NCBI GenBank assembly: GCA_965153455.1
Contig: OZ234494.1
Coordinates: 9,610,001-9,674,000, forward strand
DNA length: 64,000 bases
Source: Sphagnum compactum
Taxonomy: Eukaryota
Direction of reading: 5' to 3'
The first letter of the stretch is position 1, and each line of letters starts with the position of its first letter. The translations under genes and the position numbers were made by a program. Shown in pieces: positions 1 through 64,000 of this stretch. The notes under the pieces are model-generated. The model saw only the letters and a list, made by a program, of their open reading frames with translations. It was not told the origin of the DNA and did not search any database.

Positions 1-5
1 GAAAC

Positions 6-127
6 CTCTGCACAGGCAAGAAGCATTTTCGCAAGTGCTTGCCTTTTGGAAAATGACAGGCTCTTAGTGAGGCCAAAATCCAGAAGAATGGGCTTAAAAG
101 GGGGCTCCTTGCTCACAAGAAAATTTC
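6..127 (-). CDS. Single internal exon of an ABC1/UbiB atypical kinase, most like the plant ABC1K with a C-terminal beta-lactamase-like domain; upstream exons are absent from the window
   Basis: Flanked by TGCAG (acceptor AG 129-128) and GT (5-4). Translates (G)NFLVSKEPPFKPILLDFGLTKSLSFSKRQALAKMLLACAE, matching the ABC1 catalytic-loop end (HPGN) and the DFG motif. Confidence 0.75.
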
Positions 128-212
128 CTGCATGCACCCATACCCTGGTCATGAAAGAATGATTCCCAGAATTGTTTGCAGAATTTGCAACAGTTGGTTG
201 CATGCGTGATGA

Positions 213-1002
213 TCATCCTGTTATCCCTTGTCCAGCAAATGTGTCTGCGAAAACCTGTATATTGGCATCAGGAGGCTCACCAAACAAGTCACCACCATAA
301 TTCTGATCCAAAGAATCATCAGGTGGGTCCTGCAACCAGGAGATCATCTCATCATCTTGGATGTTGATGATTGGTGATGTCACCTGGTGGCCCCCAGCTG
401 CAATTACAAAAGAAGTAGTAGTTTCATCATCATCACTGTTCTTGTTGCTGGCTGCTGCCACTTCCAGCATCTCTTGTGTCATTGATGGCAACACACCATC
501 ACCGTCCTCTTCTATCTCTTGTCCAACACCCCAACTAGATGCATAACTCAGCTGCTGTGCATTACAACCTTCAGCACTCACACCTTGCATCTCAAAATGC
601 CTATTTTCTACATCCCCATTTTCCATCCAAACCATTTCCAGACTGTCTTGGTCAGGCCTGCATACACAAAACCAATAGCCCAAAAGAAAGAACATCATCA
701 AAGCCCAACTCTAAGTCTAGTTCCCCATCTCTTTTTGCCATGCAGTGTTGCCAACCAAAACCCATGAAGAAAATTGCATTGCAAAACCTCACGAACCAAC
801 CAGGGATATATTTATTTGAACACACAAGAACAAGAACATGACTTGGATTGAATAACAACTTGATGCCAGACTTCTTGCACAGCCAGACTTCTTACGCAGA
901 TGCCAAGTCAGGGAGGTGATCTCTTCTTTGGTGGTGGTGGATTGAATCGCCTTTTGCTTTGACTGCTGCTGCTGGCGTTGTGTTTGTCACAGCATCGAGC
1001 AT
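213..1002 (-). pseudogene. PIF: N-terminal part of a PHYTOCHROME-INTERACTING FACTOR (PIF)-like bHLH gene, apparently disrupted
   Basis: Exon 1002-896 (GC|GTAAG) splices in phase to exon 657-213 (TGCAG|G). Product has an APB-like PDQDSLEMVWMENG and the PIF-typical QDDEMISWLQDPPDDSL. In-frame TGA at 215-213 and at 1005-1003; no bHLH domain in the window. Confidence 0.65.
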
Positions 1003-2619
1003 TCACCAATCCAGCAGGTATGCCATTTACAAAGACTCATGTGGCTCTGAAATCCAATTGAAAGTCTCCTGGGTTTGCAATGCAGTAGCTTCAGACATTA
1101 TGCAGGAGGAAGAGGAGAAGGAGGAGCTCAGAATCACACAGAAACAAAAGAAAAAGAAGAAGAAGAAGAAAGAAATACTGTAGCAAGAATTTCAGGGGAA
1201 GAAAGCTCAGCACACACCTTGCTTGAGGGATTTCTTCTCAAGCTCTCACTATTATCTGCTGCTGCAACACACCACCTTGCTTGAAGGATTTTTCTCAAGT
1301 TTTCATGACTTTGCACTATTTGCTGCTGCTGCTGCTGCACACCATCTTGGTTTTTTGAAGGATTTCTGAAGACCTTTCAATGAGTGCTCCATAGCTTCTA
1401 TTGGGTTTGAGATTTGGAGCAAACCTATGCTTTTCTTGACACATAGGTAGTGAGTGTCCTTGAGAGCGTGTGTCAAACAGTTGAGATATCCCACATATTG
1501 GGTCTGAAATCTAGTGTTTGTGGTGGTTTGCCAACCCCCCACCCCCCAACAGATCAGTAACTAGTAATTCCACAATCCCAAAACTTGCACAAACAAGGCT
1601 GCCACAGCAACAACAAAAGCAGCAAGAATTGGGTGCATTGTGATATCAATTCTTGACTTCTTGAAAAGCTTTGCGGGAACACACTGGCCATCATGGGTAC
1701 CATCCAGCAGCAACAGTAAACACTGCCTACATGCAAGTGAAGCTTTGTTCCAATGCAAAGAACAGGCCTCTATGATCTCCATGGAAGGAGAAATACTAGA
1801 GCTGAATCCTATCTTCAAACTCAGAGCCAACACTCTCACTGTTGTTGTTAGCATCAATGTCCAAAAGATGGTGTAAAGAAACAAGGGCTGCACTGCAAGT
1901 TTCAAGAAGAATGACTGCCCTGCCTGTATTTGTGAAACAGAGCAATCCAAGAATCAGGATCACACTGCATGTCTGATGCACATATCTACATCAAAAAGAA
2001 AAAGAGCAATTCATTAGGTCTATGCTGCTGCAAACCTGGAAACATTGGATTATTTGCCTACCTCCTCATGCTGGACCAAAGGTATACCTTGGGAAAGTTA
2101 GCAAACTCCTGCATGAACATATACTTGGAAGCTTCTTTGTAGCAAAGAAAAAGAGGGGTGTATCCTTCCTACCACTGCATAGTGCTGCTGTGGAAGCACA
2201 GAGCTTGCCCTCTCCATGCACCTTGCAAATGGTACTGCCATAATAGATCACCTGTGGCTGCAACAGGCAGTTTTAAATCACTTTGAGACAGTTTCTGGTT
2301 GCATTCAATATACCCAAAGCATAAACCACCTATTCTGAAAACAAAATGGCAGAAGAAGTATTCTGTTAAACCCAAGAAAAGAACACTGCAATTGTGTGGA
2401 AGAACTCTGCCACCAACCCTACAGAAAGAGTCTGATCTGAAATGATCACTCCAAAGAGAACTGCCATAAGGGGACCTACATTGGCAGATACAACGAAAGC
2501 ATTTTGTACCTGGCTATCTAGATCCTTACAAATGAACTCATGCAATCCTTCAAGACAAATTCCAAGGAATTGGCCGAATTCCAGTCTCCTAAGTCTCACC
2601 AGAGTCTCGAGAAGCTGAG

Positions 2620-2755
2620 ATCTTACCACGGAGATGCGCCGGAGGTTGGTCGATTTCTTCTATGATTTGCAGCTCTTGCAGATTCTTCAATAACCAAGTT
2701 CCCCCGAAGATGGATTAACAAGAATAACCACAACATTTTTCTCCCCACCTCTTGC

Positions 2756-2795
<40 letters not shown>

Positions 2796-2930
2796 GTGGA
2801 CTCTGTTCTCCCTGTGATATATGTTTCACTACCACTCAAAACAGCAATCTTTGCACTTCTTCTTCTCCCCCACCTCTGTCTCACCTCTGTCTCTCTCCTC
2901 CTCTATTTGCCATTCCCGACTCCAACCCTA
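2620..2930 (-). promoter_or_regulatory. Probable first 5' UTR exon / transcription-start region of the PIF-like gene, with a (GA)n microsatellite
   Basis: (CT)n at about 2757-2789 on + (GAGA on the gene strand), purine-rich leader, and a strong donor GTG|GTAAGA at 2626. Confidence 0.5.
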
Positions 2931-3089
2931 AAACAAAACCTCTCTCCCCAATACACCACAAAACCTTAGCGAGAGAGGGATTAGCCATGCAGAATGGATC
3001 AAACAGTGTGTCTTTTTGTATCTAAAAATTATGGCGCACAAATATACATGGCTTGAAGCCATAGACTCTGGATAAATCCAGAGAACACT

Positions 3090-5265
3090 TACCGTGGACC
3101 TGAGCATATGTAGTTCACGAGGCATAGGAAGAGTAGGGTTCTTAGATTGTAAGCTTAAGATCCCTAAATTGGAGTAAGATCCCTCACACTCTTAAAGAGT
3201 ATGGCGCACGAAACCTTGAATTTTCATGGATTTGTGGTGCCATGTGAATTCACTCGGGTTTTTCTCTGAGTTCTTTATGACTCTCAAAATTAATTTCATA
3301 TATGACTCTCAACGTTTATTTTGAAACCAACATTGCTTTTGTCCAGAATATAACTTTGAGAGCTGCAATAACATGTAAAAAGCACTGGAAGATCATGTTC
3401 TAACATATTTGAAGAGCACGTAGAGTTTCAAAGTTCTTGTTTATCCACTCAACATGCCCAATCCATGGTTAAATGGTTTAATTTTAATGGAATTTATTGC
3501 CTATAGAAAAAGGAACACAAAAATAGGGCTTGCTTTTTCGTGATATCAAAAATTTGGACAGAAATTTAGCAAAGTTAGTCGAATTTACTCTAGAAAATAA
3601 AAGAATTCAAAAAGAATTCCAAGTATCTCTTTTGAAAAAATGACAAATTTTTCTGGGAAAAAGTAGATTCTCCCAAACGTAGACCGACGGTTTAGCTGCA
3701 CTTGCTGAAATTCTTGTAGTGGCCGATGTCCAATGCATTTGCGGGCGGCGGATTGTGTTTTGTTCTGGGAATGTACCATTGCATAGCACTTTTCTTTTTT
3801 TGGGGGATGGCGGGGCAAGGGGTGCGGAAGTTGTGTGTTTGGATAGGACCCTTGCTTGCTTGCTCACACCATGAGCAAGCAAGCAGGAAGGCTCTTGCAA
3901 GCAAAGCAAGCAGGAAACATGTTAGCAAAAGGTGATCGACCATTAGGGGACCTACAAAAAGCAACTCAGACACGAAGCATTTGGAACACAACCATCCCTG
4001 CCAGCAAGTGGAACGTTTTTTTGTTTTGGGCGAAAGAAGAGGGCACAAACCAAACTTTATTTAAAAATAAATTTGGGATATTATAACTATAAATCTTATA
4101 ATTATCTCTTATGATTTTGGTCAAAATATTGGTAGGCCATCTTATAAAGATCATTAGACATGCGATTGGTCCAAAAATCCATGTGAACTTGCTTGGATAT
4201 TTCAATGTGAAATGGATTATACATGATAAAAAATGACAAAAATCATGGCAATTTTTTTAAAAATTGTATTGGTAAAATTTCAATACATTTTACATTGAAC
4301 TTTTCATTTGATGGTGGATTTGTTTTTTTGAAATTACTATGATATATTTTTTGAATTGACATTTTTACTCATATATGCATGACAAATTATTGCAATGTAT
4401 GATCATTTAAAAAGTCCACTATATTGAATCCAATTTTTTTTGAGAATTCATCCATATTTTAAAATATGATTCCCATTAAAATCTATTATAACACAAATAA
4501 TTTTAAAATTGACAATGTTAATGTTGAACACGGTTCTACATTTTATATTCACTTATAATCCAAAAAGCTATGATTGTGATAGTCCAAAGAATCCATTGTG
4601 TTTTCACCCATTGTTTATATCATTGATGTGAATCTTTTAAAGTCCGATCAACTGTTGCAATAACAAGCAGCAGTTGTGGTCATTAGTTTTCAGACATGGA
4701 AATTGCTGCAGAATGCTCAAAAGTCAGTTTGGTGTGCCCTGCTCCCGCCCCCTGAGTCACTCGACTCGGTCCTGCTCCTCCTCCATGTTCCCTGTGCAAT
4801 GATCACCCAAAGCCTACTTTTCAGTTTGATTTGCGCACAAGCAGATTGCTCTGCTCCCGCTTGTACAGTTGCAAATAATAACAAATGAATCCATACGTAT
4901 CTAATTCAAATAACAACCAAAGAATGGAAGGAGGTAAGAATCTATGATCGACAATAGACGCTCTTCTTGCATGCAGTATTCCTCCACCAGACTGAAAGAA
5001 AAACTACGATAGAAGCATTCGGATCATGCGTTGAGAAGACTGAATTACACTACAGAAAGTGCACATAACTCTCCTATGCGTGTATAGAAATTGGTTGCCT
5101 GGTGGAGGAGGAAGTCGTTCACGGCCAGCGATCAGCTGGAGGATTGCGACCAGCAAACTGCCAGCCTCGATAACAGTGCGAATGGCTTCGAGGGCCAGCA
5201 TCCACGAGTAGCACATCGCGGCAAACCTTTCTCTCCCGCCAACCTTGACCTGTAGAATGAGCAAT
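3090..5265 (-). repeat. Left arm of a diverged inverted segmental duplication (partner about 20320-23290)
   Basis: Collinear reverse-complement blocks: 3090-3870 with 22505-23290, 3880-4070 with 21115-21325, and 4635-5265 with 20320-21090. Confidence 0.9.
4757..5216 (-). CDS. Putative small peptide gene, copy A (50 aa if spliced 5216-5099 + 4791-4757; 70 aa if unspliced to the stop at 5004)
   Basis: MCYSWMLALEAIRTVIEAGSLLVAILQLIAGRERLPPPPG|NMEEEQDRVE*. Start position, frame, acceptor and stop are conserved with copy B. The GC donor is weak. Confidence 0.5.
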
Positions 5266-6369
5266 TAGCATTCAAACAACTTTCAGCTTCTCTCGTATCA
5301 ATCGCGTTTTGAGAAAACAAGCGCTTCTGTCCCAAGAGAAGAGTGTTTGGGTTTGCTTTATAACATGGCGACTGATACTCTTAACATTCAGGGAGTCACT
5401 GGGTTGGAGAATCCTGTGGTCACAAATACTGACGTGGGACCCAAAGTGTAGCAGTCGCACCTTCCACGCAACGTGATGCCTTCCCTTCTTGTATACGGTC
5501 ATCTTCCAAACCAGATCTAGTTTTTAAATGATGCTAAGGTCGGCTAGTCAACCCTACCAAATTAAGATCAAAGTCTAGATGTGGTGGAAAATTTTCAAAT
5601 TAAAAAAAATTAAATTCTGATGATTAAAAAAATGGGAATATTATGATAAAATGTTCTCTTTTTGTTTTATTGTTTGCAAAATGGCAAGAATTCTCCACAA
5701 AGAAGTAGTCATAATTCCCAAGTGGGAATTCGTGTCATGAGTACCTCTGTTTTGTTTCAAAACATTTTTACTTTGTCTTGAGGTGAATGTTGCACTCTCG
5801 TTGGCTGACCATGTCTTGGACTTGCATGTGATTCAATTCTTTATCAAAATTTCAACTCAATTTCAATCCAAGAAGGAGATTCCCTTCTCATTACCAAAAG
5901 TTAGTGACTGAATCAAGAATTAAGCTTGCAACATGAAGACCTTTTTGAAAATATTGTATGTGCAAGGACATTTTGTTCAAAATTGCATACCTTCCTTTCA
6001 GCATATGAAAATACTATGCTACATACACCACTTTTTGCAAAAACAAAATGCCATGAATATTAAGTGCATCTTTTGATATATGTATTGGTCCCAATAGAAT
6101 CACCTACACCCTCTTACGATGTATAAAACTTGACAAAAATGCCTTTTTTTCCCTATGACATTGTGTCACCCCTTTATGTGTTCAAAATAATTTTTACTAA
6201 TGCTTTTTCAAAATTTCAAAATTTAAGAATAATATTTTAAAAAGACATAGAATCAAAATTTTAACAAACCTCCCAATTTTTGCTCTTTAAGTATTCAATC
6301 AATACAAAAAAAGACAATTGTTCTTGTTCCACCCTAAAGGAACCTCACCCAAAAATATTGTTTGGCACG

Positions 6370-6522
6370 GAAACTATAGTAAAATGAAACTCACCAAATA
6401 TTGTACACATTTTTTAGTGTAGTGGGTTGATGCATATAAGGGGACAGAAACTATAGTAAAATGAAACTCACCAAAATATTGTACACATTTTTTAGTGTAG
6501 TGGGTTGATGCATATAAGGGGA
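6370..6522. repeat. Tandem duplication, two near-identical copies of about 77 bp
   Basis: GAAACTATAGTAAAATGAAACTCACC...GCATATAAGGGGA occurs twice in succession. Confidence 0.9.
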
Positions 6523-7505
6523 TTACATGTCTATCAATTTAAATTCATTTAGAATTGTGCACACATAGCAATAGTGTTGAATGATTATTTGGAAGTTTGT
6601 AACCTCCTTCAATGTACCTGAAATGGGATTTTCATTTGAAACATGTCATATCAATAATTATTAATTTGTCAAATTGTTAATGCACACATCTATAATTTAT
6701 AGGTTTCTGACAAGGGTTCGACAAATGAGTTATAATTTAAATTCTCTTTGATGTCCTTTCTATGCATTGATTTGGTTTTCTAAAATATTAAGTGAAATAG
6801 AAAGTTGATCTATATCTATTTCAGCTATATATATATATATATATATATGATGTTATTTATTACGTTGGGTTGGTAATGAAGATGTCAAATTACATACAAT
6901 GTGTCCATTCACCATGCAAGTGTACTTGCTTTGTAAGATTAATTTTTTTTGATAACAAGACATTATCTTTTAAATGTCAAGAATATGAATGCAAAGTTGA
7001 AACTACTTAAAGATTTTCTTGATATTTTTCACCATTCAAATTAGCATGTCCTTTTTTTTTTAAAAAATGAAAATTATTAGCTTAGGTTTTCTTCTTTTCC
7101 TGAACATCAAAAATTTCATTGTGAAACTGATTAAAAACCTTTGTGAAGTCCTCAAAACCACTATGAAACTAAACCTTATGGATCAAAGTCTTTGGTTTTT
7201 CTGGTCATTTAACTAATTTAATATACCAATTTAATCGAGAAATTTTCAAACATTTAGTTACCATTAGAAACCCAAGCATTTTGAGATTTCGAAAATTATT
7301 TGAATACTTTTCTACACATCCAAGTTGATGATCCAATTTTTATAATGCATCAACATTTACTGATCCCAAAACAATTGATTGGAAATGCCATGTTTTTAGT
7401 AACAATATCATAATGTTTGGTTATGAGTCATAATTTCAATATGTTGAAGAGCATAATTCACATCCTTTTTCATGACTCATATGTTTCAGGTTTTGCTATA
7501 CTAAG

Positions 7506-7575
7506 ACTTGGGACAACAGGACTTTACGAACTAACTTACATACTTGGGACAACAGGACTTTACGAACTAACTTAC
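7506..7575. repeat. Tandem duplication, two copies of about 36 bp
   Basis: ACTTGGGACAACAGGACTTTACGAACTAACTTAC occurs twice. Confidence 0.85.
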
Positions 7576-10500
7576 GTAGTAGTAAGTTAAACTTACTACT
7601 ACAAAGCCTGGCCCCAAGTCCAATGCCTTATCTTTCCACTTTATTTAATGTTTCCCACTAGCCGCCTTAGTGTGCATCCATTTCAACGTTGATTTGCCCG
7701 CAAAATAAGGCCCTATGTCCATTAACAAGCTCTAGGAGAAACCCTTCCACTTGTAAAACAGACTGAACTCAGATTGGAAAAAAAAAAAGTAGCAAAATTT
7801 AGACAGTAATAATATGTTTCAAAACTTTTTTTTTTGTCAAGGTTTATTGTTAAAAACTTTAAGTTGAAAACTAATGTGAAGCTTGCTCCATTGTAAATTA
7901 ATTTGTTTGAGTTAACTACAACTATTCCATTCAAAATAAAATATTTTAAAAGGTCATTTGCATGATTTGTGAATGATCTTGTTTTCATTGTATGCCATTA
8001 TGTGCATGTGCCAATAAGTTTTAAAGGTGTCATTAGTTTAGCATGATAGTGACCTAAACACTAATACAACATGTTATGTTATATGACATACATTGTTTAT
8101 GACATATGGATCATTTGTTTCAATTTTATTTTATTTGGTCCTTTATTGGTAATGCTTTAGATGATTGAACTTATTTTACAATTTAGGGGCTAAGCTTGCA
8201 CGTGATTAGATTTAGTGAACTAATGGCCACACTTATAACATGTGGTAAAAACCAATGTTCAATTCTAATTTTTTTGGGGTTCTAACCATTTAAAAAAAAG
8301 ACAAAAAATCTGATTTTGGTCTGAACTATTTCTAAAAACTAAATGCAAATTATTGTTTGATTCCAAATCCATTTTTCACATTCCTAAACTCCTTATAATT
8401 TTTGGTTTTTCAAAAATACAAAATCCAAAATCCAAAACTATTTTTAATGAAATATATCATGAAATGTCTTTATGTGGTGTAGGTTGAAAATGATGGTAAT
8501 TGTGGCAAGTTATGAAAAATGATTAATATGAATGTTGAAATATTCAATTTGAAAATCCCACTATATCTTGTTTTAGGTTTTGGTCTAAGTTAAAGACTTT
8601 TGAAATTAAGTTATTTTTGCATTTAAAAAATTCCATTGTGCAAAGGACCCATGAATGTAAACTTGTTGATATTGAAAAGCTTTTGGTTAGTTGCAAACTT
8701 TTAATCACTTTCATAAAACACATTATTGAAAGCAATAAATTTATTTTATTTGTAAAAATTGTTTGAATTTTCAGATTTGTTTAAATTTCAAAAGTCATTT
8801 TATCACATTTTAATGGGGTACAATGTACATGATGTATAGGATTATGAACTATCACATAATGCATGTATTTTGGGTGTGGTTTGACCATTTTTCAATTCCA
8901 CTATCCAAAACAATTATATTTTGAAAGTTTGAATGTTTATTCACCAGTATCAATGACACAACTATTGAGACAACTATGCAATACCCATATAGGTAAGGCT
9001 AAGCTAAAAACCAAATCAATCATAAGTTTCAAATACACAAAAAGTGATTTTGGGGGCAAATGACCCTTGTAGTCCTTGGATAATATAGTGATTTTGGTTT
9101 CTACAATTAAGAATGTGCCTTAATGTGGAATTGGCTTTTAATGGTTGTCTTTTGATGCACAATGATTTGAATATCAAGTTATATTTTAAGAAATTCATGA
9201 AATAAACATGCATGCATCTGAAGGTTGGAGTGAAGTTTAGTCAAAAGATTATATAATGGATTCAAGTTGACTATCCTTCCCTTGAGACCCAAAGTGAAGG
9301 ACCTTCTAAATGAACACCACATGGTGTCCCTCCCAAAATTTTAAGAGTTTTTTTTAATATTCAATGATTTGAAAAGTGGAACTAAGGAATTAAATAGACA
9401 AGTGCATGGACAATAAATAAAAATGAAAATTTGTTGCCTAGTTTTAGTAATAGGTGACCTAACAAGTTACTGGACTTAGCAAGTTGTTAAACTTAACAGG
9501 TTATTTAACTTGACCTAAGCTGTGACTTAACCTAACTAATTACAGAACCTAACATGTAACATTATATTGGGTTAATAAAGAACTTGACATGTTGATTAGT
9601 CAATCGGTGAAAATTTGTTCAAAATAAGTTAACAAAACATGTATTTGAAAAAAAAAGGCAAAAAAAAATTGATTGCAAGTTCGCAAACCTAAAATTGCAT
9701 ATATAATTCATTCTAATTGTTGGGTTAAGAGTAGATTGATAAAAGGCTTTTAGATGAATGCCAAAGAAGTATGAATCCACACAACACATTGTTGGTTGTG
9801 GGGTTGTCATCCATGTCTCTGAATAATAAACTATTGAGGCTTGCAAGTATGGTGTAGGATCATATTGGCGGGTTGTAACGAGTGTTGGTAGGTTTCTTGG
9901 ATTTCAATAGGTCTAAGTTCAAGGCATGGGTTAAGTTCTATGGTATCCGGATTGGAGGTTTCAAGTTTTCTTAAAACCATAGTTGGAACTTAACCATGGA
10001 ATCAACCTATTGTCAAAAATTGAATTCGAACTTGAACCGAGGGTGCTGCCCTATGTTTTAAAAAGTTCAGGGTTCGTTAAGTTCTAATTTATTGTATTTT
10101 ATATTAAAACTTGACCTTACATTTTATACATGGTGTATGGCAGTGGTGGAACCGGCAAAAAATTTGTTTGGACAACACTTCTATCCCGTCTACGAGGGCA
10201 AGTCAAAATCGTGCTTGTAGTTGCCTCATCAGGAATTGCATCTTTGTTGCTTTTGGGTGGCAGAACCGCCCATTCAAGATTCAAGATTCCGATTGATCTG
10301 CACGATGAGTCAACTTGCAACATCACACAACAGATGAAAGTGGCTGAGTTGGTGCGTAAAGCTGATCTGATCATTTGGGATGAGGCACCGATGATGCATC
10401 GCCGAGCTTTCGAAGCTGTTGATCGCACCCTGCGTGATTTGATGCAATTGGATGACGCACAGGCAATCAAGAAAATCTTTGGTGGGAAAACCGTGGTCCT

Positions 10501-10779
10501 TGGTGGGGATTTTCGACAGATCTTGCCTGTTGTTCCCAAGGGGGGACGAGAAGACATTGTCAGTGCTTCCTTGCCTCGATCGCATCTTTGGCAGCATGTT
10601 ACAATTCTTCGTCTTCATATCAACATGCGAGTCATGGCAACCAATTCTGAAGAGTAGCAAGAGTTTGCCAAATGGGTGTTAAATGTTGGAGACGGTAATC
10701 TTCCTGCCATTACAGAAGAAGAAGGTGTCGATCCAGATTGGATCAAGATTCCATCCCATATGAGGCTGCCAGCAGAAGA

Positions 10780-13461
10780 CACTAGTAGAAAATGGCCATT
10801 TTGCGACTGGTCCATGTGACTAATTTTTAATTGCAAGCGACATTTGCAACTAAAATTTTAATAGTCGCGTTGGACAAGTCGCATTGACACTAGTTGCAAA
10901 CGATAACGAATTTTGGATGAAAGAAAAGTCAACAAAATACGCTTTCATCCTATGACTAGTCATATACATATTGTTGTTTGCAACTAAGATGCGACTTTTT
11001 TGGTGAACAATGGGAACAAGTTATGTGTTGCCACGTATCCCAACTCTTAATAATTGAAAACATTTTATTATTATTTTGAAATAATCTAAGATGTTTAATT
11101 TTTATGTTTGGATGGTTTAGATTGTGACATGTGGTGCAATAAAAATTTGCCATGTGGCATATTAATTGATATTTTCCAAATTAAATTTAAATCAATATTT
11201 AGGTATGTAGGTTGCATTAAGTACCTACCTATAGACCTACGTACCCATTTAGGCTAAACACCTATTTAGATAGGACCTATTTACCTACCTAGGCCAAATA
11301 CCTACTTAGGTAGGTAAGTAGGTAGAAAAATAGGTAGGCAAGTTAGGGAAGTAGGTAGTTAGGTATAAATACATGAATATTTATATTTTACTTTGGGTCA
11401 AGTCATATTTAATGACTCATCCCATATGCCCATCTATTTTTATATGTAAATGTAAGACAAAATACCTTGTTTATATACTTTTCAAGATGGGAATGAAAGC
11501 CAAAACACATGGGATAAACTTTTTAGTTGCAAGTCGTTTACGACTAAAAATGTTCAGTTGCAAACGACTTGCAACTAAAAAGTTTATCCCATATGTTTTG
11601 GTTATCGTTCCCATCTTGAAAAGTATATAATTAAGTAAATAAGTGACACCTAATTAGTTAACTAATTAACTAATATAATTATTAATTATTTAACGAATGA
11701 AATATAGAAAAATAAATTAATAAACTTGCTAATTAATTAATTAACAACTAAACTAGAAACTAACTAATTATTTATAGTAATAATAATCAATATCTTCTTA
11801 TTATTGAATTTATTATATTATTATTAAATATTAAATAATTTATTAGTTAGATAACTATAATAATCTATCAACCAATTTAATTAACTAGTAATTGGCTAAT
11901 ATTGAAATATTTAACTAATTCTTACTAAGTAATAAATTATTATTTCGTAACCAAATAAATTAATATAATAACTGAAATATTCAGTATTTAATTATTAATA
12001 ACTATTAATTATAAATATTGACTATTAGGTTTTTTATATCTAATAATATAATTAAAACTTAGCCTAGGCTAACTATTTTATTATAATTACTCCCATTATT
12101 ATTTTCATTTATATAGTTAATCGTAAATATATAAGTAAATATTTAATAGTAAAAATATCATTAATTCAATTATTATTGTAGCTAGTTGGTAGCCAAGGTT
12201 AACTATTTTATTATTATTATTCATATTATTAATTCACTCATTAATTGATTTATGAAATATTAAAATAAATATTATATATTTTAAATAATTATATTTTTCC
12301 TTCGAAAATAATTTTTGCATTTGTATAATAATTAATTAGATTTCCACTCTAACTAATACAGTAATTATTATAAAAGATAAAATAATAGAACTGAAAATTA
12401 GAAATATACATTAGTAAATGATTATAATCATTGACTTATTAATAATTAATAAATATCAACTATAAATTTTAAATACAAAAAATTAAAACTATATATTAAT
12501 ATTTCTTAATAATTATTTTATTAATCTAATAAATATTTCATAATTGATTACTTATAATAGTAAGAACAATAATGTAATTTGTCACTAGCCTAGGTTAGCT
12601 ATTTTCTTCTTATTATTATTATTATATGTTACTTGTTAGACTATTATGATTTACTATAATTAAGTTTTCATTTTTTTAAGAAATAAAAATTAATTCGTAA
12701 TAAGTACATTAGTCATTTGAAAAGAATTTAATAATAATTTAATAATATATTAAATTTTTTATAATTACTTCAATAATTATAGAATTATTTTTCTTATCAT
12801 TCTAATATCATCATCATTATGATCATTATGTAACAAGATATTACTGTTTTTAAATTTTAATTAAAGATAATATTTAAATTTAGTTTTTATTACATGTAAT
12901 TAATATAATTATATAATATAATAATAATACAAATAATAATAAATGTCATTTTTAATCATTTTAAGAAATATAATAAAATGGTTTGGATAAACTTATAATA
13001 TGGGCACAATATATTTAATAAATATCTTATGTATAATTTTGATATACTCAAAATATATACCATTTAATGTAACCATAATATCAAGGCCATTTATGATAAT
13101 AATAATATTTGAATACACATCTAATATGGTTGTTCATATACATTCAAATTATACATTCATAAATCCTAATACACCAAACTATATTTTTTAAAATTCACAA
13201 AATATACCTTTATATACTTATAGGGTTACAACTAAGTTGGTCACATTTACAACTAATGGGACATAAATTGTTCTTCTTGGATGAAAACTTAACTAAATGT
13301 TGTTCACATGGAAGGATGAACACCAAACTAGTTGCACTGTAGTTGCAAATATGACCAACACAAGAAATAGTTGCAAAAATGTCCAAATGTAGTTGTAAAT
13401 AACTGATAGTCGCATGTAGTCGCAAAGAGATTGGTTACATTTTAGCCAATTTCTACTAGTG
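10780..13461. mobile_element. Non-autonomous CACTA (En/Spm) element, 2682 bp
   Basis: TIRs CACTAGTAGAAAATGGC...GCCAATTTCTACTAGTG with a 3-bp TSD AGA (10777-10779 and 13462-13464). Removing it restores the helicase frame (...LPAEDCSLRGLIRTIYPD...). Subterminal TTGC(A/G)ACT repeats at both ends; extremely AT-rich non-coding interior. Confidence 0.95.
11471..11630. repeat. Near-perfect 160-bp palindrome inside the CACTA element
   Basis: Arms of about 75 bp (TTATATACTTTTCAAGATGGGAA...GTTGCAAGTCGTTT / AAACGACTTGCAAC...TTCCCATCTTGAAAAGTATATAA) around a loop of about 10 nt. Confidence 0.9.
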
Positions 13462-14910
13462 AGATTGCAGCTTAAGAGGATTAATCCGAACCATCTATCC
13501 GGATCACCGGTGCCACTCTGAAGATGCCATGTATCTTATGCAACGCAGTGTTCTAGCCCCCAAAAATACTGACGTTGATGAAATCAACAATGCAATTTTA
13601 GAATCGCTATCTGAAGAATCGCACACGTACCTGAGCGTAAATTCTTTGACTCCAACAAAAGAAGATGCAAGTGTTGCTGCAGGAGTTTCAATGGATTCAT
13701 TGTATCCGGTGGAATTTTTAAACACTTTGCAATTTAGCGGTATCGCAAATCATGAGCTGGAACTCAAAGTGGGTGTGCCAATCCTTTTGTTGCGTAATCT
13801 CAATCAATCAATATGATTGTGCAATGGTACGAGGTTGATTGTCAAAAGATTAGGTCAGCGTGTCATTGAAGCGGAAATCATTACAGGAAACAATGTCGAC
13901 AAACGTGTGTTCATACCTCGCATCATCATGTCCCCCTCTGGGACTGATTGGCCATTTGTTTTGCGTCGCCGTCAATTTCCAGTTCGAGTGGCGTTTGCGA
14001 TCACAATCAACAAGAGTCAAGGTTAGACATTCAACAACATTGGGGTATGTTTGCCGTCTCCGGTCTATTCCCATGGTCAGCTGTATGTTGCTATTTCACA
14101 GGTCACAAGTAGTGCAAACATCAAGATTTTCAACTGCCAGGGTCCCGATAGATACATGCGAAATGTCGTATATAAAGAGGTTTTGGAACTATAGTTTGTA
14201 GTTGTAATTTTGTAATATGTACCGTCAAATGCACACAAACCTGTGCATTAGGCATGGGGTTCAGACTAATTTATATATATATGTGTGCAAACGACCCAGC
14301 CTTGCGGTTTGATGTCTAAGAAACACATTGCACTAGAGCAGCAAAAAGGCCAGGATTGTGTTCTGCAATTGCACCATGGTTTTTGTACAATTGTTTTCTT
14401 CCCCTTACAATTTGTACACCCTATTTAGGTTTTTATCACAATTGACGATGTCTGTTGTACCAGTTGGTAAAAGCTAAAAACCTTTTTTTTTGGTCTTTTT
14501 TTTTGGGGCGAAATTTTTGTGAAAAAAAATGGCAGTGTGAATCCTACAAAGTCACCATATTTTGATGAAAAAGGAAACAAGAATTTTGGTATGTAGAAAA
14601 TAACTTCATTGCCAACCGATACCACAGAACCTAATTTTTTTCTAGTTGATCAACAATTTGTTTGTTCTGATTTATCATGTGACGAGTATCCTCATATCAC
14701 AATTTGCATGTAACGCAATCAGAATTTTAAACCTTGTTTTTCACACAATCTAACAACACTAAGGTCTCGGAAGATTATGTCATTTTCTTGACCACATTTA
14801 CATGACATAATCTTCCAATGATGAAGTGACCAAAATCTCTCTTGAACATGAATGTTTAAAAGAATTGTTGAATCTGCCACTCTAGACCTTAATGTCAGGA
14901 AATGGTCTCA

Positions 14911-14994
14911 CCCTTGCCCATATTATGTTGGGTGGGTCACCAACCCCAGCCTAATGGGCTCACCTAGTGCATCACCCAACATAATGGGCAGGGG
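14911..14994. repeat. Short GC-rich inverted repeat (possible MITE relic)
   Basis: CCCTTGCCCATATTATGTTGGGTG ... CACCCAACATAATGGGCAGGGG. Confidence 0.6.
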
Positions 14995-17900
14995 CTTGAA
15001 TAGTCCTTAGTATATGATCTAAACATTTTCCATAGTTACATAGTCTAAACATTCGAGGAAAATGTGTAGGTAAAATGGGCTTTTTGTAAGATGCATTTTC
15101 ATAAGTGTGAACTTTCCCCTTTAACATTAATAATATATTGGGCATATTTATAAAATTTCCCGGTCAATTATTAATAGTTAATCATGTAGCAAAATCATGA
15201 AGAAAGAAAATCTAACCAGGGCTTTGCTATGTTGCGCATTACCAGTCACAATGTTGTCATAATTGTAGGTAAATTTCATTTGAGATTGCTAAAAAATTTA
15301 TTTTGAAATTATGTAATATAATGATTAATTGATAGTGAATAAACTTTGATTTTAACTTATGCAAATTTTCAAAGTCCTTTTTGCTATGCCTAAACATTAA
15401 CCCTCAAACAATCGCCCATATATTCTATTAATTGCACATAAGCAAAAATTAGCACTTGTTCAACCAAGACATTAATGAATAATTTAATAAGTTAAATTAT
15501 CAATTAAAAAAATTATGACTGAAACTAAATCTGATCTAGATATTTCCATTAAAGTTCATGGCATGCATTTCAAAAGAAACTAACTCATTGTCATCAATTT
15601 CACAACATTCAAAGGAAAAAAATGAAATGAGATTTAATTTTGTTTTACTAGAATTTCATGTCATACACTTCGTATCTTGAATTTGAGATTTTTGGTAAAT
15701 ATGTTCTAGAAAATTCATTTGTATTATTTAAAAGCTTTACACAAAACAAATTTTCTTGCAAGAAAATTCAAATATTCAAAATTGTACCCTTATTTTTTTA
15801 AGACCAACAAAATAATATTTGGGCAAATGATGGAAATGAATTTGAAGGACAAAAGGAGATGACACCAGTGGAGGTAATTATGCTAGCATCTAGCAAATTT
15901 ACCACCTCAATTAAATGTAAATATCCCAATTTAAAACAAATCTTGTTTTGAATCTAGCAAAATATCATCCCCCCATCAATCACTCCCTCTATGAAATTGT
16001 AACACATCAGGGTTACCAACTAAAGCTTTTGGTCTTTTCATGCTCCCATTTTTGCCTTTTACTACCATTGTGGTTCACATTGTCCCATTACCTTCAATGG
16101 TAATCAAATTAATACCTGAATCATGGGAGACCTTTGCATCCCCCAACCTTGGACAACTAGAAATATCGAATAGTTGAGTCTAATGAACTAATTTTCATTA
16201 CTATGAAGGTAACAATATAGGGTATTCCAAGCAATATGAGAATCTTCAAATCCTTGATCGACCTTTTTGGCTTGGTGGTAGTTTGATTCAATATTTCCCA
16301 CAAGTTGTAAAATGCTAGTTTTGGCTAGGATAATCCAAGTTTGCAATGTAACTCCTCTATAATGATGTTAAAATTGTCCAGGTATTGTATGTGGTGGACA
16401 TCAATTGTGGGGACCATCGACGTTTTTTTTTTTCCCGGTTTGTGATAGGCATCTTTGATTGGTCCATGACCAAAAAACATTTATTCAAGCTTTGGATGGT
16501 CCCAAAATAGACATATTGTAATCTCCTCCTTTGGGCTGCTTATATTGATTTAAAAAATAAGCACCCCTTGGCTCAGCCTCAGATGGGCATTTACTTTCGA
16601 AACCCCCCACTCCTCCAACATTGCTTTACACTAAATATCATGGACAACCTTCAAGGTGGTAAGTTTTTGTATATTCTGCCCAAAGAGTTCACACGGGCAA
16701 GCTGTTTAATTACACATGAGGTGCCCAGAATTTTTAAATTTTTTCCAAGAACTATGGCTTTGTAAATTGGGGGGCTTCCTTGGCTTGACAACTATCACCC
16801 GCACTGGTACTTGTCACCTTCTTGAGTAAGCCCATAAGTTGCCAAATTAAACCCAAGAAATGTTACATTTGTACTCAGAAAATGGGTGGGTTGATGTAAT
16901 CAAATCATGGTAGATGTTTTAACTATGCTTGGCTATGTCATATGTTTCAAATAAAAAGGTGTTGTATATAGTGGTTAAAGATCATCTCTTTGAATGTAAA
17001 GCCTTGGGTTTAAATCATTTCCCTAATATCTGTCTTTTCTTTAGGACTAACTAGTGTGCCCTATGTCAAGAGTGAACTTGCTACCCAAACAATTTCTCCT
17101 TTCACGTTAAATTCACTAGAATTTCTTGTGACAAAAACTACTTCAAAATTCAATATCTTCCACAACTTCCGTCTAAAGATTATGAAATCACTTCGACAAA
17201 ATCTGACCAATTGAGGGCTTTTCAACAATATCAAGAATATCTTTGGAATTCCTTAATAAAAATCAGTTTTAATTTTGTTGAATTTTCATTGAAAAAATTA
17301 CTCAATATTCAATATCTCTTCCAATGTAGGTCTAAATACTACCAAACCATCTTAATGCACCCCTACTCATGAAGGGCTTTCCAATAGTACCAAGAGCATG
17401 ACACAAATGGTGGAGGGGGGTGTGTTTTGGGAGATCTCAAACGTGACAAACGAAACAAACTATCTTCTTTTTATACAGGGGTGAAAACACATTATAATAT
17501 TTAATTAAGACACTTAAGACTCGTTTGTGAAAGTTCATTTCCAATGTATTTGAAATTTTATTTAAAATATAAAAATGTAAACATTTTGAAATTAAACATT
17601 TTCTTTTTCATTTCCAATTTCAAATCATTTGAAACCAAGATGCTATAAGACATTTTTAATTTACTTATGATTTCATTTCATTTCATTAACCAAGATGCTA
17701 TAAGGCATTTAAAAATCATTTGAAATCATGATGCTATTGGAACTTGTTTTAAGGAATTCAACAAACGAATGCCATGCACAATCAAGTAGGACAAAAAATT
17801 TAGTCAATAGACACTCTATGGGTTTGAGCAAATTATCATTATAAAATTTCATGCCTCTGAAAAAACGTGGAAACACCATTTGCTTTCAATCATTGTCTTT

Positions 17901-20319
17901 TTTATAGACAATGCGTAAGTTAGAACTTATTTCAAATGAATTTTGCAAACAAGTGTGTAGATCAAGGTGGGAATCAAAATTCATACCTTGAGGCTTTCAA
18001 GATAGACAATGGATTCAACCAAATCATATTATGACCGAATTGTCAGCAAATCCCAAAAAAGTGAAGATATCTCTTGCACTAAGCATCATGTGGGGGGAGC
18101 TTTTAGTAGTTGTCTTTTCCTAGACAACATAGACAATGACTTGGAAATTTGAACTTACTTAAGAAAAAAATAGCAGATTAACATGCACATCAAGGTAGGA
18201 ATGATATGTGTATGTTGACAATATCAAAAGAGATGGTTGATTCAAACCGATTATCATGGTCATGAAGATGTTAGTGAATACTACAAGTGAAAGCATCTTT
18301 TATAACTAAGATGATGAGGTGTAAATGAGTGTTCTGTGGTTCTTTTCTAAAAAAGAGAACCTTTGGTTTCAATTTGGTTTTAAAAAAATAAATAAATTGG
18401 AGCTTCTTCAGGTGTGAGTTTGAACTTGGTTTTTCCCATTTAAAACCTTGCAGTTTTGATTTTCACACAATTTTTTCAAATTCAAGAACCTCTGGGTCTA
18501 ATTCAAAAACAAGTTTGGTTCCATATAGATGTTACACATTTCTCTATGCTAGATATTGCACAGATAGAAAAGTTTTATATCAAACAAAAATCAGGGTTTA
18601 TGTAGATATAGAGTTGAACAACAAATTGAAAATTAATATTCAATTTTAAAGTTCAGTCTACTTGTCAAATTTTCCAAAAAAAAAAAAACTTGTCTACTTA
18701 AAGAATCTGTCCCTCTTTATAAGAGCTTTTCATACTTTTGAATTTGAGTCCAGATCTAACAAAAGACTATTTTCAATGTCCAGTTCTTGTGCCGGTCCCC
18801 ACAAAATGACATGAGCTCAACTCCAGGTCACAAAAACTTGACCCTCAACCCCCCATTCTAACACTGAAATCTGAATACCATCACAACACTGGTCTGAACT
18901 TGGAGGACATATTTCCTTTTGAGGCAACGACTTCTGAAGTTGGAACTTATTTTGAAGAAATTCAAGAAACAAGCGTGCATGTCAAGGTAGAACAGGCCTA
19001 CCTTCTTTCATCCTGCCACAGTGAACCAGCACTCACCAGTGCCCCATGAAGGATGAATGGTAAAGGGATCAGGAAACAGTTTTCTGTTGGGTTCCAGTTC
19101 CCTAGCTAACCATCGTGGTTAGCTCAATTGCTTTTTTCTTTTCTACCTACCTACTAACAACCCACAAGCAGGTTGTTAGTAGGTAGGTAATAAAAAGGGC
19201 CCCTCACCTGTGTATAAACCATCTACTTACCTAGTAGTTACCTGTTTTCCTACCTATCTGCTTATATATGAGAACTATTTCCTACAGAATTGGTTACCAA
19301 GGTGAAACCAAATATTTACTCAGTTGAGGTTCATCCACAATTGATTATTAACAGGCGAGGATGCTTGCATCCTTTGTACTAAGGAAAATGGAGAATTTAT
19401 AGGACGTCAGGTTAGCTCAAACTAGATGTCATTTTCTCTCCATGTCAAAAATCGATTGTCGATAATAGGTCGGTCGTATCTTTTTATGTCAAAAATTGAT
19501 CGTTTGCAATAGGTTGATCGTGGGTGATGGGAGGTGTGTCTTAAAAGGGTGGAAGTCAGGAAATAACTAAGCTTCCAGTGATCACTTGTCTTAATATGAA
19601 AGAAGGTTGCATCCATTGCAATGTGATTGAAATTTTTTGACAATTAAAATCAGTGTTGACTCTTCCTAATGTGTCACATTGTTTTCGGGAACTCTTGTTT
19701 TGGGAGTGAGGGAGTGTAGGGTTCTTGGAAAGGTAGAACTGAGGAGTTTTAGCAATCAGAATTATCATCAGAATATTTTATCACAAAGAGGGATTCTATT
19801 CATTGGAACATGGCCCCCATGTACCTTTTGATTCCTGAGTAAAAGGACTTTCTTCTCTCTTCTCTTAGAGCTAGGCTAAAGAAGAACTCTTTTCTTTTTA
19901 GAAAACTTAAATAAGAGTTAAATTGCTCTTGCCACAATCACAAAAATATATGATTTGAAATAGGCACTATGTCCCCACAAGTCTGCCCCTGCCAATAACC
20001 TAGGCCAAAAATGATAAAAAACCACATGTCAAGACTATCGGCATAGAAATTCTTGCCACCCAATGAGGCAAGTCAGCATACAGTGTACACCCAACCAACC
20101 CTAGTTTTTCTTTCCTTTTGGGGATCGAGGGTGGGGGTGTCTTGCATTTTTTGGGGAATTTTTTTTGTTATTCCCAATGTGTTCCCCCAACGTGTGCCCA
20201 ATAGCAACTCACATTGTTGCATAAGTTCTACTCTTGTAATCAGCCCAAAGCGGGAGACTACAATACCAGGATATATCTTGCAACAGCGGCGCTTTTCTTC
20301 ATTGAACGCATCAGTCGCT

Positions 20320-23290
20320 CCTTCTACACAAGCTTGGTGGGAGAAAGAGCTTTGCACCGATGGATTTGCACACGGCCCTCGAACTCATTGGCAATATTAT
20401 TCAGGTTTTGGGTTTGCTGCTCAAACTCTACGACCAGGTCCGCCGCGAACTAGGTCATCCTCCCGCCGGCACTCAATTTCTCTACATGCACAGGAGAATT
20501 ATGTGCACTTTCTGTAGTGCAACTCAGTCTTTTCAACACATGATCCGATTGCTTATATCCTAGTTTTTCTTTCTGTCCATGTTCCTTTTTTCTTTAAAGT
20601 GTTTTTGCTCTGTCCTTTTTTTTTGTTGTTGTTTCCTTCTCTTCTTGTTCACTTTGCGTTGATAGTACGGCACAACCAAGAATTCTGAGGAGAAATCCTT
20701 CCGTCTGGTGGAGGATTACTGCAACAAGAGCGTCTATTTCGATCATAGATTCTTACTCGTTTCCATTTTTTGGTTGTTATTTGAATAGATCCGTATGGAT
20801 TCAAAATTATTTGTTCTTATTTGCAGCTGTATAAAGCGGGAGCAGAGCAATCTGCTTCTGCGACAATCAAACTGAAAAGTTGGCTTTGGGTGATCATTCC
20901 ATAGGAAATATGGAGGAGGAGGAGGGCCGGGTCACGTGAGACTGGAGGGGGCGGGAGCGGGGCACACCAAACTGACTGCGGAGCATTCTGCAGCAATTTC
21001 CATGTCCAGAAACTGACGGACAGAAGTGCTGCTTGTTTCTTTTGATCTCTGCTGTGATTGAGATTTTGCAACAGTTGATGGGACTTTCTAGAATCCGGAT
21101 GTTGCACTACCTAGTTATTTTTTTAAGAGTAAAGTTTGGTGGGTGCCCTCTCCTTTCGCCCAAAACAAAAAAAGTGTTGCACTTGCTGGCAGGGCTGGTT
21201 GTGTTCGAAATACTTCGTGTCTGAGATGTCTTGTGGCTTTCATGTTGCTCTTCGTAGGTCCCCTGATGGTCGATCACCTTTTGCTAACATGTTTCCTGCT
21301 TGCTTTGCTTGCAAGAGCTTTCCTCGCTCTTTCCTTAGAGCATGCCCACCCAAGCACTGGAAGAGCATGTTTTCGATGTAGCATACTAAACACTTGTTGG
21401 TTTGGTTCAAAAAAACGGTTTGGCTTTACGAGCATCATCAAGCCACGATAGTCAAAGATGAGGGAGTTGATTAGCATCAACATGAAAAGATCTTGAATTC
21501 CGCAGATTCTGAAGCGGAAGGGAACTAAATTTGGGAAAAGCAAACTTGATCTGTGTCCAGAAGAGTACACGTACATTGCTAAGTAATTGGAGTAATCTTC
21601 AAAGGAATTGCAGTACCCTGATCTGTTCTAAGTTCACGGCCGAACAAGAGGGTTTTTGTTTCTCTTACATTTGTTAAGTACAAAATTTCCATCCCTCTTC
21701 CATTTAGCAGAAATAGTTTGGACATTCCTTCAGGGTGCCGAGGCAACGTCATATAAGTTCTGAGTGCCTTTCTTTGTTTTCTATCAGTACGCCAGTGAAC
21801 ATGTGACCCAAAAGGAGTTCTGGACAGTTTGATTTTTGAAGAGGTGATCAGTGACGGTTTTTAAGGTTGAAGGAAGTGGACATCAACTTGTTGTGTGTTG
21901 GTTGGTAAACTTGGAAGATCCTTCTGTTGTTGTTGATTGCAAGTGAAGGAGGCTGGCATTTGGTGGCAATGGGGGATTTTTCAGCTTGTAGACAGCTTCT
22001 ATCATCTATGGTGGCGTACTGAAGTATACAGATCTGTGTTTTTGGACTGTTTTGTTGTGTGTCGTTTATACTGTCTGGTGCCGCAGATTTCAAGATCATA
22101 ATGTTTGAGCTTATCTGGTTCTGCAACTACGGGTTCTACTTTTATCTTGTTGTGTTATGTGGGGCTGGAATTGCTGGATTTTCTGGAGTCGATGGGCATG
22201 GAGTAGGGGATGCTGAAGGAGGATTTAAGCGGTGCAAGCACGTGCGGCTGCAGCATTGCAGGAGAGTTATTAGAGCTTCTGGTTCTCTCTTTCTATGTAG
22301 GTTTGATGGCTTGAGAATTGTAGGAGTGTATGGGTGTCTAGGTTGATGAGCAAGAATTAGATCATCTGCTGCGCTGTTTTCGCAAGACAACCTATGTACC
22401 TGAAGGAAAATTGAAGTATGGTGATGCTCAGGAGAGAATAAACACCTGCACGTCAGCCAGAGAAAGGACAAACTATAACCGCGAAGCTCATCAGGCACTG
22501 GTTCTTTGTTCAGGGTGTAAGCGAGCAAGCAGGGCCCCATCACAACACACAACTCACCCCCGCCCTCCGGCCCACCGCCACACACCCCCCCCCCCCCCCG
22601 CCGAAAAACAAGTAGGGTACTATGGAATGGTACGGAGCACTGTGAGAATCTCAGCACGTGCAGCTAAATCCTTGGAAGTTGGTCTACGTTTGGGAGCAGC
22701 GACGTTTTACCCACCAAATTTTGTCTTTTTTTCAGAAAATGTACTTGGAATTTGTTTGAATTTTTTTGTTTTCTAGTGTAAATTCGACTAACTTTCTTAA
22801 ATTTCTGGCCAAATTTTTGATATCACGAAAAAGAAAGTCCTACTTTTTAGTTTTTTTTCCTACAGGAAATAAATTCCATTAAAATTACACCATTGGCATG
22901 TTGAGTGGATAAACAATAACTTTGAAACCCTACAACCCTCTCATAAAGGGTGCTCTTCAAATATGTTAGGACATGATCTTCCAGTGCTTTACATGTTATT
23001 GCAGCTCTCAAAGTTATGTTCTGGACAAAAGCAATGTTGTTGGTTTCAAAATAAATGTTCAGAGTCATATTTGAAATTAATTTTGAGGGTCATAAAGCAC
23101 TCAGAGAAAAATTCCTAGGGAATTCACATGGCACCTTGTATCCATGAAAATTCAAGGTTTCATGCACTTTATTCTTTATTGAGTGGGAGGGATCTTACAG
23201 CAATTTAAGGATCTTAGGCTTACAATCTAAGAACCCCTAGCTACTCTTCCTATGCCTTGTGAAATTGCATATGCTCAGGTTCATGATAAT
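20320..23290 (+). repeat. Right arm of the inverted segmental duplication (partner about 3090-5265)
   Basis: Reverse-complement collinearity with the left arm; carries about 1.2 kb (21325-22505) that is absent from the left arm. Confidence 0.9.
20360..20939 (+). CDS. Putative small peptide gene, copy B (47 aa if spliced 20360-20468 + 20905-20939; 67 aa if unspliced to 20563)
   Basis: MDLHTALELIGNIIQVLGLLLKLYDQVRRELGHPPAG|NMEEEEGRVT*. Paralogue of copy A with the same phase-1 junction and the same 35-nt second exon. Confidence 0.5.
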
Positions 23291-24712
23291 TGTTATGGTG
23301 TGCTTTACAATGGGTAAGGACCATGTGTGGGGAAATATTCCTGAAATGTGAGGCCATACTTGGCTACTACATCATCCTTGATCCCTTATTTAGGGAATGC
23401 CCCTACCTTGGCACATTACCTTACACAAATTGTTGTGGGCACTCATCCATGGACTTAGGGCCTTCATTTTTTTTCCCCTAGGGCCTTACCCTACACACTG
23501 TTATGGGCACTATTTGATGGCCTCCCAACTTGCACACAACTTATATACATGGAAGTTGAACCATGGTGAAACAATATGGGATAAGAATGAGGTAGTGTTG
23601 GAAACACTTAGAGAACACATTGGGAACGAACATGAAACACAAAATCACCCCTTCCCAAAGAAAAAAACGAAGGCCCCCCCTCCCCCCTGCCCCTTCTAAT
23701 TGGTTCCATAGAATTTTTATATCCAAAATAGTTTGTCGCCATTTTCAACGTGGACCAATACCCCCATTGTAAGTTAGGGGCATTTATTATGTTGTGTATT
23801 TGAGAGGGTCTGAAATTTGAATAGGTACTCATGCTCGGGAAGGAGGGTATTAGTGTAGGCAAAAGTGTATAGTGTTGTGGAATGCAACCATTGTGTGTCT
23901 ACATGATGCCCATCACTGGTGAATTGTGTTTAATTTTAATACTTGGTTTAATGGTTATATGTTCAAGGTTCATGAACTTCTGTGGCATTGTTGTATATAT
24001 CATGGTAGTCGTTCTCCGTGTTGAAACAAATGAGTAACAGCCATATTTGTTTGTGTGAAAATTCACACAAATGCAGAAACAAAGGCTAATAAAACAGGAA
24101 TATTCTGTCATTTGTTTCCTTTTTTTGGGAAAAAATGTAGTCACAAAAAATAATTTAATGAATTTTTTTCACCGCAGATCTACTTGGATTTGAGGGAGGG
24201 GGTTTGTACCGTGACGTGCACGCTTGTTTCTTGAAATCCGGAGTTGGGCCCTCCTCTCATCAATATTTTATTGTGGGTTTCATCAATACCAACTAAAGTA
24301 AGTTGTCAATTGGTATTTCTATTACCTACCTACCACCAGCCCTCAAGTTGGTACCATGCTAAAAATGCTAAAACTTTTAAATTATTTGTAAGTATCACAG
24401 ATCTCTCATTCTTGAAGTAAAAATCTTACATTTTTTGAGCTTCATTCATTTGAGCATTGATAAAACCCCTCACTTTTACATCTAAAAATAAGATAATTTC
24501 AAAAACTTTAATAATTTCAGAAAATAAGTTTTCAAATAACCACGAGCTTAATTATCAAAGGAAAGCCAAGCTACTTCTCATTGCCGCAAACGGAAATCAC
24601 TCTAAACCCTAGAATGCAACTGAAACAACAGGTAAAGGTGGGCAATGGGGGAAAAGAAAAACAGAAAAAAAACGAGCACGGAAACAAAGGTAGCAAATGT
24701 AAACCACCTCGT

Positions 24713-24822
24713 TTCTAACGCTGCTCTTCCGCCAGTGCGACCATCTTCATGAACCTTCTAACGCTGTTTCTTATGCCAGTGCGAACAGCACTGGCCATCT
24801 TCATGAGCTTTTCCTTGTACAT
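24713..24822 (-). pseudogene. BTF3: Orphan first-exon fragment of BTF3 / NAC-beta, with a partial tandem duplicate
   Basis: 24822-24755 translates MYKEKLMKMASAVRTGIRNSVR(R)|GT, matching the BTF3 N-terminus MNxEKLMKMAxxVRTGGKGxVRR. A second degenerate copy lies at 24752-24713; no further exons seen. Confidence 0.7.
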
Positions 24823-26199
24823 GGTCCCACTGGGCACGCTCTGAAACTAGGCAACAAAGGCCGCCCATGCGGATGCTGCACCAACACCGACAGTGGACAC
24901 AACCCAACTTTCTATCCATCACAATCAATGTTTTTGTTGAAAAATGAGAAAACCCTTGTTCCAACACATGTTGTAAGAATCATCTTAACTTCTAAAGCGG
25001 GCTTTAACATCTTCACATAAGTTAACAGCCGGATGTTGATGCAACCCTGCCAAAATAAATTAGAGAACAAACATCCATCAGAAAGGTAAAAGGGAGATTG
25101 AAAAAGTCCCACCAACAGACAGCACCGAAAAGCGCAAATAAAAGGGCTTTGGGAGCCACACAAGAGAGCACCTGCGAGCTGTCAAAGCTGTCAAAATAAC
25201 AACACAAGACCTAATAAAACAATCATCGAAGTTCAGTTGTTTGTGCTTAGTGCAGAGTGCATATGTACTCATTAGTCGGTACAAGAGTATTGCCACAATA
25301 ATCTCATCAGCAAACGCTTTAGGCCAACGACATGTACACCTAGCAACCAATGCTGATTTCCACTTATGTCATAGTCAGTTTTTCTTTTTCATGTTCAAAG
25401 CTTAGCTGCACTTGCACCAACAACCCATGGCATGTTGCAAAACTTGCATCAAGCCATCAACTAAGCTAGCTATAGCTGGCAACATATGTTTTTTTTTTTC
25501 AGCTTTTCGACTAAGGGTGTTTAATGTTAAACTTTTAAAAGGTTACTACATGTTTTGGATTGTGAAAAAAAAATGGCCACATTATTAAAAAATTCTTCAA
25601 TAAGATCCAAAAATCCAAATGTTTTAGTGTATAAAAATGCAACAAACTACACCGTTTTTTAGTTTTTCTTGCTCCATGAACATTTGCTTTGATGATGTTT
25701 AGGCTCCATATTGAAATTAAATAGAGCTGAATTATGCAAAACCCAACAAGTTTTCAACTATAAAAAAACATTGCACAGTTGTTATTTTAGACTAAATTAT
25801 TGTCATTTATGGAAGAATTGAACCTCTTGAACTACCCATTGTAGCATAAGTGGCCTTCAAACAACAAATGCCTCTTATCAAAAGTGATAGTACAAAAAAA
25901 ATAGGTATTTTTTATATTTATAATTTAAAATTGATTATTTCAATTAAAAAAGTATATTCATTAAGAATTACACATTAAAAAATGCTAAAATTTAAAACAA
26001 GGAAATGGGTCAAGGAAGGTTCATAGCCTAAATGCAACAATTTGCATTGTGAAACCAAAAAACCAAAATCACCCATGTGTCCAAGAAATGTCACCATAGC
26101 TACTAAATCTAGGATGCCAAATCCAAGAGTTAAGATTGTAAGTTGTAACATAATCAAAAAATTGGCTTAACATCATGGAAACTAAAAGGATTTATGAAA

Positions 26200-29100
26200 C
26201 TTTGAAAGTTTGGTCAAGTTTCAAAGGATACAACAACATCAAGAATCATGATGCATGAATCATTGTACCACTTGTTCTCATGAAAAATTTCTACTAAAAC
26301 AAGTTCACAACCATAGGTAGATGCACCCCAAGCCTATCATTACAGAGGCTAAACTTAAGGAACTTCAAAGTGGAAAAACATCTTTCAAACTCCACACCGC
26401 CTAAAACAAGGATGCTATCAATCTCAACAAGCTTGAAATACTCAAGTAGATTACGACACAATATTTTGGAGCTTGATATTGTACGCCATAATCGAGTCAA
26501 GAGGAAGCTGCATAGCAACAATTACTTGGTTTTTCATAGTCATTTTGAAAAAACCTTGTTGAATGTAAAGTGTTAAAACTGACAACATTTCAGGCATGTT
26601 AACTTCCTCATCACCTGATTCCATAACACAGACCACACGAGAACCTACATAATGCTACTTCAAAATTGCAAGATGTTTTTAGAAGGATGCCTCAACCCTT
26701 TTTGAAATCAGTACTTTGGGTAAATGATGCCAAATGCATCAAGTACTTCATGAAAAGGAATCTACTTTCCAACTGAAACAAGAAAGTTTTCACAATCTCT
26801 ACCACAATGTAGCCATCACACACATCACACTAATGAAAAACTTAAGGATATAAACATACATAATGTGATTTACCAATGAAAACTATTTGCATAACTAAAC
26901 CAATTAGTGACCACCTAAACCTTCAAATAACATTATAAACCCAAAAGATCATAATACAAACTTAAAAGCTCACTAGTCATATTCCAAACTTGAAACAAAT
27001 GGATGGGCTTTTAGGTTATAAAAATGGAAAGATAGGTCTCCAACTTAAAGGATGGGCCTCCAATGAAACCAAAATCACAAATGAAAAGAAAGATAGCTTG
27101 CAAGCCTTGATGTGCACAACTCAAGATTTAACATAAAATGATTTCAAGCATTGAATTGACACAAAAACTTTCAAATTGTGCAAAAACCCAAAACTATGGC
27201 AAACTTAAATTTTTTGGATAGGCTTTAAAGGTAGATACATTCTAGAATTAATAAGAACACAAGCCTCCAAGGTTTGATCTGCAAAATTGAAACAAGTAGA
27301 CATATGTGAAAGAAATGAAAAAACAACTAGAAGCAAACCTATGATGGTTGTTTCTACACCATTGGCAAATCGATTTTGGGCATCTTTTGTAACAAAAACT
27401 TTTTCCCCTAACAAGCGATCAATACACCAACAAAGTTTTTGATTGCCATTCAAATTGAAAATGAAATGTTCAAAATAAGAAAAAGGTAGTTGCTACCATT
27501 ACAAAGTGATGCTTTCATGAACACAATCGAGCAAGGAATGACATTCCTTGAATGCATCCACTTGAAACTTTGTGCAAGATCAACAAACTGAAAATACAAC
27601 TATCCTTGACAAATTTTCATTGCACTCACAAAGTTGCAAAAAAAAATGTTATTGTGTTGAGAAAATTTGATCAAGTTATGCACAGATTCCAAGAACGAAA
27701 AGATACAAAATAAGGACAATAACATGTCCAAATCAACAAGGTTTGTTGTAGCTTAAGAGTTTGCATCCATGTTTAGGGCCATCTTCATCAACAAGGTCTT
27801 ATATTTTGCCATCACCCACTTGGTTGGGCTAAGCATAAAAATCCATCTTGTTTTCATATTTCTTAATAATTTCAAACCTTTAGTTTCCATGTTGTTAACC
27901 AATTTTGTGAATTCCAAGCGGTGTTTGGACTTTTGCAAAAGTACTTATACAAGGATTGGAGTAGTGTTTCCATTCAATGCATTAAAGGAAAAGAAGACAA
28001 TGTCTGCACAACCAAGTTTGTTCTATGAAAGACACAATGCACCCCCAAGCTAAATGGGGCACATGTTTTTCAAATTTGTTTTGTCACACTTAACTTAACA
28101 CCTTGGAAAACATTAATGCCATCTAAACCAAATGCAACAAGCTTTGTTGCAATGTCAGTTCAACCTAAACCTCCTTCTTACAACAAAGATCCCACCACAC
28201 ATTTCATTAAATTTTCTACATTTGATCCACCAATGACTTGGGCCATGGACAGAAGTAGTAGTGTACGCACCCAATTGTCCAACACATACACATGTACCAA
28301 CAACAATTGTTGGTCGTTGATAGAAGTCACCTCATCACAATTAATTGAAAGGAATGAAGCTCCAACAATAGTTGGTTTTTAAGGCTTCCAAAACATGGTA
28401 ATGAATATGTTCCCCCATCACCCACCCAGAAGCAGTCCAATGATTTTTAGGCAAATTTTTTACTTTCAAAAATTCAAATAAAGGTTTCAAATAATCATAC
28501 TCAACCATGGGTCGACCATTTTCCAAAACATAAAAAAGAGTGGTGAACTAGACAATCTTGCGTCAATTCTCCCCAACATCAACATTACCAACTTGTTACA
28601 AAACAAACAAAGGTTATTGAGCGCTGAACAAAGCAAGATTTTGGACATGTTTATTGTTCTTGTCATAGTATATCCCATTGTCCTTCAACCCTTTGCTAGG
28701 AATGCCATAATATACTTGTTGTTTCCCCATGTGTTTTTCAAGATTATCACGTTTAGGCACAATGTGTTTAACTTGACTTGTAATTGTTTCACACACTGTG
28801 TAGTTGACAGATACCAACATATTATCAACCATTTTAGATTTTTCCCAAGAAAATTGAGTTGCCCAACTATCTTGCCATTTTGGACCAGCATCATAGTTCT
28901 TGTGTTTTTTGTTGGCTAGAAGTTTGACATTAATGTTTGTTTGTGTGGAGTCAGATTCCAAGTTGATTAGCGTTTCAAGTGAACTCACACCACTTGCTTA
29001 CATTCAGTTTGATGAAATGATGATGGTTGCTTTGAGTGAGCCTTCTGGTGGAAGAAGTGCATAACTATTGGATGAGATCAAGCTTGGATTGAGCACAATT

Positions 29101-29200
29101 TTCCCACCATTTGTTGCATTGTGACTACCAAATAATGCTTTCACTTTGAAATTTGCCAGCAGCTTCAATGGAGCCATGAAATTGACAAAGAACTTTGTTG
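26200..29200 (-). mobile_element. Decayed hAT-superfamily (ZNF862-like) transposase pseudogene
   Basis: Ordered fragments KWQDSWATQFSW...PKRDNLEKHMGK, GRPMVEYDYLKPLFEFLKV...HWTASGW, CDEVTS, KLLRNMKTRWIFML, and a C-terminal dimerisation-like VLGGVEFERCFSTLKFLK. Many stops and frameshifts; termini not found. Confidence 0.8.
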
Positions 29201-32200
29201 GCACACCTAAAAACTTTGTAATGCACACTATGCACCCAAAAGAAACATTGCCACAAAACACTAGTAGCAAACACTACAATTTGTTTAACAAATTATAGAA
29301 CCACCCTCAAGGGTAAGACTTTAAAAACTTGAATGTGCATAGTATACAATGTTGAATCATTGATCTTATTTCTTGAGTGCAATGTTATGGACATTAATGA
29401 CTAGTCCACTGACTGCATAGTGCACATCAAATTTCCAAAGATTATAACATCATCGAATGACTATTGTGACCTTCTAAATTTTAACGTTACTATTACAACT
29501 TAATCATGATTCTCAAGCAACTGCCATCTTTAGATTCATCAAAAGCATTAATGGGTGAATTAAAGCCTCAAGTTAATCAAAGCTTCATTATCCAACCTTC
29601 AAGTTGAAACTTGACAAGCACTTGTCATAACCATAATTACACAACATCACAACTTATAATGACGATGTACCTCTACACTTTAAAGGGTACACATTTTTTA
29701 CAATAGTTACTAGTAAATAAGTAATATGTATTTAGTACTTACACTTTTACAACTTACAATGTACAAATTTACAACATTATAATTTACTAGGGTAAATATT
29801 GAGTACTATGTAGTAGTACTATTTACTAAGGTTACAACCTACAAGTAGTTAATGGTAAGGTAGGTAGCTAAAATTAAAAAGCCAAGATGGCTTTTTGGCT
29901 CAAACCTTTACATTTATGTTTAAGACTACTCACTCTATTCTAAAACTTTAGTTGTAGACTTGTTGGTTAATATCTCAACCTCAAGGTAATTATTTTGACA
30001 ACATAAAAGGCCAAGATGTCACAACCTTGTGAAAATTGGAGGGCTAAAATAGAATCTAGACTACATGGTCCATAACCATAGAGCAAGCTCATGCTATTCC
30101 CATCATGGTGGGTGGAGTGATTGGGCTATCACATGGCCATGGACATATTATTCTGGCTATTCGGAAGCTTCTTTCCCCCGCTTTTTCCCTTGTACTTGGA
30201 GTATGACCTCTTTTTTTGGTAGAAAGCTAGTGATATTTAGCTAGAAAAAAAAAGTTGGTCATAACCACTAATCTTTGTTGAGATAAGCATCAGCCTTTTT
30301 TTATTGGTGAAATTTCATTAAAAAGCGAAATATTAAAAAATATAAAAAATCAAGTGATTTTGGAGTTTTCCAATTGCAAGAAGTGAGAAAAAGGTAATAA
30401 AAATCACCAGATTTTTATATATACTTTTCAATGTGTAGCCAAAATATGGAGAAACCTTCTTCTCAGGTCCACCTAGGTGTTGGTGCAATCCTTAGCCATC
30501 ATACAACTAGCACTTACACTGGTACCTTGACCTTGAGTGTGATCACTAGACCTTAGCTAATAGCTTGAGAACTAGACCTACGTATGCCGTTCAACCCTAC
30601 TCAGGTATCAACTTTTTGAAATTTTTTAAAAACACGTAATTATCAAGGGCTAGTTTTCAATCTGAATGTGAGAATTGATGGGTTGGTTATTGATCCAGGT
30701 ATCACCTAATGTGATGATACTAGAGGATTTTCAATGAGAGAAACCAGATGATTTTTGTGGATTTTGTTTTAGGGGCTGATTTTTGTAAATTTTGTTTTGA
30801 GGCCAGGGATGATGCCATGCATAGGACTGCCTGGTTTGTTACAAGGTTTCACTAATGTTGACTTTAGGTATAGGGTAGATAAAAGCATAACATTGCTTTT
30901 ACTTAGTGCCTAGAAGTAGGCTAATAGTAGATATCCTCAGTCTTTTCCCAGAAATAGCATGATATTTTTAAAAAATCTTTCCAAGTAGAACTGCACATAA
31001 TCAAGCAAAACTATGTAAAGTGGAAAAAAACAAGTCCAAGAAAAAAGCTCATTAGGGGAATTTAGGATCCTCCAGGGAAGAGGGTGAAACTAGTGAGTTG
31101 GCATCTAGATGCTAGATGAGTTTTAATTACAAAATAAATTTAAAAAAAATTGGACTACACCAAAAGGTGGTGACATGACTTTGATTTTCTTTTTCTTCTT
31201 TTTGCTAATGGTGTGACATGCACTCAACACCCTCACACTTTTACACCATAGGCTTTGCCCAAAGTTGAATTTTCACAACTTATAAAGTTGAATTAAAAGG
31301 AATCTATATCATGAGTCTATTTTGGGAATATTCAAGCTAATCAAAGTGACTTCTTGTCAGAAAAAAATGAACTTTGGGCGATACCCCACAATTAATTAAT
31401 AGAGCTAAATATTAAATGTATGCATATAACACTGTTTTTCTTCATTGGAAATTCCTTGAGTGTTTTTTTTTTTTTTTTTTTGAGTAAAGTGAGAGAGGAT
31501 TCCCCAAAATCTATTTATCAATGAAAACGCAATGGACATAATCTATGACCCCGCTTTTCTTCTCTCAGGAGAGACTGGAAGCAACCTTTGCAAGGGAGAA
31601 ACAAGACAAACAAGGTCAGAAAACTTTTTCCCTTCTTTCTTTCTCTGCTCCAGTTTCTATTCTGCACAACAGAGCTGTACTGGCCAACAGCAGCAGAATG
31701 AGGGCAAAGACTTGCAATGCAATAGAATAATGAACTGACTTGACTGCAGTGGATAGAGTTCAATCAAGAGGATGATCATATTGAGGCATGATCTCTTCAT
31801 TCTTTAACAATAAAGGTGGCCATGAGCTTCACAGTACGTAAACCCTGCGTGAAAAGGGGTTGCCCACAAAATCAGAGGAAAAATTTCTCTTGATTAATAT
31901 GGCCTCAAAATACACAATAAAAATCTCCCATGGGTTTTAGGTTTTAATTTTTTGCCTGAGGAGGTCACAATGTTGAACAAATATAGAGAAATTGGAAATG
32001 TGAATTGTGTTGAAAGATGATGGGGAATATGTGTGTGTGTGTGTGTGTGTTAAATATATGAATGGATTCTTTGAGAAAACTATAAAATAATGGAGAATTT
32101 GAAATTGAATACTTTATCTCATGAAAATTAAGTCACCCTCCTTTGGGAGCATGCATGGGATAAGGAACTTATTTCTAGCCCATCTCTCTTTGACGCTTTG

Positions 32201-32499
32201 AGATATTGCATGTTTTGGCCATAGTGGATAAGCTAATTATGGACAAAGAGGGGTCAAAGGCCTTTTATTGGAGGGAGGAGCTGTCCCTAAAATCAACAAA
32301 AACTGAAAATGAAATGATAAAAAATTAATAATAATAATGCTTTCAGTAAGTAACCACAAATTTGAAAATGATAATTAAAATATTTGTGTTTCATATCTGG
32401 CTAAAATTTTCCTGCACATGGTGGTCACTTTCTCTACACCTTCTTGCGGATCATCAATCAAACATCCATGGAATCCAAATATTCTTTGAAAAAGTGTGA

Positions 32500-33400
32500 T
32501 CTAGATTGTGAGAAGTGTCCTCACTAATAATGACTTGTAGAACTTCAAATTTGGCACCCAACCCTCACAACCATTGGAAGAGTACTTCCTTATTGTGAAT
32601 TTGTTCATTTTGAATGCTTGTTGCTAGAAACATTAGTTATATCAAGCCTAGATATGAATTGTTGTGTCATGTCCTTCATATAGTAGTCCAAAACCATAGA
32701 AAGTTTGAGAAGAATGCTATCCATGCTAGAAGGTCTTTTGAGCATGGACATAATATTCTAGTGAAGATGTAAGAGAATTCGTTGTATAAATAATTGTACA
32801 ACTTGTGGACTGAATAAATGCAACATCTATGTTTCGAATGTGATGATATGGTCAAATGGTTTTCTAAAATACTTTCAGATTCAATTGTCATATAATAAGA
32901 AGGGGTGAAATCCAATAGGGTTAAATTTTCAACAATTTTCAAGAGCGTAAAATATGTTGGTCTAGGTGTGATTGCTTCTTGAATATGAAGTATTATATTT
33001 CATGCAATTGTGACTCCTAATTTGTGCCCAATGACGGCATATGCCAAAACAATAGGAAAAGATACTTTATAGTAATAAGCACTGAATGTGTATTTATATT
33101 GAAACATATGATTTTTAAAGAGCAAGATTGTAAAGTTGCTTATTATTTTTACTTCAATGCTTGTGACTTTTTTTCACATTTTTGTATGTAATAGATGTGA
33201 CAACAATAGTTGCACTATTTATAATTCCTCATCTATATTTACATTTTCTGTGAAGATGACTAGTGCACCAATTGTGACATCATTTGTGTGGTTTAATGTC
33301 ATATCATGTAGCTAATGTTGAACATTTGTTGCATTGGTGTCCATATTGACATGTAAAATTTCAAAGTTTGAAATATTTTTTCTAAGAATGATGTTGTTGT
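32500..33400 (-). mobile_element. Possible heavily decayed MULE transposase relic
   Basis: AYAVIGHKLGV..., then FTPSYYMT(x)ESES...HRCCIYSVHK, resembling the MULE PxxxMTD...CxxH region. Confidence 0.35.
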
Positions 33401-35681
33401 GTTGGGAGCAAATTAAGAATGGTGGCTTTTTCTTTAGGTTTTTATTTAATGTTACATTTCTTTTTCTTCACCTTGTCATAAATTAAAATTATGACAAACT
33501 ATGGTTTTTTGGGTGTTTTTTTGGTTTAAAACTTGGTTTGATTAATAAATATGTTTCTATTTGGCCACAAATACCAAAAAGTAACATAAATTCATTTGGA
33601 AATTAAAATGCTTATTTAATGACATTTGAAACACGCCCTAGGGCAAGGTATGTGTGTTGAGAATACAATTCATTGGCCAAATAGTTGGAGGGTGAAGAAA
33701 ATAGTAGGCTTGCTAGTTTTCTGGTTTATGGAGTTTTCTTACAATGTAATATTTCAATGCCAGCACACCTGATTTTGTTTGAAGAAACAAATGACCTAGT
33801 GTTGACATTAATGATCATCTTCCAAATGATCCTAGGTATTGCACTACCATACATTAAAAATCATTGACACTAAAGATATCCGTCAAGTCAGGCGATCAGG
33901 CAATTTTGGTAGTAAACTGAGTTTCATCCCCTCTTTCCTTTTTCCTGAGGGCCTGCACTTCTGCTACATATAGTTTCACTGCTCCTACCTATACAACTAC
34001 TATAATTACTCTCGAACCTTGTGCATTAAATGCTGGGTTTCAGCATTTGATACTGAGATTTAATCAAATTTCCTTATTTTGCGGATGCCACTCAAAGAGG
34101 GGATAGGGGGTGAAAGAGAGGGTGACTTTACAGATAACTTTACTAGTTGAGAAAGAAACCATAGTAAGGTCAGTGTCATTCGAAACTTCTGGGAACTGGG
34201 TAATGAAAAAGAAATGAGCAAGCATAACTTATAGGACTGTGCTCTATAGGTTAGACTTGTCCACCATTGAAAGGATTGAAGCAAGTAGTTCTAAATTTTA
34301 ATTTCAAACTTTGACCTAACAACAATTATAATGGTTTAAAGTACAAGAAACTTTGAAAATAGTAGATGGGTTGAGTCTTCATTAATTCTAAAAAAGTCTG
34401 AAATTGACGGAAACGTATTATATTGATTTGGCAAGAAAAATAATTTAAAAGGGGAAAAATTTGTCCATACCCAAGTCACGTATGGAGGTGATAATGCAAG
34501 ATTGTTACATGCCACTTCCCACTAAATATTAATGACTTTGATGTTTAGGAGGAATTTATTAATTCTCAATAATTTCATAAACATAACATTGACAAAAATA
34601 ATGTAGATTTGTCAACTTTGATAAAATGTTTCGATGAATATTTTTATCAAAGTTGAAAATTCTACATTATTTTAATTCAAAGTCTACATGTATTTTTATC
34701 AAAGACTTGTGAACTTTAATTATAATTTAAGATTCATGTTTCAAAATATAAATAATGTCTTATTTCATAGGCCATTAAGTTTTAAAATATGGTAGTTGAA
34801 TGAAAAGGTGAAATAAAAATGCACTTGAATGTGAATCATGCACTCTTAAATAATAACATGCGCAAAGGAATCTTAAAGTTTTCAAAACCTTGGTGTAATA
34901 CATATATGTTGATAATAGGTTGAAAGACATGTGATTTATGATTAACATGCAATGGATTTCAACCAAGATATTAAAATTTTGAATAAAGTACAATTTGAAA
35001 TCAAGAACCAAACTTTGAATATGTTTTAAGTACATAAAAAATGGGAAAATTTTATAATTAAGAAAATTAAAAATCATTGTGATCAACTTTTATGGTTTTT
35101 TGCCCTTTTAAATTTGCACCCAATTTGCAAGCGTTGGTGTATTGCCCCCAAACTAGACATGATTATTTTATTTTACGCCTTTTTTGTTGATTTTTTTGCT
35201 TTCATTTTCCTTCTTGTAAAGCTTGTATGACAATAAGTCATTCATATTCCCATGGATTCAATTCAACTAATGACACACATTGAAAGAAAATTGTAACCCT
35301 TACAAGATATTCATGGGATGTAAAAATCACCAATGATTTGATAAATTCTCAATATTTTCAATATTTTTCAAATATATTTTATTAATGTAATACGATGATA
35401 GTTTCAACATATGATTGTACGATAATTAATGAAATTTGAAAATTTCATGCCAAGAATAAATATTTTTGAATATTCCAAAAGATTATGTATTTTCCTTCAA
35501 TTTTTTTAACAAGTAAAATATTACAACATTTTTACAAATAATGTAATTAATGGAAAAGATGCCAAGGTATGATGGTAGTAAATAAATTATAAATATGGAA
35601 ATCACATTCATGTATAATAAATTATGAAATAAACAAGATGACCTTTTTTCTAGTAGGTCATGTTTGCATAAAGGACAAGGA

Positions 35682-36312
35682 TCAGCAAATATATTAATTC
35701 AGTAAGTCTCTCTGTCTGTGACGGAGGTTTTGGGGGTTGGGGGAGGGATGTCACCCGGTGAAGCAGCGGGTGACAGGGACAGAGGTTTTGGAGGGTGGGT
35801 GGAGGGAGGGGGGGGGGAGAGGAAGGGGATTTTTTTGGCCAGATGTGTTTGGTGTGGAGAGTGGACTGTCCACTGTTCAATTTCCACTTGGACAGTAGAT
35901 AGTCACCCTTTCCATGCATGTTTTGTCAAATGTTGTCCTCCTTTCACCCCATTTAAGCCGGATGACAGGATGGATGAAATGTCCATCCGGTAATAGACGG
36001 ATGACGGGATGCATGAAATGTCCGTCCGGCTTAATTAGACGGATGACAGGATGGATGAAATGTTCGTCCGGCTAAAATGGATGAAATGTCTGGAATCCAT
36101 CTAGCACGGGGGGGGGCCAGCACGGGGCGGGAAGTTAATTATATATAACAAGGGAACGGGGGGGGCGGGGGGGGGATCAACGGGTTAAAGAATCGGAGTG
36201 GAAAATGTGAAGGACGGGGGGGGGTCGACGGGGTAAAGAACCGGAGTGGGCAATGGGAAGGACCGGGCGGGGGGGAGCTCGACGGGTGCATTATGCACCG
36301 GGTACACACTAG
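35682..36312 (+). mobile_element. Small non-autonomous Helitron with internal tandem repeats and G-runs
   Basis: 3' hairpin GGTGCATTATGCACC (36285-36299) followed by CTAG|T at 36309-36313; candidate A|TC 5' end at 35681-35683. GC-rich island in AT-rich DNA, with 3-4 copies of GGATGACAGGATGGATGAAATGTCC at about 35960-36090. Confidence 0.75.
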
Positions 36313-38599
36313 TAAGTTTAAAAGGACATAAAAATCATTTGATCTCATCAAGTCGTGTTTGTTTTATGGCAACATTTCCATCTTTTGTGCTTTCATGTAA
36401 TGTCAATAACAAATTATAATGGTTCCCATAAGTTTCAAGGGTATTTTAGATTCATATAATAGGAAACCACTAATTCTTATATTGTAATTTTATTAGGGTT
36501 TATCATCAGGTAATGACATAATTTGTAATTAGGACAATGTTGGTGATTTGCCCATATAATTTATGAAATTCTAAATTGAAATTTTAATTGAATCCTCAAA
36601 TTTTGTTTGGAAAAGATCACAAATTTAATCAATCATGAATACATTAAAAAATAATTTTTATTGAATAGAAGATTCATGCAAAGATCTTTCTATACATTTG
36701 TGATGAAAAATTTGGATCGTCAAACATGCCACTACCCTAATGAGTTTTAGTAACCATTGATTTTGTCACAAGACATGCACAAAGTTATTTTTATTTATTT
36801 ATTCATATTATGTATGTAATCCTTTATTCAATTTTGTTGAAAATTGATATTATGAGATAACAAAATGTCGATGTGAATTTCAAAGATAATATTATTCACA
36901 AATATACCTCTTTGAGGGTGCAATTTTGTAAACATGTATCAAAGTTATTGAAACCATTAAACTAGAAATGGAATTATTTTATACAATGTTAATTTTGATA
37001 TATTGATATACATATTTTAAAAAATTGAAATCAATTTAATGAATAAAAAAAACCCAAAAACATTTTAAAAACACTTGTAACCATTGTTTTTACTATGTAA
37101 AAAGATTCACACCTAATTTTTTTGGGCAAAATTTTAATTAGACTTTAACATAATAGTATAATTTTTTTAAAAAAAATTTGTAAATATTTAAAAAAAGGCT
37201 TTTCTAAAAGATGCCAATAATAGTTTGAAAATAAACAATGAATTAAAGGGGTGGGTGTGGTTCATGATTGAGTGTTTCCATCCTCAATCATTATTTGATC
37301 ATTTTTCGTTTGTGTTGCATCTTCAAAAAAATTATATTTCATTTCATCTTGTTTAAATACTTTGACAAATATGTGGGTTTGAATGTTTAGGTTTTGTTCC
37401 TTCTCTTTTGAAATATGAATATCCATATCAATTAAAACATGCTCATAAAAGTATAAATGGATTTATATTATTTAGTTCAAATGCTATACAATAATGATGT
37501 GATGCATAAAACTTAATCAATTTATCAAAACACATCAAATAATTTTTAATCCAAAAAAAAAACATAGGAAAAACATTGAGGAGAATAGTATATATTTCAT
37601 TTTTTTGTCCACTAATTCTTTCAATCTAATCTTTTCTTTTCACATAATGCACATGTGATGAGCTGAACATCACTTGTTGTGTAACACTTTAAGTGAGTGC
37701 AAATCACAATGAAAGAGGAAAAGATACGTGCATGCCCAAACATAGGAAAATCATGACAAAAAAAGTTCCATGAAAAATCACAAGATCTATGTGATATTTT
37801 TGTTTTATGTTCAAAACACATTTTCATTGGATCATTATCAAACTCATAAGTTGCTTTCACATTTATTCCCTCTTTCTTTTTGCTCATATAATAATTCCCA
37901 CATAGTATTTACATAATTGCAAAAAATCACACAAATTTATACAATTTAAGATCTATGAAATAAAAAAAGAAGAGATTAGGTACCATGTATGATATCAAAA
38001 TGACTCCATCATAGTTGTTTCCACATGCTAAATGTAACTTGTTTTTCATTCACTTTTAACATTGACATTTGTTCCTTTGTTAACAATCTTTTGAACAATG
38101 TTCGCATATTGACATGAAGCCTAATTAAAAAATACATGTGTTCATATGTTAATGACATGACATGTTGAAATAACTTTGATATAAATGAATTCTAGTCAAA
38201 GGGTAATAACGATATGATGCAATTGCCAATGTGTAACATGCAATAAATCCTCCCTATTTGCATTAAAATTAAAAGCATCGAAAAAACAAGGGAAAAAAAA
38301 GATTTACTTTGTTATAATACTCATTTGTAGCATACCCCACTTCCATTGCATGCCTTGAATTGAATTGAATTGAATTGAATTTCATTAGTTGAACTAAATT
38401 CAATTCCACATTGGATTAAGATTCAATTTAAATGAATTTGAATTCAATTGAAACGAAGTGAGATGCAAATTGGTGGAAAAGGTATTGAATTTTTGCTAGT
38501 GGATATGGTGTTGGAGTTTTTTTTAAAGAACTTAAAATATGACACCTTTCCATGCCTCTTTTCTTGTGAATGGGCTATAGATTTTGGGCTAGAATTTGG

Positions 38600-40080
38600 T
38601 AGGATGAAAAACTATGAAACCTTATAATCATCTTACCTAAACCAATTCCAATGAATAATTGTCACTAGAATTTAAATAATTTAAATGATAATTTCAAGAA
38701 CATAACCAAACCAAGAAAGAGTATTCATTGACCCATTCCTCACAATTTGATTAACTTGGTGATGGTACTCATTATATCAATTGACCCGATCTCAACCACA
38801 CTACTCCTTTTTGGCACACACAATATGGTTTACAACACTAAAAACCATCCATGAAGATTTCATTTGAACAAGTAGGTAAACATACATCTCGTAGAAACTC
38901 TTGTTAGATAAATCTTCTAATTGCAATGAGTAGAAGCCATGTAGAAGAAGAATCACAATAACATGAAGATGACAATTTCAAAATTTATTTAATATGTTAG
39001 ATAGAAGGATGATCCATTACTGAAAATGTGCAACAAAAGTTTTAAGCTTACTTGAATGCCGACCCTCTTTTTGAAGAAAAAATTGCTAGATGCAATTATG
39101 ATCCAACCAAAACTACTTTGTTAGTTCAAATACCAACTTCTCTTTGATTACTACACATAAAATCTTGATGTCAAGTGAAACAACTTGCATCTCCACACAA
39201 CCTTCGTCCAATATTTGATACTTTATCATCCACATCCAAAGATGCATTTCATTGAACTATGGTCTCTTGTAACTACCATCACACCAACAAAATATGACCA
39301 CAACAAACTATAACCATATTAGAGAAAAGAGGTGAAGGTTTTCGATTTTCAACAACTTAAATGACATTTGGAGTTGTGGGCAACATAACTATTGTGAGCC
39401 CTTGAAACTTGAACCTTTAGTCATCACTCATTCACTTCTTTAGAAAAACTTACTATGTACATGAGAACTTATGAAATGCATGCAATTACCTGAATAACGA
39501 CTAGGAGGGTTGGCACATTCAAGAGTGGGAACATAAAGAGAAGCTACAAACATATCCATTAAAGCTCTCAGTGATTATTGTGGTCGTAGGCTAGCACCCA
39601 ATCAAAAATAATCTGAGAAAGGTGGACTACTTCATTTGCTGAAACCTTGGTTGATAAGTACAACATTACCAATTACCACATTCCAATTATCAAGGAACAT
39701 AAGTCTCAAGGCCCAACATATTGCAAAAGAAGGGGAAAAAACCACTAGACTAAGCTGGATGATTAGGTGGTGTTTGATTCAATTCTCTAAGCAATACTTG
39801 CAATTGTAGTTGACTAGTGTATCCTCCATGTCAAATTTGCAATAACACCCCCATGTGCATTGACCAAGTGTGAAAATCTTGTTATTGGCTATCCTCAATC
39901 CAACATATATATATCCTTCAAATCAACCATATAAACATAATACATCTTGAGTAGGTTATGCATTCCAATCTAGTGCACTAGCACATCGATTAGATCTAGG
40001 ATCATTAATGTCCCACAAAGCTTTGTACTTATGTACCCTCCTCCCATTGCATTCGTTGAAATAGATTTCTGTGGTTGCAA
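38600..40080 (-). mobile_element. Decayed MULE-type transposase relic
   Basis: Ordered degenerate motifs GCYCKFD...HH, VAHNSK...PLFSNMVIVCCGHILLV*W*LQE and EYHHQV, across many stops. Confidence 0.4.
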
Positions 40081-40261
40081 GAAGTTCAAGATACAAAGAG
40101 ACATGCATATTAAAATAAAGAAATTAGTGCAAAACAAACTATAACACCTGAACGACGAGTGATCGAGTGACCAAATTATTTGGAAGCTTTGACCTCACAA
40201 AGCTGCAAAAGGGGAATAAGAAAAGGAACATGATCCTGCATAGATGACAAATGGGCTTGGA

Positions 40262-40357
40262 CCTAGATTGACCTCTATGTGGTTGCATTGATAGCAGCAT
40301 GTCCTCCATAGTGAGCCGTGCATCTCCACCACATTTCTGCTACCTGCCCTTCTGATG
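40262..40357 (-). pseudogene. Isolated sirtuin (Sir2 / CobB-SIRT5-like) coding fragment
   Basis: HQ(K/R), 1-nt frameshift, then AGSRNVVEMHGSLWRTCCYQCNHIE. This is the sirtuin HxxAG...E(L/M)HG motif with the catalytic His plus the first Zn-binding CxxC. The rest of the gene is not seen. Confidence 0.75.
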
Positions 40358-41916
40358 CCGAATGTTTTGCATATTAACCATACCACATTCAACCATGCCA
40401 CAATCCACTGCCAAATATGTGCAACAAAACTTCCCTATTGAGGTTAGACATTTGCTCCAAGAAAAAATTACCAGATGCAATTCTGATCCTATGAATCATC
40501 AGTATAGTGACCAATCTATAACTTATCCAGTGTGATATTTTTATAGACAATCATGTACAATGTTCCCACTTTAATACCCTAATTTGCACAAGCATGAAAT
40601 GTGAGTGAAATCTTGGTTTGTAAGATGGTTCCTTAAGAAATCATATGGTCTGAACCATGCACCCTACATCAAGATGTATGAAAATGAATTGCCACACCCA
40701 TAGCTGAGATGTCCCACACCAGTGAGAAAGAGAGAAACATGATGAACCAAGTCCTGATGGAACTTCCCCACATAAACTGAATTTTTTTGACAAAGAGAGA
40801 CTTGTGTGTACATATGGATGCATATACCAGTGATGAGTTCCCACTTTTGTGTGAAGTGCTCCAATAACTGGCAGAACCAGATGTGACCTAAACTATGTTT
40901 TGTGACAAGAAACATGCAGTGTCTACCCACAACATTGTGAAGTGCTCCACACCGTCTATGGCTAAAAAAAAGATCCAAGTTAAAAAATTTCTCTAGAAAG
41001 AAACTGTATGTGGAGAAAGCAGCTACAAAAAATACGCCTACTATCCACTGAAACAAATGGATTGCAGGATGAACTTACTGTGGGATGAAAACCTTCACCA
41101 CAGAATCCAGCACCACAAAACATGGGAATTCTTGATTTTGCTAATATGCTAGCCTGATCAATACTGCCACTTTCTTAAAATCATGAAAGATGCAAATCAC
41201 AAAAGAACTCTATTGCTCATTCCTTCCTACCATCATCAAAGAAATCTATTTCTTATTCCTTCCTTGACTGTGGTTGTCATTAATGATGTCTTCCTATACT
41301 TTCCACTATATTCATTTCTAGTGCAAGCAATCATGGGAGAAGGGAGAAAAGAAGAGGAGATGCATGTACTCATGCAGCTTCAAGCACAAACTGAGGTGCA
41401 GGAAAAAAAGAGACCACAAGTAAAAGAAATCTCACGATTTCATGAAAACATGGGGCACTACTGCCTGCACAACAAAAAAAATGAAGGAAAGAAAAAAGGT
41501 CTCAGCGTGTTGTTTAAGATCTCAAATACAGGCAGGCAAAATGGATGCACCAGACGCCATGCTTTTTGGCAGATGCCATAACCCGCCTCCTCAATCAATG
41601 ACTTGGTAAAAAGCTTGAAGTGGGGTTGTAGAAAAAAGGGAATTGTTTATCCTTCAGATTCTAGAGTGGAGTTTGGATCCCAAAATACTAACACCAAAAT
41701 CACTTGTCTCTTGATGACATTATGACTGTCTTCCTATTGCTTCTGGAAATGTGTCTGAAACTTAGGACACAGATTTTTGTACAGTTTTCTCTTCAACTAT
41801 GCTTCTCAACTGCATTGTTTTGGAGGACTGATTATGCAAACCTTTTTTCATGAGGAGTACACCTTGACTGAGAGCTATCAAAGCATGCTCTCAAGAACAT
41901 CAAGATGGGACACACA

Positions 41917-44900
41917 TCACCTCCCTCCTTGTTGAGAGGCCAGCTTCTGCAACCTATGCACCAGAGGAGTAATCTCAGAGGTTTTACCTAGGCTATCTAG
42001 AAGCATGATTAGCAACTCCAGTGTGAGCCCAATCTCAGAGCTATCTGGGCCAATCTCCTTCTCTTGAATTGCCAACACCCGCCACATCAATGTTGCTGCT
42101 TCCTCATTCCTTCCCAGTGAATGTAATATTGAAGCCAGGCAGTTGCATGCCTCTCCTGCAGAAGCAACCACAGATACTGATTTAGACTCTTTTCATCAGA
42201 TCCCGGACAAAAGTTACAATAATTATTTGCTTCAACTGTTCTGCTATGTTAAACTTGCTAACTGATTCATGAGATATATCCTAAGACAACATTCATGGAG
42301 CTGCTGCCTAAAAAAGAAAGCTCACCCTAGTTCAGGGCAGTAAAAATCTGTCATGCAATCACTTCACCGCAAACATTCTCTAACTTAACATTTACTCCTA
42401 CTAATGTGGACTCCAACCAGGGTAAGACAAGACAGAAAGATCTTACCAACAGTAGCACTATTGGAACCAAATGAACATTCACGAAGTTTCAGAGCTTGGC
42501 GAGCAAGGGGCTCTGCCTCATCATCCCGATCCAGATGGTGCAACGTTGTAGCCAAACACTCCAGTGGGATAGAAAGCTGAGGGGAATTGGGGCCAAAGCT
42601 AGATGTAACCAGCCTCAAGCTGTGCTGGAGCAATGGTTCACATTTATCATGTTTCCCAGATGCAGCATATGATGTAGCCAAGTTCTGCAGATGGACTACC
42701 AACTGGGGATCATCAGAGCCCACTATTCTCTCTTTTACCCGTAAATTCTCCTCCCAAAGCTCTTGAGCTTCTTCACTCCTGCATTCAGAAGGTGAAAGTT
42801 GCTAACTGCTTCAAATCTTCATCAACTGCTGTCTAGAATTCCTGTCAGATGTCTGTTGGACTTAAGAATAGACATAATGGGTACAAACAATACTCAAAAG
42901 TTGAAAAATGACCTTACCTTTCAAGTAGGTTGAGGAGCTCTGCGAGATCACTGCGGACTGCCTCCATAGTTGGCTCCTTATCAGCAAATTTGCTGCATCC
43001 TTCCATAATCTGGAGTCCCTTGTGGTACAAAGACACAGACTCATCCACCTCTCCTGCAAATTGACAGAGTGTGATTTGAGTGAAGCTACATTCAATCCAA
43101 GAGACAATTGCCAACTATGTGTTACTCAGCACAAAGACACCCATGGTTTCCATACTACACAAACTTAGTGCATAAGTATCACTTACAAGAGACTTATATC
43201 TGAAGCTTGCACGCCCCCCAATCTGTGCCACTTCTCTAAGTGCCTTGTCTAGATAACAACCAACTGATAAGTTTAACTTAATCACCTTGAGCAGCTTTAA
43301 CCCGAGCAAGTGCACATGTGGCTACCCCAACTCTTCCATCATATTCTCCAAATAACTGCTCTGCTAACCTTAATGCTCTGTACACCATCATCACAGCGGC
43401 AAACACTAGTCAATCATAATGCCGGAGAGTTTCATGATCCTTCCTGAATCCCTTGGAAGTCCTAGCCAAGAGATCTTCTTCAATGGATCTAAAGATAGAA
43501 ATGTCCACAACAATGAACGGCACTTTGGTAAGGATATGTGACAAACATAGCAGAAGAGAATCAAAACCTGACCAAGGACAACTCAGCCTCATCAATCCTC
43601 CCCTCTTCCAGCAAAGAATGCCCCAAACGAGAGAGAGGCATGACAAGAGCTTCATCATCAGAGCCTCTGGTCTTCTCTAAAATGGACAGAACCCTGTTGT
43701 AAACCTCAATAGCATGAAAACTGTCATTCATATCGCTGTATGTGGTGGCCAGTCCCAACAACACCTTCACAATCAGTGGGCTGTCTTGACCTGTTGAAAC
43801 AAATCTCTAACATCAGTGCTCACAGTCATCCACACAATTACTGATGAACCAGAATAACTCTTTTCAAATATGGGCCAGCTGTTGTGACCCATCTCTATTG
43901 AAGCAATTACAGTGCATGGGTGGGAGAGAGGGGGTGCTCCAAGTCCTTACCATGTAGCTCTTCTTGGATCTTGAGACTTCTCTTGTAATAAGGCAATGCC
44001 TCCTCAGGTTTCCCCAAGGAGGTGTACATGCTGCCCATGTGCTCTAGTACACTGTCGAGCAGAGGCTGTGCTGAGTCAGAACCCAATTTGTCCACTACTT
44101 CTTTAGTCTGCACATATCAACCGATTTAATTCAATTGGCCATTCACAGGCATTCTTGCCCATGTTTAAGATACAGTTTACTTGTCAGCCTCTGAAAGATA
44201 CTATTGAGACCCCTATTGATACCTATTGCACAATCCCCACCTCACATAAAAGCGAGGAAAATAATTAAAGCAAGTCAATAGATAGCAACACAACATTGGC
44301 ATGGATAAACTCAAGTAACCACAAACCTCAGAAAGAAGGCGTGCCACCTCCTCAGCTTCACCTAGACTCATCCGCAGCTGGGCAAGCATGTCCAGCATTG
44401 CAGCCTGCTCCATGCCTTGGATCCCTGACTCAAATTGCCCCTTAACAACCTTATATTTGGCCTCAATCATGTCATTTGCAGTTGCGTGGTCTCCTTCCTC
44501 TATCATCCTATTCATTTCCTCATAAAGCTGGTGTAGCTGTTTCTCAATTTCAGTCATTCCCTTCATCAGGTGCTTCATCTGATTTATTTCAAGAGGACTC
44601 CTGCATCAGTTGCACCATCAATTAAATGAGCTTTACTGCTAGAGCCATGAATTGCTGCCAGCCAATATCCACTACTGACCACACTGAGGCACAGCCCTTA
44701 CAGTGAAGGCTTTAAGACAGAATTCCCAAAATTCTACAAACTGAGGCACTCAAACTCCCTCCTTCCTACTTCAAACAGTACATCCAACATAAACCTACCC
44801 ACCTGGCCCTCATGACTAACATGACTGGGAGTTGAGTGTTTTAACTGTGCAAGAAGCTACAACAAAGATAATTAAAAATTGGGGAATATGTTTGATGTCA

Positions 44901-46568
44901 GTGCAGAAAATAAAATACCCCATCTCTTGCAAAGCTTTCTCTGCCATCTCATCATCATTGAAGGCCAAAGCCATTGCAAACTGGTCGAACCGCTCTTCCA
45001 GGAACTGATCTTCAACATCATCATTGTCTTCCACTATCTCCACATTGCTGGTGCACTCATTCTGACCATCTATAGCATTCTCTCTACAACAGCATGTGAG
45101 ATACCAGATCAATTGTTGGTATAGCCCACCCTATAACATTGACAGAATGCAGACTCATAAAAGCAACTTCTTTGTGGTTGAAAGTGAGGTTGAATACGTG
45201 AGTGAAGAAGGCAGCCATTGCCAATCCAAAGCAAGTCCATCTTCATGATTCACATACCCCTTGAGTCGCTTCAATTGCCTGCACATTGTAGACATGCACC
45301 CCCTATAGTCCATGTGCAATGGATCCTCTCTCTGTTGGGACTTACTCAAATAGTGTAATATTGACTACAGTCCCGGAAAATGTGATCCTCTACTAAGCAA
45401 TTCAAGTGTGGTGGCCCTTTACTGGCAGGGTCATGATGACATAATGTGCAACAACCAAAAACAAAGAAAATGAAAAAGAAATGCCTTCAATATTCAGGGC
45501 ACTGAACATCATGGTAGCTTCAAAATTATGTCTCCAAGAACACAGCACCTATGCCACTGAAACTTGAAGCCCTCTGGCAATGCTGTAAAGAAGCTTTTTG
45601 AGGTTTTCTGCCATCCCCAGTGTGTATATTTGCTCAATCCATCTCCATTTACATCTGCATGGCAACCCCTACTGAATTGCAAAAGGCTTGAAGGCAAGCT
45701 CCTTGTGCAAAATTTGTGGTGCCCATAGCAGCCAACAGGCTGGCATGAGATCCTTGACACATGAGACCCTGGTGTTGCATAAGACCTCTGCCGAGCAATA
45801 TCAACCTCACTGCAACCACCCACAATGATTATTGACCACTTCTGTTCCCGCATCCAACTGTCCTCTAAACTGCACACCCATCTATCTCTCAGCACAACAT
45901 ACATTTTTTCCATGGAATTGGTCTGTCCACAATTCCAGCAGGTGGAAAAATGCAAAATTGTTGAACCTTAAACCCTCCAAGTTGGGCATTAAACCCTCCA
46001 AAACGAAGGTCCTCAACACCCAAACATCAGAGTAGCAAATTCAAAAGCAAATAAAGCTAGCAAGCTTAAACTTGCTGATGCAAACAGATGGCTTGCAAGT
46101 AGATTGGGAAAAAGTATCATCTCTACATCTAGATAACACAATCCTTGGTCATGCAACTCAAATATGCAGCTACATTTCAGACGACTAAACAGAGAGTAGT
46201 ATCCACTTGCCATTTCCAGATCAAACAGACTCTGAGCCTAACCATTCTCATTTACCAAACTTCCTCAAAATTCCACACAGAAAGCCCTAAACTTCCTAAC
46301 CATAAGATGATCCTCCGTCCCTTATCCCCACACACACACACACACACACAGAGTCACAGACAGAGTCACAAACCACAGAATAGTACTCTACAGAAGGTCC
46401 AAGAATGCAGTGCGGAACATATGTCGCCAATATAAAAAGCTGGTGATTACTAAACTCATGTTTCAGTGATACAACCAAAGAAGCAACAAGAAGGCGAAGA
46501 AGGCCTTGTGACGATGCTAACCTAGGACTGACCAAACCACCCGCGAGAAGAAAATCCTTGCTAGCCAT
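41917..46568 (-). CDS. Multi-exon tetratricopeptide-repeat protein (kinesin-light-chain/nephrocystin-3-type TPRs); resembles the Arabidopsis plastid TPR protein WTG1 family
   Basis: About 10 GT-AG exons in consistent phase (approx. 46568-46522, 45870/45810-45550, 45085-44920, 44601-44328, 44108-43951, 43791-43571, 43379-43286, 43054-42918, 42779-42448, 42156-41917). TPR repeats include EEALPYYKRSLKIQEELHG, HLQNLATSY and DEAEPLARQALKLRE. Confidence 0.88.
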
Positions 46569-46719
46569 GGTATGTATAATCACACCCGCTTCCTTCCTTC
46601 CTTGCCACCTTCCCTTCCACTTTCTCCCTCCGTCGTCCTCAGGCTGCAATTCTTGTAACAAAACAAAGAATGTCGCTCGCCATCGCTCCTATACTTGTCC
46701 CATTACCTTCCCTCTCGTC

Positions 46720-46795
46720 CTTAAACCCTAAACCTCCCTAAGCCCTCTATCGTCATTTAAAAGCCTAAAACCCTCTCGCCGTTAAACCCTAAACC
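46720..46795. promoter_or_regulatory. Telo-box-like AAACCCTA motifs upstream of the TPR gene
   Basis: AAACCCTAAA at about 46723 and 46784, with degenerate copies between. Confidence 0.4.
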
Positions 46796-47898
46796 CGCTT
46801 GTGAGAAGTTGTGACCCAGTTTTTTTGTTTTTTGTTTTTTTTTTTTGGCGAATTTTCGCCACGGCTACAAAAAAAAGAAAACTGAAATATAGATTCTTGG
46901 TTTTAAAAAAAAATTGATTTTCAAAGAAATGTGGTCACTTTTTTAATACTCCAAAGTCTGTTGCCAATTTATACTGTTTGGAAAAAACCTTTTGAACTGT
47001 TTTAAAATTGTGAATAAGTGCTAAATTTAGCTTGGGATGCTCACTACTGACATCTAATCCAAAAAATTGAACAAAAAAAGAAGCACTTGTGCACAATATC
47101 CACCCCCAAGTCAAAAAAATTGCAACTAAAACTCAAAACAATTTTGCTTCCTAAAGAACTTCAGAATTTCTTGCTCTCTTGAGTCTTGGTGTACAATTTA
47201 TTATTTTTGCCTAACAAATTTTGGACCGTAAATGTTAAGTTTTGGGTGCTGGCTAACGGGTTAATACTAAATGGTATAGACACCTTTTCTTTTTATCCCT
47301 TCTTCTTGGGGATTTGATGATCTCAATTGATGTTAATTTCCATTGGGATTTTTGCATTAATATTAGTAAGAAATTGCCAGGCGTTTTACACATCTATTTT
47401 TGCTTTAGTGTTTGGTTTTTAGGTTCAAATTGATGTTAAGTCTTTTGGGATTTAAAAATTGATATTCATGATTCGACTTTGTATTTTGGTTCTAGATTAA
47501 ATTTTTTGGTCAATCTATTGGGATTTTGGAATTGACCAAATGTAATGTGGGATAAATTATTTCATTAGGGCTAAACCAACTAGTGTGAACAGGTTTATTT
47601 TCATCAGTGTGTAACCTTGGAATTTTTGGTTTAAGCCACAATATTTTCTCACATTTTTAAGGAATCAACTTTTACTTACAATGAATTACCATGATGAGGA
47701 TTTTATATGTGAAATCTCCAAAAGAACTAATTAGTAAGAGTACCTGCTAACACTACTTATGCAATATTCAAGACATTTGTCGATTTATTTCATTAAATTT
47801 GTAACCTCCTTGTCATTTCTTTTCATTTCACAAGCCAAAGTTTGTTGGTGCATATTGTCAATTATTTAATGATATTTGGAAACTAAACACCATAATAC

Positions 47899-48852
47899 GG
47901 AAGATGTTAAATCGGCCCAAAGAAATTGAATGCAGTCAGTACAAAAAGTACTGTAACAATTTTTTCCCTCGTCGGCCGTTGCCCGGTTTGTTTTTACCTT
48001 GTGATAGGTTAACCTGCCTTATGACCGAACACCACCTATGAACGAACATTTATTAATATCTTCCTCGTCTCTTCTTCATTTTGAGTGATTTAAAACGTTA
48101 TGGGAGCGCTAACTTGAGCACTTCAGTTTGTCTTTGAACAGCAGAGGCAAAGGAGTAAATTATAGAAGAGCAAGAAGCTTTTCCAAGTTATAAAACACAT
48201 TTTTCTTCGCTTTTCTTCTCTTCTACCCTTCTTACTTTCAATGCTCATAACTTTCTCATTTCTTGTTCAATTTAAGTGATTTAAAATGCTATAAGAGCGC
48301 AACCTCATGATCTATGAATAATCTTTGAACCATAAAGGCAATAGAGCGACTTTCAAAGACTTTTTTGGGTGTTCGGTAATAGTCTTCCGAGTGTTTGGTG
48401 ATTTTTCGTTTCCACCATTTGACCACCCCCCCCGCCCCCCACCCCCCCTACTTTGGAGGGTCACATCTAACTCATTTCTTCATCTTTTTCAACGATTCAA
48501 CTTTCTGTCGGTGCCCAAATAGTAGGGCAAAAATTCCTCGATGGGCATGAAATTCAAAGCAGCACTCTCCAGAAATTCGCAGACCTCTGAGACACTAAGT
48601 GTTGGGTCACCGGCCTGGTTTGAGTCCTATGTTATGATGCATTGACATGTTATGAGTATGAGGGGTATATAACATGTCACTAGGTATGTTATGTGCCCTT
48701 TGGAACATTCATAACATAGAAGGTTATGTGTGCAAAATGTGCTTGGGTATCACTCATGATATGCGGGGCTAAGGACAGACTGGGGGAAAAAAATCGCAGC
48801 AATACTTTTGTACTGACTGCATTTAATTTCTTTGGCCAATTTAACATTTTCT
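47899..48852. mobile_element. Non-autonomous Mutator-like element (MULE), 954 bp
   Basis: Imperfect TIRs of about 90 bp (GGAAGATGTTAAATCGGCCCAAAGAAATTGAATGCAGTCAGTACAAAA... / ...TTTTGTACTGACTGCATTTAATTTCTTTGGCCAATTTAACATTTTCT) and a perfect 9-bp TSD CCATAATAC (47890-47898, 48853-48861). Confidence 0.88.
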
Positions 48853-49279
48853 CCATAATACCTTTCAAAGCTAATTAAGTTCTGACCTTAATTAATTTTG
48901 AAACTTTAATTCTGACAAATAGAATGTTCTTGAAAATTCCATAATTGCCTACACAAATTTTTCTTATTTGAAAAAACAAGAAAAATTCCAACATTTCGAC
49001 AACACATGCCTGCCAAATCATGAATTAATTTTGAAAGATTTCATTTTGAAAAAAAGAAATCCTGAATATTTCAAAAGATTCTTCATTTTCTTTCACAAAA
49101 AAATTGGCTCTTCAAAAATGAAAATTGAAAATTTCAGCATATCTAAAAAGCTTAATTTGTGCCAAAGCTGCCAAGGTACTTACTACTATGGTAGAGTCTT
49201 CAGTTGGGTCAAGGGAAGCAACATGAGTGAACTGGAGTTGGACTATATAATAATTTTGTGAAAAGAATTCCATGATTTT

Positions 49280-50045
49280 AGCTTTATTGTATAGCCAGTG
49301 CCCAATTGTAGTTAGCCACTTATATTTAAACCTTGTTGTATAGCCACTTGTATTCAAGCCACTTATACTCAAGCCTTGTTGTATAGCCACTTTGCATGTA
49401 GCCAGTTGTACTTAAGCCTTGTTGTATAGCCAGTTGTATTTCTGCCTTATTAGTTACTTATACTTATGCCTTGTTGTATTTGACCACTTATATTTTACCC
49501 TTGTTGTATAGCCACTTGCATTCAAGCCACTTATATTCAAGCCTTGTTCTATAGCCAACTGTATTTGTTAGTTACTTATACGTATGCTTTGTTGTTGTAT
49601 TTGAAAACCACTTATATTTAACCCTTGTTGTATAGCCTTTTGCATTCACGCCACTTATATTCAAGCCTTGTTCTATAGCCAACCGTATTTGTTAGTTACT
49701 TATACGTATGCTTTGTCATTGTATTTGACCACTTATATTTTACCCTTTGACCACTTATATTTTACCCTCGTTGTATAGCCTTTTGCATTCAAGCCTTTGG
49801 TCATATAGCACCATTTGTTTAGCTGCTTATATTTAAGGCTTGTTGTATGGCCACTTGTATTTAGCCACTTATATTCAAGCCTTGTTGTTTAGCCACCTTA
49901 TATTTAAGACTTGTTGTATGACCATTTGTATTTAGCCACTTATATTTTCACTTTGTTGCATAGGCCACTTGTAATTTAGTCAATTATTATATTTGAGCAA
50001 TTATTATATATTAAGTCACTAATTTAACCTTTGTATAGCCACTTG
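49280..50045. repeat. Degenerate minisatellite built from AGCCACTT(A/G)TATT and GCCTTGTTGTAT units
   Basis: Many alternating copies, plus a higher-order duplication (about 49490-49610 vs 49610-49740). Confidence 0.85.
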
Positions 50046-50179
50046 AATGAACCGCTGCATGGCGAATGGGTTGAATCTCCGCCCTTGGTCTGCACTTACG
50101 TTGGAGACGTCCGTGGTTTTGGTTTGTCCACGTGAGCAGAAAGCATTTCGTGGTGTTCATCATGCCACGACTCTCTAGA

Positions 50180-50420
50180 ATCTCGCCGCATCGATTGTGC
50201 AAAAGAAGAAAATCCCAATCCGCTAAAGATGAGCAGGACATCGCCAGTCACCTCATCGATTGTTCAAAAGAAAAAAATCCCATCCCCCTCAGAAAGATGA
50301 GGACGTCGCCAGTCGATTCATCGATTGTGCAAAAGAAAAATCCCATCCCCGAAAGATGAGTATGCGGAGGAAGACGACGACGAGCAAAGCAAAGAGAGTG
50401 TCGATTTGCACTTTGCGAAT
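50180..50420. repeat. Three-plus diverged tandem units of about 65 bp
   Basis: ATCGATTGTGCAAAAGAA..AATCCCA..CC..AAAGATGAG recurs at about 50190, 50255 and 50320. Confidence 0.75.
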
Positions 50421-52017
50421 CCTGTGCGCACGCGACGCACGCACGCACGCGCGCGCTGGAATCGATCTCGACTCCTGCAAGCGCGATCGCCTGCAAACAC
50501 ACACAAAAACACCCACCAAAAAAAAAACCCCCCATTTAAAAAAAAAATGGCGACAGTGGTAATAAGTGAAGCAGCTTGTAGTAGAGACATTGCGCCGCCG
50601 CTGCGGCAAGATCTCAACCTGGCATCATCCTTACCCATGTCATCGACTCACAAGGTGCATAAGAATGCCATCTTCCGTCTTTCTACGCTTAGTCTGTCTA
50701 TCTCTTTCTTTACAAAAATAGAGAGAACTAGTCCGTTTTTCTTCTTCATTCGGTGCCTCTAGTCTACTATGTTAAATCCTGCAGAGAATGGCGGATGAGG
50801 TTGGCAGGCGGTGTTGGGGTCCAGGGTTTTGGTGGCTTTGGAATTGGGGTTTGCAGAATGTTTTTGCTTGTTGGTTTTTTTTAGCTGGTCTGATTTGTGT
50901 TGCATGTTTTCTTCGAATTGAATATTTCTTCTTAACAAGTAGTAGTACTTGTATTATTATTGTCTCTCTGGAGTTGAACTAGATAACTAGTGCATGATGA
51001 TGTTTGTTGTTGCGGACATAGCTTCTTCATAGGCTTCGGTTTTCTGATGTTGTTTACAAAAGAGAAAAGTTCGGGCAATAAGCAACTGCTAGTTGTTACT
51101 GTTTCTGTTTAGCAGGGCATCTTTGAGAAAGCTTGCTAGGGGGTACCTCCCCCCACCCCCCTCCAGATGCGGGGTTCGGTAAAGGAGGCAATGACAGACA
51201 GACAAGGTGTTTTTCCCATGTTCAGTTCCCATGCTGGTTGAGTAAATGTTCTGATACACATTTGAATTCAAAATTGTCTCAGTCAGTTGTTGATGCCTTT
51301 CTTTTTTTTTCTTTGGGTTTCTCGAATTCCTCATTTCTGTTGGAACTTCCAACAACAATAATCACATTTACAAAGAGATTTGCATTGCAAATTTGTCGTC
51401 AATTTGTGAGGGGTCCAAACTCCCACATGTATGTATACAGTGGACCAAGCCAGCAATGAAGGGTGGCCTACATTGGAAGGCTGTGGACACTCCTCACCAT
51501 TCTGCATCAAAGCAGAAAATTGAATACCTCTTCTGTTTGTGTGGGACCCTCTCCAAGGTGTGATGGGGGAAGCACGTGATGTTGATCTCTTGTCTAATTT
51601 GATGTTGCAGTCTGCAGTTTGGGCAGAAATCCTCTCCACTGCATGTCCTGTTAAAGAAATCATGGGCACATATTATGTCAGGTATTGCCCTCTGGTTGGA
51701 ACCCCCCCTGTGGGCTCCCTCCTTTTGGCAAGCCTTTGCTGGGGGGCATAACCAGCCATCTGCTGCATTTTGAGCTTTTGCCATCTTGATTATCATTTGT
51801 GGCTGCTCTCCCTATCAGGAGTGTGCCTTGTCAGGTGGCACTGCCCATGAGAAGAAAATTCATGGTTTGGAGGCAATAGCACAGGAGTATCCAAGGTCGG
51901 GAAAGCCATACCAGTTTGGAGGTTTACTACTACCTTGTATAATAGAAGTCACCCGCATGGGGCAACTACTATGGTTGTATTATATTGCTGCAAGTATGTA
52001 TTGTATCAGGATCAACA

Positions 52018-55000
52018 ATGTCTGAAGGATGGAACAATGCAAACTGTGGAGACAGCAGTGGGACCAAAATGGCATCTGTGAAACAGGAGGAAGCAGATGG
52101 TCTGGGCCCTCAAGATGCAGTAATGAAGAATGCTAATGAGAATGAGACTTCTGGGGTCGACCCTCGGTTGCAAAGCTGGCCATTCTCAGAGGATATAGGG
52201 CAGCCAGTTACAACCAACAGTGGTTTTACACAGCAGTTATCTTTGGTTGGTGCTGCAGGTAGTGATCAACCCTACCTTCTGGTTAATCAATCTGATGCCT
52301 CTCAAGGTAGCCTTACACCCTATCTCTCTTATGAAAGCAGCAGTCTCACACTTTCTGTCAACTGTTCCTGCAATCAATCTGAGACAGGTTTTTGGTCCCT
52401 TGTCAAGCTTTACCCTTATCTGAAATCTAGCATGTGCAAAGAAAAAGGGATCGTTGACTTTGAATCATCAGGATCACTTTTTTCCATGCGCCCATGAATA
52501 ATGCTACTGGGTATACAATGTGTGCAGGGTTTTGTTGGGCTTGGAGACAATTTGGTGAGAAAATCCTAAATTGCTCATGCTCAATATCACCTGCATTTTA
52601 GCTCATCAGCACCTTTAAAAGCTGAAAACTAGAACTTATGTGTTTTTGGTATACTTTCATACCATTAGGATGTAAAACTGTACAAACTTTGTGGTTACAA
52701 GTTGAAGGTGCATCTTGCCCACAACACCACTTGAAGCTTTTGAGGCCCCTCAAAGTGACATAAGATCCCAAGCCAGGATTGGAGTGGACTTGCAGGTGAT
52801 GGAAGAGCCAATTCTGGGGCCCTTATGCACATTAAAGATTGCAGTAAAAGCCAGGGGGGAAGCTGCGTTGGGAAACATGTTGGCCCTAGAGGATGCAACT
52901 CATTGTGCAGTTGTTGCAAGTGCAGGTCCAGCTTTTGGGCATCAACAAGGGGGCAAAAGTGTTGCAGTAAATGCTGGTACTGGAGGTGCGGAAAATTGGG
53001 TTTCAGAAAGATGGGAGGAGCCAATTGAGCCTCAGGGTTTGTCAGAAAGTCATCAACAGGAGAGATTCAATCTACAGGGGTCCAGTAAGGAGATGGGAAC
53101 AGGAACAGGAAGCAGTGGTTTAGAACAGATGAGTGGAACGGGCACTTTAGCAACAAGTGTTGGAATGGGTGGTAGTGTAGGGTTAGGCTTAAGTGGAAGC
53201 TTAGGGCAGGAAGCAGGTGGGGGGCGAAGTGTGAGTGGCAGAAGCTCAGGGTTATCAGAGGTAGATGGAGTTGCTCCTGGCTTTTGGCGGGGAAGAGGAG
53301 GATTCCATGGAGTGAGAGGACCCAACCAAGGCCGTGGTGCTGGAACAGTTTTCTCGCAAGGTATATGCCAGCATTAGAGCCATACAAGCTAAGAAGTTGC
53401 TGTGAGTTTATGTTAACTTGATTTGCATCACTTGGGACTCTCTTTTGATTACTTGTTGAGTAACAAGAACATACCCCATCCATTGTCTGAAGCTGATGAA
53501 GGAAATGGGGGGTCTTAGCAATTTGCTTGATGTAATGAAGCTTGTGCACATTGTTGTTCAACTTTTACTGGCCATATCTTTTGAAAGTCTTGCTTGATGT
53601 TCACATTTTCCTTGCTTTGTGTTGCTTGTTTGTTGTGTTCCTTTTCTTCCCCTTCCTTTCCTTTCATGCTTGCTTTATTCCCATCGTAGTAAGTGCCTTG
53701 TTCATTTTGCATTCACTCCTGTCTGCCATGGTTGTAGTTTGCTCTTTGCACCTTTGTTGTGCTACATTACTTTAAAACACATGTGGAGTGTTTTACAGCC
53801 CACTATCACTCACTGTTGTTACTTGACATCTGGGGTAAAATTGCCTAGCACATGCAGGCACATTTGCTTCAGTTTGTAAGCTGGATATAAGTGGCATGAA
53901 TTGCAGGTATGGGTAGTGGACAGGTGTTTAATCTATGGGGAATGAATCCAACTGGGTTTCCAAGAGCCCAAGCAGTGGCTATGGCAGGTGCGGGGACCTT
54001 TGCAGCAGCAGGAAGAGGAAACCTTGCTTATGCACTTAACCCATCCAAGCCTGTCCAAGGCATATCTCAGGGCCTTGGTAAGGTGAAGGATGACTGGAAA
54101 GGTATGCAACCTGGGACAGTAATAAGCAGATGTACTTCAGTTTAGGGCAATTGTGTTTATCTGTTCCTGAAAAGGGTTTTGGATTTTGTTCTAAGGTTCT
54201 TCCATTGTACTTGCAGTAGACAAACATCAACAAGAGGATAGTAGCAGAGTTGAAAGGTCTCTGGAAGATGTCTCAGCTGTTCATACTGTTGAACAACAAC
54301 AATGTGAATATAGCCAAGTACCCATTCCAATGGGATTGCCGAGAGAATATGGTAATGAAATAGAGCAACGAGTGGAGCCAGACAGGCTGATAGATTCAGG
54401 TCTTCAACAGGAGATCTCAGTTGTGGGGCCCTCTGCTGCAAACTTGGAATCACATGAGGCATGTTGTGATATGATTGCAGCTAGAAGCACTCAAATGGCA
54501 TTGGATTTTAGGGGTTGCCAGGACTCACAAGCCTATATTGGAAAGAATGATGCCTGGTGTTCTACGCCAAAGGCACCAAATCTTAGAAACCCAGTGTTAT
54601 TGGGGCCACTAGCAGTAGCATCCAGCCCTCCTGTTGCAATAGATTCTCCATGTGATTTAGGTCCAGAATCCTTACCACTTGAGCCAGGAACTCCAAAAAG
54701 CTGCAAAAATGGGCTAGTCACAAGTGGGGGTTTAAAGGAAGGGTGGAGCCTTCCAAATTTGGGTAGAGGAAAATCCACTTTGGTAGAAGCACAGCCTGAC
54801 CAACCTTTGGTTCTGGACCTTGTGGCCAAGGATTGCAGTCCTCTTGTTAAAGGACATCCTCTTCTTGAGGGTGACAAGGTTTCAGATTTGGGGTTGTCAA
54901 TGGCTGTAGGCAATCACAAGGTTGATTGTAAGGCTCTGGAGGATGGTAGAATGCTGTGCTCCAATACTGGCAAGTCTCAGGAACCAGCTCATGGGGATTT

Positions 55001-58000
55001 TGGAAGCACCAGCAAGCAGGGTGATTGGATGGAGATGACAACTCAAGCACATTCAAGTGGAAAATTGTTCATGCCTCATATCATAGATACAGAGGATAAG
55101 GTCATTGCAGAAGCATCTAAACCTATGGTTGCCAGTGCTGAGCCACAGGATCTGAGAAAGGAATTCCTGGTATCAAGACGCATGCAAGAAAGCATGGATG
55201 AGCGAAAAAAGCTAGACCATTCTGAAGTCAAGTACTGGAATATGCTAGCAGGGGATGGGGAGATCGAGTGGGTGCAAGAGAAAGAAAGAAGAGCCTTGAT
55301 AAAGGTGAAGCGAGAGAGAGACAGCAATGACAAAGGAGAGGAAGATAGTGCTCAAACCCTTCATAAAAAACAGAAAGTTAACAACTTGTCGAACAATGTT
55401 CAACAGATCACAGTACGCATTCCAGACACTGCGAAGCTGGGATTCACACCCCCACCTGTGGGAGCAGGATCATTCTTGCAGTGGGCAATTGGCATTGGGA
55501 AAGGAAGAGTTGGGAATGACCTGAGGGAGGTTTCTATATCACCATCTGTTCTGGAACATGTCACTCCTAGGACATTGCCATCACCAGGGCCAGTGGTGGG
55601 TGCAAGTAATCTGAAAATTACAAAATTTCTTAAGGACTTACCCAGGACAAAAAGTTCAGACAAAACAAAGCTTGAAATCAAGAAGGGGAAATCTCCTCTG
55701 CAAGAAGTCCAGGGCCTCTCAGGATTCAATGTGGACCTGGTTACAAAGGAGGGCCCAGGAGTGGAGGTAAGAGAGACCTATGATGAAGTGTTGCAAGCTT
55801 CAGCAACCCAGAAGTTGACAGACCTGGATGGCAGTAGCCCGGCAGATCATGCTGCTGTCTCTGCCTTGAGACCTTCTAAATTTGGGTCATTTTTTCAGCA
55901 AGGCACCAAGTCTTTAGTACCTGAAAACGTTGTCAATCAGCAAAGAAGGGTGGCAACTGTGAAGAAGGAAGTAGATGACACATGCTTTCCATTATGGACA
56001 GCAAGGCAGACAGAGGAGGGCAAGTTACTCTCTGTGTCTGCAGGTGCCAATCCTCTGTTTTCAACTGCTGATTGCTGGGAGCAATTGCAGCCACAACAAA
56101 TAAGTTCTAGTAAAGCAAAGCCCTCTTTGGCAGGAGAAGTTCCTGCTAAAGGGAATGATGGTTTAGCTGGGACACAGCAACATGTGCCCAACCATGCTTC
56201 GAAAGGAGCACAAGATTCTCTTTCTGCCAGAGTCACAACATATGACAGTTCAAAGAATGCACGTGACATGTGGATTCATAGGTATGGAAATTTCTTGTCC
56301 AAATGTAATTTTTTGATGTTTGAACAGGCCTCTGACATTGTGAAAGTAAGTGGGGATATCCACAACAGTTATGATGGGCAAAGATCTGGTTAGGGTAGAA
56401 TTTCAGAAGATCCAGTGTGCATTGCTTGATCTCTAACACCTTTGTCACTTCTTAAAGGGTTGCTATTTCTGGAGGTAATGGTTTGCTAGCTCTAACTAGG
56501 ATTTCTGTTGTCCAGTACTATCCAAGTCGAGAATGAACTTTCAGGATGTAGCATTGATGTTTTTGTGAATTGATGGGAGAAATATGTTGTGTTTATCATG
56601 AAGGTTTTCATCCAAAGCAGTTGTTAGACCTGCTATCTGTGAGGTTCCACAACCTGCACCCATCAGGCCATCATCAAGTAAGCAAGCACTCCCACCTAAT
56701 CATACATCTCAAGAGCATTCCAAGGGCCACAAATTCACTGAGCAAGAGTGCTCACTTATCCCCCAAACTGAGTCCCACAGTGATGATGACATCCAAATCA
56801 AAGCTCCTCAGAACAATGCAGGAAAATCTTCAGGACCCCATGTGCAGAGCAATTTGTCAGCAGCAGCAGGTGGATTGCCTTTGGGAACTCTGGTTTCAAG
56901 TTTCCGTCATGGCAGCGCATATGCATGTGATGGTTCAGGGGATTTCCCCAATGAGCAGATCACTAGGGACTATGCAGCCTTGATGAGTGCAGTTAAAACC
57001 TGGAGAATAGAGACAGCCAAATATAGGGAAGACATGATCCAAAGCTCCTCCAGTAACCGGACAGGTGTGCAGCGGTGCTGGTTTTGTGGACTTCCAGGTC
57101 ATTGTGTTGTTGACTGCTCTGAAACCCTTGACTGTGAGCTTCGAGAACTTGAGAAAAGGGTGGTGAACAATGTTGAGATGTGGCTTAGTGGTGAAGTCAT
57201 CTGTCTACGGTGTCTAGGAATAGGGCACTGGGGTGTCCAGTGCCATCTTTCTGTGACTGATGCAGCATCTAGGGCACATGACAAAGCTGAGTTCTGGAAG
57301 CTGAACAAGACACAATGGATTGGGAATTCCAGAGAACAAGTAGAAAGACGAATGGAGACTGCCAGTGAGAGTCGGGATATGTGTGACTACACCAACCGGG
57401 ATACAGCAGGAGTTGTGTGTTATAACTGCAATCAGACGGGTCATTGGGCACGGTATTGTCCAAGACGTCGAAGTAGTAGTGGTTGTGGGGGTCAAAGCTC
57501 AGGTTCAGGGAAAGGTCATCAGAGCTCAAACTCTAGTGGGGGTAAGTTCCAGGCCTCTCAGAATCAAGGAAAGACAAAGGCTTATGCTCATACACCAAGT
57601 TCTGACAAACCTGCACAAGATGAGACACAAACAAGGTATTTTTCACTTTTACTTTACACTATGCCTGAGGGTCAGATGCTTGCTTGTATAGGGGCAAGGT
57701 ATGATGAGATTGTGACTACTACTCTCACAAGCTGGTTCAGGCTTTGATGAGGGTGGTATTGACTTTTTTTCCTGGCTATGCTTTTTAGTGCTATCCAAAA
57801 CATCATGATTGAGTCTTCCTGTTGAATCATCTCCACAGGTATTCAACTCTTTACAGGAGGAGTGGGTGTGCTGTTAATCCTGTTCTAGTGTCATCCCTCT
57901 CTCTGCATGTGTCCAAACTTATGATTTCTTTTCTGACTTCTGGAGTGCAACCACTGGAGTTGAGAATCTTACAGCTCTAGGGCACCACCATGCTAGGCCA

Positions 58001-60415
58001 TGGATTGTGTCAATTACTAAGTGTAAAGTCTCACCATTTCAACATGCCATTTCTTCTGGAATTTCCATCCAAGAAGTGTTTACTTGTTAGTATACCCATT
58101 GTACATGCTTTGTAGTTTTGCAATGTCTAGATGAGCCTTAAGCCATTGTTTATTTAGGACAAAGTAATTTCCTGGAATAATTTGACCTACATGTCCAAGT
58201 TGGCAGTTGGAGGATATCAGGTCTTCTCTATCATGACTTCTGAAGGATCGGGTTTCTGCCTTGCATTTAGAAAGGCTAAATTTCAAGAAAACAGATCTCT
58301 GTGGAGATTTGGGAGACTGCATGTCCTCATCATGAATGCTTTCTGTGAGATGCCATTTGATGCATGTATCTTCATGTATCTTCATGTGCTGACAACCAAG
58401 CAACAATCTGTGGGATCTGACATGTGGGTTGACAGATGCAAACCAGCCTTGATGTTTTACTCTGAAGTTTTTCACAAACTGAGTGATATCTGGTTCACAC
58501 TGTGCAGACATGTGCGACAACCAGAGACAGACACAGCAGTACCTTTGAAGTTGGAGAAATATCTATCTTGGGAGTCGCAATTGCGACCAGACCAGGAAAG
58601 ACGTGTGAGGTCAAAACCAGAGGAGGTATCCTTCTGTCCAGTTGTGTTTGGTTTAGGTTATAATTGAAACCCTGCAATTGAAGATTGGTTCACATTCATG
58701 TGGGGTTTGTCTCATTTCAAATGTAGTGTTGGAACAATGCTTGCTCATCTGTGAGTTTTCCTTTTTCATGGTTGGGTCCTTTTTGTTCTGTTTTCTTTTT
58801 CCTGCTCACTGAAATGTTTTTGCCTTAGAAATCTCTATTTCCCATTGTCAGGTCATCTCTGAATTTTATTTATGTTGAGTACAGTTTTATAATATGGAGA
58901 AGTTCTTAATGCTTATGAAGATAATTTCTCATGTCAAAATATTGTCAGAAGTCTCAGACTGAGATGGGTTTTGGGGTCTCTGTCCAACATGTCCTCAGTT
59001 TATTCAAAGTACTCTGGTACAGATTGTAATGTGAAAATTCTGTAGCTTATTTTCCGGGAGATGAGAAGAAAACCTCCACTATGTTACTGCCATGTAGGAA
59101 TTTTTGTGCATGGAACTGTATCATGAAGTGATTCAAGCTGATGTGTGTAGACCTGGGATAGATTGTTAGTTGTTTTGGGTGCTGACTTTTGCCCCTGTTT
59201 TGACATGCAGATCATTTCAGAGGTGAAGGAGCATGAGGAGAAAAATAGAAGCCAGAGAAGGAACCCAGCAGTCATCAGTACAGAAGGAATGCATCTTCAA
59301 TCTCAGAGAAGACCTCAACTGGATGGTGTGACATCTAGCAACAAGGTGGAGGGATCCAGATCAGGGAATGAGCTACCCCCTGTTCCTAATGGTATGCTGA
59401 CCACTTTAGAGCTCATACGCTTATCTCGGCCAGACCTCCAGAAGTATGTATCCTCCTAACCTCAGCCATTCTAAACAGATAGTTGCATCTTTCAATCTGG
59501 AGTTTTCCTCTTAGTTTACCCAAGTCCTTCTGGTAACCAGTAGCTGTATATTATAGTTTAGTTATGTATAATTAATTGATGAATCAGCTGTGAAATACTA
59601 ATGCATTTTTTGTTACATGCTGAAGAATAGTCTAGATAGAGACATCCAACCAAGCCATCATATAGTAGGTAATACTGATCAAAACTGCTTGCCATTTTTG
59701 ACTGTGCTCTTTCTCTTTCAAATAGGTGGGTGGACTCTCCAGATCTGGGAGCAAGGGTAAAGGGGTTCTTTTTGCGTTTGCGTTTTGGGCAGTGGGAAGC
59801 ACAGCGTGGTGGTACAGGCTATCGGATGGCACGCATTAAAGGTTCCATTTTTTGTCCTTTCCTGATTCCATATGGCAGTCTGGTTTCTGCTTGTCTAGGC
59901 TTAACCTAAGGTCTTTCAGACCTTGGATGGTATTATATTACGTAAGCTTATTACATGGCAATGCTTTTCACCTGACAGGGGCAGTTAAGAAATCTGCAGT
60001 GGGGCAAACAATGGTCATCTCAGTGGATCTGGGGGCTTCAGAGTGCAATGTGGATGGTCAATATGTCTCAAATCAGGCTTTCAAAGAGGTATTGTGCCTG
60101 GTCATATGGAAAAAACCATTTAGCAGTTGGTGGAAAATTCTTCTGAATTTCAGCTCTTTGAAAAGTGGTTGATACAGAAGGACATCCTGTTGCTGAATGG
60201 TTGAAGCTCACAGCTCCAAACTGATGCAAAAAAGTAGATTAAAAGTTCCCTTGGGAGTTTTCCTTGGGTCGGCAGTAATCTGATGTTTCTGTTGTATACA
60301 GGTGGAGCTTGCTGAGTGGTGGAGAGAAGCATGGATGAAAGGGAAAACAGTTGGATTGGAATCTGAGATCCATTTGATGTTGAGTGAACGTCAGAGGTGG
60401 CCTGTGAGTCTTTAG
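52018..60415 (+). CDS. TZP: TZP-like protein (tandem CCHC zinc knuckles plus C-terminal Plus3 domain); 5' exon structure uncertain (alternative ATG at 50788)
   Basis: Phase-consistent exons ...-53360, 53907-54077, 54217-56281, 56604-57635, 58508-58625, 59211-59443, 59726-59841, 59979-60088 and 60302-60415. Motifs MWIHRFSSK, CWFCGLPGHCVVDC..ELREL..CLRCLGIGHWGVQC, and Plus3 IRLSRPDLQKWV...GFFLRLRFGQWEAQRGGTGYRMARI...QYVSNQAFKEVELAEWW. Confidence 0.85.
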
Positions 60416-62080
60416 GCAATCGGTCATTATATATTGCACATTGTACTTGCATAAATAGCAATTGAATCTGAATAGGCTGCATTGTAATGGTCTGTATATT
60501 CATGTAATTGCCTACTTACATCCAGAGATGGTCAGGATGGTCTTTCCCCTCTCCTGAGGTTGTAAGCATGATGGCAGTTTCAGCAGCATGATTGTGCCCC
60601 CCCCCCCCCCCCCCAAGTTACTGACCCGACATGTTCCAGACCTGGAATCTAGGTTTCTGTTCCATCACTTGCCTTAATGTCTTAGCACACATTTCCATGT
60701 TCTCTCAAGCTATTCTTCACCACTTGGGCTGTATTATGGCAAGGACAACAGGTTGTATTTTCTCAAATTTTTCTGGACATTAATGACTATCACTTGGGTT
60801 GTTTTCCTATTCAGATAGGTGATGTCATCTGGTGGCCTTATTGACCCCAGAAGAGAATTTGCATGTCATACAAGTGCAGTGTAGTAGAAGATTGGTGTAG
60901 TTCTTTGGCAGAGAGGTGTTGGAATCTTACATTGCTCCGCTACAAGAAGTTTATTGGCCAGGTCAGGCAAGATTAGTTAATCATTTCTATTGAAGGTTGG
61001 CTGTTCCACTTCTTCAGGTGTTACCATGTCAGTCTGCCATCTGCCATGATCAATGAATGGGTCATGTGTGAATGATGTTGGAAATTTTGTGACAATGGGT
61101 GTGTTAACTGGTGAGTCACCAAGTGAACCTGACTCTGGTTGGTCGCAAGCCATTGATAAATGTGTACACTTATTTTATGTACAATATTCATTGCGTCATT
61201 TCATTGTGTGTACACCATTTATATTTACAGTACACTGGAGATATTTTGGGCAGTGGTGGATTAGGACAGTGTGACTTAATCTGATAAATGGCTGTTCAAT
61301 ATGGGTGGATGGTGAGATATGGGGATTGGTGATTCTTTTGATCAGTATAATACTATGACATGACTGCACATTCTCTTCCAGTTTTGTCAGACAAAAGTAA
61401 GAGTTGAGCATACGATGACTCAGTATTGAATGAAAATTTGATTGCTATCTATTTTTTCTTTGAATTTGAAACTTCTTAGCAAACTCATGTGAGCACCATG
61501 GAGTCGAGACCATCTTCTATGAAAACTGTAAAATCATCATCACCCTTAAGTCTGAACTTGGGTAGATTTGTCGAGTCCAAAAGACAAAATTCAGAAAAAT
61601 GCGAAAGATGCTTGTATTTGTAGTGATTCTATCAGTTATGAAATAAAAATGGGATTATATCCATACTGCTCATTAGTGTAAGATGGGGTAACCTGGTGGA
61701 ATTTCCACATTTGAGATATTGTTCTCCTCAAGCTAATGTTATGGATCTTAGGATGCACAGGCTTGAAATGCAGGGGTGATGAAGAACTCAGAGAGGAGCA
61801 TCACCGACAAGGGAATGTTAATCAAAACCATCTTCTATGTTCCTGATCCTAAACTTTTGTAAGCCTGTTCTATCATCATTTCTAATCTCACAATCCAATG
61901 TTAATCCTATTATAGTTCTAAACTAATTTCCTGAACACAATTATATGAAATTTCATGTGGTAATAAGAGTAGAGGAATGCTCTTGGAATGGAATGCTTGA
62001 GAAATTTGCTCTTGTGACTTGACTTCTATATAGGCAAGCATATGAGAATTGTTGGGTAAACTGGAGACAAAACTTTTACC

Positions 62081-64000
62081 TTAGAGAATGCGGTCTGACT
62101 GTGAAGGTAACCTTTTGAAGAAGTTCATGGGCAGAGCAGGCAATGGATCACGAAACCTCGGATGTCGCAATATATACACACCAAGCAGTACTGCAACCAC
62201 TTGGAATGGTGTGACATACAGGATAATTGCTGTAACCAAACAAAAGCTTATGAAGATTGCAGTTGCCCTGTACAAACAACAGCAACTGAGTATTACACCA
62301 AGCTGGTTGAAATCAGACTTGTGGATCCAATGGAAAAAAAAGCAATGGAATCATCAGAAGAGGATGGAGACGAGGCCTGGGTGATTCAAACTCTCTGACC
62401 TTGGGTCTCGCCAACTGAGGAGAGCATGTAGACGTTCTCCCATGGTGGCAAGTTCACCAAGTGCATTCTGGATTCGACCCGCAACACCCCGTAGCCTCTC
62501 ATACCTTCTTTTCAACACCTATGCATCACATTCCCAATGAAATAAAAAGTCATCAGATTTATGTGTGCAACCTTGACTCCTTTGCACACACAACCTTGAT
62601 AGGTTGATTGGATAAAAAAAGCATGGGTTAAAGATGATGGGGAGTGTGAAGTTTGCTGCTGACCTCTTGAGCTCTACTGGCAGGTACAACATTGAATTCT
62701 TCCTCCAGTTCATCCAGATCACCAATGTGCTCACCCTGTGAAAGCTTGGCATCCATGAAGGGAGGAGTTCTGGAACGGAATCGATAGTTCCAAGCTCCAA
62801 TCAGGAACATGTATAGAAACATAGTTGGGAGCAAGAGCTCAGGGTACCACACAAGAATCAACAAAAGGATGTGAACAAGAACAGTTGTGACTGGGGATTT
62901 CCAGCTGCAAATATCTGAAAACCAGTTCATCACTGCCATAACACCATTGAGCACACCCTGCACACACGCACCCAAAAAACAAAAGGCAGTTATTTTTGCT
63001 GTCAAAAGTTTTTCAGTATATTGAAGGAAGTCATGAAGTTCATAACATACTGTAGCCTGTAGGAATTTTCTAGCTTGAAAGAGAAGCTCACAAATGGGCA
63101 AATGTTTGAGAGCAGCAAGAACAGTTGACAATTGCCCTCCACAGGCAAAATGGAAATGATTTTAGTTCTCAAGTTCAAGGAAGCATATTATATTACCATA
63201 ATACGAAAGTAGTTAGCTTTGCTCCTACGCATACTCCACCGCTCTGCTTCTGTGTCAAGCATAAATTGAACAATCTCTTGCCTCAATGGAGGCTCAGATC
63301 TCATTAGTCTCAAAGCCACTATATTCATTGCTGCAACTCGCAATGTTTCCAACTGCTTTGCATCAAGAGGGTAGAAGTAATGCATTCGGGGTAACTGAGG
63401 CTGCAAGTAAGCTTGCATGAGGTTCAATGTGGAAGCACATGATAGCCGAACAGCCAGCTCCAGCTCTCCCATTTTCTTCACACCGTGGGGTGTGACAACC
63501 AACAATGGATATGCATTGGTATATACACGGTCACTCTCGAGTGTTGACAGACGTATTCGTACTTTGCCAATTGGAAGATCTTTTGCACCCGTTGGCTTAT
63601 CTGGTGTCATGAGATTAAATGTATGGCTGCAGAATCAATTGCAACAGGGTCAGATTTATACTGCACATCCACATATGCAAAGACTCTATCCTAGAAATCT
63701 TCTTATTACTCAAAATCAGACTAATATACTCTAAAAATTGCCATGACATCATAACTTATTGTGCTCCTGATCTCAGCCCATAATAAGACATACCGATTGT
63801 CGAATACACCAACTGTCAGTACAGTGCAAGGATCATCAACCTCCCATGTGTACTGTTCATTCCAGCGAGGATTGAAGCTCTCAAAAATGGTGCGGGTTCG
63901 AATCCACTTTTGCCCATATTTTGCAACACAATAAGCATCCGTACTCCCACGGCTGTCCTTGGTAGCCTTCATTGGGAGTAGGTTATTGGCACCATGGATG
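62081..64000 (-). CDS. MCTP: Multiple C2 domain and transmembrane region protein (FTIP/QUIRKY family), 3' portion; gene continues beyond the window
   Basis: C2 domain GSTDAYCVAKYGQKWIRTRT..NPRWNEQYTWEV, IGKVRIRLSTLE, WSMRRSKAN, and PRT_C region YPELLLPT..DELEEEF..RYERLRGVAGRIQ..LLSWRDPRAT..NFFKRLPSQSDRIL*. At least five exons. Confidence 0.95.

Follow-up and report, generated by a model that had tools for sequence, protein, structure and literature searches.

Whether an inverted pair of short open reading frames in peat moss DNA encodes a small protein that has changed under selection in one of its two copies is the question raised by this locus. Within the window (the whole 64-kb stretch of Sphagnum compactum DNA analyzed here), 14 of the 16 inverted pairs found lie in the two arms of one inverted segmental duplication. 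BLASTN joined A 5125..3084 (minus) to B 20442..23294 (plus) by five pieces of 82 to 95% identity, and global alignment carried the homology to ~5335/20270, with ~600 additional bases in arm A at 4067-4660 and ~1.3 kb additional in arm B at 21328-22645. The start codons at 5216 (minus) and 20360 (plus) coincide in the alignment of the arms, and the inverted duplication with aligned ATGs of the original prediction was borne out. The arms are best explained as an old inverted segmental duplication of a small Sphagnum-restricted gene, now ~16% diverged. The features concerned are as follows:

3084..5335, minus strand: arm A, 82 to 85% identical to arm B, with the small gene at its inner end
20270..23294, plus strand: arm B, inverted counterpart of arm A, in transposon-rich surroundings
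5004..5216, minus strand: ORF A, 70 codons plus TAG, of the conserved (A) type
20360..20563, plus strand: ORF B, 67 codons plus TAG, of the fast-evolving (B) type
5124..5216, minus strand: segment coding for predicted helix 1 of ORF A, at which A-type copies differ by only 3 to 5 in 93 nt
20360..20443, plus strand: hypervariable segment coding for predicted helix 1 of ORF B, with 33/84 mismatches to A

All seven DNA copies (the two arms plus five of five metagenome loci, amounting to six distinct sequences) keep the frame open between the aligned ATG and TAG codons, and each of the other five frames contains at least one stop in every copy. The stops or frameshifts looked for in orthologous copies occurred in none of the five metagenome loci. 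Nevertheless, as stops arise from ~3.4% of single changes and at least 85 changes are needed across the copies, a frame open by chance has a probability of ~0.05 by our arithmetic and is hence not rare. Sphagnum and moss-metagenome sequences were the only ones to yield relatives, every named one being Sphagnum; a profile search of 1.84 billion representatives returned five small relatives together with three long repeat proteins, which were set aside as repeat artefacts on reading.

The micropeptide family that had been proposed therefore stands as a small, open, Sphagnum-restricted frame, but its description as unannotated fails for the A type, since models of 99 to 124 aa are annotated as "hypothetical protein" in S. 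fallax, S. jensenii, S. troendelagicum, and S. tenellum. ORF A matches a 105-aa S. jensenii model, the representative of a cluster that also includes S. fallax KAH8970046.1 (BDL97_02G066500), with 94% identity over 100% of the length, and its identities to the four of four candidates found were 94%, 90%, 90%, and 76%. The S. jensenii, S. troendelagicum, and S. tenellum models are unnamed products, and no member has a recorded function. According to the description of the JGI Sphagnum pipeline, models with low homology support and without full transcriptome support were filtered out (PMC9946827).

Comparison with these relatives also changes the gene model, through three further features:

4792..5007, minus strand: putative GT..AG intron of copy A, located through homology with the annotated genes of relatives
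4683..4791, minus strand: exon 2, which would lengthen ORF A on splicing by 35 codons plus TAA, in a frame unconserved between copies
20564..20904, plus strand: block of B homologous to the A intron, in which the GT donor is missing

Both frames had been predicted to end at splice donors; these donors are GC, not GT, and the frames continue to the aligned TAG. The models of the relatives read through that donor and splice instead at a GT overlapping the TAG after codon 70, with an AG acceptor ~215 to 350 nt further. In copy A, the GT lies at 5007-5006 and the AG at 4793-4792, and the spliced frame has 105 aa, as in relatives. The B copy of the window is without the GT donor because the G present in the other six copies is replaced there by C, and a 1-nt indel at the acceptor separates A from B. 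As for the anticipated 35-nt GNMEEE exon, the acceptors (AG at 4793-4792 and 20903-20904) and the reading are present, but exon 2 of the relatives is in a different frame. Moreover, the tails of P0009, P0011, P0020, and P0022 vary in frame or length, and the A copy of the window is without ~130 nt found in every other copy reaching the intron-like block. The conserved unit is the first-exon frame of 67 to 70 codons, not the annotated tail of varying frame.

The core of the argument is the divergence of the helix 1 segment. Between A 5216-5124 and B 20360-20443, we counted 33 mismatches over 84 aligned bases plus 9 gap columns (~31 of 93 in the earlier count by eye). The gaps come from two indels, of 6 and 3 nt, that preserve the frame as predicted, but lengths divisible by three also occur in 5 of the 11 indels of the flanks. 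The amino acid is altered in 20 of the 28 aligned codons and a solely synonymous difference is found in 1, as against the estimated ~20 of 31 and ~3. By codon positions 1/2/3, the differences are 16/12/5 for A-B and 14/11/2 for A and the B-type orthologue L003, so few at position 3 having a chance of 0.017 and 0.002, respectively, and the A-B divergence at position 3 (5/28) is close to the background of the arms. In the helix core (25 gap-free codons), pN was 0.469 and pS 0.088 for A-B (Fisher P = 0.004), and 0.420 and 0.026 for A-L003 (P = 0.0002), with pN/pS of 0.5 to 1.4 in the other two sense frames; the codon-based check thus came out as the original prediction had envisaged, with pN (0.47) above pS (0.09) in the coding frame and a ratio of ~1 in the other sense frames. 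Only the antisense frame with shared wobble positions copies the signal, and it has stops in three of five comparisons. Most of the weight of these statistics (P values of 0.0002 to 0.03) comes from a single long branch (A/B), and individual pairs are not independent of one another. Taken together, the frame-specific excess of amino-acid-changing change suggests selection on a translated peptide. The signature of diversifying selection is to this extent retained, being specific to the frame but confined to the B lineage and the A-B branch. Directly after the helix segment, 18 of 105 nt differ between A and B; the 13 differences reported for the next 105 nt are exact when counted from the predicted donor (5098-4994), although the frame continues through that stretch, which is not an intron.

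The two copies do not form a symmetric fast-evolving pair. ORF B is 49 to 51% identical to ORF A, aligned end to end, and its frame is kept by the B-type orthologues L001 and L003; in the collections searched, no B-type protein occurs in reference annotations, all B-type members being metagenome gene calls. B and L003 differ at 20/84 bases (24%) in the helix segment versus 10/341 (3%) in the adjacent intron-like block, and at 28/201 over the whole ORF (P = 2e-6 against that block), while pN/pS for B-L003 alone (2.3, P = 0.12) and its codon positions (8/7/5, P = 0.30) are not significant. In the A type, divergence of the ORF versus flanks is 8/210 versus 31/288 (P = 0.004) and, in another comparison, 9/210 versus 29/251 (P = 0.006), an ORF 2 to 3 times less diverged than leader and intron. 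Omega among A-type copies is 0.31, 0.80, and 1.13 on 7 to 9 changes, so protein-level purifying selection cannot be claimed for this type. Fast evolution is hence upheld for the B lineage and the A/B branch, the A type being conserved.

Structure prediction with AF2 on 17 sequences placed helices at residues 3-30 and 38-66 (mean pLDDT 70.5), and a helix at residues 3-30 was returned for the ORF B helix segment, so that the frame is predicted to encode a helix/Pro-rich turn (PPxG)/helix protein. Hydrophobic residues occupy positions 11, 15, 18, 22, 25, and 29 in all sequences covering them, and the hydrophobic moment of the N-terminal helix is 0.45 to 0.57 in most members. The hydrophobic pattern, said to be largely kept, is retained in B at 14 of the 18 hydrophobic positions, which lies within chance: when changes were placed at random, with equal numbers at each codon position, 188 of 2516 simulations free of stops did as well (P = 0.075; P = 0.21 for L003 and 0.20 for L001). 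The variability moment on the helix gave P = 0.07. Searches of Pfam, sequences, Foldseek, and ESM yielded no recognition of the frame as a family, a fold, or by the language model: hmmscan at E up to 10 returned no Pfam family for ORF A, P0009, or P0012 and DUF6944 alone for ORF B (E = 0.22), none of the Foldseek matches was significant (lowest E = 1.9, probability no higher than 0.41; best rows helical hairpins with TM of 0.64 to 0.80), and ESM recognition was 1397, most real families reaching 2300.

With moderate confidence, we read the locus as a lineage-restricted pair of genes encoding a small helix-turn-helix protein, helix 1 of copy B having diverged adaptively. The first exon of a small Sphagnum gene would carry the frame of 67 to 70 codons and would have been duplicated into A and B. 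A would be the conserved form, in which the models of relatives splice from the GT over the TAG to the AG at 4793-4792, and B a paralogue in transposon-rich DNA, outside reference annotations. After duplication, helix 1 of the B lineage would have changed several times faster than neighboring DNA, mainly at codon positions 1 and 2, which may reflect positive or diversifying selection on the peptide, and A patches would have passed into B-type copies by gene conversion, producing mosaics. We infer that the frame is translated; helix 2 and the turn would form a constant scaffold, against which helix 1 would pack by its hydrophobic stripe, and its variable face would set the binding target, a protein partner or membrane surface. 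A would thereby retain the original specificity, and B would have gained a new one.

An extension that we regard as distinctly doubtful is a constant/variable module, in which a conserved hairpin microprotein (A) and a paralogue with selected helix 1 diversity fed by conversion from A (B) would function in recognition or against microbes in the microbe-rich habitat of peat mosses, resembling on a small scale the diversity that conversion drives at recognition loci. Provided that the frame is translated, the pair would be a clean natural case of the fate of a lineage-restricted microprotein after duplication, one copy staying constant and the other trading patches with its twin while one of its helices changes several times faster than the background, and a small target (67 to 70 aa, two helices) for binding questions on fast-evolving plant microproteins, in a keystone peatland genus. 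If it is untranslated, the locus is one more duplicate diverging in the ordinary way, and a warning about dN/dS from small samples.

Gene conversion without adaptive change, under which the frame may still code, appears rather unlikely. Helix 1 and the leader would lie outside a tract homogenizing A and B, so that older divergence shows there, and patchy A-to-B conversion in each species would inflate the differences between B-type orthologues. Several observations fit: L001 has B-type flanks but an A-type stretch within helix 1 (nine sites with A = L001 and B = L003), L003 carries the A state at 11 of the 20 B-L003 differences by our tally, B-L003 divergence is a similar fraction of A-B divergence in all segments (0.33 to 0.61), and A-B divergence in the intron-like block that follows the frame is only 8.7%, compared with 23.8% in the leader and 16 to 24% over leader, second frame half, and post-acceptor stretch. 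Moreover, this adjoining block is at least as well conserved as the second half of the frame, so nucleotide-level constraint or conversion may account for the conservation of that half. However, an older unconverted stretch should diverge at all three codon positions, whereas position 3 differs at 5/28 (A-B) and 2/28 (A-L003) against 28/56 and 25/56 at positions 1 and 2, and positions 1 and 2 exceed the leader (28/56 versus 19/80, P = 0.002). The edge of a conversion tract, named beforehand as a possible refutation, is thus partly real, given the A-type patch in L001 and the unusually alike block, but does not account for third positions that stay near background. In addition, B, L003, and L001 each have states absent from A beyond the level of the flanks, which conversion from A alone cannot explain.

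We judge it similarly improbable that no protein is made, i.e., that the arms are promoter-proximal sequence or belong to a long non-coding RNA (such as a host transcript with its function in the conserved "intron" block), that the frame is open by chance, and that the models of relatives are annotation by-products. The intron-like block is indeed the best conserved part of the locus in both paralogue and orthologue comparisons, and the lack of recognition in the searches, the chance openness, the A-type omega not below 1, the unconserved exon 2 frame, and the fact that most non-reference members stem from automatic gene calling of metagenome contigs all agree with it. Nevertheless, it has no explanation for a three-base periodicity of change bound to the frame, nor is it favored by the better conservation of the A-type ORF over leader and intron; Rfam held no family matching the arms, and the alignment showed no RNA covariation (unfavorable covariation term, 2 of 99 pairs compensated).

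The least probable alternative, to which we give little credence, makes copy A an upstream ORF tuning translation in a long intron-containing PIF 5' leader, B being a stranded, drifting duplicate. The neighboring gene is:

141..1026, minus strand: 5' coding exons (1026-898 and 656-141) of a PIF-like (phytochrome-interacting factor) bHLH gene, 93% identity to P0001

This gene extends beyond the window edge; copy A lies on its strand, 4.2 kb upstream of its ATG (1026), and no PIF-like coding sequence was found after copy B in the window. Arabidopsis PIF3 is controlled via its 5'UTR, and a stop position common to all copies and a less variable second peptide half of about the length of the ribosome exit tunnel would suit such a role. 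Against it, the frame is modeled as its own gene in four Sphagnum annotations, longer proteins containing it numbered 0 among 189 candidates (124 to 2000 aa) and 0 in the 1.84 billion representatives, a GA-repeat stretch at ~2790-2750 resembles a separate PIF promoter or 5'UTR start, ORF A is intact although the PIF-like gene of the window has two premature in-frame TGA where P0001 has Arg, and drift in B can neither surpass the neutral rate nor give codon periodicity.

The CPuORFs of plant transcription-factor mRNAs resemble the frame in being small, lying 5' of a same-strand bHLH gene, and having a fixed stop and a second half less variable than the first. CPuORF peptides are conserved in sequence across distantly related plants, while this peptide is Sphagnum-only and modeled by relatives as its own gene; assignment by cross-plant conservation was rejected, the named relatives all being Sphagnum and the others metagenome-contig gene calls. 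Closest are the Sphagnum hypothetical proteins themselves, to which ORF A is alike (94% identity, GT and AG at homologous places, 105 aa if spliced) and from which ORF B differs (~50% identical to A, no GT donor). Phenol-soluble modulins are single amphipathic helices of roughly 20 to 45 aa. They share an N-terminal amphipathic helix with the frame, as do the HeLo, HeLo-like, and MLKL domains, but the frame adds a second helix and a Pro-rich turn; the modulin type was rejected with no Pfam match and two predicted helices in 67 to 70 aa, and the HeLo/HeLo-like/MLKL N-terminal domain on the Pfam results given above. WXG100/ESAT-6-like two-helix bundles are alike in predicted helix-turn-helix shape and length only, the WXG motif and any sequence relation being absent from the frame. 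An HLH microProtein titrating bHLH factors was likewise rejected, with no PF00010 at E up to 10 and a generic helix-loop-helix shape in AF2. In Fesenko et al. 2019, Genome Res (PMC6724668), Physcomitrella lncRNA-sORFs and CDS-sORFs are reported to be under strong positive selection, with translation of moss sORFs established by mass spectrometry; those moss frames of under 100 codons with elevated Ka/Ks are comparable as described there, whereas here we have a conserved/hypervariable paralogue pair with conversion mosaics and predicted translation.

Finally, K, D, E, and Q sit inside the hydrophobic stretch of B-type helices, and such charged or polar residues would argue against a signal peptide there. 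Three A-type entries are called "Secreted protein" in UniRef, a name that is automatic.

Altogether, comparison of the two arms with each other and with related loci argued, with about an even chance of being right, for a small Sphagnum-restricted gene that would have been duplicated in inverted orientation. Copy A would have stayed conserved, and copy B would have undergone adaptive change in its first helix, with gene-conversion mosaics superimposed on the change in the B lineage. Two copies of the small frame, and only two, occur in the window:

5216 to 5004, minus strand: ORF A in arm A, 70 codons, to the aligned TAG
20360 to 20563, plus strand: ORF B in arm B, 67 codons, to the aligned TAG

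The pair had been thought to be unannotated, but the A type is already modelled in Sphagnum annotations; also already known is the class of short fast-evolving frames in mosses (PMC6724668). ORF A found matches in all four candidates of similar length, the best at 94% identity over the full length, and the named relatives of the small frame were Sphagnum proteins in every case. The clusters contain S. fallax KAH8970046.1 (BDL97_02G066500, 105 aa) together with unnamed products of S. jensenii, S. troendelagicum, and S. tenellum, with a range of 99 to 124 aa. A profile search over 1.84 billion representatives returned eight matches, five being small relatives; the other three, long tandem-repeat proteins, were inspected and excluded. 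No longer protein or fused form containing the frame was found, and the B-type proteins (P0013 to P0015 and P0024) are without exception gene calls on metagenome contigs. According to its published description, the JGI Sphagnum annotation retained models by homology or EST coverage and removed weakly supported ones without full transcriptome support (PMC9946827), which lends indirect support to the A type being expressed in a relative but is no evidence for this window. Literature searches on the family's gene identifiers found nothing, and the accessible part of the literature on Sphagnum small secreted peptides held nothing on the small-frame family.

The original prediction was largely right in what it observed and wrong in its gene model. 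Its first exons, ending at 5099 and 20468, are followed by GC rather than GT, and both frames continue to the TAG. Models of the relatives run through this supposed donor and use instead a GT overlapping the TAG; their splice target is the very AG (4793-4792) proposed as acceptor, whereas their second exon is read in a different frame from the proposed GNMEEE tail. Copy A has both the GT and the AG, and its spliced product would be 105 aa; in the window's B, the G of the GT donor is lost. Since the model tails vary among relatives in frame and length, and the acceptor carries a 1-nt indel between A and B, the conserved unit is the first-exon frame.

Using a 21-base string common to both arms, we found five metagenome contigs with homologous loci, three of A type (L002, L004, and L005) and two of B type (L001 and L003), 88 to 92% identical to the matching arm. 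Divergence along the locus was uneven, and it peaked in the segment coding for helix 1 (5216-5124 in A, 20360-20443 in B).

Mismatches by segment between the two arms (A-B) and between B and the B-type contig L003
Leader: A-B 19/80, 23.8%; B-L003 9.8%
Helix segment: A-B 33/84, 39.3%; B-L003 23.8%
Second half of frame: A-B 21/117, 17.9%; B-L003 6.8%
Intron-like block: A-B 18/206, 8.7%; B-L003 2.9%
Stretch after acceptor: A-B 24/152, 15.8%; B-L003 7.9%

In sliding windows, B and L003 were 77 to 79% identical at 20350-20470 and 94 to 99% identical in all windows of 20470-21038. A-type copies differ from one another at no more than 3 to 5 of the 93 bases of the helix segment, and their ORF shows 2 to 3 times less divergence than leader and intron together (p = 0.004, 0.06, and 0.006); omega within the A type is 0.31 to 1.13, on 7 to 9 changes. 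Fast change is thus a feature of the B lineage and of the A/B branch rather than one shared by the two copies. The first claim, a fast-evolving pair under selection, is supported in part, for helix 1 of B, and not for the A copy, which is conserved.

The codon-level signal in the helix points the same way, with the pairwise comparisons sharing branches and their counts being small.

Helix pN/pS in the ORF frame, computed on 25 gap-free codons
A-B: 5.3, Fisher p = 0.004
A-L003: 16, p = 0.0002
B-L003: 2.3, p = 0.12
B-L001: 3.2, p = 0.013
L001-L003: 3.4, p = 0.03

In the other two sense frames, pN/pS was 0.5 to 1.4. The sole mimic of the signal was the antisense frame sharing the wobble positions, which in three of the five pairs is interrupted by stops; purifying selection on it was ruled out, total divergence exceeding background and its position 2 being often changed. 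The helix region was chosen for its divergence, a choice of which the codon-position test is independent: differences at positions 1/2/3 were 16/12/5 for A-B and 14/11/2 for A-L003. Position 3 of A-B (5/28) is at about the background divergence of the arms, and positions 1 and 2 together (28/56) are more diverged than even the leader (p = 0.002). An unconverted older stretch would have diverged at all three positions and constrained coding sequence mostly at position 3; the observed pattern is neither. Judged by transition/transversion ratios, the mutations in the helix were of an ordinary kind.

The same counts bear on the alternative that the helix merely marks the edge of a conversion tract, in the absence of selection. 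L001, whose flanks are B-type, has an A-type stretch inside helix 1 (nine sites where A equals L001 and B equals L003), as this alternative would expect; by our own tally, 11 of the 20 sites at which B and L003 differ show the A state in L003, and the B-type proteins look like patchworks in which some stretches resemble A, some resemble B, and some are private. However, the divergence is not spread over all three codon positions, and states absent from A are denser in the helix than in the flanks for B, L003, and L001 each (B-only sites: 9 in 84 helix bases versus 5 in 241 flank bases). Given this excess, conversion from A cannot explain everything; a third donor copy may have contributed. The conversion scenario, named at the outset as a possible refutation, therefore accounts for the patch in L001 and leaves the non-A states and the codon-position pattern unexplained; as a full explanation we consider it unlikely.

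A second alternative, also doubtful in our view, is that no protein is produced at all. In all five contigs the frame stays open between the shared ATG and the shared TAG, free of the frameshifts or stops that would have spoken against a gene (the L002 and L004 proteins are identical), and the remaining five frames are each interrupted by one or more stops in every copy. Nevertheless, with about 3.4% of single changes yielding a stop and at least 85 changes needed across the six sequences, our own arithmetic gives a chance of about 0.05 for the frame staying open, which is not very rare. Moreover, conservation in the second half of the frame does not exceed that of the non-coding block next to it, so it may come from constraint at the nucleotide level or from conversion and not from the function of a protein. 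The claim of exclusively in-frame indels is literally correct (both are in frame, 6 and 3 nt) but adds little, since 5 of the 11 A-B flank indels are also multiples of three. A third alternative, a uORF in the leader of a phytochrome-interacting factor (PIF) gene, seems very improbable. A PIF-like gene lies downstream of arm A on its own strand, and only transposon remnants lie downstream of arm B; literature searches on CPuORF, bHLH, and moss found nothing relevant.

As to the product of the proposed Sphagnum gene, if one is made, AlphaFold2 on 17 sequences predicted helices at 3-30 and 38-66 linked by an invariant PPxG turn (mean pLDDT 70.5, pTM 0.36). At positions 11, 15, 18, 22, 25, and 29, with a 4-3-4-3-4 spacing, all covering sequences have a hydrophobic residue; yet the retention of the hydrophobic pattern, noted earlier, falls within random changes of the same codon-position counts (p = 0.075, 0.21, and 0.20). 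The helical moment of variability gave p = 0.07, and hydrophobic moments were 0.45 to 0.57 in most members. UniRef automatically names three A-type entries "Secreted protein"; given the charged residues within the hydrophobic stretch of B-type helices, we read the B-type helix as amphipathic rather than as a signal peptide. Pfam, a sequence search of PDB chains, Foldseek against PDB, and ESM Atlas gave no significant match, the best fold rows being generic two-helix hairpins, and homodimer prediction of ORF A (score 0.02) was counted for neither side.

The intron-like block (4792-5003 on the minus strand, 20564-20904 on the plus strand) shows the strongest conservation at the locus, and every copy retains an 11-bp hairpin there (alignment columns 280-305). 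About 130 nt of the block are missing from the window's A copy but present in every other copy spanning that stretch. Rfam (E up to 1, window 1-26000) gave no match in the arms and a weak histone stem-loop match outside, and RNAalifold found no covariation support in the conserved block.

Fourteen of the 16 inverted pairs in the window belong to arms A and B. BLASTN aligned 5125..3084 (minus) of A with 20442..23294 (plus) of B in five pieces of 82 to 95% identity, and global alignment extended the homology to ~5335/20270, ~110 nt upstream of the aligned ATGs. Arm comparison and Pfam added the following:

4067 to 4660, minus strand: ~600 extra bases in A
21328 to 22645, plus strand: ~1.3 kb of extra bases in B
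10115 to 10657, plus strand: PIF1-like helicase frame of Helitron type (Pfam E = 9e-73), within 15 kb of AT-rich DNA separating the arms

Within the arms, two directly adjacent patches, 41 and 52 nt long, at 3328-3419 (minus) and 22950-23039 (plus) are 98% alike, versus ~83% overall. In the DNA between arms A and B, 11466-11635 forms an almost perfect palindrome, whose two 83-nt halves are complementary at 89% and separated by 4 nt, and frames at 26294-28997 (minus), downstream of arm B, resemble hAT-type transposase remnants, as judged by eye. The window also contains a plant-specific PRT_C domain and a TPR gene, which with the base composition and the Helitron-type helicase frame identify it as plant nuclear DNA; the PIF-like match, the exclusively Sphagnum named relatives, and the moss-metagenome label of several public sequencing runs containing the stretch identify it further as DNA of a peat moss. 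RNA runs contain 16-22% of the words sampled from 100-5400, a figure counted as evidence for no part of the locus. The structure of the locus varies among related mosses. In L005, 5814 is joined to 23566, and the 17.7 kb that separate these points in the window (transposon-rich DNA and arm B) are replaced by ~180 nt peculiar to L005. This junction, from inside the interval to outside arm B, ruled out the arms as terminal inverted repeats of a single large transposon; the ends expected for Helitron capture of arm B were not seen at the junctions. In L003, the B-type arm adjoins homologues of 14053-14268 and 40815-41180; in L001, a 98.5% copy of 2231-1964 is attached to the B-type arm at 22192, perhaps through a chimeric assembly.

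The PIF-like gene was mapped against the PIF-like protein P0001 (584 aa, JGI name phytochrome-interacting factor 3), to which the frame at 213-710 (minus) is 93% identical:

1026 to 898, minus strand: PIF-like exon
656 to 141, minus strand: PIF-like exon

In this genome, the gene (141-1026) may have become a pseudogene or be present as a null allele. It has two in-frame TGA codons where P0001 has Arg, one near 215-213 and the other at codon 8, soon after the ATG at 1026 and directly followed by another ATG.
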